This document shows, piece after piece, positions 1 through 64,000 of a stretch of 64,000 nt of DNA. This DNA is from Escherichia phage ECOP18. Numbering within the stretch: position 1 is the stretch's first letter; each line of letters starts with the position of its first letter. The stretch lies in the sequence record NC_105825.1, one strand, 5' to 3'. A program made the translations under genes and the position numbers. The notes beneath the pieces are model-generated. The model did no database searches and was not told where the DNA came from. It saw only the letters and a program-made list of their open reading frames with translations.

Positions 1-43
1 GGTTAGTCTTTTCTTCTTTTTTATTAGTCATAGCGATCCTTGA

Positions 44-796
44 TTATCCAACTAGTGGTTCTAGCTCTAAGTCACAGAAGTTATAAACTTCTAGTTTAAG
101 GTTATTGATACCATCGAATTTATTAACTAATTCGTGAGTAATATATTTTGCAGGAATACCACTTTCAGATGGATGATCTGATTTAATAGTGAACTTCTGC
201 TCAGCGGGTACTACATTTACTATCAAAGAATCCATATCTAAATGGTTTGTTTCTCTGAGTAACTCTCCTTCATTGGGGAATCTAACATCTGTTATTACGG
301 CGACATCTGGGTCGTCTTTAAAGATGGATTGCTCCAGAATTATGAGCCAAATGCGTTCATGCACCAGCTGCCTTCCTAGCTCTGTCCCTACGAGCTGTAA
401 CATTTTTCTCGGAGAAATAAATAAACTATAAAGTCCGTCTTCTTTATTCTCTGAGATAAGTTGTTGAGGATTAAGATATTTTTCCTCAAAAATAGGCCAA
501 ACGTACGAGAAGTCTTCAAACTTATCGATACCGTACTTAAACCACACATCTCTGGCTCGCTCCAATTGAGATTGTGTGACCGTAAACCATTGGTCAATCT
601 CTTTTCCTCTGCGCTCTCCTAGAAACTCTGGAGTTACACCGAGGATTACGGATGCAAGTTCATAAACAGGCTTAGCAAAACTATAACGACGGGATAAACA
701 CGTTGGATACGTGTCATTACACCAATCGATAATTAATTTTGCAACGGTATCTTTTCCCGAACCAGCTTCACCATGTAAACCAACTAATACTGACAT
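44..796 (-). CDS. dnk: deoxynucleoside monophosphate kinase
   Basis: N-terminal P-loop GEAGSGKDT; size and position as in T5-like early region. Confidence 0.6.
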   Translation of the reverse strand: MSVLVGLHGEAGSGKDTVAKLIIDWCNDTYPTCLSRRYSFAKPVYELASVILGVTPEFLGERRGKEIDQWFTVTQSQLERARDVWFKYGIDKFEDFSYVWPIFEEKYLNPQQLISENKEDGLYSLFISPRKMLQLVGTELGRQLVHERIWLIILEQSIFKDDPDVAVITDVRFPNEGELLRETNHLDMDSLIVNVVPAEQKFTIKSDHPSESGIPAKYITHELVNKFDGINNLKLEVYNFCDLELEPLVG

Positions 797-1149
797 TAAT
801 CTTTCCTATTGTTAATTGGTGGATAGTAAACTAAGCAACGTTTTTCTTGTAAATCTTGGCGATAGAAGCAAACCATACCAGTCAGTCGTGAGATATATGA
901 ATATTCTGCCTCGCGGCATTTTGCCAACATATTCCAATCTTTATATGGTACAACAACTACTACGCCATCTTCGCCATTTGTAGCTAATTTCTTTTCGAAT
1001 TTGAAATCAAAGCTACAAGGCTGAAGTCCTTTAGGCCAGTCTACATGAGCTTGCTTTAACTCATGAGATGACTCTGGTTTTATTTCTTCTGCACAGCCTG
1101 TGATTGTGATTGCGGCTGCGAGCAGTATTCCAAGTTTCCAGTTAAACAC
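796..1149 (-). CDS. lipoprotein, possible o-spanin
   Basis: Signal peptide with lipobox LAAAITITGC; start lies inside 3' end of upstream TM/coiled-coil gene in another frame. Confidence 0.4.
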   Translation of the reverse strand: MFNWKLGILLAAAITITGCAEEIKPESSHELKQAHVDWPKGLQPCSFDFKFEKKLATNGEDGVVVVVPYKDWNMLAKCREAEYSYISRLTGMVCFYRQDLQEKRCLVYYPPINNRKD

Positions 1150-1529
1150 GCTAATCTTTCCTCGAACTCTTTACTCTGCTTTTTAGCAATTAATGTTACC
1201 AATCCAGGCTTTGCAGCTATAATATCTTGGCGACTAAGAGCTTTATCTAACTGCTTAATCTTTTTGTCTAGATCTGCTTGCGAAATATTATTCATTGTGA
1301 AATACTGATTCATTCTAGTCTCACGAAGTTCACTTTCAGCTTTCACCTTATTAAGGGAAGCCTCTAGAGAAGAAATCTTTTTAGTAGCTACCGCAAGATC
1401 TCCCGCTAAAGTCTCCACTTTATCTACTAAGTGATAAGCACCGAATCCGATGCCTATCGCTAGACCTGCTCCCAGGATATACCACTTACCGTGCCATATT
1501 CCTGAAAGAAGTTTTTGTATCAAATCCAT
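1080..1529 (-). CDS. possible i-spanin (N-terminal TM anchor, coiled coil)
   Basis: N-terminal hydrophobic segment WYILGAGLAIGIGFGAY then charged helical region; overlaps lipoprotein gene. Confidence 0.4.
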   Translation of the reverse strand: MDLIQKLLSGIWHGKWYILGAGLAIGIGFGAYHLVDKVETLAGDLAVATKKISSLEASLNKVKAESELRETRMNQYFTMNNISQADLDKKIKQLDKALSRQDIIAAKPGLVTLIAKKQSKEFEERLACLTGNLEYCSQPQSQSQAVQKK

Positions 1530-2184
1530 GCGCTGCTAACCTGTCTTTATCTGATACTTTAATCATATCAGGCTCACCAGTTCCTAGTACACCGAAGATA
1601 TACTGTTCGAGAACTTGGTGTAAACGGTATAAGTTACTTTCAATTTCCTGCCACGGAATACCGGACTGATGGAAACGAATGTTAGTCTGAATTACGAAGT
1701 TACGAACATCATCGTTATCGTTCTTCTTAATACCTTTCACATATGCAATTGGTACACGCAGTTCGGATAAGATGCGTTCTGCTTTAGGTTTTGCTTCAGC
1801 GAGCAAATCACGCATTGTTTCACGAACATCTCCGAGACTCTTATCCATTAAGTAAGAGCGAGCATGTAATCCCATCTCTTCCATTTTATCGAACATAGAG
1901 TCGAGGTTGAACGTTTTGAAGCTAAATGCTGGATGCCAGCAGTATAGCTCGTGTAACCAGTAAACTTCACCTGCAACAAATAGTGGGTTTACAAAATATT
2001 CGAAATCACCACGGAAAGATAGCGAACCATCACGAAATACCTGGCGACTATGCACGATGTTCTTTTCTGCATCATCAGTTACTTTAACCAGTAACTCTTC
2101 AGTTTTACGCTCCCAAACACGATCTGGGTCGAACAAACTGTTCTGCAAATCATACACATCGGCGAACTTAGAAATAATCCTCAT
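1486..2184 (-). CDS. hypothetical protein
   Basis: 232-aa ORF, leftward gene block. Confidence 0.5.
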   Translation of the reverse strand: MRIISKFADVYDLQNSLFDPDRVWERKTEELLVKVTDDAEKNIVHSRQVFRDGSLSFRGDFEYFVNPLFVAGEVYWLHELYCWHPAFSFKTFNLDSMFDKMEEMGLHARSYLMDKSLGDVRETMRDLLAEAKPKAERILSELRVPIAYVKGIKKNDNDDVRNFVIQTNIRFHQSGIPWQEIESNLYRLHQVLEQYIFGVLGTGEPDMIKVSDKDRLAAHGFDTKTSFRNMAR

Positions 2185-2254
2185 ATTTAATCCTCTTGCC
2201 TCAATCTATAAACATATTATACAAAAGTTTGGGCATCTAAGCAACTAAAATTTT

Positions 2255-2294
2255 ATTATAAAAATAGCCCAGTCGCAAAAGTGCAGGCTGGGCT
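2255..2294 (-). terminator. rho-independent terminator
   Basis: GC hairpin AGCCCAG/CTGGGCT followed by T-run on minus strand. Confidence 0.5.
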
Positions 2295-2338
2295 TTGTCA
2301 TTATTTGCTTTTGCTAGTAAGCTGACTTAGTGTCAATC

Positions 2339-2719
2339 TTATGTAATATTAGTTTTTCTAGCTTTGTGCAGTACCCCTGCATTTCTCCATAACTTAATAT
2401 CATCTACTGTTTCTTTATAAGGAGCTATGGTAAAACCTAGTGGGCCAGCACTAAATAATCCTAAGAATCCTATTGCACGCATATAGAATAAGCATTCTTC
2501 GCCTGTCATTCCTTCAACTGCTTTTCTTTGTTTTTCGTTTTCAAACTCGTGCTCCTTGTTGTCTATACGAAGGTGTTTAATGAACCATTCAGCAGAATAT
2601 TCATCTAAGTGTCTAAGTATAGCTACTGCATACCCAGCGCCGATTAAAAACCAAGTGGTAACAAGAATTAGTACTATAGTCATATAATCTCCAGTTAAGG
2701 TCAGCGACCAACTCACCAC
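2339..2719 (-). CDS. hypothetical membrane protein
   Basis: ORF with hydrophobic N-terminal segment; terminator hairpin downstream. Confidence 0.5.
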   Translation of the reverse strand: MVSWSLTLTGDYMTIVLILVTTWFLIGAGYAVAILRHLDEYSAEWFIKHLRIDNKEHEFENEKQRKAVEGMTGEECLFYMRAIGFLGLFSAGPLGFTIAPYKETVDDIKLWRNAGVLHKARKTNIT

Positions 2720-2793
2720 TTACCGCACTAAGGGGCACGACTCCCTTATCCGTAACAGTTGCAGGTGACGCAACTCGGTCCTACGCGAGTTCT

Positions 2794-3078
2794 TTAGGTA
2801 TTCTGCATTTCAGCTTTAAATTTTTTCATATTACGAGTCTTTCTATAAAAGAAAAACACATATGTTGGGCCTAGAAGAATATCCACAATAAATATCATAG
2901 ATCTAGCACATCTGAGTAATGTTTTATCATCAAGAGGAGGCAGATCTAACGGTCGAGTTTTATGTATAACGTATAATATTACATCTTTATTCTTAGAAAT
3001 ATACAGATCATCAACCAAGCTGTAAATAGCTACTATAGACCCAATGACGAACCAAAGAGCAAATGGAGAAATAATCAT
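2794..3078 (-). CDS. hypothetical membrane protein
   Basis: 94-aa ORF, two hydrophobic segments. Confidence 0.45.
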   Translation of the reverse strand: MIISPFALWFVIGSIVAIYSLVDDLYISKNKDVILYVIHKTRPLDLPPLDDKTLLRCARSMIFIVDILLGPTYVFFFYRKTRNMKKFKAEMQNT

Positions 3079-3371
3079 TTCAGATCCTTTTCATTAATTA
3101 GAATATTAGTAAACAGTGGAGTAACCCCTAGACTCATAGTAGGTCCAAACGTATTCATGGCTACCCACAATTGCATAGTGATCATCCCATCTTTAATCTC
3201 CGGATCTTTATATTCTTCGATACGTTTTTTGGCAAAGGCAACTACATCTGGAATACTACCGTTCTTTACAACATGATCATGCCAAAACTGAGCGTTTTCA
3301 CTTCGTAGGAATGTTAAAACATCCTTAGTTGCTGGAATCTGCACTGTGCTATTGATGTTTAGTCTTTTCAC
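3075..3371 (-). CDS. hypothetical protein
   Basis: ORF start overlaps upstream stop (coupled). Confidence 0.5.
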   Translation of the reverse strand: MKRLNINSTVQIPATKDVLTFLRSENAQFWHDHVVKNGSIPDVVAFAKKRIEEYKDPEIKDGMITMQLWVAMNTFGPTMSLGVTPLFTNILINEKDLK

Positions 3372-3768
3372 GTTCTTCTCTCCGACGTTTAGATTCTTTC
3401 ATCATATGAGCTGCTACAACTTCGTGGTAGTAGTCATTAATGTTATCTTCTGGCAAGAAATGCTTAATAGTCTCTAGCTGACAAATAACTCGATGAAGAT
3501 GGCTATTTGGTAGACATAATTTCATCCCCGCAACAAATCCAGAGAAGCCTGGAACACTGAACATAGGTTGGGCTTCTACTCTACCTTCAGAGTTGATATT
3601 AAGCTCAATTGAGATACCCATTTTCATGCTGTAAAGCTGGCAGTACTCCCCATTACCAGACCTTGACCAAATAGTGAAGTCCTCATCAATTTGATCTTGG
3701 ATTTCTGTAATTGCAAATTTAATTCTAGGGTCTAAATTATTCATCTTCACCTTCAAAGTCGCAATCAT
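3349..3768 (-). CDS. hypothetical protein
   Basis: 139-aa ORF. Confidence 0.5.
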   Translation of the reverse strand: MIATLKVKMNNLDPRIKFAITEIQDQIDEDFTIWSRSGNGEYCQLYSMKMGISIELNINSEGRVEAQPMFSVPGFSGFVAGMKLCLPNSHLHRVICQLETIKHFLPEDNINDYYHEVVAAHMMKESKRRREEREKTKHQ

Positions 3769-4042
3769 AACGACAAGTAAAAGAATCAGAACTATTAGTA
3801 CGTTGAGTGGTTATTTCACCGCGTTTGCTAATAGTAACGGCTGGAGTAGAGAAGTTTTTATTAGTATATATTTCTACTTTACCATTACGTTCCTTAACAT
3901 CACGAACTTTACCATACTCGGTAATAATGCCGTTCTGTTGGACTTTAACATTACCATTTTTCATAGAAACTTTGGTAGATGCCAGAGAACCGAAACTAAC
4001 TGCGGAGATCATCAGTGCAATAATAAACTTATTCATCTTCAT
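3737..4042 (-). CDS. hypothetical secreted protein
   Basis: Start moved to internal MKMNKF (signal peptide FIIALMISAVSFGSLAS) to avoid overlap with upstream gene. Confidence 0.45.
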   Translation of the reverse strand: MKMNKFIIALMISAVSFGSLASTKVSMKNGNVKVQQNGIITEYGKVRDVKERNGKVEIYTNKNFSTPAVTISKRGEITTQRTNSSDSFTCRYDCDFEGEDE

Positions 4043-4310
4043 CCTCCCCACTACAATCACGACATACATCATAATCGTTGAAAGAACGTTCGTGAGCTTC
4101 ACACCACCAAGAACAAGAATCGCAGAGAAACATTTCGGTTTTCTCCAGTGCTTGACCTAAAAGATCATCAGCTTCCTCAGCAGTAATCTTCAATCCGCAC
4201 ACATCTGCCACACGTTCTTTAATTAAACGACCTGCTTCATGGTAGGACATACAGGTTCCCGCAACATCATGTTCAAGAACATGAATGGCACAGTCTAGGC
4301 GATTTTTCAT
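4029..4310 (-). CDS. hypothetical Cys-rich protein
   Basis: ORF downstream of consensus early promoter; several Cys pairs. Confidence 0.5.
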   Translation of the reverse strand: MKNRLDCAIHVLEHDVAGTCMSYHEAGRLIKERVADVCGLKITAEEADDLLGQALEKTEMFLCDSCSWWCEAHERSFNDYDVCRDCSGEDEDE

Positions 4311-4340
4311 TTCAAACCTCTCTCATCAATTTATAAACAT

Positions 4341-4369
4341 ATTATAGCAAGAAAAGAGAGGTTTAGCAA
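4341..4369 (-). promoter_or_regulatory. sigma70-type early promoter (TTGCTA-N17-TATAAT on the minus strand)
   Basis: Exact -10, near-consensus -35, A/T-rich upstream block. Confidence 0.6.
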
Positions 4370-4386
4370 ATGAATTATTTCAGAAT

Positions 4387-4734
4387 TTAGTCATAGCACC
4401 ACCATAACCCACGCTTACGCATGTCATGATCGCGATTATAATCATAATTTTCTGGATCTTTCATCACGCGGTGGAGTTCTTGACGATTCCCTTGACGAAC
4501 CATTTTATTAGAATGCCACTTAACATTCTTACTAATAGAATTCCAGTTATAACCATCCTTTTTCTCATTACGAATGGTTGCTTCCTTCATTTCTTTCTTG
4601 ATGTCGTCCCAGGATTTGGCATAAATAACACGAATCCAGTAGCCATTTTCTTTGAAGAAAGAATATTCTTGAGAAAAGTGTTCTTTAGACTTCCACCACT
4701 GATCACCAGATTGTTTACGATAAGTACGGCTCAT
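4387..4734 (-). CDS. hypothetical protein
   Basis: 115-aa ORF. Confidence 0.5.
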   Translation of the reverse strand: MSRTYRKQSGDQWWKSKEHFSQEYSFFKENGYWIRVIYAKSWDDIKKEMKEATIRNEKKDGYNWNSISKNVKWHSNKMVRQGNRQELHRVMKDPENYDYNRDHDMRKRGLWWCYD

Positions 4735-4805
4735 ATTACCTCCATTAAGTCTTTTAAATTAACCTAATGTGGATGAATTTTATTATACATAGATTATTTA
4801 CCTAT

Positions 4806-4844
4806 ATACAGAAAAACCCCAGACTACTTATTCAATAGCTGGGG
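4806..4844 (-). terminator. rho-independent terminator
   Basis: Hairpin CCCCAG/CTGGGG, T-run (TTTTTCTG) on minus strand. Confidence 0.55.
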
Positions 4845-4855
4845 TTTGTTATTAA

Positions 4856-5170
4856 TTACAGATCGGGGCGTTCATCTTCGAAACAGCCTGAGCTGATTCC
4901 TTCTCCGAATCCTACAAAGCCATCAAATTCATCATTTGAGATGCCCATAATCATCGCTTCCATTTTCCTGATCTCCGAGGTTTTCATGCCTGCTTTACTA
5001 TTCTTATAGTACTTGCGAGGGTTCCCGCACATCCAACAAGAACAGATGCAAGGAGTAGTAGTGATAATACCTAACCGCTTAGGGCTTTCTTCATGTGGAA
5101 AGACTGTCCAGTACTTCTTGCGGTTGTTCTTCACACGTTGCCGGTGATGGCGTCTTAATGCTCGATCCAC
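4856..5170 (-). CDS. hypothetical protein
   Basis: 104-aa ORF; terminator hairpin downstream. Confidence 0.5.
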   Translation of the reverse strand: MDRALRRHHRQRVKNNRKKYWTVFPHEESPKRLGIITTTPCICSCWMCGNPRKYYKNSKAGMKTSEIRKMEAMIMGISNDEFDGFVGFGEGISSGCFEDERPDL

Positions 5171-5251
5171 ACATTTCTCCTAAAACTTGGGAGATAAACG
5201 GAGTTTGCTCGACTACCTTACGTAGTTCGTAGAAACCGTACCCAAACCCCA

Positions 5252-5620
5252 TTACATCGCCTGAGTAAATGTACGACTAATAACATCGTTCTGCTGTTCA
5301 CGCGTCAGTGCGTTAAAACGTACAGCATAGCCAGAGACACGGATGGTCAACTGAGGATATTTTTCAGGATGTTTCTGCGCATCCAAAAGCTGATCACAGC
5401 TTAACACATTGACATTTAGGTGCTGACCACCTTCGATTTGAGGGGCGACTTCCACTTTGACTTCACGGAAGGCTTCGGGATCGAATTGTGGTGTGATACC
5501 TTCTAGATCTTCAACTAGAACTTTCTGTTTAAGTTCACCGTTGTCGGAGTATAGCTGAATAATCTGATTTTCATGAACAAGGTTAATTACGCCAGATTTA
5601 AGATTTTGATATGCTTTCAT
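5252..5620 (-). CDS. grcA: autonomous glycyl radical cofactor (GrcA/YfiD-like)
   Basis: C-terminal half nearly collinear with E. coli GrcA as recalled: [42 protein letters not shown]. Confidence 0.75.
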
Positions 5621-5662
5621 TAGATCTCCCCGATGTTAGAATTTGGCTCAGCTATTTATTCT

Positions 5663-5857
5663 TTATACTTTTCCATAGTATACGGAAACTGTCTTACCAG
5701 TTTGGTTCATGACATATGCTACTTCATCTTCTTTTAAAAAGATGGCTTGGTCTACTCCAACTATAGCCAATCTTTTATTTCTAGGATTAAAGCTTACACT
5801 TTTGCCTGTATGAATCTGTTCCCCATTCTTGGCTGACATTATTTTAATTGTTAACAT
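5663..5857 (-). CDS. hypothetical protein
   Basis: 64-aa ORF. Confidence 0.4.
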   Translation of the reverse strand: MLTIKIMSAKNGEQIHTGKSVSFNPRNKRLAIVGVDQAIFLKEDEVAYVMNQTGKTVSVYYGKV

Positions 5858-5904
5858 AGCTGCTCCTAAAGTTAGCTATCTCTAGCTCTTTTAATGGTAG
5901 TTAG

Positions 5905-5980
5905 TAGTGGATTTGAACCACTGTAGTCGCTCCGTATGAAGGAGGTGCATAACCACTCTGCCAACTAACTAGTTAATTCT
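5905..5980 (-). tRNA. tRNA-Met (anticodon CAT)
   Basis: Hand fold: CCA encoded, 7-bp acceptor, T-arm, anticodon loop TTCATAC. Confidence 0.7.
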
Positions 5981-6137
5981 TTATAGGTTAGATCTAGAAG
6001 ATCTTTCTTACTGATAAGTCCTTCTCTATATTGGTCAATAAACATATCTATTCTAGAGTTCTCTGAGACTTCTATATCAGAAAGTTCAGCAAATATTTTT
6101 GCAAGTTTATCAATATCTTCCATACATAACCTTAATT

Positions 6138-6214
6138 TGGTACTCCGGGAGGGATTTAAACCCCCGATCTCTCGGTTATCAGCCGAGTGCTTTAGATCGC
6201 TAAGCTACCGAAGC
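6138..6214 (-). tRNA. tRNA-Ile (GAT)
   Basis: Anticodon arm CTCGG/CCGAG with loop CTGATAA. Confidence 0.7.
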
Positions 6215-6215
6215 A

Positions 6216-6422
6216 TTAACATTTTACAGCAGAACGTTTGCCATTTCTAGGTGCACCTGGAAGTCGTGCACGTTCTGCCATTCTTCTCTTAATCTTTGAG
6301 ATATTTTCTAGTGTTTGTTCCTCCGGCTTAATACCTGAAACACTACACCACTGATTACCATCCCATGCGGTAATGATCATAACACCATTACTCATGATCT
6401 TTTCTGTAAAAGTAATCCTCAT
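6216..6422 (-). CDS. hypothetical protein
   Basis: Start trimmed to ATG overlapping upstream stop (TAATG). Confidence 0.4.
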   Translation of the reverse strand: MRITFTEKIMSNGVMIITAWDGNQWCSVSGIKPEEQTLENISKIKRRMAERARLPGAPRNGKRSAVKC

Positions 6423-6715
6423 TATAGCAACTCGTCTAAGCAAGAGGTATATTTAAGTTTACCATCTTTATCTACTTTGATTTCGACTTCCGCTCGTGGT
6501 ACTTGATGAACTACACCATGAATCATCTTATAGCGAATGCCTTTAGCTGGTTCATGCTCTTTTGGAAATACTTGCTTAACCGTTACTACCTTAAAACCCT
6601 CACGCGGTGTTAACACTACTACTTGATCACCTTCTTTGATCTTCCAAGAGCCAGGAAATTCATAGGTATAGCGTTGACCACCAGTTTGGAACACAACAGA
6701 AAGATAACGTTTCAT
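6422..6715 (-). CDS. hypothetical protein
   Basis: 97-aa ORF behind consensus early promoter. Confidence 0.5.
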   Translation of the reverse strand: MKRYLSVVFQTGGQRYTYEFPGSWKIKEGDQVVVLTPREGFKVVTVKQVFPKEHEPAKGIRYKMIHGVVHQVPRAEVEIKVDKDGKLKYTSCLDELL

Positions 6716-6745
6716 TTGGCTTCCCTCTCATTAATTTATATAAAT

Positions 6746-6774
6746 ATTATAACAATAAATAAGAGAGAAAGCAA
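6746..6774 (-). promoter_or_regulatory. sigma70-type early promoter (TTGCTT-N17-TATAAT)
   Basis: Same architecture upstream of gene 6422-6715. Confidence 0.6.
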
Positions 6775-6782
6775 ATGAATTT

Positions 6783-6950
6783 TTAATAAAGTTTAGTCAC
6801 TTCATAAACTATACTACGAGATTCTTTATTACGTTCTATTAAATTAGAATATGCTTTTTCAGCTTCATTTTTAGTATTAAAGTCTATAACGTGGGAGGTA
6901 TTCGCTCTATTTGATTGACTATACCAGATAACTACTAATAATTTAAACAT
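6783..6950 (-). CDS. hypothetical protein
   Basis: ORF trimmed to internal Met so it does not overlap tRNA at 6965. Confidence 0.35.
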   Translation of the reverse strand: MFKLLVVIWYSQSNRANTSHVIDFNTKNEAEKAYSNLIERNKESRSIVYEVTKLY

Positions 6951-6964
6951 AATAGTCCTTAAGT

Positions 6965-7051
6965 TGGTGCTGGGCACAGGATTCGAACCTGTAACGGGAT
7001 TACTCCTCCTGATTACAAATCAGGTGCATTCAACCATTCTGCCGACCCAGC
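6965..7051 (-). tRNA. long-variable-arm tRNA, anticodon reads TGT
   Basis: Perfect T-arm and anticodon stem CCTGA/TCAGG; 15-nt variable region; 87 nt. Confidence 0.5.
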
Positions 7052-7216
7052 AGAACCCGTTATTTCAACGGGATTTCTTTTTCAATAATAGGAGACTTAT
7101 CAGTCATAACCGCCATTGCCATTTGTTGTAGAAATTCAAAGGTGAAGGCTACACGTTCTTCACCAATCTCTACTTCTACACGTTTCTTTTGTTTATCGAT
7201 CTTGACTTTTAGGTTA

Positions 7217-7468
7217 TCAGCCATTAGAGAGTACAGTACTGGTAGTTGGCAATACTACAGATGAAGCAACAGTGTTTAAATGCTTTCTCCAGTCTAGGTT
7301 AAATTGTTTTCGAAACTCTTCATAAGGTTCTTCTGGATAAAAGCTAAAACCTCCTTTCTCATCATTCAGGATAACAGAGCCGTCAGTTTGTTCGTATGCT
7401 CGGTATGTTTCTCCAATAACAATAACTCGTTTTTCGGTACTTTTATTACGAAACTCAAAAACGTGCAT
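7217..7468 (-). CDS. hypothetical protein
   Basis: 83-aa ORF between tRNA genes. Confidence 0.45.
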   Translation of the reverse strand: MHVFEFRNKSTEKRVIVIGETYRAYEQTDGSVILNDEKGGFSFYPEEPYEEFRKQFNLDWRKHLNTVASSVVLPTTSTVLSNG

Positions 7469-7484
7469 AATGTTTCCTTAAAGT

Positions 7485-7560
7485 TGGAGCGGCTAGAGGG
7501 AATCGAACCCTACTCAGCGAGGCTTGGAAGGCCTGCGGCACAACCCGTGTGCTTAACCGC
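7485..7560 (-). tRNA. tRNA-Gly (TCC)
   Basis: Anticodon loop CTTCCAA. Confidence 0.65.
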
Positions 7561-7568
7561 TTATTGTT

Positions 7569-7644
7569 TGGCTGGAGAAGGAGGAATCGAACCTACCATT
7601 AACGGAGTCAAAGGCCGTTGTGCTAACCGTTACACTACTCTCCA
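7569..7644 (-). tRNA. tRNA-Gln (TTG)
   Basis: Anticodon loop CTTTGAC. Confidence 0.6.
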
Positions 7645-7650
7645 ATTATT

Positions 7651-7726
7651 TGGCTGGGATGCCACGGATCGAACGTGGAACCTTCGGAGTCAGAGGCCGA
7701 CGATCTGCCAATTGATCTACATCCCA
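7651..7726 (-). tRNA. tRNA-Gln (CTG)
   Basis: Perfect T-stem and acceptor stem; anticodon loop CTCTGAC. Confidence 0.65.
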
Positions 7727-7738
7727 ATAATTTTTATT

Positions 7739-7933
7739 CTACGGAAAAATTGTTGTTGGCTCAGATTCTTCCAAACGTTTGCCTTCATGATCAACACGAA
7801 TAACGCCGCATCCTTCGCAAATCACAACTGCACCATAACCTTCTTTGACCTCAGCTTCTGTAATCAAACCAGAAAGATCACCAGTATCTTTACCCCACAT
7901 ATCAATGGAGCATTGTTTGCAGAAATCAGCCAT
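7739..7933 (-). CDS. hypothetical zinc-ribbon-like protein
   Basis: CxxC ... CxxC spacing (CKQC, CEGC). Confidence 0.45.
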   Translation of the reverse strand: MADFCKQCSIDMWGKDTGDLSGLITEAEVKEGYGAVVICEGCGVIRVDHEGKRLEESEPTTIFP

Positions 7934-7958
7934 ATTTTATTTCCTATTTAAGTTAATT

Positions 7959-8035
7959 TGGGGTGGCTAGTGAAATTCGAATCCACATAGGCCTGATTCA
8001 CAATCAGGATCATTAACCAATTATGATATAGCCAC
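7959..8035 (-). tRNA. tRNA-His (GTG)
   Basis: Perfect acceptor and anticodon stems; loop TTGTGAA. Confidence 0.75.
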
Positions 8036-8401
8036 AATTGAAAACTCGCAGGGTTAGCGAAACCTTCCTCAATTAGCATGTTCTAGAATACTAATCAAGT
8101 TATCTCCTATTGCACGCAGCTCAAGACGAGTACGAATTTTCAATTGTGGCGGCTCTCAGAAACTCTTCTACTCTAGTCTTAGCAGCTTACTCCCGAACGC
8201 ATGTCGGGGAAGTCTTACTAAGCGCATCAAATAGCACCGTTACACTTTGAGCCATTGGTGTATTAAGAAGCAGAAGGACTTGAACCTTCACGAGATAGAC
8301 CATTTATCTCAGCCGCTTTATGAGGTATGTTGCAGGGAGTGGATGTTCCCTATAAACCTTTTAGGCAGCCCCGTCTACCGATTCCGGCATACTTCAGGAT
8401 T

Positions 8402-8496
8402 TGGAGGTAGGTAAGGGGATCGAACCCTTACACCGTATCACTACGATCAACCGATTTCAAGTCGGAGTCCAGCGCCAGCCATTGGATTGACCTACC
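8402..8496 (-). tRNA. tRNA-Ser (TGA)
   Basis: Type II, 95 nt; anticodon loop CTTGAAA. Confidence 0.7.
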
Positions 8497-8508
8497 ATAT
8501 AAATTGTT

Positions 8509-8599
8509 TGGCGGAAGAGGAGAGATTTGAACTCTCAAGCCGTTTTACCAGTCAGCCACTTTCCAAGCGGTTTTCGTCACCAATTCGATTTGCTCTTCC
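8509..8599 (-). tRNA. long-variable-arm tRNA, anticodon unresolved (possibly Ser GGA)
   Basis: Perfect acceptor stem and T-arm; D-loop AATTGGTGA; anticodon arm non-canonical by hand. Confidence 0.5.
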
Positions 8600-8711
8600 A
8601 ATAACAAGATGATGCCTCTATCACACCAGGCAGTTACGCCTCGCTGGGATTCGAACCCATTAAAACAGCTCAACCGAGATAGTAGGTTTAATTTACTCTG
8701 ACCATCAAATT

Positions 8712-8788
8712 TGGTGCGTGACAAGGGATTCGAACCCTCAAAACCCGACTTCTAAGGACGGTATGTATGCCAATTCCATCAATCACGC
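8712..8788 (-). tRNA. tRNA, anticodon reads TAG
   Basis: Acceptor and T-arm present; anticodon loop CTTAGAA; short variable arm. Confidence 0.5.
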
Positions 8789-8793
8789 GTATT

Positions 8794-8872
8794 TGGTGGA
8801 GAATAACGGAATCGAACCGTTCTGATGTCCTCGGTGCAAGCGAGGTGTCCACTCCATGCAGACCCATTCCCC
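8794..8872 (-). tRNA. tRNA-Ala (TGC)
   Basis: G3-U70 pair; perfect anticodon stem CCTCG/CGAGG, loop CTTGCAC. Confidence 0.7.
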
Positions 8873-9110
8873 AAATTATTTAGTTTACTAAGGCTATTAG
8901 CTCGGCGTAACTACAGCACCTTCGCTTCGAGCGGAAGGAACCGCGTCATCTCGCAAACCCGATACACTATTCAGTTGCCACTGAATCTAGTGGACTAATC
9001 TAGAACTTCTCCCGAATCGTAGGGATCGTGCTTTTTGGCAGCCAGTCCTAGGTCGAACTAATACCTTAGTGAACTATGATGAGGATTTCTCCTCATCAAT
9101 TTATATAAAT

Positions 9111-9139
9111 ATTATAACAAGAAATTAAGCATTAAGCAA
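9111..9139 (-). promoter_or_regulatory. sigma70-type early promoter reading into the tRNA cluster
   Basis: TTGCTT-N17-TATAAT; no ORF immediately downstream. Confidence 0.55.
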
Positions 9140-9157
9140 CTGCGTTTTTCTTGAAAT

Positions 9158-9236
9158 TGGTAGATCGCCTGGGACTCGAACCCAGAACCTTCCGATTAAA
9201 AGTCGGATGCTACTAAACCTATTGAGCTAGCGATCT
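9158..9236 (-). tRNA. tRNA-Lys (TTT)
   Basis: Perfect acceptor, T and anticodon stems; loop CTTTTAA. Confidence 0.75.
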
Positions 9237-9237
9237 A

Positions 9238-9405
9238 TTAGTAACCATTATACACTTCTTTAATAGAGTGGACTTTTAAGTAAGGGTGATTAGTACTAAA
9301 CTCTACCATTACTTCATCCCAATTTTTACCATAATGAGCGAGTAAGGATTTTGATGTATTCTTACCTAACCGTTTGTCACTTACTACTAATCGAAATACT
9401 TTCAT
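9238..9405 (-). CDS. hypothetical small protein (55 aa)
   Basis: Hand-translated ORF below the ORF-track cutoff, with GAGGA RBS upstream of ATG. Confidence 0.35.
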   Translation of the reverse strand: MKVFRLVVSDKRLGKNTSKSLLAHYGKNWDEVMVEFSTNHPYLKVHSIKEVYNGY

Positions 9406-9425
9406 TTCGAAATCCTCTATTAAAA

Positions 9426-9503
9426 TGGAAGCGGGTGCAGGAATCGAACCTACCTCTTTCTAGCTTATGAGACTAGCGATCTCTACCAGAGATCTAACCC
9501 GCA
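9426..9503 (-). tRNA. tRNA-Met/Ile2 (CAT)
   Basis: Anticodon loop CTCATAA. Confidence 0.6.
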
Positions 9504-9509
9504 ATTGTT

Positions 9510-9585
9510 TGGTCAGTGCGGCAGGACTCGAACCTGCGACCCGAAGCATCCAAGGCTCCCACGCTACCAACTGCGCTACGCACTG
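9510..9585 (-). tRNA. tRNA-Pro (TGG)
   Basis: Perfect acceptor and T stems; loop CTTGGAT. Confidence 0.75.
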
Positions 9586-9594
9586 TTAATTCTT

Positions 9595-9792
9595 TTATTG
9601 TGGAGGAATATTAATAATTCGTCCGTCTACACAATAAACGGTACTAGGAATTGTACTATATATGTAGAAATTCTTTATATTACTCTCTCCGCCACAGAAA
9701 TTTTTAGCAAATTCATACTCTTTATTAATGGTTGAGTCAAGTTTAAAACAACCAGTAAGTAGGAATACAGACAGCAGTAAAACTTTTTTCAT
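9595..9792 (-). CDS. small lipoprotein
   Basis: Signal peptide with lipobox LLTGC; consensus promoter upstream. Confidence 0.5.
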   Translation of the reverse strand: MKKVLLLSVFLLTGCFKLDSTINKEYEFAKNFCGGESNIKNFYIYSTIPSTVYCVDGRIINIPPQ

Positions 9793-9824
9793 TTTGCTTT
9801 CCTTCTCAACACTTTATAAGGTAT

Positions 9825-9853
9825 ATTATACAGAGAATTAAGCATAATAGCAA
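9825..9853 (-). promoter_or_regulatory. sigma70-type early promoter
   Basis: TTGCTA-N17-TATAAT upstream of lipoprotein gene. Confidence 0.6.
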
Positions 9854-10002
9854 ATGAATTTTTAATAAATTTACTTATTGTGTAGGCCACCTGGAGGCTA
9901 CCAACCCCACGGCTGACAAAGAAGTTTGCGAGACCTCTCTTAAGTGCCAGAATAGACCCGCCGATCTATCGGAACCTACATAATAAGTAAACTTTATAGT
10001 GT

Positions 10003-10123
10003 CATTCTAGACAGGACTCGAACCTGTTATCACTTGTGCGGACTTACGAGAACCATTCTTTCACTCGAATCGAACGAGCTTCTGCCCTCGCCAAGCTGGT
10101 TTCCCCATCAACCACGCTAGAAT
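10003..10123 (-). ncRNA. aberrant tRNA-like element (121 nt)
   Basis: Perfect 7-bp end pairing (ATTCTAG/CTAGAAT) and canonical T-arm, but no 7-nt anticodon loop and an extra internal hairpin. Confidence 0.3.
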
Positions 10124-10287
10124 GTTTGATTGTTTTCAGTGCAAGAGTCCGAGTCTTGGACACGACCGCTTCGCAAGTACATAGGCAGCTTATCATGAGT
10201 CAGCACTTCCGAATTGCTAGCTCCGTGTTCTGCACTGAAATTTTATTAGTTTAACCGTAAAGTATTATCTACTTCACCATTAATTGT

Positions 10288-10593
10288 TCAGCATTCTTCT
10301 GGGATTGCTGGTGTAGCCTTATATTCCCACCATTCAGAACCGTCGTATTCACCACGTTCTAACCAAGTTCCATCAGTAAACCACACGTTACCATAAAGCA
10401 ATTGCCCACCGAAACCAGAATCATATTTAAAGTCTAGATTATTTAGAAAATCTTCAATATCTTTTTCTGTATAACCTACGGGTAACACCCAAACTTCTTT
10501 GTCCCCATAATAACCGAATTCTATCTTAATACACTTAACTTCAGAATTAATATTCTTTAAGGCAAGTAACAATTCTTCTTTAGCATTAATCAT
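10288..10593 (-). CDS. hypothetical protein
   Basis: 101-aa ORF. Confidence 0.5.
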   Translation of the reverse strand: MINAKEELLLALKNINSEVKCIKIEFGYYGDKEVWVLPVGYTEKDIEDFLNNLDFKYDSGFGGQLLYGNVWFTDGTWLERGEYDGSEWWEYKATPAIPEEC

Positions 10594-10619
10594 AGCATAT
10601 TTCTCGTACTAGTTTAATT

Positions 10620-10696
10620 TGGCGCGACCGATGGGATTTGAACCCACATTCTCTCCCGTGACAGGGGAGTACCATTACCAAGCCAGCCCCGGTCGC
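10620..10696 (-). tRNA. tRNA-Asp (GTC)
   Basis: Perfect acceptor and anticodon stems; loop CTGTCAC. Confidence 0.75.
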
Positions 10697-10705
10697 ATAA
10701 TTCAT

Positions 10706-10891
10706 TTACTCAGCTTTGAGTTTTTCAATAGCTGCATTAAGTTCTTTAAGAAACTTTTTTCGTACATTAAGACGGTTGAGACTTACTAGTATATCATGTT
10801 TAAGTTCTTCGATGTATTTCTTCTCAACTTCAATATTGTTGATAGTGCTATCACGATGAACTTCTAGCTGTGCAATTACATTCTTGGACAT
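10706..10891 (-). CDS. hypothetical protein
   Basis: 61-aa ORF. Confidence 0.4.
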   Translation of the reverse strand: MSKNVIAQLEVHRDSTINNIEVEKKYIEELKHDILVSLNRLNVRKKFLKELNAAIEKLKAE

Positions 10892-10993
10892 GCTTGTTTC
10901 CTCAGTTATTAATGAAAATGGTATCTGTGACTGAATTCGATGTCAGCAATGATAGCTGGTTGGCTACCGGTTTACTTAACTCTACACAGAATT

Positions 10994-11076
10994 TGGCGGG
11001 CCGTGTAGGATTCGAACCTACGTTGTCTTTCGACATGGATTAACAGTCCACCGCCAAACCGCTTGGCTAACGACCC
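10994..11076 (-). tRNA. tRNA-Asn (GTT)
   Basis: Anticodon loop CTGTTAA; 13-nt variable region. Confidence 0.6.
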
Positions 11077-11228
11077 TAAATTTATATTGCTGACTAGGAT
11101 TTTCACCTAGACGGAGTTAGCACCGTAGCGTGTAGCGGCATACCTCTCCAAACCGTGCCTCATCTTTCAATTACGGAGACAGTGTTCCTACGCGTGCCTG
11201 AATTGATTTAACAACTCTTTCAGCAAAT

Positions 11229-11304
11229 TGGACGACCGCATGAGATTTGAACTCACATAAAAAGGATTTGCAATCCTTCGCCTAAGCCATTCAGCCAACG
11301 GTCG
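11229..11304 (-). tRNA. tRNA-Cys (GCA)
   Basis: Perfect anticodon stem AAGGA/TCCTT; loop TTGCAAA. Confidence 0.75.
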
Positions 11305-11373
11305 ATTTATCTTGTTCTGTCATGTTGCTTCTCCAGTTCAATTTATGTAATTATTATACAGAACTTTTGGAAA

Positions 11374-11661
11374 CTAAGCAACTACATTTTTTAAAAATTT
11401 GATGCCTTTCTTTTTCTTCTTATATTTCCACGTTAAGGGATTCTGTCGATTATGAACGCTTGAGATCTTTGTCTCGTCAAAGTTCTTCAATATCATGTAA
11501 TCACAGGATAATTGTTCTAATGGAATGTGATCACCGTCAAAAGCGTATACATAAGGCTGTTGACTAGCACGATAATGATAGACTTTGTTAATTCTACGTT
11601 TCAGCAACTTATCCGCGCAGTAAATAAAGAAGTTTTCAGGATGCATCAGCAGCTCCCTCAA
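11374..11661 (-). CDS. hypothetical protein
   Basis: 95-aa ORF. Confidence 0.45.
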   Translation of the reverse strand: MRELLMHPENFFIYCADKLLKRRINKVYHYRASQQPYVYAFDGDHIPLEQLSCDYMILKNFDETKISSVHNRQNPLTWKYKKKKKGIKFLKNVVA

Positions 11662-11663
11662 TT

Positions 11664-11737
11664 TGGTGCACCCTGTTCGTATCGAACGAACCTCTCAAGC
11701 TCTTCAGGCAAGCGCTAATCCATCTCAGCTAAAGGTG
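11664..11737 (-). tRNA. tRNA, anticodon unresolved (possibly Phe GAA)
   Basis: CCA, acceptor pairing and T-arm present; anticodon stem imperfect. Confidence 0.4.
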
Positions 11738-11744
11738 CAAATTT

Positions 11745-11821
11745 TGGCAAACCTACTAGGACTTGAACCTAGACCGTACGGTTTTGGAGACCGACATGCT
11801 GTCCAGTAACACTCTAGGAAT
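11745..11821 (-). tRNA. tRNA-like gene, anticodon unresolved
   Basis: CCA and perfect T-arm (CTAGG/CCTAG); acceptor has two mismatches. Confidence 0.3.
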
Positions 11822-11828
11822 GCAGGAT

Positions 11829-11905
11829 TGGCGTCCTGTGCGGGGATCGAACCCACAAATCCTACCTTGAAAGGGTAGTGACTTTACCAGTTTGTCTAAC
11901 AGGAC
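11829..11905 (-). tRNA. tRNA-Glu (TTC)
   Basis: Perfect acceptor and anticodon stems; loop CTTTCAA. Confidence 0.75.
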
Positions 11906-11911
11906 TTAAAT

Positions 11912-12003
11912 TTGGTGTTGGATGATGGAGTCGAACCACCCGAGACCCTTCCGAGTCGGCAGATTTACAGTCTGCTTCGCTACCTCTACGATACTAATCC
12001 AAC
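11912..12003 (-). tRNA. tRNA-Tyr (GTA)
   Basis: Type II, 92 nt; perfect anticodon stem GCAGA/TCTGC, loop CTGTAAA. Confidence 0.75.
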
Positions 12004-12131
12004 ATATTTAAAAGTATTCAAATACTAGTTTAAACACTTTTAGATATGTTTCCAAATTAGATAACTATTATATCAAGTTTTATGGCACTGAGCAAGTCAA
12101 ATTTTAAAGAACTTGCTCAGTGCTGTATTAG

Positions 12132-12407
12132 TTAGTCGAACTTAGGAGCGACAGTTAAGGAGAATGGAAGTTCGAAAACTTCTTCGCCCTCATCACTAAC
12201 AGTAATTACACGACCTTTAAGTTCAGACATTGAAATATCAATATCAGCTTTTGCATCTGGAGCCATGCCAGCTTCAATACATTTAGCTTTAACTTCCGGC
12301 AGAAGTTCTACATCGTAGAAATAAAGCCATTCAATCTCACCTTCCCAGCCTTCCCAGGATTTACAGATTGCACTTTCAATACCAGTTGCTATAACACGAT
12401 TTTGCAT
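12132..12407 (-). CDS. hypothetical protein
   Basis: 91-aa ORF; long hairpin downstream. Confidence 0.5.
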   Translation of the reverse strand: MQNRVIATGIESAICKSWEGWEGEIEWLYFYDVELLPEVKAKCIEAGMAPDAKADIDISMSELKGRVITVSDEGEEVFELPFSLTVAPKFD

Positions 12408-12497
12408 TCGTTAACTCCTTCATCAATTTATATAACTATTATACCAGAAATTTAAAGCAAAAGGCAAGTACATTTTTAAAAATTCTGTTTGGAGGAG

Positions 12498-12704
12498 CTA
12501 AACTCCAGATTCTTCAGCTAAGTCTAGGCTAATAAGAGATATAGCCATAATTGCTGCTCCGTGTTCTCTTTCTCCTGTCTCTTTAGCTAGGGTTATAATA
12601 TCAAGAAATTGCTTATGAAAGTCTGCAACCTCTTGAGTCATACCTGCCTCAGCAATCATGCCTTTAAGCATGAAACGTTGTGCGGTAATTTCGGGATTAG
12701 CCAT
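12498..12704 (-). CDS. hypothetical protein
   Basis: 68-aa ORF. Confidence 0.45.
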   Translation of the reverse strand: MANPEITAQRFMLKGMIAEAGMTQEVADFHKQFLDIITLAKETGEREHGAAIMAISLISLDLAEESGV

Positions 12705-12864
12705 GTTGTTTCTCCAGTTTCATGTTTAATAGTCTACAAATAAAATCAATGTCTTCATCTGTGCCTAGATCTCTATCTTCAAGAGTTGCCTTGAAGTTTT
12801 TCGTCAATTCCATGAGGATAACTTCTATAGAACGACGTGTTGGCGGAGGTGGATGTCTATACAT
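12697..12864 (-). CDS. hypothetical small protein (55 aa)
   Basis: Hand-translated ORF with AAGGAAA RBS; stop overlaps start of next gene. Confidence 0.35.
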   Translation of the reverse strand: MYRHPPPPTRRSIEVILMELTKNFKATLEDRDLGTDEDIDFICRLLNMKLEKQHG

Positions 12865-12879
12865 CTTATTTCCTTAAGT

Positions 12880-12956
12880 TGGTAGGGGTGGTGGGATTCG
12901 AACCCACAAAACCTGAATTTTAAGTCCAGTACCTATGCCAATTCGATTACACCCCC
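12880..12956 (-). tRNA. tRNA, anticodon reads TAA (Leu-decoding) with short variable arm
   Basis: Perfect T-arm; anticodon loop CTTAAAA. Confidence 0.55.
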
Positions 12957-13057
12957 ATGTAATCAGTTTATTAGTTGATACATATTATAGCCTAGTGAAA
13001 ATCCTACTACTAGTCCCACAAACCAACCAATATAATAATCTTTTAGTTTCACAGGTA

Positions 13058-13243
13058 TTATCCTCGTTCAATATCTAGGGAAACACCGCAGTTAGGATTA
13101 ATACCTGTACCGTTGCAATTTGAACAAATCCAGATATTGCAAAAAGTATCTCCTGCTTCTGCATCAGAACTTTCACCAATTCCCCTACACTCAGGGCAGG
13201 CACATTCTTCTAGCTCTTGCTTGAGTTCTTGAAACTTGGACAT
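13058..13243 (-). CDS. DnaJ-type zinc-finger mini-protein
   Basis: Two CxxCxGxG repeats (CPECRGIG, CSNCNGTG). Confidence 0.5.
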   Translation of the reverse strand: MSKFQELKQELEECACPECRGIGESSDAEAGDTFCNIWICSNCNGTGINPNCGVSLDIERG

Positions 13244-13252
13244 ATAGTCTCC

Positions 13253-13441
13253 TTAGTCAATTACTTTTGAGGCTTCAAGGGAGTCGATATAGTATACGTT
13301 TTCTACCATAATCATATAATCTGCCACTTTATCCATAGCTTGGGCCTCAGAGGTAGCTCTGGCTAACCTATATCCTTTTTTATATTCATCCGGGTATTCT
13401 CTATCTTGAATAAATACAACATAAACTATGTATAATTCCAC
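13253..13441 (-). CDS. hypothetical protein
   Basis: Track ORF 13253-13588 runs through two tRNA genes; trimmed to in-frame GTG with AGGGGA RBS. Confidence 0.35.
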   Translation of the reverse strand: MELYIVYVVFIQDREYPDEYKKGYRLARATSEAQAMDKVADYMIMVENVYYIDSLEASKVID

Positions 13442-13461
13442 TTGTAATCCCCTAATTAAGT

Positions 13462-13539
13462 TGGTGGCTCCCCGAGGATTCGAACCTACGTACCTTCCGG
13501 TTATGAGCCGGGTGCTCATACCATATGAGCTTGAGAACC
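13462..13539 (-). tRNA. tRNA-Met/Ile2 (CAT)
   Basis: Anticodon arm CCGG/CCGG with loop CTCATAA. Confidence 0.55.
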
Positions 13540-13545
13540 AGAATT

Positions 13546-13634
13546 TGGCGGAAGAAGTGGGAATCGAACCCACAAGGCTATATTTCAAACCGACAGATTA
13601 GCAATCTGCTGCAATACCGTTATGCTATTCTTCC
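13546..13634 (-). tRNA. tRNA-Ser (GCT)
   Basis: Type II, 89 nt; perfect acceptor and T stems; loop TTGCTAA. Confidence 0.75.
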
Positions 13635-13655
13635 GAATTTATAAGATATATTATA

Positions 13656-14174
13656 TTAGAAATTTAGCTTCATAGCAAGAAAATTTTTCAAGTTTTCGGT
13701 AGACATCTCATCCACATCTACGGGAGAAACAAAGCCGTTTAATTTTCTAGCAAATTTTTCACCCGCAGGATCGTTGTCTCCGACAGCTACCAATTTAAAA
13801 GGTAATAATTTCAGTTGCTTTAATAACGCTTTTCCTGGAGAAGAACCTAACATTGCCAGGGCTGGATAACCAGCGTTATGTAGCGCAACTGCCTTAAATA
13901 CAGATTCAGCGATCAATACTACTTTTTCATCTCCATTGAGAGTTTCTAGTCCCCATACACACTGGGTAGTAGAATAAGTAAAATATTTAGCTTCAAAGGG
14001 ACACTTACTATGACCTTTTGGAGCAGAAGGATTATACGTCTGATAGCCTCGCAACATCCCGGAGAAGTCATACAACGGGACTGTTAGCCATCCTTCCGGA
14101 CTTAACCAGCAATGATATTTATCTGTATCAAATCCTCTGGATAAGAGGTGCTGTGTTAGCTCATCAACATTCAT
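13656..14174 (-). CDS. Toprim-domain protein
   Basis: Conserved Glu (VVLIAES) and DxD (VAVGDNDPAG); start set to MNVDELT downstream of the promoter. Confidence 0.5.
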   Translation of the reverse strand: MNVDELTQHLLSRGFDTDKYHCWLSPEGWLTVPLYDFSGMLRGYQTYNPSAPKGHSKCPFEAKYFTYSTTQCVWGLETLNGDEKVVLIAESVFKAVALHNAGYPALAMLGSSPGKALLKQLKLLPFKLVAVGDNDPAGEKFARKLNGFVSPVDVDEMSTENLKNFLAMKLNF

Positions 14175-14349
14175 ATTTGGTTCCTCTCTCAAATTTATAG
14201 ATATATTATACAGAGAATTTAGCATTCAAGCAATCAAATTTTTTAACTTTTTAGAGGAAAATCATAGGGCACTTAAGGGTAGCAGATAAGTGGGGAGGAC
14301 CAAAATTTGTGACCCCACTAAAAATCCGGGGGCAATTTTTAAAGACCCC

Positions 14350-14378
14350 TTGACATTTTCGCTGGGGTAGTGTAAAGT
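14350..14378 (+). promoter_or_regulatory. sigma70-like promoter for rightward cassette
   Basis: Consensus -35 TTGACA, 17-nt spacer, TG then TAAAGT. Confidence 0.5.
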
Positions 14379-14440
14379 ATATGTTATGGATGAGTGATCA
14401 AAGAGACACACATTTTCTATATACTAGGAGGTGTCAAAAT

Positions 14441-15430
14441 ATGACAGAAGAAGTAGCTAAGAGTCCTGAGACCGTCGCTAGCGTTGCAGCAGAACTGCAC
14501 CGTCACGAGGAATCAGATAAGAAAAAGTGGGAGAAGGTCAGAGTCTACGAAGAAAAACATCGTGAACACGATGATGAAGAAGAAGATGACGATGATGAAC
14601 ATTGTCATAAATATGGAAAACATAAAATGCAAGAACCAGTAAACGTATTCACTAGTGGCTTCCCTGGCCTACTGGGTGGTTACCCAGCAAACGCAGGTGC
14701 TTTCGGTGGTGAAGGTATGGGACTATTCGGAGCTATCCTAATCGGTGCTCTATTAACCGGCGGATTCGGTGGTTTCGGTGGATTCGGTGGACGTGGTGTA
14801 GTTGGTGAAGGTACCGCAGTTGATGCAGTACTTCAGAACCAAGATACCGCTAGTATTCTAGCAGCTATCAACACTACTCGTACAGAGGCTAACCAGGGTA
14901 CTGGAGCTGTTTTAAGCGCAGTTAACAATGGTTTTAGCCAGACAACCCAAAACCAGAGCCGTGATACTCAGTCTGTACTAACTACGATCTACGGTACAGG
15001 TGCTAATCTGTCTAATCAGATCTGCCAGGAAACTCGCAACGTTATTCAGGGTCAGTTCGATCTTTCTCGCCAGATTGATCAATCTTTCGCAGCTAACCAG
15101 ATAGCTCGTGCACAAGATAAGTTTGATTCTGCACAGATCGCTTTCCAGCAGACTTTACAAACTAATAACCAGTTTGCCGCTGTTCAGGCTCAGATGTGTG
15201 CTAACCAGAACTCTCTGGAACGTCAGATCGCTGAATGTTGCTGTGAACTTCAGACTGCGATCGCTGGTGTAACTACTGCGCGTATCCAGGATGAGTTAGA
15301 CGCATGTCGCCTACGTGAAGCAATCGCTGCGGGTAGCGGTGCTAACGGTCAGGTAATTAATCAAATCGCTTTAAGTCTTGGTGCTATCACTCAGACTCTG
15401 GCTGGTCTGCAGGCTAAACTGCCGGCTTAA
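14441..15430 (+). CDS. low-complexity protein (acidic/His-rich N-terminus, Gly-rich hydrophobic segment, Q/N/A/T-rich C-terminal region)
   Basis: AGGAGGTG RBS before ATG at 14441; GGFGGFGGFGG segment; host-like codon usage; own promoter. Confidence 0.6.
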   Translation: MTEEVAKSPETVASVAAELHRHEESDKKKWEKVRVYEEKHREHDDEEEDDDDEHCHKYGKHKMQEPVNVFTSGFPGLLGGYPANAGAFGGEGMGLFGAILIGALLTGGFGGFGGFGGRGVVGEGTAVDAVLQNQDTASILAAINTTRTEANQGTGAVLSAVNNGFSQTTQNQSRDTQSVLTTIYGTGANLSNQICQETRNVIQGQFDLSRQIDQSFAANQIARAQDKFDSAQIAFQQTLQTNNQFAAVQAQMCANQNSLERQIAECCCELQTAIAGVTTARIQDELDACRLREAIAAGSGANGQVINQIALSLGAITQTLAGLQAKLPA

Positions 15431-15451
15431 TATTAAGGGGAGGAGCCCCTT

Positions 15452-15868
15452 ATGAGTAAATATGGTTTTGTAAATAACGGACTTAATCAAAGTATGGGCT
15501 CCCAGCAGCCCATTCCGGGTCTGGATAACCCCTACTTACAACAGTTGCAACAGCGTTTAGCAGAAGCGCAACAGATGCAGCAACAACTCCAGCAAAACCC
15601 TGGAAGTGTGAGTCCTATGCAAATGATGCAGCAAATGAGCGGGCAGTCGCAAATGCCTCAACAAATGCAGCAACAGGTGCCTCAGCAGCAAGTTCAGCAA
15701 CAAACCCAACAACCGCAGGTTTCTGCGGAAGGACAGGCAGTACTAGCCCTTTTCGAAGACTTCGCAAAGACAGAGGATGGGAAACAGCTTGTATCACTTA
15801 TGGGTAAGTTTAATAGCTTCTGCCAAAGCCAAGTTGCAAAAGCTCAAAATGGGGGTAGTAACTCCTAA
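15452..15868 (+). CDS. Gln/Met-rich low-complexity protein
   Basis: GGGGAGG RBS; runs of QQ/MQQ. Confidence 0.55.
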   Translation: MSKYGFVNNGLNQSMGSQQPIPGLDNPYLQQLQQRLAEAQQMQQQLQQNPGSVSPMQMMQQMSGQSQMPQQMQQQVPQQQVQQQTQQPQVSAEGQAVLALFEDFAKTEDGKQLVSLMGKFNSFCQSQVAKAQNGGSNS

Positions 15869-15877
15869 GGAGGAAAT

Positions 15878-16072
15878 ATGTGTTGCAGAAAATCTGTTTC
15901 GTGCTGCCCAGTGCCTGTAGCACGTTGTTGCTCTCCAGCAATGTTTACGCAAATACCGGCGTTCAATCCCTTTGCCTTTAAACCTACTCTTATCCTGCCC
16001 CCTAGAGTAGATTTTCAGTCAAGATTGGCCTCCCGTATGGGTGGTTGCTGTACACCGAGAGTATGGTTCTAA
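15878..16072 (+). CDS. Cys-doublet small protein
   Basis: AAGGAGG RBS; CC doublets; followed by terminator. Confidence 0.5.
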   Translation: MCCRKSVSCCPVPVARCCSPAMFTQIPAFNPFAFKPTLILPPRVDFQSRLASRMGGCCTPRVWF

Positions 16073-16082
16073 ACCAAAAACA

Positions 16083-16118
16083 AAAGCCCCTGCCGAAAGG
16101 TAAGGGGCTTTTTCTTTT
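16083..16118 (+). terminator. rho-independent terminator ending rightward cassette
   Basis: Hairpin AGCCCC/GGGGCT then TTTTTCTTTTG. Confidence 0.65.
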
Positions 16119-16124
16119 GCCTTA

Positions 16125-16165
16125 AATACAGAAAAGCCCGCGCTCTCGTAGGAAACGCGGGCTTG
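16125..16165 (-). terminator. rho-independent terminator after SPFH gene
   Basis: Hairpin AGCCCGCG/CGCGGGCT then T-run on minus strand. Confidence 0.6.
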
Positions 16166-16187
16166 GTTCGAAGATTACGTGTAACTA

Positions 16188-17135
16188 TTACTTGTTACGC
16201 ATATCCATGATCATTTGACCATCGTAGCCAGTACCTACCACAGTCTGAGGTACACCACCTTGATACTTCTGAGCACGGATCATTTCAACTTCCAGTTGTT
16301 TCCAACGAATCATTTCAGGAGTAATGGTACGTTGCAATGCGGCGTTAGCTTCAGCTTCTTTCTTAGCTGCGTACAGTTTAGCATCTGCGTCACGTTCATT
16401 AGCAATAGCTTGGTTGTTACGAGCTTCACGATCTGCTTCTGCTTGTTTAACTTTTTGCTGTGCTTCCTGTTCAACGCGAGCAAGTTCAGCTTTCGCAGCA
16501 TTAACTTGCTCTTCACGAACTTTGGTATTCTGTACCTGTTCCATGATTACTGGCGGCAAGGTAATATCCTGAAGGAATACCTGCTTAACTGTGTAACCAT
16601 ATGGGCGCGCATACTCTTCAACTTCCTGTTGAATTGCAGTTTGCAATTGAGCCTGAATTTTAGCATCAAATAAATCTTGTGCTTTAGGTACAGACTTACC
16701 AAACTCACGAATAGTAGACAGTAATTTTTCAGTTACATACTTGTCTAGTGCCTGATCCTGAGTACCTGCGTTAATACGGTTAATCGGTGCTTTAGAACCA
16801 TCAAACTGCAACATAACAGTCAGGTCAACAGTGGATTTAAACTTATCCTGGCTAGGAACCTGAAGTTTATCTAATTTTACAGCAATATCTTTTGTACTAA
16901 AAGTATCGAAAGATGCAAACGGGTTTACAAGATGGAAGCCCGGCAATACTGGATTAGGGTCTACTTTACCCAGGAATGTTTGGGTTTTAACCGTACCATC
17001 AGAAACAATAGTATATGAATTAAAAGCTAGGATTAAACCTGCTAAACCAACTACAGCACCAATACCCCAACGTTTAATAGTACGAATTACTTTCTGCTCA
17101 GAAGTCAGTTCTTTCATATTTTTAGTAGCAAACAT
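16188..17135 (-). CDS. SPFH/band-7 (stomatin/prohibitin/HflC-like) membrane protein
   Basis: N-terminal TM, SPFH-like core, Ala/Gln/Glu-rich coiled-coil C-terminus. Confidence 0.55.
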   Translation of the reverse strand: MFATKNMKELTSEQKVIRTIKRWGIGAVVGLAGLILAFNSYTIVSDGTVKTQTFLGKVDPNPVLPGFHLVNPFASFDTFSTKDIAVKLDKLQVPSQDKFKSTVDLTVMLQFDGSKAPINRINAGTQDQALDKYVTEKLLSTIREFGKSVPKAQDLFDAKIQAQLQTAIQQEVEEYARPYGYTVKQVFLQDITLPPVIMEQVQNTKVREEQVNAAKAELARVEQEAQQKVKQAEADREARNNQAIANERDADAKLYAAKKEAEANAALQRTITPEMIRWKQLEVEMIRAQKYQGGVPQTVVGTGYDGQMIMDMRNK

Positions 17136-17169
17136 ATATTTCCTTTGTTTTAGTTACAGTTAATAAAAT

Positions 17170-17244
17170 TGGCCGAGGTGACAGGATTCGAACCTGCATA
17201 AAGGAATTTAGAAGACTCCTGCCTCTCCCTTAGACTACACCCCG
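17170..17244 (-). tRNA. tRNA-Arg (TCT)
   Basis: Anticodon loop CTTCTAA. Confidence 0.65.
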
Positions 17245-18041
17245 TTTAAGTATTTTTAAGAACTCTCGTAAAAACTCTTAAAAATACAGACGATACCGGG
17301 AGAGTCATAAGTCTCACTCATTAAGTATTTCAAGACAAAATACAGTAACGTCTATTATTTTCCAGTTTAAGTCAGGGTGACTTAGTGGTTATGTCCTGCG
17401 GTATATTGAGGACTCGGTTAGGCTTGGGGTCATGACTTCCCACCTTTTGCTGCTACTCAACAGGAGTTATCGCGAATTACCTGTGCTATTGTGCACCATT
17501 AGTGACATCTCTCATGTCAGCATTTCCCACTTTGTGGATAGCTTGAAAAACTACTCCGATATGGAGAAAGAACTTCACTATCCTAGAATACCTTCTAAAG
17601 TTCTTCTTTAGCCTGGACATAGTTAAATCGTAATAAAACTATTCAGCAGACTGGTTGGTTAGTCTGGAACCAACTACCGCGTGGTTTAGGCAGTGCGCAA
17701 CTAACCTCGGAAGCTTTTATGTTAAAAGCATCAGTTATCCAGTTCTTACCGACCGTAGGATTCGAACCTACATCTTCCACCAGTTACGGCTTGATAATAC
17801 CAATTATACTAGGACGGCAGTGTTACTACATAAGTGATTTCCACACCCCACTATTTATAAATCAGAGAAGAGTTTAGGGGAGAGGTTTCAGACGCCTCAT
17901 TTTACACGTTCTAGCCACTAACCGGGATTGCCGCCCCCTGTGTACTAGTTTTACAACTAACCCACCGACTCTATTCAATGCGCTCCGGTTGGGATTCTGC
18001 ACTCAGCGTAATCGGCTCGCTGTTCCCTAATTTATGAATAT

Positions 18042-18070
18042 ATTATACAGAATTTATAAGCATTTAGCAA
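18042..18070 (-). promoter_or_regulatory. sigma70-type early promoter reading into ORF-free region and tRNA-Arg
   Basis: TTGCTA-N17-TATAAT; downstream ~800 nt has no credible ORF. Confidence 0.5.
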
Positions 18071-18078
18071 ATGAATTT

Positions 18079-18513
18079 TTAGAAAAATTCACTAGCAATC
18101 AAAGCAGTTGTTTTACCGTCATAACGTCCGGGAAATTCTGCCTTAATAGTTTTCATTAATAGAGCTTTGGTAATACCTGGGTTTAATTTAACCAGTTCTG
18201 CAAAATACTCACGAATCTGAACCTCAGTCAGTTGACTTGGCTGATACTCTTGCAGCATGGAATAAAGCAGTTGCTCATAGTCTACATCAGTAGGAACTTC
18301 CATACCAACTTTAATAGCGCGTTGTTTTGCATTTTCTAGAGCCTTAATCTGAGCTTTCAGATAGGCTACGAACTCGGTTCGAGTAACAATGTCTTTATCA
18401 ATACGTTGCAGATCACCAATCATGGTCTGAAGATTAAGTGCCCGTTCCTTATCACCGTGAGTACGTGCTAGACTAAGTAGTGCACGAAGGGTCATTAGAA
18501 TATTTTCACCCAT
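18079..18513 (-). CDS. hypothetical protein
   Basis: 144-aa ORF. Confidence 0.5.
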   Translation of the reverse strand: MGENILMTLRALLSLARTHGDKERALNLQTMIGDLQRIDKDIVTRTEFVAYLKAQIKALENAKQRAIKVGMEVPTDVDYEQLLYSMLQEYQPSQLTEVQIREYFAELVKLNPGITKALLMKTIKAEFPGRYDGKTTALIASEFF

Positions 18514-18683
18514 TATTTCATCCCCAATGCTTGGTTAAAAGATTGTTCTGTCATAACTGCTGAGACTTTGGCGAAATCAAACTTTTTAGGGTTCGTAGTT
18601 ATTTCAGCAACGTTAGAAGTTTTAACAGTTTTCGTAGTACGAATACCGCGAGTGTTAACACCAATAATTACAACTGATTTCAT
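18513..18683 (-). CDS. hypothetical small protein (56 aa)
   Basis: Hand-translated ORF with GAGGAAG RBS; stop overlaps next start. Confidence 0.35.
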   Translation of the reverse strand: MKSVVIIGVNTRGIRTTKTVKTSNVAEITTNPKKFDFAKVSAVMTEQSFNQALGMK

Positions 18684-18751
18684 ATTTCGCTTCCTCTCAT
18701 TAATTTATGAAAGTATTATACAGAAATTTAAGTAGCTAAGCAAGTAAATTT

Positions 18752-19219
18752 TTAAGTTTTAGTGACAACAGGTTTATAGAATGTATGTCCCTTAATCTTA
18801 GTTGTTTTCTTAAACTTCTTTGTCCAGTAAGGTTTATCTTTACCACTATGGAAGTATAGTGCTCCATATGTAGGATCTTGTGGTAAATCAACGTAGTATA
18901 TCACTCTAGCTAAATTCTTAGCGGTTTGCCAAGCCTCATCAGTTTTATCAACTTTTGGTCTCTTAGATACCCAAGAGAACTGGTTAGACTGATATACTAC
19001 TTTACAGTAGGAATCTGGGAATTTACCGGAGTTTACACGGTTTTTAGTAACATGTGCAATCGCCGTCATTCCCTTTATGCCCTCACCACGACTTTCGAAA
19101 TAGATATTTTTAGCAATGCAATCTATTTCTTTTGCATCGTGCGATGCCTGACTACTAAAGCTGAAGGTAAGGGCAGCTACTAAAAGCAAAGCTGCCTTCA
19201 TTCTTTTTACTCCTGCCAA
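18752..19219 (-). CDS. secreted cell-wall hydrolase (SleB/Hydrolase_2-like)
   Basis: Signal peptide; family resemblance recalled from motif NIYFESRGE. Confidence 0.5.
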   Translation of the reverse strand: MAGVKRMKAALLLVAALTFSFSSQASHDAKEIDCIAKNIYFESRGEGIKGMTAIAHVTKNRVNSGKFPDSYCKVVYQSNQFSWVSKRPKVDKTDEAWQTAKNLARVIYYVDLPQDPTYGALYFHSGKDKPYWTKKFKKTTKIKGHTFYKPVVTKT

Positions 19220-19524
19220 TCATATTCAACACGATTGGGATTTTCTTTATACCCTAAGTCAAGCAAATCATTACGCATATTTTGCTTAGCTACTGGGTTC
19301 GAGGTTACTAGTACCACTTTCTTTGGTCTCTGCCCAAATTCTAAGAGTAAACGAAGAATTTGATAACCTTCCATACCATCTACAGCCAAGTCATTATCCA
19401 TATAAACGAAATGGCCGGTGGTATCAGTTTTATTCAGAAACTCTACAGCGGCTTCTGGGGTTCGAATGATAATGTCCATTCCGTGAAGATTACGCACATC
19501 ATCAATCAAAATATGAAAAGTCAT
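19207..19524 (-). CDS. hypothetical protein, possible CheY-like receiver fold
   Basis: Acidic pocket pattern (IDDV ... DLAVDGMEG ... VVLVTSNP). Confidence 0.3.
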   Translation of the reverse strand: MTFHILIDDVRNLHGMDIIIRTPEAAVEFLNKTDTTGHFVYMDNDLAVDGMEGYQILRLLLEFGQRPKKVVLVTSNPVAKQNMRNDLLDLGYKENPNRVEYDWQE

Positions 19525-19966
19525 AATAGCCTCGTTTCATCAATTTAAAAATGTATTATACAGATAACTTAGTAAATTAGCAAATACATTTTTAAATTGT
19601 GAAACTAGTAAACCGATAAACAGCCTAGAGGCGCCACAGGCCATATCTTATGAGCCATGTACCTTTGATCTAGGGTTTGAATCATCAACGAATACTTTGC
19701 ATCTTTTAGCTTTAGAAGTTTAGAAGTTTGAGTTCTTTAAACTTTTCAGCTTTCATACTTAAATGTTGATCTTTGAAGTTGTGTCGGTAATATCAACGAC
19801 GCTTTGTTCTTACGTGTCAGCTTAAAAGGCTGGTGTAATAAACATAATCTCCAATAGATTATACTTTATAGTATGGTCAGCGGTCCTATTTAACCTCGTA
19901 TTTCAACCGCTGCTGCGAGGTAAGATGCTTGGGCTTTCGTCTACCGATTTACTAGCTTTTAAATTA

Positions 19967-20605
19967 TTACTCTACTTCAATGAAGGTAGAGGCGTTAGAC
20001 TCGGACAGAACAAAGTCAACATTTGTTGCAAAGTCCTGATATTCCTCGTCATGCTGCTTAATCAGCTTTTCCAGTTCCAGCGGATCAATCAAGAATGGAG
20101 TATTCTTGAGTTCCAGCAGGTTGAGCTGCATTTTAACTTCATCTTCGGAAGTTTTCTTATCGCGGGTAGCCATGCTATCCTGCAAACGCTCATATTTAGC
20201 ATCAAACTGTGCTTTCTGCGTATTAAACTTAACCGTAGCGGCATGGAACTGCTTACGCATGTTAGCCAGCAGTTGGGCTTTAAGTTCCATAGAACGCTTA
20301 GCTTCAATTGCTTCCGCAACAGTCATCTTACGAGAGCCAATCTCAACGATTGTTTCCGCATTGCTTTTAATCAGAGCAGCTTTGATACGATCACGCTGGG
20401 ACATCATATCCAGCAGAGACTGGAAATCAGTCTTAATACGAGTAGACAGATCAGCTACTTCGATTGCAGCGCCAACTACAACTTGGTTTTTATCCTTACC
20501 TTCACCAACAGCGATCAGAAGCTGCTGTTCAGTAGCTTTACGGATTTTAGCTTCCAGAGATTTGATAGTTGCCAGAGCGCGAGTTTTAGAAATACGAGTA
20601 GTCAT
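19967..20605 (-). CDS. hypothetical protein
   Basis: 212-aa ORF, helical composition. Confidence 0.5.
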   Translation of the reverse strand: MTTRISKTRALATIKSLEAKIRKATEQQLLIAVGEGKDKNQVVVGAAIEVADLSTRIKTDFQSLLDMMSQRDRIKAALIKSNAETIVEIGSRKMTVAEAIEAKRSMELKAQLLANMRKQFHAATVKFNTQKAQFDAKYERLQDSMATRDKKTSEDEVKMQLNLLELKNTPFLIDPLELEKLIKQHDEEYQDFATNVDFVLSESNASTFIEVE

Positions 20606-20658
20606 TATTTGCTTCCTTATATGAAGTTTGAGATTTGAATTTGTTTAAAGTTGGTCTA

Positions 20659-20841
20659 TTACAGACCAATTGCCAGCAGAGTGCGTAGAACAGTATCATT
20701 ACTGTTATCAATTTTAGGATTAGCACGATTTAGCAGATCAAAGATTTTCTGGGTACCTGATTGACGTTCAGCCATACGACGGATACCCAGATTACGAGTA
20801 GCTTTCTTACCATTTTTACGAACATTTTTAGATACTGGCAT
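20659..20841 (-). CDS. hypothetical basic protein
   Basis: 60-aa ORF. Confidence 0.4.
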   Translation of the reverse strand: MPVSKNVRKNGKKATRNLGIRRMAERQSGTQKIFDLLNRANPKIDNSNDTVLRTLLAIGL

Positions 20842-20911
20842 ATATGTTTTCCTTTTATTGTTTTCTCAAATTTATGAATATATTATACAGAATTTTGAGG
20901 CCGGAAGCAAA

Positions 20912-21613
20912 TCAAATTTTCATTTTTTCGATCATAGCTGCAACACAATAGCTTTCAACTAAGGCATCAAATGCAGGATCATGCTTAACCGGATAGATCC
21001 CATAACGAATAGTGTCCATCTTCTCCATTTTAGCTATTGCCCAGCTAATACCTTCGGTCTCTAGAGCTTTATAACTGTATCCAGCTTGCATCCAGAGATT
21101 ACGAAGAGATCGAACATTACCCAAATTCCAGAATTTCCACGGAACTACCTCTTCATTAGTTCCAGAATGGAACGTGTTTGCAGAGTAGATAGTCATATCA
21201 AACTCTGGGCCATTGCCATAATACAAAGCATTTTCACCTAGAGCCAACTCCATAATATTTTGAGCCATAGAGAAGGCAGCATAGTTTGAGCCTAATTTAT
21301 TAGTGCAATGATGTTTACCATTTTGGAAGGCAATCAGTTTTGGATTACGTTCCTTCATGGCTTCCATAATGTGGATAGCAGACGGGCTATTTTTAGCTTG
21401 ATCCATCCAGAATGCTAGAGTAGATGCTGTAACTTTGGCACCAGAATTAAGCTGATCCTGCACATCCAAAGTAACAAATACTAGATCAGGGTCTTTATCA
21501 ATTCCATGCATAGCCACAAAAGCGAAAGAAGGCATTGCGATATGAGTAGTACCACAATCTCCTGGAGTTCCCAGAGATTCAATATCTAGCATACCAAATG
21601 GTTTTACTTTCAT
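20912..21613 (-). CDS. putative DEDDh 3'-5' exonuclease
   Basis: Exo I-like LDIES near N-terminus and H-x4-D (HDPAFD) near C-terminus. Confidence 0.4.
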   Translation of the reverse strand: MKVKPFGMLDIESLGTPGDCGTTHIAMPSFAFVAMHGIDKDPDLVFVTLDVQDQLNSGAKVTASTLAFWMDQAKNSPSAIHIMEAMKERNPKLIAFQNGKHHCTNKLGSNYAAFSMAQNIMELALGENALYYGNGPEFDMTIYSANTFHSGTNEEVVPWKFWNLGNVRSLRNLWMQAGYSYKALETEGISWAIAKMEKMDTIRYGIYPVKHDPAFDALVESYCVAAMIEKMKI

Positions 21614-21641
21614 AACTTATCCTTTATTGTGTAGAAAACTA

Positions 21642-21878
21642 TTAAAGAGCTGTCTCTTTAATAGACTCCCACTTCTTGGGGTCTTTAAAACCAGGAAGCA
21701 TATCCTCACCGACATCCCAGTTTTCTTCCATAGAAAAATCGGGCCATTCATCCCAGCTACCTTCCAATTCTTCGTAACAGGTATCCATTACCTCATGACT
21801 AGAAAGTCGTGTATAATCTCTAGCGGACTTATGAGTGCTAGCACGATTAAAGTCATTCTTTGCTACAAAATTACGCAT
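21642..21878 (-). CDS. hypothetical acidic protein
   Basis: 78-aa ORF. Confidence 0.45.
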   Translation of the reverse strand: MRNFVAKNDFNRASTHKSARDYTRLSSHEVMDTCYEELEGSWDEWPDFSMEENWDVGEDMLPGFKDPKKWESIKETAL

Positions 21879-21883
21879 AGTTT

Positions 21884-21910
21884 CTCCAAATAAGAGGGGC
21901 TTTCGCCCCC
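21884..21910 (-). terminator. putative rho-independent terminator
   Basis: Hairpin GGGGC/GCCCC with TTATTTGG on minus strand. Confidence 0.4.
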
Positions 21911-21919
21911 TGATTTAAA

Positions 21920-22135
21920 TTACTTGCCCAGCAGTTTAAGAATATTTTCCATAATAGTTTGGGCAGACTTTTCACTCTTGTTGGTTTCAGCCAACTTTAA
22001 AGCGAGTTCTTCCTGCTGTTTCTGAATATCAGCAGCGATTTTTTGATCAGCCTCAATACGAGCTTGAAGCTCATCAGTGATAGTGGTAAAGGAAGCAATG
22101 ATTTCAGTAACGGAACGTGGTTTCTTAGAGAACAT
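21920..22135 (-). CDS. hypothetical protein
   Basis: 71-aa ORF; terminator downstream. Confidence 0.45.
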   Translation of the reverse strand: MFSKKPRSVTEIIASFTTITDELQARIEADQKIAADIQKQQEELALKLAETNKSEKSAQTIMENILKLLGK

Positions 22136-22198
22136 AAAAATATCCTTGATTAGTTAGAGAATCGGTAGATTGTAGGGGCAGAAGCCCCTACTTATCTA

Positions 22199-22714
22199 TT
22201 ACTTCGCTTTACGCTTGCGAGCTGGTTTAGCAGATTTACGAGCGGAATCACCAGTGAACTTAATGCCTACACCGTAACACAGAGCGCGAACATTATCTTT
22301 ACTATACTCTACGCCAAAGATATTTGGCTTAACAGAACCAAACTGTCCACGAGTATCACGCAATACATCTGCTGTTGGTTTACGCTTCTGGTTAACTGCC
22401 TTCTCATAGTCTTTCATAGACATACCATTACGAGAGAACAATTCAGCCCCAGCGTTGAAGCTCAGGGAAACTGGGACAGATTTGTGGCCGTAATTTTCTA
22501 CATACATAACCATTTTGTAAGATTTACGGGTGGTATTTTTAGCTTTAGGCTTTTGACGAATCGGAGCCGGATTATTCAGTGCTTGCGCAGCCTGAGCATC
22601 GGTAGGATGCTTACGCAGGTGACGTTCCAGACGAGCTTTGCGATTAGCCTCGGTCTGTGGGAAAGTTTTAACTGCCGGAGCTGCTTGAGTTTTTGCGTTT
22701 TTCTGCTTAGCCAT
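22199..22714 (-). CDS. hypothetical basic protein, possibly nucleic-acid binding
   Basis: Lys/Arg-rich termini. Confidence 0.45.
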   Translation of the reverse strand: MAKQKNAKTQAAPAVKTFPQTEANRKARLERHLRKHPTDAQAAQALNNPAPIRQKPKAKNTTRKSYKMVMYVENYGHKSVPVSLSFNAGAELFSRNGMSMKDYEKAVNQKRKPTADVLRDTRGQFGSVKPNIFGVEYSKDNVRALCYGVGIKFTGDSARKSAKPARKRKAK

Positions 22715-22797
22715 TATTTGTTTTCCTTTTTGTTTATCAATTTATGAAGTATATTATACGAGAATTTGAAGCGTTTAGCAAATGAATTTTTTAAAAA

Positions 22798-23076
22798 TTA
22801 TCTACCAACCATCTTAGCTTGTTCGGCATCTGAGACATATTGATACGCTCCTTTATTATACGCTGGAGCAGTACACATTTTCTTACGCTCAATCTCTTCT
22901 TGAGCTTTTCTTTCGCGTTCAGCTAATTCTTCATCCAGATAAACTAAACGTTGCTCTGGAGGAGGTGGGAGACGTGTTTCTGGCTCACCAATATTAGCCT
23001 TTCTTATTTGACGAGGTGATTGTGCACGTTTTCTCAATGGCTTAAATCCTAATGAATTTGAGTTATAAATCCGCAT
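22798..23076 (-). CDS. hypothetical protein
   Basis: 92-aa ORF. Confidence 0.45.
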   Translation of the reverse strand: MRIYNSNSLGFKPLRKRAQSPRQIRKANIGEPETRLPPPPEQRLVYLDEELAERERKAQEEIERKKMCTAPAYNKGAYQYVSDAEQAKMVGR

Positions 23077-23152
23077 AAAGCCCTCCTCACTTTCAATACG
23101 AATATTATACTAAATTAGAGGGCTTTAAGCAAGAAAATTTTTAATTTATTTA

Positions 23153-23629
23153 TTACATCTCGGCAAGTTCTTGCTCGGTAATAACTGTGTTACACAATGC
23201 ATCTACAGCCTCATTACCACTAATACCAGAATGCCCTTTAACCTTAATAAAGGTAGGATTAGTATTATGAAAGTTGATATACTGCTGTGTTAATCTAAAT
23301 GCTTCCTGCCAAAGTTCTAGATTAAGAGGGACTTCACCATCTGCTTTCTTCCAACCTTTCCTTTGCCAAGAAAACATCCAACTTTCCATACCATTTTTGC
23401 AATAAGCAGAGTCAGTATAGATAGCAATTGGTCTATTATCTTTTCTAACAGACCAACGTAGAGCTTCTACAATAGCTGTGAGTTCCATCTCATTATTTGT
23501 AGTTTTAGGATTATAACCAGATTTAGAACCTAAACGATCGTCGTTATCATCATAGACAATAAAACCCCAAGCACCTGGACCTGGATTAGACTTACAAGCA
23601 CCATCTGTGTAAATGTGGAAAACCGACAT
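23153..23629 (-). CDS. rnh: ribonuclease H
   Basis: RNase HI N-terminal motif IYTDGACKSNPGPGAWG. Confidence 0.75.
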   Translation of the reverse strand: MSVFHIYTDGACKSNPGPGAWGFIVYDDNDDRLGSKSGYNPKTTNNEMELTAIVEALRWSVRKDNRPIAIYTDSAYCKNGMESWMFSWQRKGWKKADGEVPLNLELWQEAFRLTQQYINFHNTNPTFIKVKGHSGISGNEAVDALCNTVITEQELAEM

Positions 23630-23892
23630 TATTTTTCACCTTCTGTTACAACTCTAGTTTTTGGCGGAGTAGGAGGCATTGGTGGAACTCTTTGGTACTC
23701 TCTTTGTGGACCATTTGATGCTAAACACGGCTCAGGAGGCTTAGGTTTTATAACCTCTAATTCCCTATCCAAGAATTCCTCTATTGCTCTATCTACAAAG
23801 TAGTCATAAGGTAAATGATAGTATTCTGATAGAGTAAGAAGTTTATGTTCTTGCCTTTCTGTTAAATAAATTTTCTTTCTAAAGAGTCCCAT
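23629..23892 (-). CDS. hypothetical protein
   Basis: 87-aa ORF coupled to rnh. Confidence 0.45.
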   Translation of the reverse strand: MGLFRKKIYLTERQEHKLLTLSEYYHLPYDYFVDRAIEEFLDRELEVIKPKPPEPCLASNGPQREYQRVPPMPPTPPKTRVVTEGEK

Positions 23893-23986
23893 ATGTGTAC
23901 CTCCAATTTATAAAATATATTATATTTAAATTTCACTAAATAAGCAAATGAAATTTAAATATAATAGCCCCGAAGGGCTATTTAAA

Positions 23987-24826
23987 TTAAGAAGACATTT
24001 TAGCTTTAAGAGCTGGATGCGGATCATATCCTTCAAGCTGGAAGGACCAAGCCGCAGTATTATTCTCTAATAAATCATAAAGGTCTACAAATTCTGGCAT
24101 TACTAGAGTTGGCAGAGGACGTGGTTTACGTTTCAGTTGCTCCTCTACTTGCTCTATATGATCACTGTAAATGTGTGTATCTCCACCACTAAAGATGAGA
24201 TAACGAGGTTTTAGCCCAGTCAGTTTTGCCAGGATATGTGTTAATAAAGCATAACTAGCAATATTGAAAGGTAGGCCTAGAAAACAGTCTACAGAACGTT
24301 GTGTCCATTTAAGATCTAAGTATCCATCATTACTTACGTAACACTGGAAACCATAGTGACATGGTGGTAGTGCCATCTTATCTAGTTCGGCAACGTTCCA
24401 TGCAGATACTAGGTGTCTACGACCATGTGGATTATTCTTGAGACCCTCAATGAGTTCTGTGATCTGATCTCGTCCACCAAAGTTGCGCCATTGTTTACCA
24501 TATACTGGTCCCAGATTACCTCTGTCATAACCCATGCTTATGGCTTGGTCTTCATAATTTGGAGTCCAGATAGTCCACTGTCCTTCGTCACGCCCAAATG
24601 TGGATACTCGCAAATCATGGAGATTTGTAGATCCAGATAAAAACCATAAGAGTTCTCCAACTACCGATTTCCAAGCTAGACGTTTAGTGGTTACGGCAGG
24701 GAACCCCTCACGTAGGTCGAACTTAGCATAGGAATCAAAAATTGAAACTGTGCCTGTTCCTGTACGATCGTTACGTGGTTCGCCTAGTAGAATTACATCT
24801 GTTAGAATTTTTAAATATTGTTGCAT
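23987..24826 (-). CDS. thyA: thymidylate synthase
   Basis: Active-site LPPCH and GPVYG motifs. Confidence 0.8.
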   Translation of the reverse strand: MQQYLKILTDVILLGEPRNDRTGTGTVSIFDSYAKFDLREGFPAVTTKRLAWKSVVGELLWFLSGSTNLHDLRVSTFGRDEGQWTIWTPNYEDQAISMGYDRGNLGPVYGKQWRNFGGRDQITELIEGLKNNPHGRRHLVSAWNVAELDKMALPPCHYGFQCYVSNDGYLDLKWTQRSVDCFLGLPFNIASYALLTHILAKLTGLKPRYLIFSGGDTHIYSDHIEQVEEQLKRKPRPLPTLVMPEFVDLYDLLENNTAAWSFQLEGYDPHPALKAKMSS

Positions 24827-25359
24827 TAATAAGTAACCAATTCCTGTACAAATCGCAGGCTGTTATCACTGTTTGCGCCAGTTGCGTAAACTAAACGAGT
24901 AGATTCATAGTTGTAATCTAGAATCGTATTATCCAGATGTACATCTGCCTCTAGTTTTTGATCACTAAAGATTGTGGATACGAAAGCACTTTCAATATGA
25001 CCGTGAATATACATTTCGTACAGTAATGTTGCGCCACCTAAAACCACTGTCTGTTGATCTTTTAAGAACGTAGGCAATGTATCCCCAATCTTAGAAATTG
25101 GGGTGTAAATATCATGTGTAATATCGTCTGGCAGTGGACGATCAGCACGAATAAATAGATCAGAAGCTCCAATCATACGTTCCCTAACGGCGTATGGAAG
25201 AGCTAAATAAGTACCAGCACCAATGATGATGTTATCTGGATTCAACACGTCCAGTTGAGAATAGAAAGCATCTAGTTCTTCTTTGAAGGAAGCCCACGGA
25301 AGTTTACCGCGGAGGCCGAACTCCCCATTCGGCCCAACTGCATACATTGCTGTAATCAT
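24826..25359 (-). CDS. dihydrofolate reductase
   Basis: DHFR-like VVLGGATLLYEMY; between thyA and nrdB. Confidence 0.55.
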   Translation of the reverse strand: MITAMYAVGPNGEFGLRGKLPWASFKEELDAFYSQLDVLNPDNIIIGAGTYLALPYAVRERMIGASDLFIRADRPLPDDITHDIYTPISKIGDTLPTFLKDQQTVVLGGATLLYEMYIHGHIESAFVSTIFSDQKLEADVHLDNTILDYNYESTRLVYATGANSDNSLRFVQELVTY

Positions 25360-26501
25360 AAGAAATCTCCAAATTCATTACCCAGATCTTTCAGAGTATC
25401 AGTAGAGGTTTCGGTGACTTGACCTACACGATATGCTGCACCAATCTGGATTTCTTGTGGAGCAGGCTGTAAAGAAGTGGTATCCAGCCAGTTCATGATC
25501 CACGGAATGGGGTTCTTGGTGATTACTGGTAAATGACTAGGCCATTCTACACCAATGTGCATAAATGCATTACGCCCCACAAAGTACAGATATTCTTCTA
25601 GAAGTTCTGCATTCAAGCCAATCAGACTACGACCTTTGAAAATGAAATGACCCCATTCAATTTCAGTTTTCAAAGTTTTCAGGAGCTGTGCTGGTGCTTT
25701 AGCCACTGCTTCATCTACCAGATCTTTGTCAAACTGCTGGAACATAATCTGGATGATTGCTTTGGACATCTGAGTGTGCAGAGCTTCATCTTTAGCGATT
25801 AATTGCAGATTTTTAGCAATACCTTGCAGAATATCGTTCTCTGCTAATGCAAAGGTACATGCAAAGGATGCGTAAAACTGCATTGCTTCCAGACCATAGA
25901 TCGCAAAGTAAGCGTCTAATAGTTTAGCCTGAGTTTCACGTTTAACTTCAGGGAACTCAGTTTCTGGATATGTATTGTCGCCACGATGATCGCGTACTGC
26001 GATGAAATACTGACCTAACTGATATAGCTCATCAAATAGCTCAACAGAATCAGCGATTCGTGCGAATGCTTCCTGGTTTTTGGTTACAGAATCAATAAAT
26101 TCTGCTGGGTCAGTCAGCACATTACGAATAATATTACTATAAGCACGACTATGCAGATCTTCGAAGTAGCTCCACTGCTTGAGCATACCTTCCAATTCTG
26201 GACGGCTTACAAGCGGCATAATAGCTGCTTCAGGGGCACGACTGATAAAGGAGTCGGTTTGGGTTTGCCATGCTAAGTTCAGGAGTGTAATTTCCTGAAT
26301 TTCACGTGGGAGATTAGGCCATTGTTTCTTATCTGCTTCCAGACTGATTTCAGTTTCAGTCCAAAATTGAGAGCGTTGCAGTAGTGCCAGACGTTCTAGT
26401 TCTGAATGTGCTACACGTACATAATCTGCGATACCGAGAGAATCTCCCAGGAAAAGGTCAGCGTTAGTATGATCCCAATTCAGGTTTAGTAAAGTAGTCA
26501 T
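25356..26501 (-). CDS. nrdB: ribonucleotide reductase class Ia small subunit
   Basis: 381 aa directly downstream of nrdA. Confidence 0.75.
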   Translation of the reverse strand: MTTLLNLNWDHTNADLFLGDSLGIADYVRVAHSELERLALLQRSQFWTETEISLEADKKQWPNLPREIQEITLLNLAWQTQTDSFISRAPEAAIMPLVSRPELEGMLKQWSYFEDLHSRAYSNIIRNVLTDPAEFIDSVTKNQEAFARIADSVELFDELYQLGQYFIAVRDHRGDNTYPETEFPEVKRETQAKLLDAYFAIYGLEAMQFYASFACTFALAENDILQGIAKNLQLIAKDEALHTQMSKAIIQIMFQQFDKDLVDEAVAKAPAQLLKTLKTEIEWGHFIFKGRSLIGLNAELLEEYLYFVGRNAFMHIGVEWPSHLPVITKNPIPWIMNWLDTTSLQPAPQEIQIGAAYRVGQVTETSTDTLKDLGNEFGDFL

Positions 26502-26569
26502 TGATTTTCCTCTTTCTCACTATTTCAGGAATATTATAGCAAATCTGGTAGCGATTAGCAAGTAAAATT

Positions 26570-26600
26570 TCAAAGAAAAAGGAGACCCGAAGATCTCCTT
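26570..26600 (-). terminator. rho-independent terminator after nrdA
   Basis: Hairpin GGAGA/TCTCC flanked by T-runs on both strands. Confidence 0.5.
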
Positions 26601-26607
26601 GTTTTTA

Positions 26608-29043
26608 TTAAATAGTACAACCACCGGATGCACAACCTGCTGCTTCTTCTCCAGCACCTCCACCATTTGCGGTATTGAAGTTAGCATAATACCAAGTTTT
26701 CCACCCATACTTAACAGCAGTCATGAAATCACGAACTACTACTGGGCCAGGAATAATTTCATTCTCAAACTTGGTGTAGTCATAGTACATATTCGTACTG
26801 ATAGACTGACTGAAGAATTTCTGCATAGTTGCTACCCATTTGATCCACTCGATACGATCTACATCATAAGCCAGTTTATAGCTCATTAACGTTTCCCAAT
26901 CGGTTGCACCCGGGGCAATTGCAATTACTTTATTCACTGCACTACCTTTGATAGATACAATCTTACGAGGCGGTTCAATAGAGTTAGTAACACCTAACAG
27001 AACAGAAGAACTTTCTCCCGGCATCTGAGCAGTCAGAACAGAGTTACGCATACCGTATTTCAGAATATCTGCACGTAGAGACTCCCAATCCATTTCTAGA
27101 CCTACGGATACCAGTTCATCAACAGTTTTCTTATACGTGTCGATTACTAGAATTCCTTTAGATGGTTTAGTACGATCAAACCACTCACATGCACCCTGTT
27201 CTTTAGCCAGGCGTACAGAGGCTTTATGCAGGAAGTAAGACAGTTTTTCAGCCTCACGGTGAATCCAGTTACGGGCTTCAATACCTTCGTAAGCCAGACC
27301 TTCTGCTGCCATTGCACCCGCTGCATTCATCAGGCCAATACCAACATTACGACGTTTCTTAGCCGTATATTCCATAGTTGGGAACGGATAATCCTGAATT
27401 TCAATAATTGTATCAACGAATTTCAGAAGGATGTAGCAAGTTTTTTCCCACTCAGCCAGAGATTCCATGCGTCCAAGTACAACACCACCTAAGTTACACA
27501 GGGATACTTCACCAATATCCTCCGGCTTCATTTGATCAAGCTGCTCTTTTGTCTTATACAGCTCTGTAATATGATGGAACGGGCGTGTAGGCTGAGTAAT
27601 TTCAACACAAAGGTTTGTCATGCGGATCGGATCAAGGAAGTTACCGTGACGATTGGATTCCCCAATGTGGTGAGCATACATACGTCCTGTTTCCATTCGG
27701 ATACGTAGCCAAGTATCTAGGATTTCTTTTGCAGAGACCTTAGGAGCTGCTGGAACTGTCTTTCCTTCGTGGTCGATCTTTGTAAGAGATGCCACACGTT
27801 TCTCCGCTGCCACATAGATTTCTTCAAATTTAGCCTCGTCATCACTATAAAACGCCTCATGAACTTCTGGAGCATAGAAGTATGACATTAGCGTAATATC
27901 TTCGTTTTTCAGATAACGTTTTAACAAAAGATTGTTGAAGCTCAGAGAATAATCCATCTTATCGATTTTATTCTCATCTGTAGCACGTTGTTGCTTAACC
28001 TGCATCAATTGAATGATTTCAGGATCGAAATATGGATAAGACACTGTAGCAGAACCACCACGAGTTTGCTGAGTATTGGCCTTTACTGAGCGGTCAATGT
28101 GTCGATAATATGGCAGTTTTCCGGAATGCGGGAATGCCCCATTTCGCACCGGATCAGCAATTGATCGGCTTTCAAGATGATACCCGATTCCCGCTCTGGC
28201 TGCGACCATTTTGAAGACGATGTGCTCGGCGGTGTCGATTGAATCCAACGTGTCAGTGGAATCCACGAGACAGCAACTAGCAAATCCACGGTCACTAGAG
28301 CGCAAGCCAACCAATGGCGGCGTAGGAATGTTGATTTTGTGTAGCGACATTGCGTTGTAGAGGTCGATTGCATCTAGAATTGTCCAATTAGGTTGAGATA
28401 ACATCGCCATTGCCATACCCATATAGGCAAATTGCGGAGTTTCGTAAATTTCGCCAGTTGCGATATTACGACGGGAATACTTATCAAAGAATTGTTTCAA
28501 TCCTCCGCTAGTGAAAAGACGGTCACGATCATGGTCAATAACCTGATTCAAAGCCTCAAACTGCTCATCGGTAATCCATGCACTCATGTCTTCCCATGCA
28601 CCTACACTAACCATATGATCGTGGAAGAAGCGTAGAGAAGGTGGTTCGAAGGAATCATAAAGGCGTTTACGCATCTGCGCAAGACGTAATTCCTTTGCTG
28701 GCACGTCGTATGCTGGGTTATCTTTAATAAGACTTTCAGCAGCCTTAATTAAAGCATCCATCAGAGTGTCGGAATCCACAACCCCTTTAGGCAGAGTTTT
28801 TTGGGCAGCCATAGTAATGGCAGACCAACTTACATCAACTGTTTTACAACCATACTCTGCCCAACCATTGAGTTTTTCAGGAGCAAAGTCTTCTACAGTA
28901 CCGTCACGTTTAATTACTTTTTCAATGCGATGGCTCATTTGGTTTTCCTTTTTATAGTTATCAGGATTTAGGAAATAGTTTACTTTATTCTCAGTCATTT
29001 GGCAAATAAAATTTTCTGATAGAAAAGGCCCGAGTATTTTCAT
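26608..29043 (-). CDS. nrdA: ribonucleotide reductase class Ia large subunit
   Basis: 811 aa; C-terminal Cys pair (CASGGC); GAAGG RBS. Confidence 0.8.
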   Translation of the reverse strand: MKILGPFLSENFICQMTENKVNYFLNPDNYKKENQMSHRIEKVIKRDGTVEDFAPEKLNGWAEYGCKTVDVSWSAITMAAQKTLPKGVVDSDTLMDALIKAAESLIKDNPAYDVPAKELRLAQMRKRLYDSFEPPSLRFFHDHMVSVGAWEDMSAWITDEQFEALNQVIDHDRDRLFTSGGLKQFFDKYSRRNIATGEIYETPQFAYMGMAMAMLSQPNWTILDAIDLYNAMSLHKINIPTPPLVGLRSSDRGFASCCLVDSTDTLDSIDTAEHIVFKMVAARAGIGYHLESRSIADPVRNGAFPHSGKLPYYRHIDRSVKANTQQTRGGSATVSYPYFDPEIIQLMQVKQQRATDENKIDKMDYSLSFNNLLLKRYLKNEDITLMSYFYAPEVHEAFYSDDEAKFEEIYVAAEKRVASLTKIDHEGKTVPAAPKVSAKEILDTWLRIRMETGRMYAHHIGESNRHGNFLDPIRMTNLCVEITQPTRPFHHITELYKTKEQLDQMKPEDIGEVSLCNLGGVVLGRMESLAEWEKTCYILLKFVDTIIEIQDYPFPTMEYTAKKRRNVGIGLMNAAGAMAAEGLAYEGIEARNWIHREAEKLSYFLHKASVRLAKEQGACEWFDRTKPSKGILVIDTYKKTVDELVSVGLEMDWESLRADILKYGMRNSVLTAQMPGESSSVLLGVTNSIEPPRKIVSIKGSAVNKVIAIAPGATDWETLMSYKLAYDVDRIEWIKWVATMQKFFSQSISTNMYYDYTKFENEIIPGPVVVRDFMTAVKYGWKTWYYANFNTANGGGAGEEAAGCASGGCTI

Positions 29044-29082
29044 ACCCAGGCCTTCTGTGTTGTCAGTCTAGTTTTTGGCCAC

Positions 29083-29280
29083 TTAAGTTCTCAGCAGAAT
29101 ATCTATCGAGGTACTTAGTTCATTATAATTGAAGGGCCGATTTGGATTTGAGGTTACAATTTTCCACGCTAGGGTAGTCTTAGGACTTTCTTCCCCTTCC
29201 TTACGTGTAATCATATTAGCAGCACTCAGTGAAGTACGATGTATTTTAGTTTTACGGTGTAGATGTACAACGTCTCCCAT
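29083..29280 (-). CDS. hypothetical protein
   Basis: Start trimmed to MGDVV immediately after phoH stop. Confidence 0.35.
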   Translation of the reverse strand: MGDVVHLHRKTKIHRTSLSAANMITRKEGEESPKTTLAWKIVTSNPNRPFNYNELSTSIDILLRT

Positions 29281-29281
29281 A

Positions 29282-30043
29282 TTACACCTTCCCCATGTCT
29301 TTAAAAATATCGTAGAATGCTTTAGACTCAGCAGAACGAACGTTATCAATCAATTCGATCATTGAGAATGGGGCATTTTCGTATTTCTCATAGACTTCCA
29401 TAAGTAGTGCTAGACCTGAGTCACATTTAATGTCTTTCTGAGCTATATCTCCGCAGATAATTAAACGGCAGTCTTGTCCTACACGAGTTAGGAGACAAAT
29501 CATTGCCTCAACGGAAATATTCTGAGCTTCATCGACAATTACATAGGAGTTGTTGAAAGTTCTGCCACGAGCATGTTCTACAGCCAAAAATTTAATTTTC
29601 TGACGTTCGACATATCCCTTATAGGCATGATCACCGATGGCCCATTTCATACCATCAGCTATTGGCTCTAACCAAGGCTCTAGCTTTTCCGCTAGATCAC
29701 CAGGAAGCATACCAAGAGACTTACCTAGAGGTTCATTAGGACGTACGAGGATCACTTGCTCAATATCTGAGTGAATGTCTACGAGTTCCTGAGCTGCAAG
29801 AACAGACGGGATAAAGGTTTTACCAGTACCTGGCTCACCGATACCCACAGTCACTGTGTTGTTCTTGATCATATTGATATATGATTTTTGCTCGCGGTTT
29901 TTACCTACTAGGGATTTAGCAACTGGGTTAGCGTAATCATTAGAAAAATCAGCCTGAATTACGTTATTCTCATATTTGTTGCCACGCTTTCTTGAACCAT
30001 TGCGGTTCTCTCTTTTTTGACGTGCTTTTCCCATAAATAACAC
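29282..30043 (-). CDS. phoH: PhoH-like ATPase
   Basis: Walker A GEPGTGKTF and PhoH-like layout. Confidence 0.7.
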   Translation of the reverse strand: MLFMGKARQKRENRNGSRKRGNKYENNVIQADFSNDYANPVAKSLVGKNREQKSYINMIKNNTVTVGIGEPGTGKTFIPSVLAAQELVDIHSDIEQVILVRPNEPLGKSLGMLPGDLAEKLEPWLEPIADGMKWAIGDHAYKGYVERQKIKFLAVEHARGRTFNNSYVIVDEAQNISVEAMICLLTRVGQDCRLIICGDIAQKDIKCDSGLALLMEVYEKYENAPFSMIELIDNVRSAESKAFYDIFKDMGKV

Positions 30044-30327
30044 TCCTATAGTGTACTTCGCTAACAGAGGATCAACAAAAAGATCTTGTTTATCAACTTA
30101 CAAATATATTATACCAATATATACAGTAAAAAGCAACTACAATTTTAAATAAGCCTATGATATTGCATTTAAATAAAAAATTTGCTTGCTTTTAACGTGA
30201 GATGTGTGATACTAGATAATCATTTTATATCGCGTGCACGAGTGCGTGATTATACAATTTTTAATAGAGATTGGCAAATAAAATTTTTTGACTCAGATCA
30301 TGTTACAGAACTTTATAGTAAAATATT

Positions 30328-30357
30328 GTTGACATCCGCCCTCGAATGAGTTATAAT
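30328..30357 (+). promoter_or_regulatory. sigma70 promoter for nrdD
   Basis: TTGACA-N18-TATAAT, 30 nt upstream of nrdD. Confidence 0.65.
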
Positions 30358-30386
30358 AGTAGTCTTAGTTAGAGAAGGAGAGTATA

Positions 30387-32261
30387 ATGAATCGCAATGA
30401 AGAACTAAAGTATAAAGAAATGCAGGCGTTAATTAGAAACTGCAAAGAGATTATCGAAGGGTCAGCAGATGAAGAGCTGCTGTTTAATAATGCCAATAAA
30501 CCCTCAGAACGTTTCCCTACACAAAGGGATATGCTTGCAGGTGAATTGAGTAAGTATCTGATTCTAGAAGAAATGCCCATTCAGATTCGAAATGCTCATA
30601 TGATTGGAGATATTCATTTCCATGATGCTGACTATGCTGCATTAGGTATGACTAACTGTTGTCTGGTAGCTCTGGAAGATATGTTGAAGAATGGTATGAA
30701 GGTTGGTAATGCTGAAATTAGCACTCCAAACTCTATCACTACTGCGGCAGCTATTACAGCTCAGATTATCACTCAGGTTAGCTCCCATCAGTATGGTGGT
30801 ACTTCTGTAGATCGCCTTGATGAAGTATTAGCCCCTTATGTTCGTAAATCCTATGACAAAAATCATGCGTTTGCAAAACGTTGGACTAAGGATGAAGCCA
30901 AAGCATCCGTAATGGCTACGGAGATGACTGAAAAAGAAGTCTATGATGCTTGTCAGGGTCTAGAGTATGAAATCAATACGATGTTCAACTCTAATGGTCA
31001 GAGTCCATTTATTACCTTTGGTTTTGGTCTAGGGACTTCTTGGGAAGCACGTCTAGTACAGAAAGCAATACTGAAAGTACGTATGGATGGCTTAGGCATC
31101 AATAAACGTACAGCTATCTTTCCGAAACTGGTGTTTGTTCTGCGTGATGGCGTAAATATGAAGCCAGGAGATGTTAATTATGACGTCAAGAAGTTAGCTA
31201 TGAAATGTACTGCTGAACGTATGTATCCAGATTATATCAGCTATGATAAGGTTGTAGAAGTTACTGGGGACTATAAAGTTTCTATGGGCTGCCGTTCATT
31301 CCTAGCTGCTACAGAAGATGGTGAAACTGCCGGTCGTAATAACTTAGGTGTTGTTTCTGTAAACTTGCCTAGAATTGCTATCGAAGCTGAAGGAAATATT
31401 GACCTATTCTTTGATTTGCTTGAGCTACGTGTAGATACAGCATTAAAAGCGTTGGAGTGGAGAGTTGATCGCTTAAAATACATTCAAGCTAAAGCTGCAC
31501 CCATCCTCTATATGTCAGGAGCCTTTGGGTTACGTTTGGGGCCTGATGAATATGTATTCGATCATTTCTATAACCGTGCTTCTGTATCTCTAGGGTATAT
31601 TGGTTGCCATGAAATGCTACAGTTCATGTTTGGCAAAGATGTAGACACAATGTCCGAGACCTGCATCAAGTTTGTTCAGCGTGTATTGCAGTACATGCGG
31701 GATAGAGTCGATCAGAAGAAGGAAGAAACTAAGTTAGGTTATAGCCTGTATGCTACACCATCAGAATCCCTATGTGACCGTTTTTGTCGTCTAGACCGTG
31801 AATACTTCCCGGAGCATGAAGATATTCTGTCCAAAGGATACTACACTAACTCTCACCACCTTGATGTAGAACGTAAAGTTGCTCCCAATGTGAAATTTGA
31901 TTATGAATCTAACTTTACGCCGATTGCTTCTGGTGGATGTATTTCCTATGTAGAACTACCGGATATGAAACGATTCCCAGATGCACTGGAATGGGTTATT
32001 AATTATGCTGCTAGTAAGGTTCATTACTTCGGTATTAATACTCCAGTGGATTCTTGTGGTAAATGTGGATTCTTAGGTGAAACAATAGCATCCGAAGATG
32101 GGTTTAAGTGCCCTATCTGTGGTAATCATGACCCTGAAACTCTTGAAGTAACTCGTCGAGTTTGTGGGTATCTTGGAAATCCGGGTGCTCGTCCATTTAA
32201 CCCCGGCAAACAGCACGAGGTTATGGGCAGAGTGAAACATCAGGATATTCGAGCTAAATAA
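30387..32261 (+). CDS. nrdD: anaerobic ribonucleotide reductase (class III)
   Basis: C-terminal glycyl-radical motif RRVCGYLG and CGKCG zinc site; TTGACA/TATAAT promoter. Confidence 0.85.
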   Translation: MNRNEELKYKEMQALIRNCKEIIEGSADEELLFNNANKPSERFPTQRDMLAGELSKYLILEEMPIQIRNAHMIGDIHFHDADYAALGMTNCCLVALEDMLKNGMKVGNAEISTPNSITTAAAITAQIITQVSSHQYGGTSVDRLDEVLAPYVRKSYDKNHAFAKRWTKDEAKASVMATEMTEKEVYDACQGLEYEINTMFNSNGQSPFITFGFGLGTSWEARLVQKAILKVRMDGLGINKRTAIFPKLVFVLRDGVNMKPGDVNYDVKKLAMKCTAERMYPDYISYDKVVEVTGDYKVSMGCRSFLAATEDGETAGRNNLGVVSVNLPRIAIEAEGNIDLFFDLLELRVDTALKALEWRVDRLKYIQAKAAPILYMSGAFGLRLGPDEYVFDHFYNRASVSLGYIGCHEMLQFMFGKDVDTMSETCIKFVQRVLQYMRDRVDQKKEETKLGYSLYATPSESLCDRFCRLDREYFPEHEDILSKGYYTNSHHLDVERKVAPNVKFDYESNFTPIASGGCISYVELPDMKRFPDALEWVINYAASKVHYFGINTPVDSCGKCGFLGETIASEDGFKCPICGNHDPETLEVTRRVCGYLGNPGARPFNPGKQHEVMGRVKHQDIRAK

Positions 32262-32303
32262 GCTAATCAGCCGGGTTGCTAGTCGACCTGGCTTTTATTT
32301 TAT

Positions 32304-32332
32304 TTGCTTTCAGCCAAAAATTTATATATAAT
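32304..32332 (+). promoter_or_regulatory. sigma70-type early promoter
   Basis: TTGCTT-N17-TATAAT. Confidence 0.6.
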
Positions 32333-32360
32333 AGATTTATAAATTTGAGAGGAGAAAGCT

Positions 32361-32642
32361 ATGAGCGAGTTGCTTCCTAAAGTAGATGTCTCCCATCTTG
32401 GAGAGCCTAGTGAAGAACGTAAGGCTCTAGATTGGTTGGGTGGATTTGATTATCGTCGTGTTGTTGCAACATGGAATGATAAGAAAGTTAAGAAGTTTCG
32501 GGTACATTATGTAGGTAAAGACAAGTGGCTCTGGATTGATTATGAAGAATCGAAGGGATCTACTAAGGCTGTGAAAATTTATCGTATGTATGGGTATTAT
32601 TATGCCCACTGTGATAAGAATGAATTTACAGTACAGAACTAA
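32361..32642 (+). CDS. hypothetical protein
   Basis: 93-aa ORF behind consensus promoter and GAGGAG RBS. Confidence 0.55.
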   Translation: MSELLPKVDVSHLGEPSEERKALDWLGGFDYRRVVATWNDKKVKKFRVHYVGKDKWLWIDYEESKGSTKAVKIYRMYGYYYAHCDKNEFTVQN

Positions 32643-32651
32643 GGAACAAGA

Positions 32652-32855
32652 ATGAAAAACGTAAAACATCTTAAATATCGCTTAATTTACAACGGACGTA
32701 TGGAAACAGAAGACCTGGCCCAGTTAGCTATTAATTCTAATGAGGTTACAGTGCGTGCGCTGGCAATTGAAAAGTTGCGTGCCTCTTATGAAAATCGTGT
32801 TATGGAATTGGAGGAGAAACTTTATGGCATTCTCGAAGCCGATGCTACCAGATAA
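32652..32855 (+). CDS. hypothetical protein
   Basis: 67-aa ORF. Confidence 0.45.
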   Translation: MKNVKHLKYRLIYNGRMETEDLAQLAINSNEVTVRALAIEKLRASYENRVMELEEKLYGILEADATR

Positions 32856-33045
32856 GGGTTTAAACGCCGCTTTGGAAAACGCATTAATGCAGCACTGGGA
32901 AACTGGTTATAAGGATGGTGTTGAATCCTGCGCTACTATGTTAGAAGTTATTGCTAATACCTTAATGGAGAAAGGCAATAAAGAATTAGCTGAGCTATTA
33001 GACAGTATTGGGCAAAACTTCAGAGAACAGGTGAAAAATGCGTAG
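32824..33045 (+). CDS. hypothetical protein
   Basis: Trimmed to ATG with GGAGA RBS; overlaps previous stop. Confidence 0.4.
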   Translation: MAFSKPMLPDKGLNAALENALMQHWETGYKDGVESCATMLEVIANTLMEKGNKELAELLDSIGQNFREQVKNA

Positions 33046-33865
33046 ATTAATTATTATTAGCGGTGCAGGTTTGAGTGTTGAAAGTGGTGTACGAGCTTTT
33101 CGTACTGATACTGCTAGTGGTAAAGCACTGTGGGATGATTATGATCTAGAAGAAGTATGTAATATTCATGCCTTTCGTGGTAATTTTTATCATAAAACCC
33201 ATATGTTTTACAACAAGCGTCGTGAAGAGCTAAAAACTGTTGAACCCAATCTTGCACATTTGCGTATTGGTGAATGGTATAAACAATATCCAGGTCAAGT
33301 AGTAAACTTGACTACCAATGTTGATGACCTTATTGAACGTGCAGGCGTTCCACATAGCGACATTCTGCACATTCACGGATATTTAAAAGAGGTTGTTGTA
33401 GCTGACAGCTACAATAGTAGTAATAAACGAATTATTGATGTTGGGTATAACTCTATTGACCCAGATGATTATAAATGGGTTAAACCTAATGTAATCTTCT
33501 TTGGTGAGCATGCTCCAGCATATACAGAAATGTACAATGTTTTTGATGGTATTACCAGTCAAGATATGATCATTGTGGTTGGTTGCTCTAACCAAGTAAT
33601 TAACTTCTACTGGGAATTATTTCCTGTTCTTAATTTGACTGCTGCCAAATTAATGGTAGTTAACTACTATGATAGTGCCCTAGCGACAGAGCCAGGCTAT
33701 CAAGGTATGACTCGTAGTGAGATGTACCAGTTGGAAGAACGCGGTGTCCCTTACTGGAGTAAAGGTGCGGTAGATGCTTTCAGTGATCCTGATTTTATTG
33801 CTCGTGTGGAAGCTCATTTAGAGGGTAGACCTTATATGCTGGGGAACAGACATGTCCATAGTTAA
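33038..33865 (+). CDS. Sir2-family (sirtuin-like) protein, no zinc ribbon
   Basis: NAD-binding motif GAGLSVESGVRAFR and HG (LHIHGY). Confidence 0.6.
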   Translation: MRRLIIISGAGLSVESGVRAFRTDTASGKALWDDYDLEEVCNIHAFRGNFYHKTHMFYNKRREELKTVEPNLAHLRIGEWYKQYPGQVVNLTTNVDDLIERAGVPHSDILHIHGYLKEVVVADSYNSSNKRIIDVGYNSIDPDDYKWVKPNVIFFGEHAPAYTEMYNVFDGITSQDMIIVVGCSNQVINFYWELFPVLNLTAAKLMVVNYYDSALATEPGYQGMTRSEMYQLEERGVPYWSKGAVDAFSDPDFIARVEAHLEGRPYMLGNRHVHS

Positions 33866-34034
33866 ATCTGTGTATACACATCCTGATGATATATTTGTAT
33901 GGGCGGACGGTAGTTGGTGCTATCGCTGTGAGCTGTGGGAAATGGACTATAAATCCGATGACTATGGTGTTATATATGTTGATACGGTTGAGTATGATAC
34001 GTTCTTAGAAAGGAACAAAGATGGAAATAAGTAA
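33852..34034 (+). CDS. hypothetical protein
   Basis: 60-aa ORF. Confidence 0.4.
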   Translation: MSIVKSVYTHPDDIFVWADGSWCYRCELWEMDYKSDDYGVIYVDTVEYDTFLERNKDGNK

Positions 34035-34527
34035 TACTCCAATTATTTTTCTAGACATTGATGGGGTGCTCAATTCGAGCATCTCCCACCATCATGCACC
34101 TGATGATGAAAAGATTTTCTTTGGAAGTGATTGGGTTTTCAAACCGCTTCTCAAGGCTTTTCAAGACTTTATTCGTTCTTCTCCAATAATGATTGTTGGG
34201 GTATCTTCATGGTTCTCTGTCAGGAATGAGATGGAGAACGTTCAGATTATGACCGGATTAGATCTTATCAATCGTTTTATTGGTACAACGGATTTTACTG
34301 GTGGTGGGCTATCTAGGGGTAATTCTGTTCTTCGCTTCGTTGAAAAGCATAAGCTCAAACATTGGTGTGTGCTGGATGATGCTGGTGCTATGATGTATCA
34401 GTACCCAACGGTTATAGTCAATGGTAGAACTGGAATAAACCTTCAAGATTTAAGAGCTGTTAGCTATATGTTAGAATTTAGTCCAGATCTTGAAATGTGT
34501 AAAGCTCTACAACAACTTAAGGTGTAA
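34021..34527 (+). CDS. HAD-superfamily hydrolase (putative nucleotidase/phosphatase)
   Basis: HAD motif I FLDIDGVLN near N-terminus. Confidence 0.5.
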   Translation: MEISNTPIIFLDIDGVLNSSISHHHAPDDEKIFFGSDWVFKPLLKAFQDFIRSSPIMIVGVSSWFSVRNEMENVQIMTGLDLINRFIGTTDFTGGGLSRGNSVLRFVEKHKLKHWCVLDDAGAMMYQYPTVIVNGRTGINLQDLRAVSYMLEFSPDLEMCKALQQLKV

Positions 34528-34529
34528 AT

Positions 34530-34955
34530 ATGTTCAATAATGTATTTTCTAAAGCTAACCCAATTTTGGTTAATTTTTGGCGTACTCTTCCAGCCAACCT
34601 GTATAATGAGGCTATTAACTCTTTGAAAATATGGTGTGAGAATAACGAAATCTCCTTTGCTTTTAAAGATGATATTGATGAGGCCCCTTGTATTGGTTTA
34701 ATTGTTCAGGTAGAGGAGGGTCTTGAAGAGATTGTGGGCTGGAAAGAGTTAGACGAAATGGGCTTAGTTTTTGCGTTAAATTATAAGCTGTTTATGCCTG
34801 CTAAGCATCGCCTTGTTGTTAACTATAAAACTAGTGAATCTCCTGGTTTTCAGGTTAATGAACGTTATGGTTGGTCTTACTCACCGGAAGAAGTAAATGA
34901 GGGGATTCAGAAACTTCGACGTTTCGGGTATATGATCCCAGGTTTAACTGCTTAA
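34530..34955 (+). CDS. hypothetical protein (paralog A)
   Basis: Shares motifs with next gene (DD.CIG, W.EL..MGL..ALN, C-terminal G.Y.PGL). Confidence 0.5.
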   Translation: MFNNVFSKANPILVNFWRTLPANLYNEAINSLKIWCENNEISFAFKDDIDEAPCIGLIVQVEEGLEEIVGWKELDEMGLVFALNYKLFMPAKHRLVVNYKTSESPGFQVNERYGWSYSPEEVNEGIQKLRRFGYMIPGLTA

Positions 34956-34964
34956 GGAGGCAGA

Positions 34965-35357
34965 ATGGAACAAGTATATTGGCGTCAGATTGATCCTAGT
35001 TTGGTGAAGCGTGCGGAGAAGCTGCTACAACGTTGGTTGGGGGTAAGACAAGCCTCCTTCACTTTTCCGGAGCAGCAAATAGACGATCCCTGTATTGGTG
35101 TTTTCCTATCAGGCTACGCTAGGGAATGGGAATTGGATTGGAATGAGTTGTCTGCTATGGGTTTAATTGTTGCCCTAAATTTCTCTTTGTTACACCCACG
35201 TGGTTTGGCTATATGTCGTGTGCCCGATGATGGTTGTTCGCCCCATCTTTTACAGGTGGAAGATGATATTTTGGAGTACACTCCAGATATTCTCAAAGAA
35301 GCTAAAGAACAATTAAACCGTGTTGGGATCTATGTTCCAGGCCTGAATGATGAATGA
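34965..35357 (+). CDS. hypothetical protein (paralog B)
   Basis: Tandem paralog of 34530-34955. Confidence 0.5.
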   Translation: MEQVYWRQIDPSLVKRAEKLLQRWLGVRQASFTFPEQQIDDPCIGVFLSGYAREWELDWNELSAMGLIVALNFSLLHPRGLAICRVPDDGCSPHLLQVEDDILEYTPDILKEAKEQLNRVGIYVPGLNDE

Positions 35358-35496
35358 TTTTTATTAGCTGAACTTTGTAATCCGGGCTATTAGTGCTCGG
35401 ATTATTACATAATCTTTTCAGTCGATTGACAGTCAAAATAAATTGTCGTTGACAATTTGGATGGATTATGTAATAATATATGTATTGGAGGTGAGG

Positions 35497-35949
35497 ATGT
35501 CATTCACACAGCAAGAACTTTTAGATAACTTCCGATATGAAGATGGTAAGTTATTTAGAACTACAGGAAGAAATGCAGGGAAAGAATGTTGTGTTTCTAC
35601 GGGTAACGGATATTACCGTATATCTCTAGGGAATAGGACTATGCTTCGGCATAGAGCAATATTTTTAATGCACCATGGATACTTACCTGATTTAGTAGAT
35701 CATGTGAACACTATAAAAGGTGATGATCGTATTGAAAATCTTAGAGAGCAGACGGTATCCGGTAATCTAAGAAATATCAAATACAAGAAAGGAATGCATG
35801 TTTACCCTTCTGGTAGTAAGAACTGGCAAGTAGTATTTACTATTAACCGTAAACGGATAGTTAAAGGAACATATGACAACTATGAGGTTGCATGTTCTAT
35901 GGCCAAGATGTTTAGAGGTCAATTATACGGTAGGGAATCAATCCAGTAA
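35497..35949 (+). CDS. HNH homing endonuclease
   Basis: HNH motifs (RHRAIFLMHHGYLP, VDHVNTIKGDDRIENL); start at MSFTQQ with GGAGGTGAGG RBS. Confidence 0.7.
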   Translation: MSFTQQELLDNFRYEDGKLFRTTGRNAGKECCVSTGNGYYRISLGNRTMLRHRAIFLMHHGYLPDLVDHVNTIKGDDRIENLREQTVSGNLRNIKYKKGMHVYPSGSKNWQVVFTINRKRIVKGTYDNYEVACSMAKMFRGQLYGRESIQ

Positions 35950-36483
35950 AATTTCATTTGCAAGGGAGTATTATTTTATAGTATAATATTCCCATAAATG
36001 AGAGACATTAGTAAAAATTGATTTTGCTAATTTTTCTTGTTTACAATCCGCGATACGGAACAGTTAGGCTGCCCCATTAAGGGTTGTTTTAACTGTTACG
36101 TGTTAGTTTTTAAACAAATAATTAATAGAATACTTAGCGATCTACATCCCGTAGGAACCCTGGTAAGGCCTCGAAGCAACCTAGTGTGAGGTGGTTGTGA
36201 AGTGAGACGGGAAGAGTGAAAAACTCTGAGAAGTGATGACGTAAGGTATACTGCATCTAGTATGAGCTAGTACATGAAGCATTAGGTGAGCAAATCTGGC
36301 TTAGCGGCCATCCTCAAGGATTTGTGCGGTATAGTGAAGCGGCAGTGTAGCGTGAAAGGGGAAGTTGCCACCCCCCTTCAGTATTTGCGATTAATTGTTG
36401 AGAAATTGACAGTAACAGTTGTTCTATTCTTTCTGAATAGTCCTAAAGAAAACTTATTTCATATCCAACACAGGAGTATTGTT

Positions 36484-39273
36484 GTGTTCTCAATCCTACA
36501 AGGTCATGCAGGATTTCATCGTGATTTAGCCACAGGCAATTGGCGAGAAGTTAAAGCAGAAGACTATCTTTTTGCTAAAAGATTTTCCTCAAAGCATCCT
36601 GAAGGTAAACCAGCTTCAATGCCCTTCAAGTTTGATGTAATTGATGAAGTTGATCCTCAAACCCTAGTAGAAATGCTTCCTCTTATGAGACGTTTAACGT
36701 CTGACCCTCATATCGTTGCGGTACGAGGTCGATGTCTTGCACCTAAAAATAATGTGCGACGTAAGAAGGGCAACTTTAATGTATCTAACCCAAGTCATAT
36801 AATCGCAATGGATGTGGATGGTATTGTAGATACAGGTGGTTGTAACAAGTTTGATCTTGTTGGCATGGCTCGACATATTATTAGAATGTTAAATAGTATT
36901 AGTGAGGATATGTTCCCTCTTGATGCAGGGTTTATCGCTCATGCATCGTCTTCGGCTGGGCTAAAACCAGGTATCCGAATGCACTTAATACTAGAATCTA
37001 ATGTTAAAGTAACTCAGGGTCAAATCAAATTCTTATTTACATCTATCAACGAAAGTAGTAGACAAAAGTATGGCTTTGATATTGCCGACTTAGCTTATTA
37101 CTCTTCCGTACAGCTTCATTATTTTGCAGATCCGTTATTTATCGATGGTATAGTAGATCCGTTTAAAGCGGAGGGTGCTTCACGTCTGGTATTTGTTAAG
37201 GGTTCTAAAGTAAATTTACCCAATAATCTGGTTGACTATGAAACAACTAGAGGAGAGTTTAAAGAGGAGTTCTACTCCTTACTCGATCAAATTAAAGGTA
37301 AAAAGGCTGCCTCTGATAAAGTAGAAGAAACCATCAGCGAGTTAGAAGAAGCCGAGGATGGAGTGTATCTACGTATTATTCCTAAACTCTATCACAGAGC
37401 TTTAGAGGATGGTGTTGATTTTGCATGGCTAGAAAAAGAAATCCGCCCAGCCTTATCAGAATATATTGCAACTAAAGATAATAGTCGTAATATTCAAGAC
37501 TACTTTAATAACGGTCGTAAACAGGCTCTGAAAGCGTTTGTTAATAATTCTAAACGCGATATACCTGATGTTTTAAAAGGTATTCCACTTAAAAAGCTAG
37601 AAACTAATTCTCTAGAAACTGATAACTTCTTGAAATTAAACACTGTACCACCAGAAGGTTATATGACTTTTGTAAAAGCAAGTCTAGGTACAGGTAAAAC
37701 TACGGCGGTTGTGCGTTGGTTGGATTCAGGAGTTATTAAAGGTAATTTCTTAGCAATTACCAATACTCGAGCACTGGTATCTTCAAATGCTAAGAAATTT
37801 AGTGCAGGACAATATGATAAGTCTGTAGATATGCTTAATTTTAAGCGTGGTGCTATTGACCGTATGTCCACAACTATTCACTCTTTGCATAAATTCAAGA
37901 GTTTTATTGGTCAAATTGACGCAATCTTTATCGATGAATGTGATGCAGTAATGAATGACCTATTATTCGCCCCGGTTGTTAAGCAACGTCGCGAGTGTAT
38001 TCAGGTTCTTAGGGATATTCTTGCAACTGCAAAAATCATTATATTATCCGATGGTGATATTAGTGCGGAAACAATTGAAGCATATGGTTCTTTGATTGAG
38101 TTCGATAAACCAGTTGCATTCTATAATCATCACCGTAAGATGCTGTCAAAAGCTCATGCTTATGAGTTCCCTGATGAATCCAGTATTTGGGTTGCACTTC
38201 AGACTTCTCTAGAGATGGGTGAGAAATCTATTCTAGTATCTGATTGTGGTCCTGATGAGCTGAATGAGAAGGGTATGGCACTACGTCGTAATACTGGTGC
38301 GTTAGTTAAGGAAATCCATTCAAACTCCACCTCAGATGTGGATATTCGACGTATTCTGGATTATACAACTAATGAGCTAATTGATCAACAAATTGATTGC
38401 TTATTATGTAGTCCATCCGTAACGAGTGGCGTTGACTTCAACTATTTCGATAATGTATTTGTTATTACTAGAACCAGTAATCAAGCGCCAAACATGCGTT
38501 TTCAAGCAATCAGGCGCGACCGTGGTGCTCAGAACATCTATTATTTTATTGATAAATCCACAAGTGGATTCTCCGCAGGTTCTGAACAATATAACATTGA
38601 TGAGGGTTGGCTGGAGTTAGCACAGCAATTATACGCACGTCGTAGGGAGCTGGAATCTAGGAACTATACTAGTACTTTACGTTATTACTTGCTTGATCAG
38701 GGTGCAACTATTGATATTTTCAGCGAAAGCTGGGGAACTATTGAAGGTGCTGGTAAAGAGTACACAGAAGAGCGAATCAAAGCTATTCTGCACTCAACTC
38801 CTGATTATTGTGCTCCACGTCATGCGGATGCGTATGAGGCTAAACTACTTCTTGTTCGCTATTATCATCTTGGGTCTATTAAAGATGTAACAGTTGAGCA
38901 TGTTGAACAATATATCAAAGATAAACCGAATGATCGAGCTGCATTCTTCCATAAGATGCACGAGATGTTCTGGGAAGATATTAAGAAGTGTTCAAATGTT
39001 ACTATCAAACCATTCATAGAAGCTCTGAAAGGTAAGAAGAAAGATTTCTTCCTTAAAACAGGTCAGAGTGCTAACCCAAAATATGCTAGAATGTATCTTG
39101 GTATGATGGGTATTGGTAAGGATATGAACACTGAAAATATTGTAGACTGGTACAGAACCTATTGTAAAATCGAGTGTATGCCAATTCCTTATAAGTTCAT
39201 GACTGACGAGGAAAAACATATGCATGATGAAGCAATGTCAGAGCTAGGTGCTAGAAATGACAGTGAAGAATAA
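36484..39273 (+). CDS. large P-loop ATPase / putative helicase
   Basis: Walker A LGTGKTT and Walker B FIDECDAV; start placed at in-frame GTG with AGGAG RBS (uncertain). Confidence 0.55.
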   Translation: MFSILQGHAGFHRDLATGNWREVKAEDYLFAKRFSSKHPEGKPASMPFKFDVIDEVDPQTLVEMLPLMRRLTSDPHIVAVRGRCLAPKNNVRRKKGNFNVSNPSHIIAMDVDGIVDTGGCNKFDLVGMARHIIRMLNSISEDMFPLDAGFIAHASSSAGLKPGIRMHLILESNVKVTQGQIKFLFTSINESSRQKYGFDIADLAYYSSVQLHYFADPLFIDGIVDPFKAEGASRLVFVKGSKVNLPNNLVDYETTRGEFKEEFYSLLDQIKGKKAASDKVEETISELEEAEDGVYLRIIPKLYHRALEDGVDFAWLEKEIRPALSEYIATKDNSRNIQDYFNNGRKQALKAFVNNSKRDIPDVLKGIPLKKLETNSLETDNFLKLNTVPPEGYMTFVKASLGTGKTTAVVRWLDSGVIKGNFLAITNTRALVSSNAKKFSAGQYDKSVDMLNFKRGAIDRMSTTIHSLHKFKSFIGQIDAIFIDECDAVMNDLLFAPVVKQRRECIQVLRDILATAKIIILSDGDISAETIEAYGSLIEFDKPVAFYNHHRKMLSKAHAYEFPDESSIWVALQTSLEMGEKSILVSDCGPDELNEKGMALRRNTGALVKEIHSNSTSDVDIRRILDYTTNELIDQQIDCLLCSPSVTSGVDFNYFDNVFVITRTSNQAPNMRFQAIRRDRGAQNIYYFIDKSTSGFSAGSEQYNIDEGWLELAQQLYARRRELESRNYTSTLRYYLLDQGATIDIFSESWGTIEGAGKEYTEERIKAILHSTPDYCAPRHADAYEAKLLLVRYYHLGSIKDVTVEHVEQYIKDKPNDRAAFFHKMHEMFWEDIKKCSNVTIKPFIEALKGKKKDFFLKTGQSANPKYARMYLGMMGIGKDMNTENIVDWYRTYCKIECMPIPYKFMTDEEKHMHDEAMSELGARNDSEE

Positions 39274-39490
39274 AAAATGGGAAACAAGGAAGTTTCCAGT
39301 AAAAGAACGTAAAGTTCCTATTTATGATACTTCGGAAAAGCTATGTAGGGTGGTACCGCACAGATTAGCTGGCATCCCTAACATATCCGAATGGTTACTT
39401 AAACAACGGAGGACTAACGTATCCCTTCGCATAGGGTTTGAGTTAGATAAAGTATACGCTGAACTTTCTTCTTTGCTCAAAGAATCATAA
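39248..39490 (+). CDS. hypothetical protein
   Basis: 80-aa ORF overlapping helicase 3' end. Confidence 0.35.
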   Translation: MLEMTVKNKKWETRKFPVKERKVPIYDTSEKLCRVVPHRLAGIPNISEWLLKQRRTNVSLRIGFELDKVYAELSSLLKES

Positions 39491-39498
39491 AAAATTTA

Positions 39499-39528
39499 TT
39501 TGCTTTCAGGAAAATTTTTCTGTATAAT
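39499..39528 (+). promoter_or_regulatory. T5 P_N25-type early promoter
   Basis: TCATAAAAAATTTATTTGCTTTCAGGAAAATTTTTCTGTATAATAGATTCATAAATTTGAGAGAGGAG matches P_N25 as I recall it. Confidence 0.75.
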
Positions 39529-39559
39529 AGATTCATAAATTTGAGAGAGGAGTTTAAAT

Positions 39560-40264
39560 ATGGCTGGTTCTCGCAGGAAGAAACATATCCATGAAATCCC
39601 GGATGAAGTCTTTAAAAAAGTTATAGAGCATCTGGAGAACGGTGGTACTAAGAAAGCAGCATGTGAAATGCTCGGCGTATCCTCCAATCCGACTATGGAA
39701 AGGATGATAGAAGAGTGGCAAGATCGCCAAATTCAAGTTGCCGAGATGAAGAAAAAGAAACGTGGTACACTCATTGAAGGTATTGAGTTGGCCAACGTTA
39801 TTGAACAGTATCTATCTGGTGATTCCTTTGAGGAGATTGCCGATCGTAATTATCGTTCTGTAGCAATGGTTAAATCTGTTCTGGAACGCTATGGTGCTCT
39901 GCTTCGTTTGAATGATATTGTAGACCCATTGAATCCGCCAATTATTCCTGATGATGCTGTAGCAGAAGAATTTGAGATAGGCGAGCTTGTTTGGGTTCCT
40001 GGATACCAGTGTATTGGTGAAATCAAAAAAGCAATGGATAACCCCGTTGGTTGCTACCGTGTATGGCTTCTATCGGAAGGCAAACAACAGAATGTTCATT
40101 ATATGAATTATGAATTAGCTTCTGTAAAGCATTTGGAAAAGCTGGGGGTAGATGTAAAATCTCTGGGATATAAATGGACTCGGGAAGAAGTCATTACATT
40201 GATTAACGAAGCTGTTAAGGCTGCCCTGAAACTTGATAAAGAAAAAGGAAAACGCCGTGAGTAA
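39560..40264 (+). CDS. HTH DNA-binding protein
   Basis: Behind the P_N25-type promoter; N-terminal HTH (GGTKKAACEMLGVS). Confidence 0.55.
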   Translation: MAGSRRKKHIHEIPDEVFKKVIEHLENGGTKKAACEMLGVSSNPTMERMIEEWQDRQIQVAEMKKKKRGTLIEGIELANVIEQYLSGDSFEEIADRNYRSVAMVKSVLERYGALLRLNDIVDPLNPPIIPDDAVAEEFEIGELVWVPGYQCIGEIKKAMDNPVGCYRVWLLSEGKQQNVHYMNYELASVKHLEKLGVDVKSLGYKWTREEVITLINEAVKAALKLDKEKGKRRE

Positions 40265-40493
40265 ACTAACTGATTTACTTAAAGATGGAGATGTAAAATA
40301 TCTCCAGCGGGATAGCTGGGAAAATAGTAAAGAATATACTGTACTATTGAAATTTGACGTAGACAGCAATACTGTACGCCAATACGTGTGGATGCCTTCA
40401 GACACTACGCTGCTGCCTAGTGATGAAGAGGTTGAATTAACACTAGACGAAGCTCTAGCGGATGATTGGGAGATTGTTGAGCTAGATGTGTAG
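40233..40493 (+). CDS. hypothetical acidic protein
   Basis: 86-aa ORF. Confidence 0.4.
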   Translation: MIKKKENAVSKLTDLLKDGDVKYLQRDSWENSKEYTVLLKFDVDSNTVRQYVWMPSDTTLLPSDEEVELTLDEALADDWEIVELDV

Positions 40494-40599
40494 CAATTAC
40501 CGAAAAATTTCAGTTGCTTAATCCTACAATTCTTGATATAATATTCTCATAGTTTGAAAGAACTATTCTGTTTAATTCTTAATTAAGGAAATATAAAAT

Positions 40600-41010
40600 A
40601 TGACTACTCCAACTCAGTGGACTGATGAACTGTTTGAAAAAATGTCTTCCGAATACGTTGCTCGTATGGAGCAATTCCCAGAGGATGAACGTCCGGGTGT
40701 TAGCATGGAAATTGTTAGCGAAATCGCCCAGGAAAATGGTGTAACTCCGAACGGTTTTCGTATGAAGCTGACTAAAGCAGGTTTGTATATCAAGAAAGCT
40801 GCTGGCTCTGCTTCTAAATCTAGCGCATCTACTGGAGAAAAAGCTTCCGGTGGTTCTCGTACCTCCAAAGCCCAAGCTCATGCTGATCTTCGTTCAGCAT
40901 TCTCTGATGCTGGCTTAGCACCAGATTTTCTGGATGATGCAATTATCGACAAACTGACCGGTAAAGCGGCTGCTCATATGGCAGAAGCAATCCGAGCTAT
41001 CACTAAGTAA
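40600..41010 (+). CDS. hypothetical protein
   Basis: 136-aa ORF behind consensus promoter. Confidence 0.55.
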   Translation: MTTPTQWTDELFEKMSSEYVARMEQFPEDERPGVSMEIVSEIAQENGVTPNGFRMKLTKAGLYIKKAAGSASKSSASTGEKASGGSRTSKAQAHADLRSAFSDAGLAPDFLDDAIIDKLTGKAAAHMAEAIRAITK

Positions 41011-41046
41011 TTTTTAGATAAATCCACCAACAAAAGGAACACAGTT

Positions 41047-41343
41047 ATGACCAAAGCTGAAATTATTGCACAATGTGAAAAATTTGGTGAGTTTTATCTT
41101 CATTACGAGAAACTTCGTCAGAAAGGAACCACGTACCTTCAGGGTACGATGGAATTTGATCCAGCCCAGGATAAATATCTGGCTGAGCGTATTAAACGTG
41201 AACGTATTCGTAAAGCGAAAGATGATGAGATCCTTGTCTTCTCTCGTACTAATGATAGCTTCCGTTTTATTCCTGTCGAGAAAGTCCGTCGTGTGACTAG
41301 CCTCCAGTCAGAGTTAGATCGTGCTTCTCCAGTAGGCCGATAA
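41047..41343 (+). CDS. hypothetical protein
   Basis: 98-aa ORF followed by terminator. Confidence 0.5.
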   Translation: MTKAEIIAQCEKFGEFYLHYEKLRQKGTTYLQGTMEFDPAQDKYLAERIKRERIRKAKDDEILVFSRTNDSFRFIPVEKVRRVTSLQSELDRASPVGR

Positions 41344-41353
41344 GAAACCAATT

Positions 41354-41378
41354 AGCCCCTATATGGGGCTTTTTGTGT
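41354..41378 (+). terminator. rho-independent terminator
   Basis: Hairpin AGCCCC/GGGGCT then TTTTTG. Confidence 0.6.
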
Positions 41379-41393
41379 ATTTGGGATATGTAA

Positions 41394-41699
41394 ATGAGCG
41401 AACAGGTAAATCAAAACTATGATGGACACGTTGATGACCAGTCCATCATACTTTGGGAGAAGGAGGGAGAACAAGTAAGATTAACAGTATCTGAATTTCG
41501 TGGGAATCTATACATGGGTATTCGTTACTGGCTTCTTGATATTAATGATGAATGGTTTCCAACGAAATCTGGCTTCTCTTTTCCTTACACCCTAGAAACA
41601 ACATCACAGCTTTTCTATGCGTTTACACAGATTCTTAGCGAATCTGAGGTTTTACATGAAGTACAGAAACGAGCTGAAGAACTCAAAGCCAAGAACTAG
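41394..41699 (+). CDS. hypothetical protein
   Basis: 101-aa ORF. Confidence 0.5.
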   Translation: MSEQVNQNYDGHVDDQSIILWEKEGEQVRLTVSEFRGNLYMGIRYWLLDINDEWFPTKSGFSFPYTLETTSQLFYAFTQILSESEVLHEVQKRAEELKAKN

Positions 41700-41772
41700 G
41701 CATTCTTGGCTTTTTCTTTATAAATGTATTTGCTTTCAACTCAGTTTTGTTATATAATATTTATATAAATTA

Positions 41773-41988
41773 ATGAGAGGATTAATCATGGCAATGACAG
41801 TAACACTTCCCAAGATTCAAGCAAAACTTAATCTACTTTCCACAGCACGCATTAATTATCAGGATAACATAGGCACAGTAAATCAAAAGGTGTACAAAGA
41901 TGCGTTTCTGAAAGAATCTGCTGATTTGATGGATATGGTTACACAATATAATAAAGAACTCAAGATGGAAATCGCCGATGATGAATAA
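41773..41988 (+). CDS. hypothetical protein
   Basis: 71-aa ORF behind consensus promoter. Confidence 0.45.
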   Translation: MRGLIMAMTVTLPKIQAKLNLLSTARINYQDNIGTVNQKVYKDAFLKESADLMDMVTQYNKELKMEIADDE

Positions 41989-42952
41989 TGTAAAAGACTT
42001 TATTAAGCGTTGTCAAGAAGCATATTATCAAGGCATGTCTTTAATCTCTGACGAAGAATATGATCGTCTGATTAAAAGATTTCCACTAGAAGAAGAGATC
42101 GGGCCTAAGGGTGATATTCCACACCTGTATCGTATGTATTCTTTACAGAAAGTTTATTATAATCGTGGAGATAAACCTCCGTTTAACCCATTAGGTCAGG
42201 TGGAAACTGATAAGTTAGATGGTTGTGCGATTTCTCTGCTATATATTAATGGCGATTTTGTTCAAGCACTAACTCGTGGTAACGGTATTTTAGGAAATGA
42301 TGTCACAAGCAACGTAAGATTGCTGAACATCCCCAAAAAGATTTCCCAAAAAGTACCTACTCAAATCACTGGTGAAGTTCTAATTACAAAAGAAGTAGAA
42401 AATAAACGTAACTTTGCCTCTGGTGCTATTAACCTCAAAGATAGCGATGATTTCGTACAACGTATCGGGGAAGGTGGTTTAATCTTCGTTGCATATGGTA
42501 TCCAGTGTTCTGCTGAATCTGTAGGTATTACAGAAGCATATTTAAAAGATATGCTTTGGCTAGAGAATGAGAACTTCTTAACAGTTGTTAATGTGCGTTC
42601 CTTCTTTAAATGGATTCCGACGGACGGTAAAGTTGTCCGTATTAATGATAACAACAAATTCTTCCGAGAAGGCTGGACTAATAAATTCCCTCGTGGAGCA
42701 TTCGCTATTAAAGAGGATGAAGAAGGCGAGATTACAACCCTTACTAAAGTTGAATGGCAGGTAGGGGCTTCTGGTAAAGTAACTCCAGTTGGTTATTTCG
42801 AACCGGTAATTATTGATGATGCTACAATTGTTAAAGCGACTCTTAATAACGTTGATTATATTAACTCTCTTGATTTAGAGATCGGTTGCCAGATTCGAGT
42901 GATTCGTGCTGGTGGTGTAATCCCGTGCATAGTAGAGCGAGTATACGATTAA
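41978..42952 (+). CDS. lig: NAD-dependent DNA ligase, N-terminal adenylation fragment
   Basis: KxDG adenylation motif (ETDKLDGCA). Confidence 0.65.
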   Translation: MMNNVKDFIKRCQEAYYQGMSLISDEEYDRLIKRFPLEEEIGPKGDIPHLYRMYSLQKVYYNRGDKPPFNPLGQVETDKLDGCAISLLYINGDFVQALTRGNGILGNDVTSNVRLLNIPKKISQKVPTQITGEVLITKEVENKRNFASGAINLKDSDDFVQRIGEGGLIFVAYGIQCSAESVGITEAYLKDMLWLENENFLTVVNVRSFFKWIPTDGKVVRINDNNKFFREGWTNKFPRGAFAIKEDEEGEITTLTKVEWQVGASGKVTPVGYFEPVIIDDATIVKATLNNVDYINSLDLEIGCQIRVIRAGGVIPCIVERVYD

Positions 42953-43095
42953 TACATAACCCTTTGCTACCCATCTACCATATCGGAATTATAAAGTGGT
43001 TATTGACATTTTCGCCGCTTAGGTATATACTATTATCATTCAGTTGAGGGATAGAAAGTTATGGCGAGGGTAAGCAAAGTTAGTTAAAATTGTAG

Positions 43096-43124
43096 TTGCT
43101 AAATGCTTAAATACTTGCTATAAT
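43096..43124 (+). promoter_or_regulatory. sigma70-type promoter inside the split ligase locus
   Basis: TTGCTA-N17-TATAAT upstream of the second ligase ORF. Confidence 0.55.
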
Positions 43125-43151
43125 ATTTATATAAATTGATAAGGAAGAAAT

Positions 43152-43925
43152 TTGATGAAAATCGAAATTCCAACACAATGTCCCTCTTGTGGTTCTAAGC
43201 TAGATCTTGTCAACGGACAATTATTCTGTCGGAATAAGTCCAACTGTCCAGCGCAATCAAGTAAGTTAATTGAGAACTTCTGTTCAAAAATGAAGTTAAA
43301 GGGCTTTGGCCCGAAAACTATTGAGAAGCTGGAGCTGACGAAGATTTCAGAACTCTTTTACCTAACCGAAGAAGATTTGGTTAGAGCCGTGGGTAGTAAG
43401 GTTGCCGCTAAGTTAATTAGCGAATTAAATACTAAAGTTCGCGGAGACATTGACTTTGGTTCAGTTCTCGGTTCTTTAGGAATCCCTCTAATTGGAGAGG
43501 TTGCAGCAAAGAAATTATCCCAAAATTGCACTAGCTTCCATGATGTGAAGGCTGACGGCAAGGCTGGAGAAAATTATAAAGCCTGGCTAAATTCCCCACA
43601 AGGCAAGGATGTTATCGAATTACCGTGGAAATTCTCAACTGGTGCTAAAGCTAAAACCGTCGTTACTGATGATTTAGTTGCCCAGCCAAATGGAATCGCG
43701 GTATGTATTACCGGATCTTTGCAAGATTTTGCAAATCGAACGGATGCAACAAACTACTTAGAAGGTCTAGGATACACGGTTAAGAAATCCGTTACCAAAG
43801 ACGTCAAATACCTAATCTGTGAGGATGAATCAAAACGTTCTTCCTCATCTTATAAGAAAGCCGAAACGAATGGGATAGAAATCCTGTCGATTAAAGAACT
43901 ATTGGAGAAAAATAATAATGTCTAA
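43152..43925 (+). CDS. lig: NAD-dependent DNA ligase, C-terminal fragment
   Basis: LigA-type zinc finger (CPSCGSKL ... CRNKSNC) with helical and BRCT-like tail; own promoter and RBS. Confidence 0.65.
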   Translation: MMKIEIPTQCPSCGSKLDLVNGQLFCRNKSNCPAQSSKLIENFCSKMKLKGFGPKTIEKLELTKISELFYLTEEDLVRAVGSKVAAKLISELNTKVRGDIDFGSVLGSLGIPLIGEVAAKKLSQNCTSFHDVKADGKAGENYKAWLNSPQGKDVIELPWKFSTGAKAKTVVTDDLVAQPNGIAVCITGSLQDFANRTDATNYLEGLGYTVKKSVTKDVKYLICEDESKRSSSSYKKAETNGIEILSIKELLEKNNNV

Positions 43926-44685
43926 ACTGAACTGGAACGTAGAAGGTGTAACCGAGTCTCTGAAAGCAAAAGCCACTGCTCTGGGTGTTGCTGTAATCTC
44001 TCAAGAACAAGTAGCTGCTATCGCTGCTGAACTGGCCGCTGAAACTGGCAAAGATGTTACCGCTCGCTCTGTTGGCTCTAAACTGCGTAAAGAAGGTTTT
44101 GAAGTACAGAAAGCTAACGAAGTACAGAAATCCCCGTGGACTCCTGAGCAGGAAGCTGAACTGGTTGATTTCCTGAACGCTCATGCTGGTCAGTATACCT
44201 ATGCTGAAATCGCTGCTGCTGTGGCTGGTGGTCAGTTCGGTGCTAAGCAGGTACAGGGTAAGATTCTGAGTCTGGAAATGACCGCTTCTGTTAAGCCAAC
44301 CGAAAAAGCTGCTGCTGTTCGTTCCTTCACTCCAGATGAAGAAACTGATTTTGTTAATCAGGTTGTTGCTGGTGCTACTATTGAAGCTATCGCTGCTCAC
44401 TTCGGTCGTAATATTAAGCAGATCCGCGGTAAAGCTCTGAGCCTGCTTCGTGAAGGTCGTATCGCTGCTATGCCGGTACAGGAAACCTCAAGTGCTAAAA
44501 CTAGTGAAGATCTGTTAGAAGGTCTGGATCTGGTTAACATGACTGTTGCTGAGATCGCTGAGAAAACTGGTAAGTCTGAGCGCGGTGTTAAATCTATGCT
44601 GTCTCGTCGTGGTCTGGTTGCTAAGGACTATGATGGTGCCGCTAAGCGTGCTAAACTGGATGCAAAAGCTGCGGCTGCTGAATAA
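43918..44685 (+). CDS. repeat HTH-like DNA-binding protein
   Basis: Four tandem ~55-aa repeats; GC-richer host-like codons; terminator downstream. Confidence 0.55.
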   Translation: MSKLNWNVEGVTESLKAKATALGVAVISQEQVAAIAAELAAETGKDVTARSVGSKLRKEGFEVQKANEVQKSPWTPEQEAELVDFLNAHAGQYTYAEIAAAVAGGQFGAKQVQGKILSLEMTASVKPTEKAAAVRSFTPDEETDFVNQVVAGATIEAIAAHFGRNIKQIRGKALSLLREGRIAAMPVQETSSAKTSEDLLEGLDLVNMTVAEIAEKTGKSERGVKSMLSRRGLVAKDYDGAAKRAKLDAKAAAAE

Positions 44686-44702
44686 TCTGGTAAATTAAAC
44701 CT

Positions 44703-44736
44703 AAGGGGAGGGGGCTATGCTCCTTCCCCTTTTTGC
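44703..44736 (+). terminator. rho-independent terminator
   Basis: Hairpin AAGGGGAGG/CCTTCCCCTT then TTTTTG. Confidence 0.6.
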
Positions 44737-44767
44737 ATTTAGAAGGCACGAAAGCGTGCAAAGGAGA

Positions 44768-46240
44768 ATGACCTTGTTTAACGTGCAAGCTGTAGTGTTG
44801 AAGATGCTTCTAGCTTCCGAACAGAAGCAAATAGCATTGGAAACATTCTCAAAACTGCATAAAGATCATTTTAATGACGCTTTCTCCTCAATTTACCAAG
44901 CCGTCCAGAATTATTATAAAAAATATAACACAATGCCGTCCATTGACGCACTTATGCTTGAAGCTAATAGGAACGCCCGCCTTTCTCAAGCTCTAGTCGT
45001 CTTAGCTAACACTCAAATTCCAGAAGTGAGCATGGAACAGGCACTTGAAGTCCTAGAGGCTGAATATACACAGGATTTATTCCTGAAGCTTCTAGAAACA
45101 GACGTGCTTCAAGATTTAACAATGCTGGATCAGGGAGAAATTCTCAACCGAGTTGCCTCCCTTCACTTAAAATTAGAAGAGAAAGTAACGAATACTGGAA
45201 AAGTATTCAACGCAGATAACATGCGTATTTTCCAGAGAGAAGAAGATACCAAACTGAACTTAATCGCTCTTGGTATTTGTAATGAGTTCGACGCTCAAAT
45301 TGGTTTAGCTCGCACAGAAACGTTACTGCTTGGTGGTTGGCGTGGTACTGGTAAATCCATTATCTGTTCAAACATACAGGTTCAGCAATATTTGAATGGA
45401 GATATTGCTCCATACTTCTCAATTGAGATGAAAGAACATGAAGTATTTAGACGTAATCTAGCCATGTTAGCCGGGGTATCAGCACTAGCAATGCGTAATA
45501 ATACTCTAGAAGGTGCAGCTCTATTGAGATTAGCCAGAACTAGAGCTAGAATGTTCAACGGTGGTGAAGAGCTTTTCGATAACTTCGTTAAACAGTATAC
45601 AATGGCTAAGATGAGTGATTTCTACGATATGGAGAGTAAGCTAATAGAAGGGTATGAACTACATACTCCTATGATTATCGTTTATGACCCTGAACTGTCC
45701 ATTACAACAGTTGACGTAGAATTAAATAAATTAGTTGCTAGATATGGTGATAAAGTTACAGTAGCTTTACTGGACTATATTAACCAAACCCGACTTCCAG
45801 ATTCTAAAACCATTGATATGTATGACTGGAAAGAACAGATGGTTGTTAGCTCGTCTTTCAAATCCATCTGCCAGAAACATAACGTGGCTGGCGTAGCTCC
45901 TTACCAGATCGATCAAGATGGTAGAACACGTATGTCAAAGGGGATTCTTGATTCCGCAGACATGGCTGCTAATCTTAATGCTGCAAAAGCTGATAATGGT
46001 CAAGGTGCTATTATGTTTGACTTCGTTAAGACTCGTTCTTCTGATAGCGTGAAGTTTATGCCTAAAATGAACTGGGAAACCCTGCGGATGGATAACACTA
46101 CCAATCTAGCAATGGAAGATATATCTCAAATGGAAGCTGAGTTCGTTATCCCTATTGAGAAGGATAAGCCGGCTCAACCTAAACGTGCTAAGAAAGACAA
46201 AACTGAAAATTCAACAGGTGAACAGGCCAGCGATATATGA
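44768..46240 (+). CDS. replicative DNA helicase (DnaB-like)
   Basis: P-loop GGWRGTGKS; start at ATG with AAGGAGA RBS downstream of the terminator at 44703-44736. Confidence 0.65.
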   Translation: MTLFNVQAVVLKMLLASEQKQIALETFSKLHKDHFNDAFSSIYQAVQNYYKKYNTMPSIDALMLEANRNARLSQALVVLANTQIPEVSMEQALEVLEAEYTQDLFLKLLETDVLQDLTMLDQGEILNRVASLHLKLEEKVTNTGKVFNADNMRIFQREEDTKLNLIALGICNEFDAQIGLARTETLLLGGWRGTGKSIICSNIQVQQYLNGDIAPYFSIEMKEHEVFRRNLAMLAGVSALAMRNNTLEGAALLRLARTRARMFNGGEELFDNFVKQYTMAKMSDFYDMESKLIEGYELHTPMIIVYDPELSITTVDVELNKLVARYGDKVTVALLDYINQTRLPDSKTIDMYDWKEQMVVSSSFKSICQKHNVAGVAPYQIDQDGRTRMSKGILDSADMAANLNAAKADNGQGAIMFDFVKTRSSDSVKFMPKMNWETLRMDNTTNLAMEDISQMEAEFVIPIEKDKPAQPKRAKKDKTENSTGEQASDI

Positions 46241-47127
46241 GTAGAATAACAGAACTACTTGATCTGAAAGGCATTGAATATAAAGACACAGGTGGGGACA
46301 TCCTCATCTGTTGTCTCAATCCAGATCATGACGATAAACACCCAAGTTTGCGTATTGATCCTGAAACAGGTATTATGCACTGCTTGAGTTGTGGCTTCGG
46401 TAAAGGTATACCGAGCATTTACCATTATTTTAATGAGACTCAGTACCGACAGTCTCCAAGACTATCGCAGGTACGTAAAAAGATTTCAGAGATTAGGAAT
46501 GGATCTACAAATCTTGCAATTCCTGAATCTGCTTACCTTTTCGAAGGTGATTTCCGAGGTATAAGTTCTAAGACCTTGAAGAAATATTTTGCTTTCCAAC
46601 ACCAAGCAGACTGGGAAGGCAGAATTGTATTCCCAATCACAGATGCTGTTGGACGCAATATCCTATTTTTGGGTCGTTCTATAAACAGTTCTGCCCCTCC
46701 TAAATACTTAGTAAAACCAAAACAAGTTTCACCACCGATTTTCCCTGTACGATATAATACTCCAGTTCTTATTCTAGTTGAAGGTATCTTTGATATGCTG
46801 AACCTAGAGGATAATGGTATAGACTATGCTTCTTGTTGCTTTGGTACACATCAGTTTACCTCGGATAATATTGCAGATAAGTTCAGCCCTTATATTATTG
46901 CTGGTGTAAAAGTTGTTGTTATCTTACTAGATAATGATGCTTCTGGTAATAAGGCTGCACAAGCATTGGCCAAGTTAATTCGTACAAAAACGCGTTTAAC
47001 ACCTGTAGTTGCTAACTTTCTTCTACCCGAAGGTAAAGACCCCGGTGACTTAAATAAAGAAGAAATTGATATGTTAGCAAAACGTATTGAAATTTTAGTT
47101 GCTGAATCGCTTAAAGATTTGGTATAA
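46237..47127 (+). CDS. DNA primase (DnaG-like)
   Basis: Zinc finger (CLNPDHDDKHPS ... CLSCGFGKG) and Toprim residues (EGIFD, DNDASG). Confidence 0.7.
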   Translation: MSRITELLDLKGIEYKDTGGDILICCLNPDHDDKHPSLRIDPETGIMHCLSCGFGKGIPSIYHYFNETQYRQSPRLSQVRKKISEIRNGSTNLAIPESAYLFEGDFRGISSKTLKKYFAFQHQADWEGRIVFPITDAVGRNILFLGRSINSSAPPKYLVKPKQVSPPIFPVRYNTPVLILVEGIFDMLNLEDNGIDYASCCFGTHQFTSDNIADKFSPYIIAGVKVVVILLDNDASGNKAAQALAKLIRTKTRLTPVVANFLLPEGKDPGDLNKEEIDMLAKRIEILVAESLKDLV

Positions 47128-47189
47128 TATATTGGTAAGTTAGAGAAGAAACACTGAAGTTATACTTACTTACCAAGAGGAGATTAAAT

Positions 47190-49757
47190 TTGAAAATCGC
47201 AGTAGTTGATAAAGCCCTAAACAACACTCGTTACGATAAACATTTCCAGCTATACGGCGAGGAAGTTGATGTATTCCATATGTGTAATGAGAAGTTATCT
47301 GGTCGTTTGCTTAAAAAGCACATTACTATTGGAACACCAGAAAACCCATTTGATCCGAATGATTACGATTTTGTTATACTAGTAGGTGCTGAACCTTTCC
47401 TGTATTTCGCAGGTAAGAAAGGCATTGGTGACTATACTGGTAAACGTGTAGAGTATAATGGATATGCTAACTGGATTGCGAGTATCAGCCCAGCCCAGTT
47501 ACACTTTAAACCTGAAATGAAACCAGTTTTCGATGCAACAGTAGAAAATATCCACGATATTATCAATGGTCGTGAGAAGGTTGCAAAAGCTGGTGATTAC
47601 CGTCCTATTACTGACCCTGACGAGGCGGAAGAATATATCAAGATGGTGTATAATATGGTTATCGGACCTGTCGCATTCGACTCCGAAACCTCAGCACTAT
47701 ACTGTCGAGATGGTTATCTGCTTGGTGTTTCTATGTCTCACCAAGAGTATCAGGGTGTATATATCGATTCTGATTGTCTCACAGAGGTTGCAGTATATTA
47801 TCTCCAGAAAATTCTGGATAGTGAAAACCACACTATTGTTTTTCACAACCTGAAGTTTGATATGCACTTTTATAAGTACCATCTGGGACTTACTTTTGAT
47901 AAAGCGCATAAAGAACGCAGGCTCCATGATACTATGTTGCAGCATTATGTTCTAGATGAACGTCGTGGTACTCATGGCTTGAAATCTCTAGCAATGAAGT
48001 ATACCGATATGGGTGACTATGACTTCGAACTAGATAAGTTCAAAGAGGATTACTGCAAAGCACATAAAATCAAGAAAGAAGATTTCACCTATGATTTAAT
48101 TCCGTTTGATATTATGTGGCCTTACGCTGCGAAAGATACCGATGCTACCATACGTTTGCACAACTTCTTCTTACCAAAAATTGAGAAGAATGAAAAACTT
48201 TGTAGTCTGTATTATGATGTCCTAATGCCTGGTTGTGTATTTCTCCAGCGTGTTGAGGATCGTGGTGTACCTATTTCTATTGATCGTTTAAAAGAAGCTC
48301 AGTACCAGTTAACCCATAATCTGAATAAAGCTCGTGAAAAACTGTATACTTATCCAGAAGTCGTTCAGCTAGAGAAAGATCATAACGAAGCGTTTAACCC
48401 AAACTCTGTTAAACAACTCCGTGTTCTTCTGTTTGATTATGTTGGCTTAACTCCAACAGGTAAATTGACGGATACTGGAGCAGATTCTACAGATGCAGAA
48501 GCTCTGAACGAATTGTCTACGCAGCATCCAATTGCTAAGACTCTACTAGAGATTCGTAAGCTAACTAAGCTGATCTCTACTTATGTTGAGAAGATTCTTC
48601 TGAGTATTGATGCAGATGGTTGCATTCGTACTGGTTTCCACGAACATATGACTACTTCTGGTCGTCTGAGTTCTTCCGGTAAACTGAACTTGCAACAGTT
48701 ACCTCGTGATGAATCTATTATCAAGGGTTGTGTAGTAGCTCCTCCTGGGTATCGTGTAATCGCATGGGACTTAACAACTGCGGAAGTTTATTATGCTGCT
48801 GTTCTATCTGGTGATAGAAATATGCAACAAGTATTTATCAACATGAGAAATGAACCAGATAAATACCCCGACTTCCACTCTAACATCGCACACATGGTAT
48901 TTAAGCTCCAATGCGAGCCTCGTGATGTTAAAAAGTTATTCCCAGCTCTGCGTCAAGCAGCTAAAGCAATCACCTTTGGTATTCTGTATGGTTCTGGCCC
49001 AGCTAAAGTAGCTCATTCTGTTAACGAAGCTCTTCTGGAACAGGCTGCTAAGACAGGCGAACCGTTTGTAGAGTGTACGGTTGCAGATGCTAAAGAGTAT
49101 ATAGAAACTTACTTCGGTCAGTTCCCGCAGCTTAAGCGTTGGATTGATAAGTGCCATGATCAGATCAAGAATCATGGATTTATCTATAGTCACTTTGGTC
49201 GTAAACGTCGTCTGCATAATATCCACTCCGAAGACCGTGGTGTTCAAGGTGAAGAAATCCGTTCTGGATTTAACGCAATCATTCAGTCTGCTTCTTCTGA
49301 TAGTCTCCTTTTAGGTGCTGTAGATGCAGATAATGAGATCATTTCTCTTGGCCTAGAACAAGAGATGAAGATTGTTATGCTGGTTCACGACTCCGTAGTT
49401 GCTATTGTTCGTGAGGATTTGATCGACCAATACAATGAAATCCTGATTCGTAATATTCAGAAAGACCGCGGTATTAGTATTCCTGGCTGTCCGATTGGTA
49501 TTGATTCAGATTCTGAAGCTGGAGGTTCTCGCGACTACTCTTGTGGTAAGATGAAGAAACAGCACCCATCAATCGCTTGTATTGATGATGATGAATATAC
49601 TCGTTATGTCAAGGGTGTATTACTTGATGCAGAATTCGAGTATAAGAAACTAGCTGCAATGGATAAAGAGCATCCAGATCATAGCAAATACAAGGATGAT
49701 AAGTTTATTGCTGTATGTAAAGATTTGGATAACGTGAGAAGGATTCTCGGTGCTTGA
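47190..49757 (+). CDS. DNA polymerase (family A)
   Basis: 855 aa starting MKIAVVDKALNN (TTG start), as I recall for T5 pol. Confidence 0.85.
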   Translation: MKIAVVDKALNNTRYDKHFQLYGEEVDVFHMCNEKLSGRLLKKHITIGTPENPFDPNDYDFVILVGAEPFLYFAGKKGIGDYTGKRVEYNGYANWIASISPAQLHFKPEMKPVFDATVENIHDIINGREKVAKAGDYRPITDPDEAEEYIKMVYNMVIGPVAFDSETSALYCRDGYLLGVSMSHQEYQGVYIDSDCLTEVAVYYLQKILDSENHTIVFHNLKFDMHFYKYHLGLTFDKAHKERRLHDTMLQHYVLDERRGTHGLKSLAMKYTDMGDYDFELDKFKEDYCKAHKIKKEDFTYDLIPFDIMWPYAAKDTDATIRLHNFFLPKIEKNEKLCSLYYDVLMPGCVFLQRVEDRGVPISIDRLKEAQYQLTHNLNKAREKLYTYPEVVQLEKDHNEAFNPNSVKQLRVLLFDYVGLTPTGKLTDTGADSTDAEALNELSTQHPIAKTLLEIRKLTKLISTYVEKILLSIDADGCIRTGFHEHMTTSGRLSSSGKLNLQQLPRDESIIKGCVVAPPGYRVIAWDLTTAEVYYAAVLSGDRNMQQVFINMRNEPDKYPDFHSNIAHMVFKLQCEPRDVKKLFPALRQAAKAITFGILYGSGPAKVAHSVNEALLEQAAKTGEPFVECTVADAKEYIETYFGQFPQLKRWIDKCHDQIKNHGFIYSHFGRKRRLHNIHSEDRGVQGEEIRSGFNAIIQSASSDSLLLGAVDADNEIISLGLEQEMKIVMLVHDSVVAIVREDLIDQYNEILIRNIQKDRGISIPGCPIGIDSDSEAGGSRDYSCGKMKKQHPSIACIDDDEYTRYVKGVLLDAEFEYKKLAAMDKEHPDHSKYKDDKFIAVCKDLDNVRRILGA

Positions 49758-50247
49758 TTTCAAATTGCCCGTATATGCTTTACGGGCTTTTGTATCAATT
49801 GAGCAAGAAGGTGATTATTCCGTAATTACAACAAGATATAATAAATATGTACTAGATAACAGGAAGTTGCCTGGCACTTTTTCTCAACGTAGGCTTATTC
49901 TATTTGAGAAACGGAAAGAATTACCATATAAGCTCTATCCTATTAGGGGCAGAATATCCATGTTGTCTCAATTAGTTGGGTCAAAGCGTAGCCAATTTAT
50001 AGATTCTGATGGAAATCTTATTAACTGGAAGAAAACTACGTTTTATGATGTTGTCACCTCTAAAGTTTTGCATTCAGCTAGAATTTACAACGGAAAATAC
50101 CAATGCTATGTAGCTAAAGTTCCATATCCATTTGTATTATCCTATGTTCCAGCTTATATAAGCTATATTCTGGTAAATAATAGCCCTGTTATTTACCAAG
50201 TCCATCAAGAGGAGCCTGAAATTCCTAGACTTAGAATAAAATTATGA
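49750..50247 (+). CDS. hypothetical protein
   Basis: 165-aa ORF coupled between pol and helicase. Confidence 0.5.
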   Translation: MLDFKLPVYALRAFVSIEQEGDYSVITTRYNKYVLDNRKLPGTFSQRRLILFEKRKELPYKLYPIRGRISMLSQLVGSKRSQFIDSDGNLINWKKTTFYDVVTSKVLHSARIYNGKYQCYVAKVPYPFVLSYVPAYISYILVNNSPVIYQVHQEEPEIPRLRIKL

Positions 50248-51596
50248 AGGTTGTTATATCTAATAAAGCCTATTTCAAGCCCGATGATGAACTTTGGGAT
50301 TATTGTAGTAAACAAACCACTTATCACATTGAGACAATGACTAGTAAATACCCTATTATGTATAAGAATAGTGGTGTTGTTGCCAAAGAGATTAAGTGGA
50401 TTCCTATCACGCGTCTGGATTTACTAGATGCTAAAGGAGTAAAATACGAATTAGTCGATAAACGCACATTAGCTCCAGTAGATATACCAAGACCTAAGTT
50501 CAAGCTGCGTGAAGAAGACCAGCTCCCAATATATGAAGAGTGCGATGATACCTGTATTATTAATGGTAAGCCTGGATTTGGCAAAACTATCCTAGCCCTG
50601 GCACTTGCGTATAAATTTGGCCAGAAAACTTTGGTAATTTGTACCAACACATCTATTCGTGAAATGTGGGCGGCAGAAGTTCGTAAATGGTTTGGGTTTG
50701 AACCAGGTATCATAGGTTCTGGGAAATACAATATTGATCCACCAATTGTGGTCAGTAATATTCAAACAGTGAATAAACATGCGAATAATCTTTCTAAAGT
50801 ATTCGGTACTGTTATAGTTGATGAAGTTCACCATTGTGTGGCCACAACTTTCACCAACTTCCTAGAAATATCATGTGCTCGCTATAAGATTGGGCTATCT
50901 GGAACATTAAAACGTAAAGATGGTTTACAAGTTATGTTCAAAGATTTCTTTGGATATAAGATCTTTAGCCCACCGGTTAATAATACTGTTGCACCTACAA
51001 TCCATAGGTACTCCGTGCCTGTTGAGTTATCAGGAAACCAAAACGTACCCTGGGCATTACGTGCTAATGATGTGTATAATCATCCTGAGTATCGAGAGAC
51101 TATTATAAACCTGGCACATTTATATGTGAATATTGGGCATAAAGTACTCATTGTGAGTGACAGAACAGAGTTAATCCAAACAGTACTAGAAGCTCTCACA
51201 CAGCGTGGTGTTACAACATATGAAATTATAGGGGCAACCCACTTGGATGACCGATTAAAAATTCAGGAAGATATAGCAAAAGGTGGACCTTGTGTACTTG
51301 CAGCAGCTCAAAGTATCTTCTCTGAGGGTATTTCCCTTAATGAATTATCTTGCTTAATAATGGGCAGTCTCATTAATAATGAGTCTCTCATTGAACAGCT
51401 CGCAGGGCGTGTTCAACGTATTGTCGATGGTAAACTCGACCCTATTGTTGTAGATCTAATTATGAAAGGTGGTACTGGGCTAAGACAGGCTTCCGGACGT
51501 ATGGCAGTATATCGTAACAACGGGTGGAAAACTATTACCATGACTCCTGAGAAAGCAGTTCAATTAGCTAAAATTGCATTTGGCAACAGCTCATAA
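50244..51596 (+). CDS. SF2 DNA helicase (T5 D10-like)
   Basis: Walker A GKPGFGKT and DEVH box. Confidence 0.7.
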   Translation: MKVVISNKAYFKPDDELWDYCSKQTTYHIETMTSKYPIMYKNSGVVAKEIKWIPITRLDLLDAKGVKYELVDKRTLAPVDIPRPKFKLREEDQLPIYEECDDTCIINGKPGFGKTILALALAYKFGQKTLVICTNTSIREMWAAEVRKWFGFEPGIIGSGKYNIDPPIVVSNIQTVNKHANNLSKVFGTVIVDEVHHCVATTFTNFLEISCARYKIGLSGTLKRKDGLQVMFKDFFGYKIFSPPVNNTVAPTIHRYSVPVELSGNQNVPWALRANDVYNHPEYRETIINLAHLYVNIGHKVLIVSDRTELIQTVLEALTQRGVTTYEIIGATHLDDRLKIQEDIAKGGPCVLAAAQSIFSEGISLNELSCLIMGSLINNESLIEQLAGRVQRIVDGKLDPIVVDLIMKGGTGLRQASGRMAVYRNNGWKTITMTPEKAVQLAKIAFGNSS

Positions 51597-51679
51597 ATGA
51601 TGTATAATATATACATAAATTTGAGAGAGAAAGTTTCGGATTGATAAGAAAGTCCGAAGCAGAAAAATAAAAATTTTAG

Positions 51680-51709
51680 TTGCTAAATTCTCTCGAAATC
51701 TAGTATAAT
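51680..51709 (+). promoter_or_regulatory. sigma70-type early promoter (one of a tandem pair)
   Basis: TTGCTA-N18-TATAAT; similar element ~100 bp upstream. Confidence 0.5.
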
Positions 51710-51816
51710 ATATACATAAATTCGAGGAGAAAACAAAAATTAAATTCTTCGATTATGAAAAGCTATACTTACTAGCTAGAGGAAATTCCGACCTAATTAT
51801 TAAGCTATTCAAAAGA

Positions 51817-52101
51817 ATGCTTACAGAGCCTGATGCTCACCAATTATTGGTCGGTCCTTCATTCATTTTGAATGAATCAACTATTGTTGATAATCCAAAT
51901 AAATTGTCTAATAGACAACTGGCAGAATATCTAGGAATTTTAAGTCTACGAAATTATGCCGAATACAAGTTTACAAACGATCCTAGTTTGGACATACAAT
52001 ATGTTCCAGTATGGATACCACGTTTAGTAATCGACACTAACCCACTAATCGCAATTAACAAATCAAAATTAATCTTTAAAGAGGAAATAAAATATGGCTA
52101 A
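51817..52101 (+). CDS. hypothetical protein
   Basis: 94-aa ORF behind tandem consensus promoters. Confidence 0.45.
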   Translation: MLTEPDAHQLLVGPSFILNESTIVDNPNKLSNRQLAEYLGILSLRNYAEYKFTNDPSLDIQYVPVWIPRLVIDTNPLIAINKSKLIFKEEIKYG

Positions 52102-52867
52102 GTCTTGGGGCGAAACTACTGGCGGTTCTAACGATAAAATCGAATTCCTGAAGTTCAACAACGGTATCACTCGTGTTCGTATCGTTTCTGGTGTTCTTCC
52201 ACGTTATGTCTATTGGCTGACTAATAAAGAGGGTAGCGTAGCTCCTTTCGAGTGTCTCCGTTTTAACCGTGACAAAGAGAGCTTTGTTCGTGGTAAAGCT
52301 GATCCGGTTCATGAGATGGGCTTCTTTGAGAAAGAGCTGGATAAAGATGGTAATCGTGTTCCGCTGAAACCGAAGAAAAACTATATCGCTTTTGTTATCG
52401 ACCGTTCTGATAACAAACTGAAAGTAATGGAAGTCAAGGCTACTATTCTGAAAGGCATCCAGTCTATCATGAAGCAGTTGAATCTGGCAACCCCATTTGA
52501 TATTGATATTTCTATCGAGAAAAAAGGTAAAGGTTTCGATACTGAGTATGATGTACAGCAGATTGCTGCTATGCAGTTCCAGATTAAGCTGCAAGATCCT
52601 AACAGTGCGGAATCTAAGCAATATGCTGCGGATGTCGATCTGATCGGTGAAGCTATGTGTGATGAAGATGGCGACATCATTAAGTTCGAAAAAGTTCCTT
52701 CTCTGGAACAAACCTATCCGGTTCCTACCTATGAAGAGCAGAAAGAAGCAATTCTAGCCTTCATGGAGGGTCGCGAGAATAAAGATGATGATGCCAAATC
52801 TGGTAATAGCAATGCAGGTTCCCAGAAAGGTATTGACTCAGAAGCTGCAAGCGATCTGGACGACTAA
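52094..52867 (+). CDS. putative ssDNA-binding protein
   Basis: Acidic C-terminal tail; position in replication module; terminator downstream. Confidence 0.4.
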   Translation: MAKSWGETTGGSNDKIEFLKFNNGITRVRIVSGVLPRYVYWLTNKEGSVAPFECLRFNRDKESFVRGKADPVHEMGFFEKELDKDGNRVPLKPKKNYIAFVIDRSDNKLKVMEVKATILKGIQSIMKQLNLATPFDIDISIEKKGKGFDTEYDVQQIAAMQFQIKLQDPNSAESKQYAADVDLIGEAMCDEDGDIIKFEKVPSLEQTYPVPTYEEQKEAILAFMEGRENKDDDAKSGNSNAGSQKGIDSEAASDLDD

Positions 52868-52874
52868 TAAATAG

Positions 52875-52899
52875 AGGGGCTTCGGCCCCTTTCTTTTTA
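52875..52899 (+). terminator. rho-independent terminator
   Basis: Hairpin AGGGGC/GCCCCT then TTTCTTTTT. Confidence 0.6.
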
Positions 52900-52903
52900 A
52901 CCA

Positions 52904-53881
52904 ATGAGAATATTATTTAGTGCTGATCATCATATCAAACTAGGACAAGATAAAATTCCAAAGGAATGGCAGAAGCGTCGCTTCCTGATGCTAGGAGAAC
53001 GGTTAAATGATATATTCCATAATCATAACTGTGATCTGCATATTGCTGGTGGTGATATACTTGATGTTGCCGACCCGTCGTCAGAAGAAATAGAACTGCT
53101 TGAACAGTTCATGTCAAGACTTGACCATCCAGGCAAAATCTTTACTGGAAATCATGAAATGCTAACTAAAACCATTTCATGTCTATATCACTATGCAGGA
53201 GTTATTAATAAAGTAACTAGTGGGAAGTGGGAAGTAATTACCAAACCATATCGTTCTCCTGAATTTGATATTGTTCCGTATGATGAGATCCATAAATCTA
53301 AGTGGAAACCATCTGAATCAAAACTATGTTTCACGCATGTTCGTGGTGAAATCCCTCCACATGTAAAACCAGAAATTGATCTAACTAAGTATAACTGTTA
53401 TGATACTGTAATTGCTGGCGATTTACATTCTTATACTAATAGCCAGACTATCGGATCTACTAGACTTCTCTATCCAGGGTCTCCATTAACTACATCGTTC
53501 CATAGAGAACGCACAAAAGGTACAAATGGTTGTTTTATCGTTGATACCGACACATTAAAAGTAGAATGGATTGAACTAGGTGATTTACCACAACTGATTC
53601 GTAAAACAATCGGAGTTGGTGAAGAGATGGAACCTAGTGATTATGATCGTGTAGTCTATGAAGTTACTGGTGACGTTGTTCAATTAAAGTCTATCAAAGA
53701 CTCTGATTTATTAGATAAGAAGATTAACCATCGAGTTACTAAAGACGCTAAGTTAAATCTTGTTGATCTTGATATGTTAGGTGAACTTGAACTTTACTTC
53801 CGTGAAGTTGAGAAGCTATCTCAAGGCGACATTGATAGAATCTTGGCTAGAGCTGCGAAATATGTCAAAGATTACAATTAA
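52904..53881 (+). CDS. Mre11/SbcD-like nuclease (T5 D12-like)
   Basis: Metallophosphoesterase motifs (SADHH, GNHE). Confidence 0.65.
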   Translation: MRILFSADHHIKLGQDKIPKEWQKRRFLMLGERLNDIFHNHNCDLHIAGGDILDVADPSSEEIELLEQFMSRLDHPGKIFTGNHEMLTKTISCLYHYAGVINKVTSGKWEVITKPYRSPEFDIVPYDEIHKSKWKPSESKLCFTHVRGEIPPHVKPEIDLTKYNCYDTVIAGDLHSYTNSQTIGSTRLLYPGSPLTTSFHRERTKGTNGCFIVDTDTLKVEWIELGDLPQLIRKTIGVGEEMEPSDYDRVVYEVTGDVVQLKSIKDSDLLDKKINHRVTKDAKLNLVDLDMLGELELYFREVEKLSQGDIDRILARAAKYVKDYN

Positions 53882-55700
53882 GACACTAAAATTTAGTAAC
53901 GTTATGTCTTACGGTAAGGACATCGTAATCCATTTCGATAAGAATCCAGTTACTCAACTAATTGGGGGCAATGGGCTAGGGAAATCCACCATTGCTACTG
54001 TTATTGAAGAACTCTTTTATAATAAGAACTCACGCGGTATTAAGAAAGATGCTCTGTTCTCTTGGTCTTCCCCAAAAAAAGAGTATGATATGCACGCTTA
54101 CTTCTCGAAAGATGAAGATGAGTACGAACTGCATAAAGTAGTTAAATCAACTGCTAAAGTAACTCTTATTAAGAATGGAGAAGATATTAGTGGACACACG
54201 GCAACTCAAACATACAAGATGATTGAAGAGATTATGGGTGGTGACTTCCAAACATTCACCAAACTGATTTATCAATCAGTGGGTTCCAATCTAGACTTTC
54301 TAAAAGCAACAGATGCAACACGTAAGGCTTTTCTTGTTAACTTGTTCAATCAAGAACAGTATAAAGAAATGTCAGAAACTATTAAGGCTGACCGTAAAGA
54401 AATAGCAAATACCTTAAATAATTTGCAGGGCCAAATGGCCGTAATTACGAAAATCCTTAATGGAAAGAATAATCTGGGAACTTTGCAGGAACCTGTAGAA
54501 GTACCAGAGTTTGATGAAGAGCCATTAGCACAAGAACTTACTGAATCGAAAATTAAGGCGGCATTAGCCAAGTCTCAAGAGGCTAATATTACTAAATTGC
54601 GTAATTTGGACAAAGCTGTACAAGTTGCCGAACAATCTTTCGAGCCTTTCAAAAATTTACCCGCGCCCACTGACCAAAATGAAGAGATCTCGAGTGTTAC
54701 GCGTGACCTAACGATTGTGACCTCACGTGCGAGCGAAGTTAAGAAACGTTATCAGAAGTTCAAGCAAGAGGCTTCAAATACTGAATGTCCTACCTGTGGT
54801 ACTCATCTGGATACAACTGCTGCGCAAAAAGCAATGGATATGGCTAGAACAGAATATGATCCTCTGTTCAAAGAGAAGCAATCTCTTGAAGCTAAGCTAG
54901 AACAGTTGAAGAAAGAACAACTTGAGTACGTTGCATATACTAGAGCAAAGGATGCTTTGGATAAGGCAGTAGCAGCTAGAGACGAGTTCAAAAATTCAAT
55001 GAGTGATGCTTCTTTTGAAGAACTCAATGTGCAAATCCTACAGGTGCAAATCCGACAATTAGAACAGGAAATAGCTGATGGACGTTCTAAGGTTGCAATT
55101 GCTAAAGAACATAATGCAAATGTTGAGTTAGCCAATGCAAAATATAAGGCGAAACTAGAACAGATTGAGAAAGCTGAGGCAGAAATGTCTGAGATTACTT
55201 CCAAACTGGATGGAGTATCAGAAGCTGTTGCTGATCTCGATATTCTGATTGCTGCATTAAAGAATCTAGTAGGATATAAGCTAGAGCATAGTGTGAAAGT
55301 ATTTGAAGAACTAATTAATAAATACCTTTCCATTATGACTGGTGGTAAGTTCGCACTTGGATTTGAGCTTGATGAAACAAAATTACAAGTAGTAATCTTC
55401 AATGATGGAAATCGTACCAGTATGGAGAACTGCTCTACTGGTCAACAGAGTAGAATTAACCTAGCAACCCTGTTAGCTATTCGGATGCTGTTAACATCTA
55501 TTAGTAAAGTTAATATTAATCTTCTATTCCTTGATGAAGTAATTAGCTTTATTGATACAAAAGGACTTGATACTCTTGTTGAATTATTAAATGAGGAAGA
55601 AAGTCTAAATTCTATCATTGTTTCTCATGGGCATACGCATCCACTAGCTCATAAGATTACTGTCAAAAAAGATGCAGAAGGATTTTCCTACTTAGAATAA
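53862..55700 (+). CDS. Rad50/SbcC-like ATPase (T5 D13-like)
   Basis: Walker A GGNGLGKST, long coiled coil, C-terminal LLFLDEV; start trimmed to MSKITIK. Confidence 0.65.
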   Translation: MSKITIKTLKFSNVMSYGKDIVIHFDKNPVTQLIGGNGLGKSTIATVIEELFYNKNSRGIKKDALFSWSSPKKEYDMHAYFSKDEDEYELHKVVKSTAKVTLIKNGEDISGHTATQTYKMIEEIMGGDFQTFTKLIYQSVGSNLDFLKATDATRKAFLVNLFNQEQYKEMSETIKADRKEIANTLNNLQGQMAVITKILNGKNNLGTLQEPVEVPEFDEEPLAQELTESKIKAALAKSQEANITKLRNLDKAVQVAEQSFEPFKNLPAPTDQNEEISSVTRDLTIVTSRASEVKKRYQKFKQEASNTECPTCGTHLDTTAAQKAMDMARTEYDPLFKEKQSLEAKLEQLKKEQLEYVAYTRAKDALDKAVAARDEFKNSMSDASFEELNVQILQVQIRQLEQEIADGRSKVAIAKEHNANVELANAKYKAKLEQIEKAEAEMSEITSKLDGVSEAVADLDILIAALKNLVGYKLEHSVKVFEELINKYLSIMTGGKFALGFELDETKLQVVIFNDGNRTSMENCSTGQQSRINLATLLAIRMLLTSISKVNINLLFLDEVISFIDTKGLDTLVELLNEEESLNSIIVSHGHTHPLAHKITVKKDAEGFSYLE

Positions 55701-55703
55701 AAC

Positions 55704-56186
55704 ATGGCTGTAGATAGTAGAGAGAAAGGTAAACGCGGTGAATATCAGGTAAGAGATATTCTACGTGAGCGTACAGGTCTTGAGTGGGAACGTGTTCCTG
55801 GCTCTGGTGCTTTTGGCCAGAGCCACGGACTGAAGGGTGACATCTACCTTCCACCACAAAGTGGACACATTAGTAAATACTGCTTCGAAGTTAAGTGGTA
55901 TAAAGATGATAATATCTCAAGTAATTTATTTAATGTTGGTGAATCCACTCTAGAGAAGTGGTGGCAGCAGTGCTCACGTGAAGGTGAGCAGATGAACTCC
56001 AAACCTGCATTAATATTCAAAAAAGACAGAGGACAGTGGTTAATAGCTTTGGATAGCTCAGACCCGATGGTTGACAACTTAATGAGTCGTACCCATATGG
56101 TGTTAAATAAAAAAGACATGGAAATCGTAATTGGTTTATTTGAGCCGTGGCTACATCATGCATCTGTTGAGGACTTAATTAAATAA
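55704..56186 (+). CDS. hypothetical protein, possible PD-(D/E)xK nuclease
   Basis: GDIY ... FEVKW pattern; between the SbcCD-like pair and flap endonuclease. Confidence 0.35.
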   Translation: MAVDSREKGKRGEYQVRDILRERTGLEWERVPGSGAFGQSHGLKGDIYLPPQSGHISKYCFEVKWYKDDNISSNLFNVGESTLEKWWQQCSREGEQMNSKPALIFKKDRGQWLIALDSSDPMVDNLMSRTHMVLNKKDMEIVIGLFEPWLHHASVEDLIK

Positions 56187-57061
56187 TGAGTAAATCCTGG
56201 GGAAAATTTATTGAAGAAGAGGAAGCTGAAATGGCTTCCCGTCGTAACCTAATGATTGTCGATGGAACTAACTTAGGCTTTCGCTTCAAACATAACAATA
56301 GTAAAAAACCATTTGCCTCAAGTTATGTTTCCACTATTCAGTCTCTAGCAAAATCTTATTCTGCTAGAACTACAATAGTTTTAGGAGATAAGGGGAAGTC
56401 TGCATTCCGCTTAGAGCATTTACCTGAGTATAAGGGTAATCGAGATGAGAAATACTCTCAACGTACGGAAGAGGAGAAAGCGTTAGATGAGCAGTTCTTC
56501 GAGTATTTGAAAGATGCTTTCGAGTTATGTGAAACTACATTCCCAACTTTCACTATTCGGGGTGTAGAAGCAGATGATATGGCAGCTTATATTGTTAAAC
56601 TGATCGGGCATCTATATGATCACGTTTGGCTGATTTCTACTGACGGTGACTGGGATACTTTATTAACTGATAAAGTATCTCGCTTCTCTTTCACAACACG
56701 TCGTGAATACCATCTTCGTGATATGTATGAGCATCATAATGTTGACGATGTAGAGCAGTTTATCTCCCTGAAAGCAATTATGGGTGATTTAGGGGATAAT
56801 ATCCGAGGTGTTGAAGGTATTGGGGCAAAGCGCGGGTATAATATTATTCGTGAATTTGGTAACGTTCTGGATATTATTGATCAGCTTCCACTGCCTGGAA
56901 AACAGAAATATATACAGAATTTAAATGCTTCGGAAGAATTGCTTTATCGAAACCTAATTCTGGTTGATTTACCTACCTACTGTGTGGATGCTATTGCTGC
57001 TGTAGGTCAAGATGTATTAGATAAATTTACAAAAGATATTTTGGAGATTGCAGAACAATGA
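56186..57061 (+). CDS. D15: flap endonuclease / 5'-3' exonuclease
   Basis: 291 aa beginning MSKSWGKFIEEEEAEMASRRNLMIVDGTNLGFRF, which I recognise as T5 D15. Confidence 0.85.
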   Translation: MSKSWGKFIEEEEAEMASRRNLMIVDGTNLGFRFKHNNSKKPFASSYVSTIQSLAKSYSARTTIVLGDKGKSAFRLEHLPEYKGNRDEKYSQRTEEEKALDEQFFEYLKDAFELCETTFPTFTIRGVEADDMAAYIVKLIGHLYDHVWLISTDGDWDTLLTDKVSRFSFTTRREYHLRDMYEHHNVDDVEQFISLKAIMGDLGDNIRGVEGIGAKRGYNIIREFGNVLDIIDQLPLPGKQKYIQNLNASEELLYRNLILVDLPTYCVDAIAAVGQDVLDKFTKDILEIAEQ

Positions 57062-57504
57062 TTAAAATTAAATTAACTCATCCAGATTGTATGCCTAAGA
57101 TTGGTTCCGAAGATGCCGCAGGTATGGATCTGCGAGCATTCTTTGGTACTAATCCTGCCGCAGACTTACGCGCTATTGCACCAGGCAAATCTCTTATGAT
57201 TGACACCGGTGTCGCGGTAGAAATTCCGCGAGGTTGGTTCGGTTTGGTAGTTCCTCGCAGCTCTTTAGGTAAGCGTCATCTGATGATCGCAAACACCGCA
57301 GGAGTGATTGACTCAGACTACCGTGGTACTATTAAGATGAACCTTTATAACTATGGTTCTGAAATGCAAACTCTGGAAAATTTTGAAAGACTTTGTCAGT
57401 TAGTGGTAGTACCGCACTATTCAACTTATAATTTTGAAATCGTTGACGAACTAGAGGAGACTGATCGTGGAGAAGGCGGCTTTGGAAGCTCAGGAAGTAA
57501 ATAA
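57058..57504 (+). CDS. dut: dUTPase
   Basis: 148 aa in the expected position after the flap endonuclease. Confidence 0.7.
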   Translation: MIKIKLTHPDCMPKIGSEDAAGMDLRAFFGTNPAADLRAIAPGKSLMIDTGVAVEIPRGWFGLVVPRSSLGKRHLMIANTAGVIDSDYRGTIKMNLYNYGSEMQTLENFERLCQLVVVPHYSTYNFEIVDELEETDRGEGGFGSSGSK

Positions 57505-57739
57505 TTCTGTTGACCCTACTCAAATAGAGATTGATGTTAATCAACACCCGAATTTCTATGATGTGATTGTAGCACCACCTACACTTGATAAGGTAGTATT
57601 AAAAGTGGATATGTTTGGCAATATAGAGCAGTGGGATGAAGAAGGTTTTATTAACCTATGTTCTGAGTCTCAAGATCCTACCCTTAGGGCTATGCTTGCC
57701 GTATATAACTTAGGTATTATCGCAGGTAGTAAAGAATAA
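57467..57739 (+). CDS. hypothetical protein
   Basis: 90-aa ORF before bidirectional terminator. Confidence 0.4.
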   Translation: MEKAALEAQEVNNSVDPTQIEIDVNQHPNFYDVIVAPPTLDKVVLKVDMFGNIEQWDEEGFINLCSESQDPTLRAMLAVYNLGIIAGSKE

Positions 57740-57740
57740 T

Positions 57741-57780
57741 AAAAAACCCCCAGTGGACAATCCACTGGGGGTTTTATTTT
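57741..57780. terminator. bidirectional rho-independent terminator at early/late boundary
   Basis: 11-bp GC stem flanked by A-run upstream and T-run downstream; between convergent genes. Confidence 0.7.
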
Positions 57781-60022
57781 ATTTAGCTTTCAGCTTTTTA
57801 ATTTCTAATTTGGCAGAATCTAACTCTTGTTTAAGAGTTGTAACAGCAGCTATTAAGTCAGAAATCAGAGCAGATGTACTAACATTTAATACCTCTTCTC
57901 CTTCCCCAACAGTTGATGAGTATACATAGGTAGGATCTACATCACGTAATTCCTGAGCAATATATCCTCTATCATGCCTACCTCCAGCTTTCCAGTCAAA
58001 CTCTCTAGGAGTGATTTTAGTTATTCTATCTAAGGCCCCTTCGGATGCTCTAACTATATTCTCCTTAAGTTTGATATCCGAACCTTCAATAGCAATAGTA
58101 CCTGCAGTGGAAGCAATCCTACCATCATTAGCTCTAAAGAACCACTGTTTTAACCCAAATGTATTAGAGTATATAGTTAAGGCTACAGCATCCAATACAA
58201 CAGAACCACTACGAACAGTCCCGAACTGGAACCTATCGTCATACCACCATCCTTGCAGCCAGTTAACATAACCACCAGAACCTACAGCACCTGGGGCATT
58301 ATTCAACTCGATAGCATTTCTCTCTGCCGCAGATACACCACAACCCCCACCGGGCATAGTATGTAGATCCGTAGTAGTAGTAGCAGCCTCTAAATGTAGG
58401 CCGTTGGCACCCGAAGCTTTTATCCAGGATTTATTATTAATCGAAGTAGGTAAGTTAACAACACCATTAGATTGTACTTCAAAGTTAGCAAGATCCCCAT
58501 TCTCCCTATTATGCGCTTGTAGAACAGCAACACTATAAGGATTACCAAATCTTTTGGCACTTACTATTAAAGCTGAGTGATTAACTGCTTCCCCTACTCT
58601 GTAGTCGCTATATGTAAAGCCACCATAAGTAGTAGTTCCATCAGCAGGGCGTGTAGAATCTCCATTAATAACATGATACTGTGAACCAGCAGCGTTAAAA
58701 GAACCGTTAGCACGGATAATCCAAATACCTGCTGCATGGTTAGGGTATAGATCACCAATAGGGCCGGTACCGCCAGGGTCTGATTGGTAAGCCACACCAC
58801 GACCATATGTCTTGCTACTTCTAGAGGCCGAAAATCCTAAGTGGTCTCCCTTATCTGTACCTCCTATAGTAAGGGAACTACCTGTATCTTGAGCATTTAA
58901 ATAAAAAGCCCCCATGGCATCTATAGCATCTGCGTTACTACCATGAGTATAGAAAGTACCAGTAATATTGGGGGCAACCTGATTCCACACCTGATTAGCC
59001 GAAGGTTCATTAGTAGCACCTGAACTACCAGATAAAAATAAATGCTTAATACTATTTAACTGAGTACCGTTAAGATCTGGAACTCGGAAAGTAGTAGAAC
59101 CATCACCAGTAGAGTAGGAAGCTCTCCAAGCGCAGGGTCTAACAGGATCCCCACTATTAATCCATAAAGCGTCGGAAACAGCGTAAAATAGACCACTAGA
59201 TACCGCAGACCATAGATCTGCTGTTTTAGCATCAGTACGGCTAACTAACTGACCATCTGCTGGTATATAGCCGGCTGGCAGTTTAGTACGGTTACCGTTA
59301 AACCATTCTACAGCACCAATGAAGTTATTCATAACCCCACTCATGCTAGCGTTGCCGCCACCAGAAATATTAGCTAGCTGACGAACAGTAACAGCATCAT
59401 AAGGTGCTTGACCATCGGCGGCTAATGCTAGAGGTTTACCATCTAGCAGCTTAGTTAAGGCCTCCGCAGGAGTACTAGCACCGGTACCACCAGATTGAAT
59501 AGGTAAAGGTATAAATGTACCAGAAGCTGTACTATAAACTCCCCAGGTAGTACCTTCACCAACAGTAAGATAGTTTGTCGCATAGGGACTATATACCAGA
59601 GTTTCGCCGGGCAACTGCTTAAACCTATTAAGATCTAAGTTAACTCTAGCGTTTTCCGCAGTGCTAGCCCCTGTACCACCCTGAGCAACCGTAATAGCCT
59701 TAGTAAGTGCGTTTAGTTCAGTAATATCGTTATTAGCACCTGTAGCAGCTTTAGTGTTGAGAGTACTATTAATACTACCAATTGCAATATTAATATTGCC
59801 AATAGCCTCTACATTGCTCTGAATGGAACTATCTATGCCAGTAAGACGAGTATTTAATTCTTGTTTATCTAAATTATATTTAGATATTTGTAAGTATTTG
59901 GAAGTTAGTACAACAGCACCAGCTTCTCCATCAACAGAGAAAACACCAGCTACTGCTGCGTCTCTGTTAACTACAACGTAAGGCGCCATTGCGCCAGATT
60001 TTGGCATTAAATTACGTGACAT
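57779..60022 (-). CDS. tail fibre with C-terminal intramolecular chaperone domain (LtfB-like)
   Basis: Gly/Ser/Thr-rich beta-type composition; C-terminal GSDIKLKENI ... coiled-coil auto-processing module. Confidence 0.7.
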   Translation of the reverse strand: MSRNLMPKSGAMAPYVVVNRDAAVAGVFSVDGEAGAVVLTSKYLQISKYNLDKQELNTRLTGIDSSIQSNVEAIGNINIAIGSINSTLNTKAATGANNDITELNALTKAITVAQGGTGASTAENARVNLDLNRFKQLPGETLVYSPYATNYLTVGEGTTWGVYSTASGTFIPLPIQSGGTGASTPAEALTKLLDGKPLALAADGQAPYDAVTVRQLANISGGGNASMSGVMNNFIGAVEWFNGNRTKLPAGYIPADGQLVSRTDAKTADLWSAVSSGLFYAVSDALWINSGDPVRPCAWRASYSTGDGSTTFRVPDLNGTQLNSIKHLFLSGSSGATNEPSANQVWNQVAPNITGTFYTHGSNADAIDAMGAFYLNAQDTGSSLTIGGTDKGDHLGFSASRSSKTYGRGVAYQSDPGGTGPIGDLYPNHAAGIWIIRANGSFNAAGSQYHVINGDSTRPADGTTTYGGFTYSDYRVGEAVNHSALIVSAKRFGNPYSVAVLQAHNRENGDLANFEVQSNGVVNLPTSINNKSWIKASGANGLHLEAATTTTDLHTMPGGGCGVSAAERNAIELNNAPGAVGSGGYVNWLQGWWYDDRFQFGTVRSGSVVLDAVALTIYSNTFGLKQWFFRANDGRIASTAGTIAIEGSDIKLKENIVRASEGALDRITKITPREFDWKAGGRHDRGYIAQELRDVDPTYVYSSTVGEGEEVLNVSTSALISDLIAAVTTLKQELDSAKLEIKKLKAK

Positions 60023-60065
60023 TTTATTTCCTTAGTAACTTAGGGGAGGAAACTCCCCTATGCCC

Positions 60066-63000
60066 TTATTTGTTAACTAGAGTAGCTACTAGAGCTCTTA
60101 ACTCTGCCAGCTCTGCCTTGACTGTTTTCAGTTCTTCCTGTGACTCTTCAAACTTAATAGATAAGTAGCGAACTGCTAAAGCAGTATCAATAGCAATTGG
60201 GTTGATATCTAAGGCTAGAGTATCATCATTATAACCAATGATCTTACCTTCTGCATTCTCAGCTTCACCATTACAGCAATGATGTTCTGGGATTTCTATA
60301 ATAGGAGAACCAGGTATTAACTTGACATATTCGGGGTCAATTTTATAAAGATCTTGAGCAATAACACCACGGCGTACACGATTATACTTATCTAGTTTAT
60401 AGATAAATGTGGTAGGTTTAAATTGCTTTATATTCTCATAGGAGGCTAACCCATCATCATAATTAATATCTCTTTTGATATCTCTATCTGAAGAAGGGTT
60501 CATAGCAATGTCATAGTTACCTCCCCAAGGATCATGACCCCAAGTATACATGCTACCATTTGTTCTAAAGTTGAATGAACGGTGGAACTGGCCATCCCCA
60601 TTTAACTTAAGAGCAGCATCAGGCCATGCAGCGTTACCATTAGAAATACATCCAAGCCCAACACGTAGTGAGTAGCCTCCTGTAGATACAGTACCACCAG
60701 AAACAAATGGAGACCAACCACCATCATTATTTGTTACAGACTCTGCAAAAAATGGGGCGCCCATGTAATTCCACTCTAAGCCCCAAGATCCTTGGATACA
60801 CTGACCACGAAAACCTCTTTGAGCAGTTATGTGCCCACCGAAAGAGTTATAGAAGTTAAACTCTTTCCAATCTGTACCAGCGTTGTTAACTCCAATACGG
60901 AAGCAGTCTAAGTCCAGTCCACTACCACGGATACCACCTACTTGCCAGTAACCGTTATACCAGTTACCATGTAGTAAGTTAACCCAAGAACCAGCACCAG
61001 GGTCATTATTAGGAGTAGGTACAGCCATACTAATTTCCCTGTTGCCACCACCTGTTTGCTGTATATAGATTTTTTCCCCACCTTTGATCCATCCCTGGGC
61101 TGTAACATAACCACTTGCAAGGTAGTTAACTGCATGTACATTCTGTAGCCCAGTTAAATCACCATTTTCTACAAACTGTATATAACGGTTTGCACTATTT
61201 AAAGTATTGTTAATATGAAGGGTAATTTTAGCCAAGCCTGATTGCATCTCATGATAGATTCTACCCTGAGTAATAACATTTTGATCAGATTCCTTTAGCC
61301 TGTTTAGATTAAGGACACCACTATGGGGTAGGCTTTCGGGATTAGATAGATCTACCCCAGTAAATCTAGGAGTATTATGATACCCCAATCCAAAGTTATC
61401 ACGCACCGCAACTTTATCAGTAGCTCCTGTACCACCAGAGGCTATAGGCAACGCAGCTACCGTTTCTTCACCCTTCTTCCAGACACCCCATGTTCCATCA
61501 TTAGTTATTCTAAACTCATTAATACCAGCAGGGCTCTGGAGGGAATTGAAAGCAGCATCAGCGGGACTATCATTACAGAAAACTCCACCAACTTCTAAAG
61601 CTTTCTTAGCAGCACTAACTGTGGTAGCTCCAGTACCACCTTTACCAACACTAAGAACTCCATTAGTATCACCATTTAGATCTGGCTTATTAACAGTACC
61701 ATAAAGAATATTAGTATGAACAATAGGGTTTTCACTATCTAAACCAGCATCATTGATTGCAGCTACAAATACTGCGGCACTACCATACCCAGCGCAGATA
61801 AATGAGTTAGTATCTGCTACCCTAGAGTAGAAACCTGCAGAATACGAGGGCAAACCATCAAATCCAGTATCATTGCGATAATACCCAGAACCAAAGGCTC
61901 TCATAGCTTTAAAGAAGGATACTAGATCCGGCTCATTTAACGTAATACCAGCACCACCTAAGCCAAAAGCACCACGAAGTAGAACTTCTCCATCAGTACC
62001 GTTCCAAGCATTCTTAGTAACAACGTTACCTAGTGCTAGGTTACCATTCTCATCAGGTATAATAGCACCATTAACCATAGCCACATAAGGGAGCTTAATA
62101 GCTCCAGTATCATCAGCAGGACTAATCCCATTCACAGTGGTAATATAAGGAATTTGTTCTTTGATAGCACCAGCATCTTCTTCACCCTTAGTTGGTGCAC
62201 GGAATGCCTGTCCCTGCATCATATCTGGTAGACGGAAAGTAGTAGTACCATTACCAGTGGAGAAATAGAGAGTTGCACCTGCTTGCCATTGTTCTTCGGT
62301 AACAGAAGGGATTAAGCCAGCCTCAATAGCTTCCCAAGTATCTGGGTAGTCTACACGAAGAACTTCACGACCATCAGCAGGAAGAACACCAGGGTAGCCA
62401 ACACCTGAATCTTTATCATAAGGGAACCAAGTAACTTCACCCAGCCATAAAGAGGGGTTACCACCAGGAAGAGTAATCTGTACGTTACCTGCGTCATCTG
62501 CACGAACGTTGTTAATAGAAACTAGCTTTTGCTCTGTCTCTACTAACTCTAATACTGGAGTCTCAGCAGTTCCAGCTACTTTGTACCAACCGTACTTTGA
62601 ATCAGTTTGATTCCATACTAAAATCTTTTCACCTAATACACGACTAGATACATCTGCATCAGCTTCAGCTTTAGTTTTATATACTTTGATAAATCCAGAA
62701 ATATCTTCTTTATCAAGTTTAGTGTCTACTATTTGAGCAGCACGATCAGCTTCTGCTTTAGCGCGATTAGCCTCAGTAGTTGCATTTCCTGCCTGATTAG
62801 TGGCTTCACCCTCAGATGCAGCAGCATTAATCTCAGACGTTTTAGCATTTAATTCCGATTGCTTAGCAGCAGCAGCATGTTCTCCAGCAGTTGTAGCAGA
62901 ATTAGCAGCTTTTATTTCGGAAGAGGCGGTTCTTTTCTCAGCAGCTTCTGCACCAGTTTGGGCTGTCTGTGCAGCTATTTTAGCCTGTTCAGCTAATAAA

Positions 63001-63416
63001 CGACTTTGTTCAGCATTCTGCGCTGCCAATTCGGCAGAGTCTCTAAATCCCTTTGATTCTTGCGCAGAAGCTGCAGAATTATCTGCACTGCTCTGGGCTA
63101 ATCCCGCCTGTTTTTCTGACTCAGTAGCAGAGGCAGCAGATTGAGTTGCTGAAGCTTCGGAAGCATCAGCATGAATACCTGCCTGAATCTCTGAATCTTT
63201 AGCTTTATTTTCAGAGTCTTTAGCTGCTATTTCAGAACCTTTAGCAGCAGCAGCGGATCCTGCAGCGGCCTCTACAGCAGCAGTTAATTCACCAGCAGTA
63301 ATAGAACTAATAGAATTACCTAAAACTACTGTATATTTAGGATACTTACTAGCAGTAGTTGTAGTATCATCTATGTTCAGAATCTGCTGTACAATAATTT
63401 TAGTTTTAAGTGCCAT
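60066..63416 (-). CDS. ltf: L-shaped tail fibre with C-terminal intramolecular chaperone domain (LtfA-like)
   Basis: N-terminal Ala/Ser/Glu-rich repeats, long Gly-rich fibre region, C-terminal SSDRDIKRDINYDD ... module. Confidence 0.75.
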   Translation of the reverse strand: MALKTKIIVQQILNIDDTTTTASKYPKYTVVLGNSISSITAGELTAAVEAAAGSAAAAKGSEIAAKDSENKAKDSEIQAGIHADASEASATQSAASATESEKQAGLAQSSADNSAASAQESKGFRDSAELAAQNAEQSRLLAEQAKIAAQTAQTGAEAAEKRTASSEIKAANSATTAGEHAAAAKQSELNAKTSEINAAASEGEATNQAGNATTEANRAKAEADRAAQIVDTKLDKEDISGFIKVYKTKAEADADVSSRVLGEKILVWNQTDSKYGWYKVAGTAETPVLELVETEQKLVSINNVRADDAGNVQITLPGGNPSLWLGEVTWFPYDKDSGVGYPGVLPADGREVLRVDYPDTWEAIEAGLIPSVTEEQWQAGATLYFSTGNGTTTFRLPDMMQGQAFRAPTKGEEDAGAIKEQIPYITTVNGISPADDTGAIKLPYVAMVNGAIIPDENGNLALGNVVTKNAWNGTDGEVLLRGAFGLGGAGITLNEPDLVSFFKAMRAFGSGYYRNDTGFDGLPSYSAGFYSRVADTNSFICAGYGSAAVFVAAINDAGLDSENPIVHTNILYGTVNKPDLNGDTNGVLSVGKGGTGATTVSAAKKALEVGGVFCNDSPADAAFNSLQSPAGINEFRITNDGTWGVWKKGEETVAALPIASGGTGATDKVAVRDNFGLGYHNTPRFTGVDLSNPESLPHSGVLNLNRLKESDQNVITQGRIYHEMQSGLAKITLHINNTLNSANRYIQFVENGDLTGLQNVHAVNYLASGYVTAQGWIKGGEKIYIQQTGGGNREISMAVPTPNNDPGAGSWVNLLHGNWYNGYWQVGGIRGSGLDLDCFRIGVNNAGTDWKEFNFYNSFGGHITAQRGFRGQCIQGSWGLEWNYMGAPFFAESVTNNDGGWSPFVSGGTVSTGGYSLRVGLGCISNGNAAWPDAALKLNGDGQFHRSFNFRTNGSMYTWGHDPWGGNYDIAMNPSSDRDIKRDINYDDGLASYENIKQFKPTTFIYKLDKYNRVRRGVIAQDLYKIDPEYVKLIPGSPIIEIPEHHCCNGEAENAEGKIIGYNDDTLALDINPIAIDTALAVRYLSIKFEESQEELKTVKAELAELRALVATLVNK

Positions 63417-63838
63417 TATTGAGTTACTCCATCGCTGATGTATACTTTACCTTCCATAATACGGAAAGAACTGACTTCAGAGCCAATTACATCACGAGTC
63501 ATTAGGATATCATAATAACCAGCAAAGCGTTGTCTTGGGTTATACTTATCACGTTCTTTAGATGCTTTTTCACCAATATTAGTAACGTCTGCAACGGAAA
63601 GACTAATTGCAGCAGCACCTTGAGCAGCATCAATAACGCGAGTTTTAAAGTTAGCTAGAACTTCGGCGTTCTCGTCTAAGCTAGACTTAATAGTTCCTCG
63701 GAGTGAATATCCGGTTAAGTTAACAGGAACTTCTGTTGGTGGATACACACTATCATCAACATCCATAAACTGCATGATAAGACCATAAGGCACTTTCTCA
63801 TCAACAACAATATCAATTACTCTATTTTCTGTACTCAT
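63416..63838 (-). CDS. hypothetical late protein
   Basis: 140-aa ORF coupled upstream of tail-fibre gene. Confidence 0.5.
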
Positions 63839-64000
63839 TATTTATTACCTTATATGGATATACCCACTATTTAGGTCTATCTTCATCTTATAGTATGCTT
63901 CAGGGTTCCCTGATAGCGCAGCATTTCTATCATAGATTATATTAACACCGATTTGTGATAAGAAGGCATTTCCTGCCACAATCTTATCGGCAGTCACAAC

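What the first reader, a model, noticed from the sequence alone, without database searches (positions are those of the whole stretch)
17250..18040. ~800-nt non-coding transcript region driven by an early promoter
The promoter at 18042-18070 points leftward into a stretch with no credible ORF that ends at tRNA-Arg (17170-17244). It contains a perfect T-arm-like hairpin (17755-17771, GTAGG/CCTAC) without a matching acceptor and a 7-bp stem hairpin near 17662-17685. This looks like a long leader, precursor or ncRNA.
Basis: seen in the sequence. Interest (0 to 1): 0.5.

Follow-up and report, generated by a model that had tools for sequence, protein, structure and literature searches.

The report
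Phage T5 RNAX structured non-coding RNA
The 800-base gap is a real non-coding RNA gene of T5-like phages, already labelled "RNAX, stable RNA of unknown function" in the T5 reference genome; it folds into conserved domains, including an anticodon-less tRNA mimic and a small hairpin also found in unrelated RNA viruses, and its function is still unknown.

Summary
The window is a T5-like phage, 100% identical to T5_ev212 over 17100-18200. The interval 17245-18040 (minus strand) corresponds to the feature that RefSeq T5 annotates as misc_RNA rnaX, "stable RNA with unknown functions". It lies between promoter "P 16-17" and tRNA-Arg. The promoter is real: it is one of at least 16 paralogous T5 early promoters in the window. 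No ORF on either strand survives in relatives.

The hairpin belongs to a complete tRNA-like domain (Rfam tRNA 35.5 bits, cutoff 29). Its acceptor, D and T arms covary, but it never has a 7-nt anticodon loop or an encoded CCA. It sits on a 14-position leader-trailer helix with an invariant G-G mismatch.

Other parts are a 5' hairpin enclosing a variable insert, a 170-nt core, and a 17-bp AU-rich hairpin next to tRNA-Arg. The core is 86% identical between genera, against 44% at third codon positions of the neighbouring gene. The architecture recurs in Tequintavirus, Epseptimavirus, Sugarlandvirus and Hongcheonvirus.

One 20-nt hairpin motif also occurs just after ORFs in RNA viruses of three RdRp families and in other phages.

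The most likely mechanism is a tRNA-operon precursor cut into stable structured RNAs. The existence of the RNA is known; its architecture and the shared motif are not described in the sources I could search.

The parts
18042..18070 (-). Early promoter: -35 TTGCTA at 18070-18065, 17-nt spacer, -10 TATAAT at 18047-18042. The start is predicted near A18035. It corresponds to T5 'promoter P 16-17'.
   Evidence: Consensus scan, 10 of 12 matches. At least 16 paralogous copies in the window share the A-tract, both hexamers and the initial transcribed ATTCATAAATT. Annotated in T5. Conserved in all 35 homologues, identity 0.93-0.94.
17857..18035 (-). 5' domain closed by helix P1. AUAAAUUAGGG (18035-18025) pairs with CUCUGAUUUAU (17867-17857).
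   Evidence: In T5 proper and L007 the same two strands form a simple 12-bp hairpin with an 8-9-nt loop. Compensatory variants are AGAG/CUCU, AGAUG/CAUCU and AAAG/CUUU (DU_PP_V). The single-sequence MFE fold also predicts the helix.
17875..18023 (-). Variable insert inside the P1 loop. It includes the conserved hairpin CAGCG-AGCCGAUUA-CGCUG at 18022-18004.
   Evidence: Absent from T5 proper and L006-L009. Present with a 15-nt indel in the L038 type. Replaced by an HNH-endonuclease ORF in L013, L022 and L023. The hairpin covaries: CAGCA/UGCUG in DU_PP_V.
17844..17851 (-). GUGGGGUG box just 5' of the clamp. It is nearly invariant and its role is unknown.
   Evidence: Seven of the eight positions are invariant across 28 distinct sequences, and the remaining one (G5) is conserved in at least 90%. 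GGGGUG is also present in DU_PP_V.
17825..17838 (-). Clamp helix, 5' (leader) strand AUCACUUAUGUAGU. It pairs with 17743-17730.
   Evidence: The 12 canonical pairs are 99.7% paired in 28 sequences, and 5 show compensatory changes. Across four genera, 7 of 14 positions have changes on both sides, with an invariant G-G at the fifth position. Predicted by the MFE fold.
17747..17818 (-). tRNA-like domain. Acceptor 17818-17812 / 17754-17748. D stem 17809-17806 / 17797-17794. Short 'anticodon' stem 17790-17787 / 17782-17779 with a 4-6-nt loop. T arm 17771-17755. No CCA is encoded.
   Evidence: Rfam tRNA 35.5 bits, gathering score 29. Compensatory changes occur in all arms. The anticodon arm is non-canonical in every lineage.
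17730..17743 (-). Clamp helix, 3' (trailer) strand ACUGGAUAACUGAU.
   Evidence: See the leader strand.
17713..17729 (-). Hairpin GCUUUU-AACAU-AAAAGC immediately after the clamp.
   Evidence: Two pairs have compensatory changes, and 94.6% of cells are paired. An analogous GCGUA/UACGC hairpin is present in DU_PP_V.
17532..17712 (-). Middle, lineage-variable segment.
   Evidence: Replaced by different sequence of similar length in Epseptimavirus types, with only short strings shared.
17357..17531 (-). Conserved core (M4) with at least 6 hairpins: 17519-17503, 17496-17483, 17482-17462, 17445-17420, 17413-17393, 17388-17362.
   Evidence: 86% identity between the window and phage bastian, against 44% at third codon positions of the neighbouring gene. 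98.2% of cells are paired and 3 pairs are compensatory. nhmmer finds the full core in all the Tequintavirus and Epseptimavirus loci that span it, and finds no core in the Sugarlandvirus loci.
17362..17388 (-). Hairpin motif CCA-CUA-AGUCA-CCC-UGACU-UAAAC-UGG. The exact 20-mer GUCACCCUGACUUAAACUGG is at 17381-17362.
   Evidence: Invariant in Tequintavirus and Epseptimavirus, and single copy in the window. The same 20-mer, with N at one position and A/T (W) at two, occurs in about 20 otherwise unrelated IMG/VR stretches, mostly just 3' of ORF stops. Bacterial genomes give only 8 hits, 7 of them inside ORFs.
17250..17287 (-). AU-rich 17-bp hairpin with a UACG loop, ending 5 nt before tRNA-Arg. This is the 3' boundary of RNAX.
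   Evidence: The 3' segment has z = -4.15. Conserved at 88-93% in Epseptimavirus, Sugarlandvirus and Hongcheonvirus. Pair 5-34 is U-A in T5 and C-G in Sugarlandvirus, and inner G-U pairs become G-C or U-A in L023. In phages with an inserted gene the hairpin stays with RNAX, not with tRNA-Arg.
17170..17244 (-). tRNA-Arg(UCU) with an encoded CCA. It is co-transcribed downstream of RNAX.
   Evidence: ARAGORN and Rfam, 49.3 bits.
16134..17135 (-). Downstream SPFH/Band-7 gene (16188-17135) and the first terminator-like site on this strand (16164-16134). This is the probable end of the transcription unit.
   Evidence: Pfam Band_7, 64.2 bits. Terminator scan. T5 annotates an 'efficient bidirectional rho-independent terminator' here.

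Best explanation
The interval is the phage T5 RNAX gene. A strong early promoter transcribes about 790 nt of non-coding, multi-domain structured RNA, and the transcript continues into tRNA-Arg and probably the SPFH gene.

Shown:
- It is non-coding.
- Its helices and many of its loops are under purifying selection across four genera of Demerecviridae.
- It contains an anticodon-less tRNA mimic mounted on a conserved leader-trailer helix.
- It is bounded by AU-rich hairpins at both ends.

Inferred:
- The host tRNA-maturation machinery cuts the precursor. RNase P would cut at the invariant U(-1)/G(+1) of the tRNA-like domain and at tRNA-Arg.
- A double-strand- or AU-specific endonuclease (RNase III or RNase E) would cut at or next to the terminal hairpins.
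- These cuts would release stable pieces: a 5' domain, the tRNA mimic, and a roughly 500-nt 3' RNA whose conserved core and hairpin motif bind some host or phage factor.

The factor and the benefit to the phage are unknown. The RNA is dispensable in laboratory hosts.
For: - Identity and annotation: the window is 100% identical to T5_ev212. T5 RefSeq annotates rnaX 'stable RNA with unknown functions' between promoter P 16-17 and tRNA-Arg.
- Promoter: it belongs to the T5 early-promoter family.
- Non-coding: every ORF is broken in relatives, and 1-nt indels occur inside conserved blocks.
- RNA-level selection: in the tRNA-like/clamp domain 92.6% of cells are paired against 33-42% in slid controls, and 15 pairs are compensatory against 1-3. 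Across genera, 12 of 26 pairs are compensatory. In the core, 98.2% of cells are paired and identity is 86% against 44% at neighbouring third codon positions.
- Same layout in another subfamily: Hongcheonvirus, Mccorquodalevirinae.
- No terminator-like site on the minus strand before 16164-16134.
- U at -1 is invariant (ACACU|GCC). That this is the preferred base for bacterial RNase P is established knowledge, not tested here.
- A leader-trailer helix extending a tRNA-like acceptor promotes RNase P processing of MALAT1/mascRNA (PMC8457004).
- RNase III has a published role in T4 tRNA synthesis (reference list).
Against: - No transcript or processing data were available. 'Stable RNA' rests on a GenBank note without an accessible paper.
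- A 14-position leader-trailer helix and the absence of a 3' RCCA could hinder rather than help bacterial RNase P.
- Eps7-type phages replaced the tRNA-like core with an unrelated hairpin while keeping the clamp. Sugarlandvirus keeps the tRNA mimic but lacks the M4 core apart from the motif hairpin. No single module is therefore indispensable.
- Whole-RNA folding energy is unremarkable (z = -1.48). The clamp domain gives -1.32 and the core -0.43.
- The region lies inside the viable T5 st0 deletion.
Confidence: 0.6

Rival explanations
1. Cis-acting leader only. The structured RNA exists solely to control the maturation, timing or stability of tRNA-Arg and the downstream SPFH mRNA. Its hairpins would be nuclease entry sites or barriers, and the released pieces would be by-products with no function of their own.
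For: RNAX is always immediately upstream of tRNA-Arg, or of a gene followed by tRNA-Arg. The AU-rich hairpin sits 5 nt before tRNA-Arg, or 10-20 nt before an RBS in other phages. The 5' hairpin is at the very start of the transcript. Modules are gained and lost freely.
Against: A processing scaffold does not need about 800 nt. It also does not need loops and single-stranded strings conserved at 86% when synonymous sites have diverged to about 50%. The other early promoters in the window drive their genes with leaders of about 20-30 nt. The hairpin motif recurs in viruses that have no tRNA nearby.
Confidence: 0.22
2. tRNA-mimic decoy or sponge. The tRNA-like domain and/or the core sequester a host factor that recognises the tRNA elbow or acceptor, or a defence nuclease. 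This would protect phage translation in the way T5 tRNAs counter PARIS and retron Eco7.
For: The D-loop GG and T-loop UUCGAAU (the elbow) and the acceptor are conserved with compensatory changes. T5 tRNAs are documented counter-defence agents (PMC11464382; PMC10644984). The region is dispensable in laboratory strains, as accessory counter-defence loci often are.
Against: The anticodon arm is the least conserved part and never forms a 7-nt loop. That argues against a decoy for anticodon nucleases. The 5' and 3' ends are locked in a helix and there is no CCA. Eps7-type phages lack the mimic. No experimental link exists.
Confidence: 0.12
3. Genomic debris: a decayed tRNA gene plus scars of homing-endonuclease traffic in the recombination-prone tRNA region, transcribed only because it lies between a promoter and tRNA-Arg.
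For: HNH endonuclease ORFs are inserted in this interval in some relatives. There are large indels and module replacement. A 64-68-nt insert flanked by a duplicated motif is present in T5 and L054. AY587007 calls the tRNA-like element a pseudogene.
Against: Compensatory substitutions maintain at least 12 helices across four genera. The core and the AU hairpin are far more conserved than neutral sites. tblastn with relatives' ORFs, including the HNH ORFs, found no HNH remnant in the window's insert.
Confidence: 0.04
4. A small protein is encoded, for example the 44-aa ORF at 17486-17620 (minus strand) or the 59-aa ORF at 17432-17611 (plus strand) that some records annotate as hypothetical proteins.
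For: Automatic annotations place hypothetical CDSs here.
Against: Each ORF is disrupted in several relatives, including ones 93-99% identical. None has a Shine-Dalgarno sequence, unlike the other early-promoter units. The ORFs overlap covarying RNA helices.
Confidence: 0.02

Closest known systems
T5 RNAX (rnaX, locus_tag T5s08, NC_005859 40848-41566; also AY734508)
   Same: Same position: promoter P 16-17, then RNAX, then tRNA-Arg, then the Band-7 gene. Identity over the shared parts is 91-99%. This is the same gene.
   Different: The window's copy carries a 149-nt insert in the 5' hairpin that T5 proper lacks. It lacks the 64-nt insert with duplicated motif that T5 proper has in the core. The annotation gives no structure, processing sites or function.
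Other 'stable RNAs' of phage tRNA clusters: T5 RNAI, RNAIII, RNAIV, RNA1, RNA2, RNA3 and T4 species 1/2 RNAs (own knowledge)
   Same: Non-coding RNAs co-transcribed with phage tRNAs. Several are tRNA-like, and all are of unknown function.
   Different: Those are 70-170 nt, whereas RNAX is about 720-1300 nt and multi-domain. There is no sequence similarity to the rest of the window apart from T-loops.
MALAT1-mascRNA / MEN-beta tRNA-like 3'-end processing modules (PMC8457004)
   Same: A tRNA-like structure without decoding function is embedded in a long non-coding RNA. Its acceptor is extended by leader-trailer pairing, and it is used as an RNase P cleavage signal.
   Different: That system is eukaryotic and nuclear, with no homology. 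In T5 the clamp is longer (14 positions), is separated from the acceptor by a 6x4-nt internal loop, and cleavage is untested.
GOLLD and ROOL large ornate RNAs of phages and prophages (own knowledge; Rfam families)
   Same: Large (0.6-0.8 kb) structured non-coding RNAs encoded by phages next to tRNA genes. GOLLD can carry a nested tRNA. Function unknown.
   Different: No covariance-model match at E <= 10 on the 846-nt interval, or at E <= 0.1 on eight relatives. The host range also differs. This is a resemblance in kind only.
s2m, the mobile stem-loop of astro-, corona-, calici- and picornavirus 3' UTRs (PMC3653767)
   Same: For the 20-nt hairpin motif only: a short RNA element that is nearly invariant in sequence, scattered across unrelated virus families, located after the last or replicase ORF, and of unknown function.
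   Different: Different sequence and structure, and no Rfam hit. The T5 motif is shared between DNA phages and RNA viruses. It has not been shown to be mobile or functional.
Bacterial Y RNA YrlA tRNA-like module (own knowledge)
   Same: A tRNA mimic with conserved D/T elbow and no decoding capacity, attached to a long helix.
   Different: In YrlA, as I recall it (own knowledge), the helix continues from the anticodon side and binds Rsr. Here it continues from the acceptor side. No Rfam match.

Membership tests
tRNA (Rfam RF00005) | Covariance-model score at or above the gathering score | tested here: met
   35.5 bits against 29 at 17818-17747. Relatives score 29.3-38.3 bits.
tRNA (Rfam RF00005) | Acceptor, D and T arms maintained by compensatory change; canonical T-loop and D-loop GG | tested here: met
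   Acceptor GCCGUCC/GGUCGGU changes to GCCGAUC/GAUCGGU and GCCCUCU/AGUGGGA. T stem is GUAGG, GCAGG or GUGGG with matching partners. D stem shows two double changes. The T-loop is UUCGAAU.
tRNA (Rfam RF00005) | 5-bp anticodon stem with a 7-nt loop (U33, purine 37) able to decode | tested here: not met
   The arm is a 3-4-bp stem with a 4-6-nt loop in Tequintavirus, Epseptimavirus and GlastoCabaret. It is a long extended arm in Sugarland-type phages and a 5-6-bp stem with a 3-5-nt loop in DU_PP_V. ARAGORN gives no call in the window, and Ser(act) or SeC(tca) in relatives.
tRNA (Rfam RF00005) | Free single-stranded 3' end with CCA, encoded or addable | tested here: not met
   The acceptor is followed by (U/A)AAGA and then 14 positions paired with the leader. 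By contrast, tRNA-Arg encodes CCA.
T5 RNAX (T5s08) | Synteny: promoter P 16-17, then RNA, then tRNA-Arg, on the early-gene strand | tested here: met
   Searches compared.
T5 RNAX (T5s08) | Sequence homology to the annotated T5 RNAX | tested here: met
   91.5-99% identity over three blocks covering 82% of the query; the remainder is the 149-nt insert.
T5 RNAX (T5s08) | Accumulates as a stable RNA in infected cells | not testable with these tools
   Only the depositors' note exists. No paper was found or readable.
GOLLD / ROOL large phage RNAs | Match to the family covariance model | tested here: not met
   No such hit at E <= 10 or at E <= 0.1 in relatives.
GOLLD / ROOL large phage RNAs | Large structured non-coding RNA in a phage, adjacent to tRNA genes | tested here: met
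   About 790 nt, next to tRNA-Arg and at the edge of a cluster of 21 tRNA genes in the window, with covarying helices.
RNase P substrate (pre-tRNA-like) | T-arm/acceptor coaxial stack with U at -1 and G at +1 | tested here: met
   ACACU|GCC is invariant in 28 sequences.
RNase P substrate (pre-tRNA-like) | Actual cleavage by RNase P; 3' RCCA contact | not testable with these tools
   No RCCA is encoded, and cleavage requires an experiment.
RNase III processing hairpin | Roughly two turns of dsRNA at a boundary between RNAs | tested here: inconclusive
   The 17-bp AU-rich hairpin at 17287-17250 and the 11-bp P1 lie at the two ends. Their length is at the lower limit, and there are no cleavage data.
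Mobile viral RNA element (s2m-like class) | Near-identical short element in phylogenetically unrelated viruses, outside ORFs | tested here: met
   The motif lies within 7 to about 150 nt 3' of ORF stops, mostly 13-56 nt. This holds in contigs with RdRP_4 (L075, 116 bits), RdRP_3 (L078, 299.7 bits) and RdRP_1 (L084, 138.1 bits), in a coat S-domain virus (L063), in an SPP1-portal phage (L081), in a 97-kb phage (L070) and in T5-like phages.
Mobile viral RNA element (s2m-like class) | Membership of s2m itself or another described family | tested here: not met
   No Rfam match. The sequence strings are absent from the literature apart from chance primer hits.
Small protein gene | ORF intact and in frame across relatives | tested here: not met

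The most novel reading that the evidence does not exclude
RNAX may be more than a processing by-product. It could be a family-wide (Demerecviridae) large modular ribonucleoprotein RNA. Two of its conserved parts have not been described: an anticodon-less tRNA mimic held on a helix with an invariant G-G, and a 170-nt core. The core's hairpin motif (A)GUCA-CCY-UGAC(U)-UWWAACUGG may belong to an undescribed, virus-restricted RNA element exchanged between DNA phages and RNA viruses of at least three RdRp families. That would imply a shared and very conserved cellular or viral binding partner.
Probability: 0.3. Interest if true: 0.75.

Novelty: already known. Interest (0 to 1): 0.5.

Why it matters
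T5 is a classic model phage, and its tRNA region is now known to carry counter-defence functions (tRNA-Lys against PARIS, tRNA-Tyr against retron Eco7). Eight 'stable RNAs of unknown function' have stood in its reference annotation without follow-up that I could find, and RNAX is by far the largest.

RNAX is conserved in architecture across four genera. It evolves far more slowly than neighbouring synonymous sites, and it contains a clamped tRNA mimic. Together these turn a vague annotation into a set of testable parts: defined helices, predicted cleavage sites and deletable modules. The existing T5 st0 deletion removes the region along with about 8 kb of other genes.

If the hairpin motif shared with RNA viruses is a genuine common element, it would be a rare case of one RNA element used by both DNA and RNA viruses. 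It would also give a handle for finding the factor it binds.

Tried and rejected
1. Known RNA families. Rfam 15 in E-value mode on the interval, the surrounding 15 kb, eight relatives and three RNA-virus contigs found only tRNA hits. There was no RNase P, tmRNA, 6S, Y RNA, GOLLD, ROOL, intron or riboswitch.

2. Host mimicry. blastn against 5,426 E. coli genomes found no match.

3. Paralogues in the window. Only T-loops of other tRNAs and the promoter family matched.

4. Decayed HNH or other gene. tblastn with all ORFs of at least 50 aa from relatives gave only matches explained by nucleotide homology, in all frames. No HNH remnant was found.

5. Coding potential. Rejected.

6. Whole-RNA thermodynamic signal. 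This was weak (z = -1.48 for the sense strand, -0.32 for the antisense strand). Only the 3' segment stands out (z = -4.15).

7. The search for related loci with the upstream YqeY-like protein returned only 7 close relatives. Diversity came instead from the phage collection and from pattern scans.

8. Literature. There were no hits for 'RNAX' with T5. The Glukhov et al. 2018 deletion paper is not held. The CRISPRi-ART and PARIS papers do not cover this RNA.

9. The FHV RNA2 primer that contains UUGACUUAAACUGG is in the opposite sense to the motif. I judged it a coincidence among chance 13-mer hits.

10. I considered that the hairpin + UAAAC motif might be a solitary CRISPR-repeat mimic (RNA anti-CRISPR). 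It is single copy everywhere. No arrays or intergenic copies turned up in 596 Gb of bacterial genomes. It does not match the E. coli/Salmonella I-E or I-F repeats as I recall them. I did not pursue it.

11. The Pfam search of the upstream gene (18079-18513) found nothing. The 'tRNA amidotransferase/YqeY' label is therefore taken from GenBank records only, and its adjacency is not conserved in Sugarlandvirus.
Full report
**What the window is.** Positions 17100-18200 are 100% identical to Escherichia phage T5_ev212 and several other Tequintavirus genomes. 440 phage records match at megablast level. The window carries 21 tRNA genes on the minus strand between 5.9 and 17.2 kb, the last being tRNA-Arg(tct) at 17170-17244. 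The finding concerns the roughly 800 nt between that tRNA and the end of the upstream gene (18079-18513, minus strand).

**Checking the observation.** The promoter is present: TTGCTA-17 nt-TATAAT at 18070..18042 on the minus strand.
- It is more than a consensus match. A blastn of 18015-18085 against the window finds at least 16 paralogous copies. They share an upstream A-tract, the two hexamers and the first ~15 transcribed bases (ATATTCATAAATT...). In most of the other copies an RBS and ATG follow within about 20-30 nt.
- This copy has no such RBS and ATG.
- All seven ORFs of 25-60 aa in the interval, on either strand, are interrupted in relatives, several of which are 93-99% identical.
A 7-bp hairpin (GUUGGUU/AACCAAC, 17674-17654) lies close to the second stated position.
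Rfam's tRNA model scores 17818-17747 at 35.5 bits against a gathering score of 29, with acceptor GCCGUCC/GGUCGGU. Several GenBank records call it tRNA-OTHER or a pseudo-tRNA.

**It is already annotated.** The T5 reference genome NC_005859 and the Pushchino fragment AY734508 annotate exactly this interval as misc_RNA rnaX (T5s08), 'RNAX, stable RNA with unknown functions', 719 nt. It is preceded by 'promoter P 16-17' and abuts tRNA-Arg.
- It is the largest of eight 'stable RNAs' annotated in the T5 tRNA region.
- The notes on the st0 deletion end points (33667-33683 and 41882-41891) place RNAX (40848-41566) inside a deletion carried by a viable laboratory strain.
- I found no paper describing RNAX.

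**Modular anatomy from comparison.** I compared 35 distinct full-length homologues plus further partial loci. The RNA is a mosaic of conserved modules separated by replaceable segments.

1. *5' hairpin P1.* The first transcribed bases AUAAAUUAGGG (18035-18025) pair with CUCUGAUUUAU (17867-17857). In T5 proper this is a plain 12-bp hairpin. In the window a 149-nt insert (18023-17875) sits in its loop. In some Epseptimaviruses an HNH endonuclease ORF replaces this part. The stem changes in a compensatory way: AGAG/CUCU, AGAUG/CAUCU, and AAAG/CUUU in the Pectobacterium phage.

2. *GUGGGGUG box.* It is nearly invariant and lies at 17851-17844.

3. *Leader-trailer clamp.* This is a 14-position helix (17838-17825 with 17743-17730) that carries the tRNA-like domain at its tip, separated from it by a 6x4-nt internal loop.

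4. *Covarying hairpin.* It lies at 17729-17713.

5. *Lineage-variable middle segment.* It spans 17712-17532.

6. *170-nt core.* It spans 17531-17357 and has at least six hairpins.

7. *Variable spacer.* About 70 nt.

8. *AU-rich hairpin.* It is 17 bp with a UACG loop (17287-17250) and ends 5 nt before tRNA-Arg.

**Strength of the RNA-level evidence.**
- *tRNA-like/clamp domain, 28 distinct sequences.* 92.6% of cells form standard pairs, against 33-42% when partners are slid by 1-3 columns. Fifteen of 38 pairs show changes on both sides, against 1-3 in the slid controls. No shuffle out of 500 reaches the observed covariation score. The clamp's 12 canonical pairs are 99.7% paired.
- *Eight representatives including a second subfamily.* With Pectobacterium phage DU_PP_V (Mccorquodalevirinae) added, 12 of 26 pairs are compensatory. 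The fifth clamp position is a G-G mismatch in all eight.
- *Core and AU hairpin.* 98.2% of cells are paired with three compensatory pairs. Variation is low because the sequence itself is highly conserved.
- *Rate comparison.* Between the window and Salmonella phage bastian, the neighbouring protein gene is 54% identical in amino acids, 44% at third codon positions and 54% at four-fold sites (15 of 28). The core is 86% identical, the AU hairpin 88%, the tRNA-like/clamp domain 79% and the variable spacer 26%.
- *Single-sequence folding.* It reproduces the clamp, cloverleaf, P1 and AU hairpin. Thermodynamic z-scores are modest except for the 3' segment at -4.15.

**The tRNA-like domain is a mimic, not a decoder.** Its acceptor, D stem, T stem, D-loop GG and T-loop are maintained. 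The 'anticodon' arm differs by lineage:
- a 3-4-bp stem with a 4-6-nt loop in Tequintavirus, Epseptimavirus and GlastoCabaret;
- a long two-part arm in Sugarland-type phages, whose tip covaries (GGGGA/UCCCC against GGAGA/UCUCC);
- a 5-6-bp stem with a 3-5-nt loop in DU_PP_V.

No CCA is encoded, and the 3' trailer is paired. The base before the domain is an invariant U (ACACU|GCC). Eps7, S116 and SpoonbillGilly have replaced the cloverleaf with an unrelated ~48-nt hairpin while keeping the clamp.

**Transcription unit and likely mechanism.** No terminator-like site was found on the minus strand between the promoter and the one at 16164-16134, which lies beyond the SPFH/Band-7 gene. T5 annotates that site as an efficient bidirectional terminator. 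RNAX is therefore the 5' ~790 nt of a transcript that continues into tRNA-Arg and probably the SPFH mRNA.

My best inference is that host tRNA-processing enzymes dissect this precursor. RNase P would cut at the tRNA mimic and at tRNA-Arg. An endonuclease would cut at or beside the AU-rich terminal hairpins. The structured pieces would persist as the 'stable RNA' the depositors noted.

The closest mechanistic precedent is MALAT1/mascRNA, where leader-trailer pairing that extends a tRNA-like acceptor promotes RNase P cleavage (PMC8457004). Every cleavage step is inferred and none is shown. The degree of sequence conservation in loops and joining strands suggests that at least the core binds something, but I cannot say what.

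**An unexpected link.** One hairpin of the core, CCA-CUA-AGUCA-CCC-UGACU-UAAAC-UGG (17388-17362), is invariant in Tequintavirus and Epseptimavirus. It is present with a compensatory outer pair in Sugarlandvirus and in diverged form in DU_PP_V.
- *Scan of IMG/VR.* Searching for the 20-mer with one free (N) and two A/T (W) positions returned the T5-like phages. It also returned about 20 otherwise unrelated stretches in some 12 sequence groups.
- *Position and hosts.* In nearly all of them the motif is in the coding sense, 7 to about 150 nt (mostly 13-56 nt) after an ORF stop. It is often near the 3' end of small contigs. These contigs encode RdRp of three different Pfam families: RdRP_4 at 116 bits, RdRP_3 at 299.7 bits and RdRP_1 at 138.1 bits. 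One has an S-domain coat protein. Others are DNA phages: one with an SPP1-type portal, and a 97-kb contig where the motif precedes an RNA ligase gene.
- *Control in bacterial genomes.* In 596 Gb of bacterial and archaeal genomes the same pattern gives 8 hits. I estimate about 17 by chance, assuming equal base frequencies. Seven of the 8 lie inside long ORFs. The strict 21-mer gives none.
- *Other checks.* The motif is single copy in the window. It matches no Rfam family and does not appear in the searchable literature.
- *Local rearrangement.* In T5 proper and in one metagenomic T5-like contig the motif is duplicated around a 64-68-nt hairpin insert.
- *Interpretation.* I regard the sharing as real but unexplained. 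The nearest concept is s2m (PMC3653767).

**Verdict.** The existence of the RNA is already known, because the locus is the annotated T5 RNAX. Four things appear undescribed in the sources I could search: the family-wide architecture, the clamped anticodon-less tRNA mimic, the slow-evolving core, and the hairpin motif shared with RNA viruses. These raise the interest above that of a routine re-identification, but function and processing remain untested.

Noticed in passing
window 13465-13539 (-), 8406-8496 (-), 7488-7561 (-): Three further tRNA-like matches that ARAGORN does not call: Rfam tRNA at 40.3 bits, and tRNA-Sec model hits at 37.6 and 31.1 bits, both below that family's cutoff. They probably correspond to the 'tRNA-like stable RNAs' RNA1, RNA2 and RNA3 annotated in T5.
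   Followed up: no
window 2193-51722, at least 16 sites (e.g. 22739-22791, 20863-20920, 18701-18754, 19542-19594, 9822-9864, 6732-6785): A family of early promoters shares about 55 nt: A-tract, TTGCT(A/T), TATAAT and the initial transcribed ATTCATAAATTGAG. In most copies an RBS and ATG follow. The RNAX copy is unusual in lacking an RBS. AY587007 labels the RNAX copy 'repeat c copy 3'.
   Followed up: partly
L004/L018 (T5 proper) and L054; equivalent to window ~17360: A 64-68-nt hairpin-forming insert is flanked by a ~23-nt direct duplication of the motif hairpin AGTCACCTTGACTTAAACTGGAA. It resembles a target-site duplication or a slipped duplication inside the RNAX core.
   Followed up: partly
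L013 1373-1855, L022 906-1388, L023 1173-1655 (relatives); equivalent to window 17875-18023: An HNH homing-endonuclease ORF (annotated 'putative H-N-H-endonuclease P-TflX' in L013) occupies the position of the 5' hairpin and insert in some Epseptimaviruses, directly behind the same promoter. A 170-aa ORF is inserted between RNAX and tRNA-Arg in L013 and L023, and L011 has an insertion of similar size at the same place.
   Followed up: partly
L015, L024, L025 (Eps7, SpoonbillGilly, S116): The tRNA-like cloverleaf is replaced by an unrelated ~48-nt hairpin (GCCAGA...UUCUGG), while the flanking clamp strands are kept.
   Followed up: yes
L016, L017 (Klebsiella Sugarlandvirus): The RNAX-equivalent interval is about 1.3 kb and is annotated with five to six 54-65-aa hypothetical proteins, some of which overlap the tRNA-like domain. 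These calls may be spurious ORFs on non-coding RNA.
   Followed up: no
L070 11186-11208 (97-kb IMG/VR phage contig): The motif, plus a further ~12 nt shared with T5 (AAACUGGA..AUAAUAGA), lies between a small gene and an RNA ligase gene (Pfam RNA_ligase at 71.5 bits and a PHA02142 OB-fold at 112.6 bits). A terminator-like hairpin follows it.
   Followed up: partly
L053, L058 (metagenome contigs): The pattern built from the T5 tRNA-like acceptor and T arm also hit two sequences that, read by eye, look like ordinary tRNA-Thr(UGU) genes (GCCGACC...GGUCGGC-U-CCA). This suggests the mimic's acceptor is Thr-like in origin.
   Followed up: no
window 6965-7051 (-): ARAGORN reports tRNA-Thr(tgt) as 87 nt, whereas T5's annotated tRNA-Thr is 75 nt. 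This may reflect an insertion or a boundary difference.
   Followed up: no
window 18079-18513 (-): Many records label the gene upstream of the promoter 'tRNA amidotransferase / YqeY domain', but it has no Pfam match at E <= 0.001. Its adjacency to RNAX is lost in Sugarlandvirus, where an endolysin gene precedes the promoter.
   Followed up: partly

What the first reader, a model, noticed from the sequence alone, without database searches (positions are those of the whole stretch)
33038..33865. Sir2-family protein lacking the zinc ribbon
The 275-aa product carries the sirtuin NAD-binding signature GAGLSVESGVRAFR and an HG motif, but has no CxxC pairs. Zinc-less Sir2 domains are typically NAD-consuming enzymes (NADase or ADP-ribosyltransferase) in defence systems; a phage copy suggests NAD manipulation or counter-defence.
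Basis: partly seen in the sequence, partly recalled or inferred. Interest (0 to 1): 0.65.

Follow-up and report, generated by a model that had tools for sequence, protein, structure and literature searches.

The report
Zinc-free sirtuin of T5-like phages
This is the long-annotated Sir2-like gene of T5-type phages (ortholog of T5.102): an apparently active, zinc-free relative of the bacterial CobB deacylase rather than a defence-type NAD destroyer, whose real substrate has never been tested but whose gene neighbours point to RNA-end repair.

Summary
Window 33038-33865 (+) encodes a 275-aa protein with the motif GAGLSVESGVRAFR, a catalytic HG, only two cysteines and no CxxC.

The window is a T5-like phage. 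The gene is the ortholog of T5.102 and is annotated as Sir2 in hundreds of phage genomes. Zinc-free phage sirtuins were described in 2016, and an RNA-repair role was predicted in 2022.

The context supports that prediction:
- Here the gene shares a tight early operon with a HAD_SAK_2 RNA-repair-type phosphatase, and a cREC gene lies 13.5 kb away.
- Orthologs in rV5-like, phi92-like and a megaphage sit beside RNA ligase, kinase and cREC genes.

No experiment exists. The finding is already known and of modest interest.

The parts
33038..33865 (+). Sir2-family (sirtuin) gene, 275 aa; ortholog of phage T5 gene T5.102
   Evidence: ORF. Pfam PF02146 7e-25. PHROG 2162 2e-121. 94-98% identity to genes annotated Sir2 in T5-like phages. 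AF2 model pLDDT 89.8.
33062..33103 (+). NAD-binding motif and cofactor-binding loop, GAGLSVESGVRAFR (residues 9-22)
   Evidence: Read from the sequence. G9 A10 G11 S13 S16 G17 F21 R22 are invariant in 65 homologs and are shared with zinc-containing sirtuins.
33209..33220 (+). Y58-N-K-R61, the class III sirtuin Y-x-x-R acyl-pocket pair (aligns with the FYNARR segment of CobB)
   Evidence: HMMER alignment to CobB. Y58, R61 and R62 are invariant. Numbering of the CobB and SIRT5 equivalents (Y92/R95, Y102/R105) is from my own knowledge.
33311..33325 (+). TTNVD motif (residues 92-96). N94 and D96 are conserved; the usual Gln of TQN(I/V)D is replaced by Thr93.
   Evidence: T93 N94 V95 D96 invariant. 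T93 goes together with loss of the zinc cysteines among 151 representatives (30/8/9/80, Fisher p=4e-14, not corrected for phylogeny).
33374..33379 (+). Catalytic His113-Gly114
   Evidence: Aligned to the CobB catalytic HG. Invariant in the family and in 150 of 151 representatives.
33380..33493 (+). Zinc-module equivalent (residues 115-152) with no cysteine
   Evidence: No Cys. Three predicted strands, pLDDT 89-96. Same length as the CobB module, which carries four Cys.
33497..33508 (+). FFGE loop (residues 154-157), the substrate-backbone-binding loop of sirtuins
   Evidence: F154, F155 and E157 invariant; aligned with the WFGE of CobB.
32269..32293 (+). Terminator-like hairpin after nrdD; marks the start of the Sir2 transcription unit
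   Evidence: T5 has an annotated terminator and promoter at the same relative place.
32361..33045 (+). Three small upstream ORFs of unknown function (PHROGs 7953, 5236, 5827). The last one overlaps the Sir2 start codon by 8 nt.
   Evidence: Conserved upstream of Sir2 in T5-like loci.
33852..34034 (+). 60-aa ORF (PHROG 5116) that overlaps both the Sir2 stop and the HAD start
   Evidence: Found directly after Sir2 in 28 of 60 loci, including distant ones such as L041, L042, L062 and L063.
34021..34527 (+). HAD_SAK_2 phosphatase ('HAD domain in Swiss Army Knife RNA repair proteins'), motif I DIDGV; ortholog of T5.105
   Evidence: Pfam PF18143 4e-21. Found within 0.5 kb downstream of Sir2 in all T5-like loci.
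34530..35357 (+). Two paralogous DUF7415 genes (141 and 130 aa); orthologs of T5.106 and T5.107
   Evidence: Pfam PF24187 1.6e-35 and 5.8e-31. Linked to Sir2 even where the HAD gene is absent (L060, L062, L063). Confident model but no structural match.
19207..19524 (-). cREC_REC (cyclic-phosphate processing receiver domain) gene, 13.5 kb from Sir2
   Evidence: Pfam PF20274 3.8e-15. The same domain is encoded next to Sir2 in Vequintavirinae.

Best explanation
The gene encodes the T5.102-type phage sirtuin. It is a stand-alone, catalytically intact enzyme of a largely phage-borne, zinc-free offshoot of the class III (CobB/SIRT5-like) sirtuins.

Shown here:
- It has the canonical sirtuin fold, NAD pocket, catalytic His/Asn/Asp and Y-x-x-R pair.
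- The zinc module is retained without its cysteines.
- It lies in a tightly packed early operon with a HAD_SAK_2 phosphatase and two DUF7415 genes.
- The phage also encodes a cREC protein.
- Orthologs elsewhere lie inside operons with RNA ligase, cREC and a polynucleotide-kinase-like gene.

Inferred:
- The enzyme binds NAD+, expels nicotinamide and lets an oxygen nucleophile of its substrate attack C1' of the ribose. The His-activated 2'-OH then resolves the adduct. This is the general sirtuin chemistry.
- My preferred biological role is RNA-end healing after attack by host RNases that leave 2',3'-cyclic phosphates. cREC would open the cyclic phosphate, the sirtuin would remove a 2'-phosphate by transfer to NAD+ (analogous to Tpt1/KptA), and the HAD phosphatase would clear a terminal phosphate or the ADP-ribose-phosphate by-product.
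- I put about 0.45 on some role linked to RNA repair and about 0.3 on the specific Tpt1-like chemistry. Classical protein-lysine deacylation is a nearly equal rival.
For: Family and active site. Confident model and fold matches.

Operon structure: overlapping start and stop codons; terminator upstream; T5 annotation with promoter, T5.100-T5.107, then terminator.

Neighbours in the window: HAD_SAK_2 4e-21; cREC_REC 3.8e-15.

Orthologs:
- The 57-64% identical proteins in Murica (Vequintavirus) and EspYZU12 (Seunavirus) sit in the order RNA_lig_T4_1, cREC_REC, (AAA_33 kinase), Sir2, with a metallophosphoesterase nearby.
- Of 60 loci, 31 carry HAD_SAK_2 (all but one within 0.5 kb of Sir2) and 13 carry RNA ligase and/or the kinase within 2.3 kb.
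- A 35% identical homolog in a 608-kb megaphage has an RNA ligase two genes upstream.

Co-occurrence and loss:
- T5-type cREC homologs occur in T5-likes, My1 and 50 Vibrio phage records. Sir2 also matches 50 Vibrio phage records.
- DT57C lost Sir2 and HAD together in one deletion scar.

The same prediction was made independently from gene neighbourhoods (PMC9503650, section 3.7.3).
Against: - No sirtuin has been shown to act on RNA. The idea rests on gene neighbourhood only.
- HAD_SAK_2 and cREC are themselves only computationally assigned to RNA repair.
- T5-like genomes contain no RNA ligase or polynucleotide kinase. None was found in the window or in the complete genome of the closest relative, so the pathway would be incomplete without host enzymes.
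- The residues that align with the engineered CobB pocket positions A76, Y92, I131, V162 and V187 are C41, Y58, V95, V152 and V187. They are invariant and CobB-like, and the peptide-binding FGE loop is kept. This fits an acyl-lysine substrate.
- The protein and its zinc-free relatives are acidic (pI 5.5; median 5.2), which is unusual for an RNA-binding enzyme.
- About a quarter of the loci show no RNA-repair neighbour. These include KVP40-like phages, the L044-L057 group, L066 (next to Nampt) and L067.
- DT57C keeps cREC without Sir2 or HAD.
Confidence: 0.4

Rival explanations
1. It is a CobB-like NAD+-dependent protein lysine deacylase (deacetylase or desuccinylase). It would be expressed early to strip acyl groups from host or phage proteins, for example to reactivate acetyl-phosphate- or GNAT-acetylated enzymes. 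The zinc is simply replaced by other stabilising contacts.
For: - H113, N94, D96, the FFGE loop and the class III Y58-x-x-R61 pair are invariant. The residues at CobB acyl-pocket positions are CobB-like.
- The same reading was proposed for the zinc-free KVP40-like phage sirtuin (PMC5107563).
Against: - It fails every NCBIfam CobB-type cut-off by a wide margin (90-100 bits against 243-320).
- Family-specific changes lie at functional sites: Gln to Thr93 in TQNxD, and the Pro of the V-Y-P segment replaced by invariant F190.
- The host already has CobB.
- The hypothesis does not explain the recurrent embedding in RNA ligase/cREC/kinase operons or the HAD_SAK_2 linkage.
Confidence: 0.33
2. One reading: an NAD+-consuming enzyme (NADase, or ADP-ribosyltransferase acting on proteins or small molecules) used to manipulate host NAD or to counter NAD- or ADPR-based defence signalling.
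For: - It is zinc-free, like defence SIR2 domains.
- Thr replaces the Gln that contacts the nicotinamide ribose (the role of the Gln is from my own knowledge).
- Some distant homologs lie next to NAD-metabolism genes, for example Nampt directly upstream in L066.
- cREC, HAD and Nudix-type partners could equally process ADP-ribose derivatives (PMC9503650).
Against: - No match to any PADLOC defence SIR2 model.
- Family PF02146 matched; PF13289 (the defence-type SIR2_2 family) did not appear in the scan at E<=1.
- No macro domain, sensor or partner domain in the operon.
- The phage uses an NAD-dependent DNA ligase, and a relative imports and salvages NAD precursors. Bulk NAD hydrolysis would be self-harming.
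Confidence: 0.1
3. It is a dispensable, decaying or inactive relic with no function in infection.
For: DT57C carries only a deletion remnant that fuses Sir2 residues about 171-212 to the HAD C-terminus, yet it is a viable phage.
Against: - Intact full-length copies occur in 224 of 232 closely related records and in about 860 phage records overall.
- 46 columns are invariant, including every catalytic residue, across homologs down to 54% identity.
- The structural model is confident.
- This is the pattern of purifying selection on an active enzyme that is needed only under some conditions.
Confidence: 0.03

Closest known systems
Phage T5 gene T5.102 (YP_006930.1, 'Sir2 (NAD-dependent deacetylase)') and its orthologs in Demerecviridae
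   Same: Same gene: about 94-98% protein identity and the same position between nrdD and the replication-origin-binding gene. It has the same operon partners (T5.103-T5.107) and the same two cysteines.
   Different: Only strain-level differences. The window lacks the homing endonuclease that mar003J3 carries upstream. It also lacks T5.103, the extra small ORF that T5 has between Sir2 and the 60-aa ORF (T5.104 equivalent).
Phage 'RNA-repair' sirtuin clade predicted by Iyer, Burroughs, Anantharaman and Aravind 2022 (PMC9503650), type 3 neighbourhood (phage SP15)
   Same: Sirtuin next to a Swiss-army-knife-type HAD phosphatase in a T5-like phage. Orthologs lie in RNA ligase/cREC/kinase/MazG operons of rV5-like phages. 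I re-derived both contexts here.
   Different: Nothing structural. This work adds four points: the T5-like genome also has an unlinked cREC gene; T5-likes lack a ligase and kinase; DUF7415 is an even more constant partner; and zinc loss travels with the Gln-to-Thr change.
E. coli CobB and human SIRT5 (class III sirtuin deacylases)
   Same: Rossmann plus small-domain fold, GAGxS, cofactor-loop FR, N-x-D, catalytic HG, FGE loop, and the Y-x-x-R pair that binds acidic acyl groups.
   Different: About 25% identity and far below the NCBIfam CobB cut-offs. It has no zinc ligands, Thr instead of Gln in TQNxD, Phe instead of the conserved Pro after GxS-x-x-V, and a roughly 60-residue C-terminal extension. 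It is phage-encoded.
Zinc-free Sir2/CobB of KVP40-like Vibrio phages (phiSt2, phiGrn1; Skliros et al. 2016, PMC5107563)
   Same: A distant homolog (about 35% identity) that also lacks the zinc ligands; salt bridges were proposed as a replacement. That paper notes conservation in T5.
   Different: The KVP40-like protein keeps the Pro (E-I-N-P) where T5-like has V-I-N-F. It has F-N-E instead of F-G-E. It has no HAD or DUF7415 neighbour.
Tpt1/KptA RNA 2'-phosphotransferase
   Same: A proposed functional analogy only. Both use NAD+, involve attack on the nicotinamide-ribose C1' followed by a step through the ribose 2'-OH, and occur in RNA ligase/kinase repair contexts.
   Different: Unrelated fold and sequence (Tpt1 is an ART-superfamily enzyme). 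No biochemical evidence exists for the sirtuin.
Defence-associated SIR2 NADases (ThsA, DSR1/2, SIR2-HerA, SIR2-APAZ/pAgo, Avs5, KomC)
   Same: Sir2-type Rossmann core, no zinc ribbon, NAD+ as substrate.

Membership tests
Sirtuin / Sir2 family (Pfam PF02146) | Profile match above the curated threshold | tested here: met
   88.4 bits against a cut-off of 24, E=7e-25, covering profile positions 1-178 of 180.
Sirtuin / Sir2 family (Pfam PF02146) | Rossmann domain plus small domain fold | tested here: met
   [not shown]
Sirtuin / Sir2 family (Pfam PF02146) | NAD-binding GAGxS, cofactor-loop F-R, N-x-D and catalytic His | tested here: met
   G9 A10 G11 S13 F21 R22 N94 D96 H113 are all invariant in 65 homologs and aligned to CobB. 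The Gln before N-x-D is Thr93.
Sirtuin / Sir2 family (Pfam PF02146) | Cys4 zinc site in the small domain | tested here: not met
   No Cys in residues 115-152 and only C41 and C183 in the whole protein. The same holds in 120 homologs and in 43 of 151 representatives.
Sirtuin / Sir2 family (Pfam PF02146) | NAD+-dependent deacylase activity | not testable with these tools
   Needs an enzyme assay. No published assay was found.
Class III sirtuins / CobB orthologs | Y-x-x-R pair in the acyl pocket | tested here: met
   The FYNKRR segment aligns with FYNARR of CobB. Y58 and R61 are invariant.
Class III sirtuins / CobB orthologs | NCBIfam CobB-type model scores above the curated cut-off | tested here: not met
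   The two best models score 100 bits (NF001753, cut-off 243) and 90 bits (NF040867 prot_deacyl_CobB, cut-off 320). All seven models fall below their cut-offs.
Defence-associated SIR2 NADases (ThsA, DSR, SIR2-HerA, pAgo-SIR2, Avs5, KomC) | Match to defence SIR2 profiles | tested here: not met
   PADLOC returned only a spurious 0.061 hit to a type I restriction enzyme model. Pfam reports only PF02146.
Defence-associated SIR2 NADases (ThsA, DSR, SIR2-HerA, pAgo-SIR2, Avs5, KomC) | Fused or adjacent sensor or partner (SLOG, HerA, Argonaute, STAND, TIR) | tested here: not met
   It is a 275-aa single-domain protein. Its neighbours are small unknown ORFs, HAD_SAK_2, DUF7415 and an HNH endonuclease.
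Defence-associated SIR2 NADases (ThsA, DSR, SIR2-HerA, pAgo-SIR2, Avs5, KomC) | Closest structural relatives are defence SIR2 domains | tested here: not met
   [not shown]
SirTM (class M ADP-ribosylating sirtuins) | Operon or fusion with a macro domain | tested here: not met
   [not shown]
Phage RNA-repair-associated sirtuin clade (Iyer et al. 2022) | Conserved neighbourhood with RNA-end-processing genes (HAD SAK; or RNA ligase, cREC and kinase) | tested here: met
   HAD_SAK_2 lies 156 nt downstream. Orthologs lie in RNA_lig_T4_1/cREC/AAA_33 operons.
Phage RNA-repair-associated sirtuin clade (Iyer et al. 2022) | Acts on RNA 2'-phosphate or RNA ends | not testable with these tools
   This is a prediction only (PMC9503650). 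No experiment was found.

The most novel reading that the evidence does not exclude
The phage sirtuin clade is the first sirtuin lineage whose substrate is RNA rather than protein. In the main version it is a non-homologous replacement for Tpt1/KptA: it uses NAD+ to remove a 2'-phosphate left after cREC opens a 2',3'-cyclic phosphate, as part of a phage counter-measure to RNA-cleaving host defences. In a more speculative variant it deacylates N-acetyl-aminoacyl-tRNA made by GNAT toxins. The co-occurring derived features (zinc loss, Gln to Thr93, Pro to Phe190) would then mark the change of substrate. The 2'-phosphate version has already been proposed in print, so only experimental proof would be new.
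Probability: 0.3. Interest if true: 0.7.

Novelty: already known. Interest (0 to 1): 0.3.

Why it matters
The gene is common: about 1,000 of 50,697 phage records carry a homolog, including the T5-, rV5-, phi92- and KVP40-like groups used in phage therapy and as models. No one has shown what it does.

If it repairs RNA, it would extend sirtuin chemistry to nucleic acids. It would also define a new phage answer to tRNA- or mRNA-cleaving immunity. If it is a deacylase, it would be a direct case of a virus rewriting the host acyl-lysine proteome.

Either way, it shows that a sirtuin can do without its structural zinc. As a scan finding, though, it adds nothing that annotation and two published analyses had not already noted.

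Tried and rejected
- PADLOC scan for defence SIR2 models: nothing.
- RNA ligase, polynucleotide kinase, MazG-like or metallophosphoesterase homologs in the window and in the complete genome of the closest relative (mar003J3): none, only the cREC gene.
- HAD protein against PDB sequences: no hit even at E<=10.
- Search for residues that sharply separate zinc-free from zinc-containing relatives (at least 70% against at most 25%): none passed. Thr93 was just under the threshold.
- Charge as a hint of RNA binding: the protein is acidic, which argues weakly against it.
- Literature searches for any experiment on phage sirtuins, T5 Sir2, or cREC/HAD RNA repair: only computational papers. The CRISPRi-ART and HIDEN-SEQ phage fitness papers do not mention it in their main text.
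- Recent capture of host cobB: rejected, because identity to CobB is only about 25% and the family is broadly phage-borne.

Full report
**Observation.** The ORF at 33038-33865 (+) is real: ATG start, 275 aa, with an AGGTG ribosome-binding site just upstream. Residues 9-22 read GAGLSVESGVRAFR, and H113-G114 is the HG. The only cysteines are C41 and C183, so there is no CxxC. The family assignment is far beyond chance:
- Pfam SIR2 PF02146, E=7e-25, covering the whole profile.
- PHROG 2162 'Sir2', 2e-121.
- E. coli CobB, 1.4e-17, followed by Sir2Af1/2 and SIRT5.

**Where it comes from.** The window is a T5-like phage of the Demerecviridae. The closest record is the Epseptimavirus vB_Eco_mar003J3 at 97.9% identity, and the window is syntenic with that genome over most of its length.
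- The gene is the ortholog of T5.102, which is annotated as Sir2 in phage T5.
- 232 phage records carry a near-identical copy, 224 of them full length.
- 999 of 50,697 phage records carry a protein homolog. These include T5-like, rV5-like, phi92-like and KVP40-like phages and some jumbo phages.
- All 120 listed homologs from the metagenome-scale protein search carry PF02146. Many lie on contigs of 90-155 kb, which are phage-sized.

**What kind of Sir2.** An AlphaFold2 model built on 65 homologs is confident (pLDDT 89.8, pTM 0.89).
- Foldseek against the PDB returns CobB, Sir2Af1, SIRT5 and Sir2Tm.
- No PADLOC defence model matches.
- NCBIfam CobB-type models match, but far below their cut-offs. 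The protein is therefore a separate family and not a CobB ortholog.
- Invariant residues across 65 homologs (down to 54% identity) are G9 A10 G11 S13, F21 R22, Y58 R61 R62, T93 N94 V95 D96, H113 G114, K149, F154 F155 E157, G182 S184 and N209.
- These include every NAD-binding and catalytic position, the FGE substrate loop, and the Y-x-x-R pair that marks class III sirtuins (alignment).

It is a Sir2 enzyme that looks active.

**The zinc question.** The stretch between HG and FGE has the same length as in CobB, 45 against 46 residues. It is predicted as three strands with pLDDT around 90. The module is kept; only its four cysteines are gone.

A search of 1.84 billion representative proteins with the family profile gave 7,620 hits at E<=1e-3 and 166 at E<=1e-30.
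- Among the top 150 plus the query, 43 have no cysteine in the module.
- These zinc-free proteins tend to have Thr instead of the usual Gln in the TQN(I/V)D motif. The counts are Thr/zinc-free 30, Thr/Cys>=3 8, Gln/zinc-free 9 and Gln/Cys>=3 80.
- Fisher p is 4e-14, but this is not corrected for shared ancestry.

The zinc-free state is not a new observation. It was described in 2016 for the KVP40-like Vibrio phage sirtuin, with salt bridges proposed as a substitute and T5 named as another carrier (PMC5107563). I confirmed that the KVP40-like homolog (about 35% identity) also lacks CxxC.

**Context in the window.** A terminator-like hairpin follows nrdD at 32269-32293; T5 has an annotated terminator and promoter at the same place. 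A packed set of same-strand genes follows, several with overlapping stop and start codons:
- three small unknown ORFs;
- Sir2;
- a 60-aa ORF;
- a 168-aa HAD_SAK_2 protein (PF18143, 'HAD domain in Swiss Army Knife RNA repair proteins', 4e-21, motif DIDGV);
- two DUF7415 paralogs.

In T5 this is T5.100-T5.107, ending in an annotated terminator. A cREC_REC ('cyclic-phosphate processing receiver') gene lies at 19207-19524 on the minus strand (3.8e-15).

The phage has 21 tRNA genes in the window. By synteny it also has a split NAD-dependent DNA ligase at 41978-43925. It has no detectable RNA ligase or polynucleotide kinase, and neither does the complete genome of its closest relative.

**Context elsewhere.**
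- In Vequintavirus Murica and Seunavirus EspYZU12, the 57-64% identical ortholog sits in the order RNA_lig_T4_1, cREC_REC, (AAA_33 kinase), Sir2. A MazG-like gene follows in Murica, and a metallophosphoesterase lies nearby.
- I fetched 59 IMG/VR loci and scanned their ORFs with profiles built from these partners.
- All 27 T5-like loci and the window have Sir2, HAD_SAK_2 and two DUF7415 genes. My1 (L040) has Sir2, HAD and DUF7415.
- L060, L062 and L063 have DUF7415 but no HAD.
- 13 loci from at least two subfamilies have RNA ligase and/or the kinase within 2.3 kb of Sir2; most of them also carry the metallophosphoesterase, MazG-like and cREC genes nearby.
- About 13 loci show none of these partners.
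- Spot checks of those remaining loci found Nampt directly upstream (L066), a deoxyribosyltransferase-like gene downstream (L067) and DUF7275 nearby. In a 608-kb megaphage (L068), an RNA ligase lies two genes upstream of a 35% identical sirtuin.
- T5-type cREC homologs occur in 492 phage records. These include T5, My1 and 50 Vibrio phage records, the same number of Vibrio records that carry the sirtuin.
- DT57C carries a scar that fuses Sir2 residues about 171-212 to the HAD C-terminus. The pair was lost together and is dispensable in the laboratory. DT57C keeps cREC.

**Interpretation.** These neighbourhoods were described in 2022 by Iyer and colleagues. They proposed that most viral sirtuins form a distinct clade that acts like KptA/Tpt1 and removes RNA 2'-phosphates. 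Their third neighbourhood type is exactly the T5-like sirtuin-plus-HAD pair (PMC9503650).

The chemistry is plausible from established knowledge. In both enzymes a substrate oxygen attacks C1' of the nicotinamide ribose, and the ribose 2'-OH then resolves the adduct. The invariant Tyr/Arg pair that binds a carboxylate in SIRT5 could in principle bind a phosphate.

There are arguments against it:
- The acyl-lysine pocket and FGE loop are strictly conserved.
- The protein is acidic.
- T5-likes lack a ligase and kinase.
- There is no biochemical precedent.

My estimates:
- About 0.4 on an RNA-repair-linked role, of which about 0.3 is the specific Tpt1-like reaction.
- About 0.33 on ordinary protein deacylation.
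That idea is weakened by family and fold placement, by the absence of partner domains, and by the phage's own dependence on NAD+.

**Literature.** I found no experimental study of any phage sirtuin.

**Verdict.** It is wrong in equating the protein with defence-type NADases. The gene, its zinc-free state and its likely RNA-repair link are all already in annotation or print, so novelty is 'already known'. Interest is modest (0.3). It rests on an open and easily testable biochemical question rather than on anything new in this window.

Noticed in passing
window 19207-19524 (-): A 105-aa cREC_REC (cyclic-phosphate processing receiver domain) gene, annotated 'hypothetical' in most T5-like records. 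T5-type homologs occur in 492 phage records, including 50 KVP40-like Vibrio phage records.
   Followed up: partly
[not shown]
   Followed up: partly
L003 9589-10095 (T5.105); window 34021-34527: Annotation error in public records. The HAD_SAK_2 gene is labelled 'Sir2 (NAD-dependent deacetylase)' in RefSeq T5 and other phages. The likely cause is PHROG 18062, which is named Sir2 but matches the HAD C-terminus (1.8e-56). That PHROG probably derives from the DT57C Sir2-HAD fusion remnant.
   Followed up: yes
L002 3980-4252 (phage DT57C): A natural deletion scar. The 90-aa 'sir2' ORF joins Sir2 residues about 171-212 to the last 36 or so residues of the HAD protein, and the Sir2 N-terminal catalytic half is also gone. 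This shows that the pair is dispensable for laboratory growth.
   Followed up: yes
window 13656-15430, compared with L007 3817-5551: The closest relative, mar003J3, carries PnuC (NMN or nicotinamide riboside transporter) and a NadR-like adenylyltransferase. The window has no homolog of either. In the corresponding stretch it has a Toprim-domain ORF (13656-14225, minus strand) and a 349-aa ORF with no Pfam match (14381-15430, plus strand).
   Followed up: partly
window 20912-21613 (-): A 233-aa ORF with an Rv2179c-like 3'-5' exoribonuclease domain (5e-08). It is labelled 'putative metallopeptidase' in mar003J3. It is another RNA-processing candidate in the same early region.
   Followed up: no
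window 5895-17244 (-): A cluster of 21 tRNA genes, typical of T5-like phages. It is relevant if the Sir2/HAD/cREC set protects or repairs tRNAs.
   Followed up: no
window 35443-35949 (+); L001 4594-5280: Mobile HNH homing endonucleases flank the operon and differ between relatives. The window has one after the DUF7415 genes. mar003J3 has an extra Hef-like one between nrdD and the operon that the window lacks.
   Followed up: no
phage records OR847503.1 and OR848287.1 ('Listeria phage LM 4-11-1' and 'LM 4-14-1'): Short records labelled as Listeria phages are 95-98% identical to this enterobacterial T5-like Sir2/HAD region. They are probably mislabelled or contaminant fragments.
   Followed up: no
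L066 8057-9493; L068 7582-9723; L067 10713-11198; L050 6747-7676 and L006 3099-3860: Distant phage sirtuins have other recurring neighbours. Nampt lies directly upstream in L066. RNA ligase plus an arginase-family gene lie upstream in a 608-kb megaphage (L068). A nucleoside 2-deoxyribosyltransferase-like gene lies downstream in L067. A DUF7275/DUF7277 protein lies nearby both in the L050 locus and in KVP40-like phages.
   Followed up: partly
window 33314-33316 (Thr93) and 33605-33607 (Phe190): There are family-specific substitutions at normally conserved sirtuin positions: Gln to Thr in TQNxD, and Pro to Phe in the segment after GxS-x-x-V. The Thr change travels with loss of the zinc cysteines across 151 representatives. 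No functional explanation is known.
   Followed up: partly

What the first reader, a model, noticed from the sequence alone, without database searches (positions are those of the whole stretch)
35950..36483. Long structured leader with repeated GAAGTGA motifs between an HNH endonuclease and the large helicase
About 530 nt without a convincing ORF carries promoter-like elements and a purine-rich stretch with GAAGTGA-type repeats (about 36195-36235). The helicase start is ambiguous (track GTG at 36286 versus my in-frame GTG at 36484). It could be a regulatory leader, protein-binding site array or replication-related element.
Basis: inference. Interest (0 to 1): 0.5.

Follow-up and report, generated by a model that had tools for sequence, protein, structure and literature searches.

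The report
Large structured RNA before T5 helicase
The apparently empty 530 bases upstream of the T5-type D2 helicase gene encode an untranslated leader whose ~330-nt core folds into a many-helix RNA; T5-like phages preserve it through compensatory mutations and it matches no catalogued RNA family, so it is probably a new functional RNA whose role is still unknown.

Summary
The window is a T5-like phage (Tequintavirus). Region 35950-36483 is non-coding. The helicase, a homologue of T5 D2, starts at GTG 36484. The upstream in-frame extension from 36286 carries stops in the closest relatives. A T5 early-type promoter (35958-35987) drives a ~490-nt leader. The leader has a 5' hairpin, a conserved hairpin H0, and a 317-333-nt core closed by a 27-36-bp duplex (P1) that holds at least nine further helices. 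A 60-nt module then carries the ribosome-binding site. Every main helix covaries across 11 divergent phages: each 5' arm pairs better with its own 3' arm than with another phage's (0-1 of 5000 permutations for six of seven helices). Two covariance models gave 93-96% paired cells and 35 of 49 pairs changed on both sides. The fold is specific to the sense strand. Rfam 15, ARAGORN, plasmids, bacterial genomes and the literature I could search hold no equivalent. The two GAAGTGA copies are junction strands of this fold, not a binding-site array. Function is inferred only. A cis-acting leader of the D2 early transcript is most likely; an excised trans-acting RNA or a replication primer are rivals.

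The parts
35497..35949 (+). HNH homing endonuclease gene. It is an optional insert upstream of the leader and not part of the RNA element.
   Evidence: Pfam HNH_3, E = 2e-11, and PHROG 99. Annotated in MM-1, Shivani and AKFV33. Absent in T5, EPS7, SelmaRatti, TrudiGerster, phiR201 and DU_PP_V, which still have the leader.
35958..35987 (+). T5 early-type sigma-70 promoter: TTGCAA, 18-nt spacer, TATAAT, followed by ATT. The predicted transcription start is about 35994.
   Evidence: Promoter scan, 10 of 12 matches. A promoter is annotated at the homologous site in T5 AY543070 and in AKFV33. T5 early promoters carry ATATT in the discriminator region (PMC7472727). The promoter is conserved in all aligned relatives.
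35995..36042 (+). AU-rich 5'-terminal hairpin of the transcript (arms AUUAGUAAAA / UUUUGCUAAU plus an outer stem).
   Evidence: Present in the minimum-energy fold and in the constrained fold. DU_PP_V has UUAGACAA / UUGUCUAA at the same place, read.
36043..36087 (+). Hairpin H0: stem ACAAUCC / GGGUUGU around the almost invariant GAUACGGAACAGUNNGGCUGCCCCAU, with an inner hairpin CAGU-UAG-GCUG at 36061-36071.
   Evidence: Own-versus-foreign arm test, 0 of 5000 permutations. KpGranit has CCGAGCAU / AUGCUUGG and L101 has GUAUA / UAUAC. The inner hairpin is CGGU / GCCG in L101.
36089..36124 (+). P1, 5' arm of the long duplex that closes the core (core pairing AACUGUUAC, 36091-36099).
   Evidence: Pairs with 36388-36422. 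Own-arm mean energy is -30.3 kcal/mol against -15.2 for foreign arms, 0 of 5000 permutations. The exact inverted repeat is I7. T5 has AACUAUUAC / GUAAUAGUU and DU_PP_V has AUUAUUAUACAG / CUGUAUAAUAAU.
36137..36146 (+). P2, 5' arm (GCG, an AU bulge, CUACA) within the conserved AGYGAUCU block.
   Evidence: Pairs with 36346-36353. Nine distinct variants are 7-9 of 9 paired, and the top three pairs each show 3-4 Watson-Crick pair types. Own-versus-foreign arm test, 0 of 5000.
36147..36227 (+). P3 three-way junction (P3 UCCCGU / ACGGGA, P3a, P3b GCAACC / GGUUGU) and hairpin P4 (AGAGU / ACUCU). The first GAAGTGA copy (36199-36205) is the strand joining P3b to P3.
   Evidence: Covariance model R2 and alignment A7: 93.2% of cells paired, 14 of 23 pairs changed on both sides, 0 of 500 shuffles, 33-51% paired when partners are slid.
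36228..36246 (+). Conserved purine-rich junction GAGAAGUGAUGACGUAAGG. It contains the second GAAGTGA copy (36230-36236).
   Evidence: GAGAAGUG is kept in L101, DU_PP_V, L069 and phiR201, and AAGAAGUG in KpGranit. T5-type leaders have GAAAAGAG instead.
36247..36333 (+). P6 (UAUAC / GUAUA) enclosing the variable hairpin P5 and helix Px (CAAAUCU 36291-97 / GGAUUUG 36318-24). Px is capped by Px' (GGCU-UAGC-GGCC, 36298-36309), which carries the invariant CUUAGCGG.
   Evidence: Covariance model R1 and alignment A4: all 7 Px pairs and all 5 P6 pairs changed on both sides, 98-100% paired. Own-versus-foreign arm test: Px 0 of 5000, P6 1 of 5000.
36346..36353 (+). P2, 3' arm (UGUAG-CGU).
   Evidence: See the P2 5' arm.
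36354..36379 (+). Hairpin Pt (GAA-GGGG / CCCC-UUC) with the conserved loop AAGUUGCCA.
   Evidence: Within type 1, GGGG / CCCC becomes GUGG / CCAC. T5 has AUAUGA / UCAUAU and EPS7 has GUAUGA / UCAUAC. In A4, 6 of 7 pairs changed on both sides. The own-versus-foreign arm test is weaker here, 222 of 5000.
36388..36422 (+). P1, 3' arm (core pairing GUAACAGUU, 36412-36420).
   Evidence: See the P1 5' arm.
36424..36483 (+). 3' module: hairpin CUAUUC / GAAUAG (36424-36440), conserved UCCUAAAGAAAA, a spacer, and the Shine-Dalgarno sequence AGGAG (36472-36476) in a small hairpin AACACAG / UUGUGUU whose 3' arm holds the start codon.
   Evidence: Invariant in Markadamsvirinae. The hairpin covaries: KpGranit CUAUC / GAUAG, DU_PP_V CUUUCC / GGAAAG, L101 AUACUAU / AUAGUAU, L074 CUGUU / AACAG.
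36484..39273 (+). Helicase gene, a homologue of T5 D2 (the 'replication origin binding protein', a bipolar SF2 helicase). The true start is GTG 36484.
   Evidence: Pfam Herpes_ori_bp at residues 394-533, which corresponds to the PF02399 region (residues 392-532) reported for T5 D2 in PMC3632103. tblastn found it in 908 phage records.

Best explanation
Region 35950-36483 is the promoter and ~490-nt untranslated leader of the early transcript that begins with the D2 helicase gene.

Shown: the leader is a highly ordered RNA. It has a 5' hairpin and a sequence-invariant hairpin H0. Its core is a 317-333-nt domain closed by a 27-36-bp duplex, P1. Inside P1 a long-range helix, P2, encloses a three-way junction (P3, P3a, P3b), hairpin P4, and P6 with P5, Px and Px'. 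Hairpin Pt lies between the P2 3' arm and the P1 3' arm. A fixed ~60-nt module then presents the ribosome-binding site and a weak start codon in a small hairpin. The fold is specific to the sense strand and is kept by compensatory changes across enterobacterial Demerecviridae.

Inferred: the RNA acts in cis on the transcript that carries it. Plausible modes are setting stability, translation or read-through of the D2 operon, most plausibly by binding a phage or host protein at its invariant loops (GAUACGGAACAG..GGCUGCCCC, CUUAGCGG, GUUGCCA). The two GAAGTGA copies are single-stranded junction segments of this fold.
For: Position. A gap of 500-860 nt lies directly upstream of the D2 homologue, on the same strand, in nearly every Demerecviridae lineage examined (metagenomic lineage L098 is the exception), whether or not the HNH gene is present. 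All 444 blastn hits to the region are single-copy (one place per record), and where a feature under the match is annotated it is usually the D2-type replication origin binding protein.

Transcription. A T5 early-type promoter lies immediately upstream. No intrinsic terminator lies between it and D2.

Structure. Each 5' arm pairs better with its own 3' arm than with another phage's: 0 of 5000 permutations for H0, P1, P2 and Px, 1 of 5000 for P3 and P6, and 222 of 5000 for Pt. In model-based alignments 95.7% and 93.2% of cells are paired, 21 of 26 and 14 of 23 pairs changed on both sides, 0 of 500 shuffles reach the observed values, and slid controls give 29-51%. P2 has nine variants with 3-4 pair types per position. 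The comparative model costs only 3.3 kcal/mol more than the minimum-energy fold.

Strand. 17% of pairs are G-U. The + strand gives better duplexes in six of seven helices, and whole-domain folds are 18-26 kcal/mol better on the + strand.

Coupling to D2. The distance from the P1 3' end to the start codon is about 55-65 nt and always includes a hairpin, in Markadamsvirinae, L101, DU_PP_V, L069 and KpGranit. The initiation region is partly base-paired in all of them.

Not coding.
Against: The function is not demonstrated; I had no expression, processing or binding data. P1 is far too long and stable to act as a riboswitch-type switching helix, and the core is larger than any known riboswitch aptamer.

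Proteus phage VTCCBPA139 has a 12-of-12 consensus promoter 36 nt before the helicase start. DU_PP_V has a 10-of-12 promoter inside the P1 3' arm. In those lineages D2 can probably be expressed without the RNA.

A metagenomic lineage with 51% D2 identity (L098) seems to lack the element.

The core behaves as an exchangeable cassette: window versus T5 is 59% identical in the core, 92-96% in the flanks and 86% in D2. That fits an autonomous RNA as well as it fits a leader.
Confidence: 0.45

Rival explanations
1. The P1-closed core (about 36089-36422) is an independent non-coding RNA. It is made as part of the leader and then cut out by a double-strand-specific nuclease (RNase III type) acting on the 27-36-bp P1 duplex. 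It then acts in trans as a protein-binding scaffold, decoy or ribozyme. The cut would also leave a processed D2 mRNA that begins at the 36424 hairpin.
For: P1 is a long, nearly continuous duplex in every lineage (-22 to -38 kcal/mol) even though its sequence differs. This resembles the flank-formed processing stems of rRNA precursors and the phage T7 RNase III sites (established knowledge). Core length is fixed at 317-333 nt, and the core is exchanged as a unit between close relatives. The apical loops are invariant. Consensus promoters lie between the core and D2 in Proteus phage and DU_PP_V. The size and number of helices are in the range of ribozymes and RNP RNAs rather than mRNA operators.
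Against: The core has no terminator of its own and is never found away from D2. There is only one copy in the 64-kb window. I have no evidence of cleavage or of a stable product. RNase III determinants cannot be scored with these tools.
Confidence: 0.25
2. The leader is a replication pre-primer or origin transcript, in the manner of ColE1 RNA II or the R-loop origins of phage T4. On this reading, transcription from the early promoter yields a folded RNA that hybridises to the template near the conserved 3' module and primes DNA synthesis next to the gene of the presumed initiator helicase D2.
For: It lies directly upstream of D2, for which a role in replication initiation has been proposed (PMC3632103). 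Origins often sit beside initiator genes (established knowledge). The ~490-nt length with a strong promoter is similar to RNA II (from memory). The flanks are more conserved at the sequence level (92-100%) than the adjacent coding DNA (86-89%).
Against: There are no iterons and no AT-rich unwinding block downstream; the D2 coding sequence follows at once. No antisense promoter lies inside 36000-36480. The cumulative GC-skew minimum in the window is at ~30 kb, where gene orientation switches, not at 36 kb, although transcription confounds this measure. Recombitron editing of T5 showed a strand bias that its authors read as dominant unidirectional replication from one genome end (PMC10055335).
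Confidence: 0.1
3. The region is coding. Either the helicase starts at GTG 36286, or the 50-aa ORF at 36037-36189 is a real small gene.
For: Both ORFs are open in the window. MM-1 annotators called small 'hypothetical proteins' here.
Against: The 36286 frame has 4-6 stops in MM-1 (98.8% identical overall) and in eight other near-identical phages, and it is destroyed in all other lineages. Neither ORF has a Pfam match. The sequence under both ORFs is replaced by a 59%-identical, structure-preserving variant in T5. The start position at 36484 is conserved with a Shine-Dalgarno sequence.
Confidence: 0.02
4. The region is a DNA-level element: an array of protein-binding sites (GAAGTGA repeats or iterons) or a cruciform-forming inverted repeat in double-stranded DNA.
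For: There are two GAAGTGA copies 31 nt apart and several inverted repeats. The 26-nt block GATACGGAACAGTNNGGCTGCCCCAT is invariant from T5 to a Pectobacterium phage and could in principle be a DNA site.
Against: Only two-copy repeat families occur and GAAGTGA is not enriched. The first copy is not conserved. The helices use 17% G-U pairs and are clearly better on the + strand, which a duplex-DNA cruciform would not show.
Confidence: 0.03

Closest known systems
Long autoregulatory 5' leaders of bacterial and phage mRNAs (E. coli rne 5' UTR of ~360 nt, the pnp leader, and the phage T4 gene 32, gene 43 and regA operators)
   Same: An untranslated, structured segment lies between the promoter and the first gene of an operon that encodes a nucleic-acid enzyme. 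The initiation region is partly base-paired. A 5' terminal hairpin is present.
   Different: There is no sequence or model similarity (Rfam scans). The core is a closed multi-junction domain of about 10 helices with a 30-bp closing duplex, far more elaborate than known operators. Binding by D2 or any other protein is untested.
ColE1 RNA II pre-primer, and the R-loop origins of phage T4
   Same: A transcript of about 500 nt from a strong promoter, whose folding is conserved, lies next to replication functions.
   Different: There is no antisense RNA I-type promoter, no identified hybrid-forming tract or RNase H site, and no evidence that replication starts here.
Orphan large structured bacterial and phage RNAs (OLE, GOLLD, ROOL, HEARO, raiA)
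   Same: The size class is over 300 nt. It has many covarying helices, invariant loops and unknown biochemistry. Like GOLLD and ROOL it is phage-associated.
   Different: No Rfam model of these families matches at E <= 1. This RNA is always part of the leader of one specific gene and is confined, as far as I could see, to one phage family.
RNase III processing stems (rRNA operon flanking stems, phage T7 early-mRNA sites)
   Same: Sequences several hundred nucleotides apart form a long duplex that brackets a folded RNA.
   Different: Cleavage is not demonstrated. The bracketed RNA is not a known stable RNA.
Riboswitches
   Same: A conserved folded domain in a 5' UTR, closed by a P1 helix and followed by a ribosome-binding site in secondary structure.
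   Different: P1 is 27-36 bp against 4-8 bp in riboswitches. The domain is about 330 nt, against under ~200 nt for single aptamers. There is no terminator or conserved anti-SD switch, and no match to any Rfam riboswitch family.

Membership tests
Any Rfam 15 family (including RNase P, tmRNA, group I/II introns, 6S, riboswitches, HEARO, GOLLD, ROOL, OLE) | A covariance-model match at or near the family's gathering score | tested here: not met
   A permissive scan (E <= 1) of window 35000-37500 gave only a C/D-box snoRNA noise hit (17 bits against a 36-bit gathering score). The same scan of ten divergent loci gave two unrelated noise hits. ARAGORN found no tRNA or tmRNA here.
Riboswitch | A short, switchable P1 helix coupled to an expression platform (an intrinsic terminator, or an SD-sequestering helix that competes with P1) | tested here: not met
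   P1 is 27-36 bp at -22 to -38 kcal/mol. The leader has no terminator. The ribosome-binding site is sequestered differently in each lineage and never by a strand that competes with P1.
Riboswitch | Binding of a small-molecule ligand | not testable with these tools
   This needs in-line probing or ITC.
ColE1 RNA II-type pre-primer | An antisense regulatory RNA promoter within the first ~100 nt | tested here: not met
   Promoter-like sites on the - strand occur only at 35950-35922 and further upstream. None lies in 36000-36480.
ColE1 RNA II-type pre-primer | DNA synthesis starts at the 3' end of the processed transcript | not testable with these tools
   Only indirect data are available: the GC-skew minimum lies elsewhere, and editing-bias data were read as replication from a genome end.
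Iteron or binding-site-array origin | Three or more direct repeats of a 7-22-bp site, usually with an AT-rich unwinding element | tested here: not met
   Only two-copy repeat families were found. GAAGTGA occurs 7 times in 64 kb against 9.5 expected.
RNase III-processed flanking stem | A near-continuous RNA duplex of at least ~20 bp formed by the flanks of the excised RNA | tested here: met
   The P1 duplexes in all 11 lineages are of this kind; for example the window has 31 pairs with three single-nucleotide bulges.
RNase III-processed flanking stem | Cleavage in vivo or in vitro | not testable with these tools
   This needs comparison of rnc+ and rnc- hosts, or an in vitro cleavage assay.
Protein-coding N-terminal extension of the helicase | The reading frame is conserved in relatives | tested here: not met
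   The frame carries stops in 9 of 11 near-identical relatives and in all distant ones.
Conserved structured RNA (general criterion) | Compensatory base changes that maintain the helices, beyond the level seen in controls | tested here: met
   Strand specificity is shown.

The most novel reading that the evidence does not exclude
The P1-closed ~330-nt domain is a previously unrecognised class of large functional RNA in T5-like phages. On this reading it is an autonomous, possibly excised, ribozyme-scale or RNP-forming RNA that works with the D2 helicase, for example in replication initiation or in countering a host defence. Its two ancient sequence types would then be maintained by selection for specificity.
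Probability: 0.25. Interest if true: 0.85.

Novelty: new variant of a known kind. Interest (0 to 1): 0.7.

Why it matters
T5 has been a model phage for 70 years, and D2 is a biochemically characterised helicase. Even so, genome records describe the 470-530 nt in front of its gene only as a promoter plus empty space, or fill it with spurious small ORFs.

RNAs larger than 300 nt with about ten covarying helices and invariant loops are rare. Those whose function is known are ribozymes, RNP scaffolds or elaborate regulators. A new one in an easily manipulated E. coli phage can be tested directly with deletions, compensatory mutants and probing. It could reveal how T5-like phages control or start replication.

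It also has practical value. It corrects the helicase start, removes false 'hypothetical proteins', and supplies a seed for a new RNA family that should improve annotation of several hundred T5-like (Demerecviridae) genomes.

Tried and rejected
- Rfam scans, permissive, on the window and on ten divergent loci found nothing. A weak C/D-box match (UGAUGA...CUGA) is chance, because the box is not conserved.
- RNase P-like idea. GGCUUAGCGG resembles the 3' strand of P4, but no RNase P model hits, and the motif is the apical loop of a local hairpin (Px') whose stem covaries.
- Kissing interaction between the Px' loop (GCUUAGC) and the H0 loop (GUUAGGC). The two are complementary in the window, but the H0 loop varies (UA, UC, AC, CC) without compensation in Px', so I dropped it.
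- Alternative pairing of the H0 loop with the P1 5' arm (inverted repeat I2). It is not kept in T5-type or DU_PP_V leaders.
- Helix 'P2' as first drawn (AUACUU / AAGGUAU). Other lineages do not support it, so I replaced it with the long-range P2 described in the report.
- Structure-aware alignment with mafft-qinsi. The program is not functional on the machine. Plain MAFFT plus RNAalifold misaligns the variable core.
- Wider distribution. Plasmids gave no match. Bacterial species genomes gave no match to the H0 motif. The Px'-to-Pt pattern gave four hits, all in coding DNA of GC-rich MAGs, at about the chance expectation of ~6. The metagenome protein-anchored scan added only two new lineages.
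- Vibrio-phage leaders. They are equally long and structured, and they share several motifs in the same order. Neither covariance model reaches them, so homology is likely but not established.
- Literature searches for a described T5 or Demerecviridae leader RNA or a mapped origin found nothing specific.
- D2 N-terminal 399 aa against PDB sequences gave no informative match.
Full report
**What the window is, and where the gene boundaries lie**

The 1.6 kb around the finding is 94-99% identical to many T5-like phages (Tequintavirus and Epseptimavirus, family Demerecviridae). The gene on the left, 35497-35949, is an HNH homing endonuclease (Pfam HNH_3; PHROG 99). The gene on the right is the homologue of T5 D2, usually annotated 'replication origin binding protein'. 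It carries Pfam Herpes_ori_bp at residues 394-533. T5 D2 has been characterised as a bipolar SF2 helicase with a proposed role in replication initiation (PMC3632103).

The annotated relatives start the helicase at the equivalent of GTG 36484. I translated the 198 nt upstream in the helicase frame in 22 phages. The extension from GTG 36286 is open only in the window and two loci. The nearest relative, MM-1, and eight other near-identical phages carry a 1-nt indel that puts 4-6 stops in the frame, and every other lineage is full of stops. The start position itself is kept as GTG, ATG or TTG with a Shine-Dalgarno sequence before it.

**The observation**

- Two promoter-like sites lie at 35958-35987 and 36018-36047.
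- Two GAAGTGA copies lie at 36199 and 36230, inside a 10-nt direct repeat.
- The stretch is purine-rich.
- The predicted fold is unusually stable (z = -3.2).

GAAGTGA is not over-represented in the window (7 copies against 9.5 expected). There are no repeat families with more than two copies.

**The gap is conserved, with or without the HNH gene**

T5, EPS7, SelmaRatti, TrudiGerster, phiR201 and the Pectobacterium phage DU_PP_V lack the HNH gene, yet all have 470-700 non-coding nt between the preceding gene and D2. The same holds for Klebsiella, Proteus and Vibrio members of the family, where the gap is 600-860 nt and is sometimes filled with doubtful 30-55-aa ORFs. T5's own record annotates only a terminator, a promoter and then D2 470 nt later.

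The promoter has the TATAATATT form. A primer-extension study reported ATATT in the discriminator of all known T5 early promoters (PMC7472727).

**Anatomy**

Alignment of nine, then 27, leaders showed nearly invariant flanks and a central part of about 330 nt that differs greatly in sequence but hardly at all in length. I compared independent folds and anchored segments of 11-13 divergent leaders. That gave the following model, in window coordinates on the + strand.

- Transcription start at about 35994.
- AU-rich 5' hairpin, 35995-36042.
- H0: stem 36043-49 / 36081-87 around the invariant GAUACGGAACAGUNNGGCUGCCCCAU, with an inner hairpin at 36061-71.
- P1: a long closing duplex, 36089-36124 / 36388-36422.
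- P2: a long-range helix, 36137-46 / 36346-53, with a conserved AU bulge.
- P3: 36147-52 / 36207-12, enclosing P3a and P3b (36176-81 / 36193-98).
- P4: 36213-27. It is absent in T5-type leaders.
- A purine-rich junction, 36228-46.
- P6: 36247-51 / 36329-33, enclosing the variable hairpin P5 and Px (36291-97 / 36318-24).
- Px': the cap on Px, 36298-36309, whose loop CUUAGCGG is invariant.
- Pt: 36354-79, with the loop AAGUUGCCA.
- A ~60-nt 3' module: hairpin 36424-40, then UCCUAAAGAAAA, then a small hairpin that holds part of the Shine-Dalgarno sequence and the whole start codon.

Every model pair is canonical in the window. Forcing the model costs only 3.3 kcal/mol relative to the unconstrained minimum-energy fold (-135.0 against -138.3).

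The two GAAGTGA copies are unpaired joining strands. One runs from P3b to P3. The other runs from P4 to P6. Only the second belongs to a conserved motif, GAGAAGUGA.

**Is the structure real?**

I ran three kinds of test.

1. An alignment-free test. For each helix I took fixed windows around conserved anchors in 11 leaders and computed the best duplex between the 5' window of phage i and the 3' window of phage j. A phage's own 3' arm paired much better than another phage's.
   - P1: -30.3 against -15.2 kcal/mol.
   - Px: -9.5 against -5.6.
   - P2: -10.2 against -6.6.
   - Random re-pairings reached the observed total in 0 of 5000 trials for H0, P1, P2 and Px, in 1 of 5000 for P3 and P6, and in 222 of 5000 for the G-rich Pt.
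2. Two covariance models, built only from near-identical type-1 sequences plus my structure, recovered distant leaders.
   - L101, from a metagenome, with D2 about 70% identical: E = 3e-10 and 2e-19.
   - DU_PP_V: E = 4e-5 and 7e-11.
   - L069: E = 4e-3 and 1e-3.
   - KpGranit: E about 0.03 with each model.
   - On the resulting alignments, 95.7% and 93.2% of cells form standard pairs, and 21 of 26 and 14 of 23 pairs show changes on both sides. No shuffle out of 500 reaches any observed measure. Sliding the partners by 1-3 columns drops pairing to 29-51%. These alignments are fitted to the model, which inflates pairing somewhat. The alignment-free test does not have that bias.
3. P2 was tabulated from sequence anchors alone. 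Nine distinct variants are 7-9 of 9 paired: CUACA/UGUAG, CUGCG/CGCAG, CUGUG/CACAG, CUGUA/UACAG, CCAUA/UAUGG, CUAGA/UCUAG and others. The three top pairs each show 3-4 Watson-Crick types.

The structure belongs to the sense strand. G-U pairs make up 17% of duplex pairs. The + strand beats the - strand in six of seven helices. Whole-domain folds are 18-26 kcal/mol better on the + strand. That points to RNA transcribed in the direction of D2, not to a cruciform in duplex DNA.

**Distribution and evolution**

blastn finds the region in 444 phage records, always once per record; where a feature under the match is annotated it is usually the D2-type replication origin binding protein. In 162 of these records at least 80% of the query aligns. 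In most of the rest only the flanks align, 35-47% of the query.

I distinguish two sequence types of the core. Type 1 comprises the window, STG2 and, more distantly, L101 and DU_PP_V. Type 2 comprises T5, AKFV33, EPS7 and, more distantly, phiR201 and KpGranit.

Between the window and T5 the 5' part is 96% identical, the 3' module 92% and the start of D2 86%, but the P1-closed core only 59%. The window's core is no closer to T5's than to that of a Klebsiella or Pectobacterium phage, and it is 67% identical to L101's. Core length stays at 317-333 nt in all lineages. The core therefore behaves as a cassette bounded by the two arms of P1.

Vibrio-phage leaders are as long and as structured, and they share several motifs in the same order. 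My models do not reach them, however, and they seem to lack Px'. One metagenomic lineage, L098, appears to lack the element.

Nothing similar exists in PLSDB plasmids. In the species-representative bacterial genomes I found only chance hits. The window holds a single copy.

**What it is not**

- It matches no Rfam 15 family, even at E <= 1, in any of the lineages scanned. It is not a tRNA or a tmRNA.
- It does not have riboswitch architecture. P1 is 27-36 bp, there is no terminator, and no strand competes with P1 to sequester the ribosome-binding site.
- It has no iterons.

I found no description of it in the literature I could search. That search cannot exclude papers in subscription journals.

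**How it most likely works**

Shown:
- an early promoter;
- no terminator before D2;
- a sense-strand RNA fold conserved by compensation;
- a fixed 3' module that links the fold to a partly base-paired initiation region with a weak start codon.

Inferred: the RNA acts in cis on the D2 early transcript, affecting stability, translation or read-through. It probably does so through a protein bound at the invariant loops. I put this at about 0.45.

Several facts keep an autonomous, RNase III-excised RNA in play at about 0.25. P1 is long. The core has a constant size and is exchanged as a cassette. In addition, Proteus phage has a perfect consensus promoter 36 nt before D2, and DU_PP_V has a good one inside the P1 3' arm.

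A ColE1-RNA-II-like or T4-like origin transcript is attractive because D2 is a presumed initiator. Three points count against it, and I put it at about 0.1.
- It lacks an antisense promoter, an unwinding element and iterons.
- The skew minimum lies at the switch in gene orientation near 30 kb, although that measure is confounded by transcription.
- Strand bias in T5 genome editing was interpreted as replication mainly from one genome end (PMC10055335).

Coding and DNA-array readings are essentially excluded.

**Verdict**

Its structure is well supported. Its function is open and can be tested directly in T5.

Noticed in passing
window 5895-17244, - strand: A cluster of 21 tRNA genes, all on the minus strand, typical of T5-like phages.
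   Followed up: no
window 35443-35990; L002 (Shivani) 2051-2300: The HNH endonuclease is an optional cassette inserted between the terminator of the preceding gene and the leader's promoter. In Shivani the cassette brings its own copy of the promoter plus the first ~50 nt of the leader, so this segment is duplicated. In the window only the cassette-type promoter remains.
   Followed up: partly
L006 (phiR201) about 760-860; also L052, L066, L076: A ~97-nt insertion flanked by TTTTTCTT direct repeats sits inside the 5' terminal hairpin of the leader. This is the point where the HNH-cassette homology ends in Shivani. The insert contains its own hairpin (ATTTACGG / CCGTAAAT). It could be a small mobile insert or an extra RNA domain.
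   Followed up: no
window 36055-36066 and 36090-36101: The invariant H0 loop segment ACGGAACAGUUA is 92% complementary to the P1 5' arm, and the same AACAGUU occurs in the P1 3' arm. An alternative pairing is therefore possible in type-1 leaders. It is weakened in T5-type leaders and absent in DU_PP_V.
   Followed up: partly
window 36028-36038 and 36446-36456: The 3' arm of the 5' terminal hairpin (UAAUUUUUCUU) is complementary to the conserved AAGAAAACUUA of the 3' module near the ribosome-binding site. A similar match seems possible in DU_PP_V. It could be a long-range 5'-3' contact or a switch.
   Followed up: no
window about 30043-30387: Gene orientation switches from the - strand to the + strand here, and the cumulative GC skew of the window has its minimum at this point.
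   Followed up: no
L041 (Proteus phage VTCCBPA139) 700-1500: The leader is ~700 nt long. It has two CUUAGCG-like motifs (GCCTTAGCGGG and GCCTTAGCCG, about 320 nt apart) and 12-of-12 consensus promoters at both ends (705-733 and 1435-1464). The RNA may be duplicated or expanded in this genus.
   Followed up: partly
L045 (Vibrio phage VspSw_1) 640-1360: The leader contains two tandem copies of a module, seen by eye (…GACTATCACYTCGGARG…TTGTCCGTTAATG…CCTCAATCYTCGGATTGTGYGAGTC.GTTAACTTCTGTCG…).
   Followed up: no
window 36484-37680 (D2 residues 1-399): The N-terminal ~390 residues of D2 have no Pfam or PDB-sequence match. The motifs IIAMDVDG and HASSSAGLKPGIRMH look, from memory, like the catalytic motifs of archaeo-eukaryotic primase-polymerases. 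This was not tested.
   Followed up: partly
L001 (MM-1) 2138-2290 and 2387-2503; L043, L044 upstream of D2: Several genome records annotate 30-55-aa 'hypothetical proteins' inside the leader. These are not conserved and are probably artefacts of gene calling over the structured RNA.
   Followed up: partly
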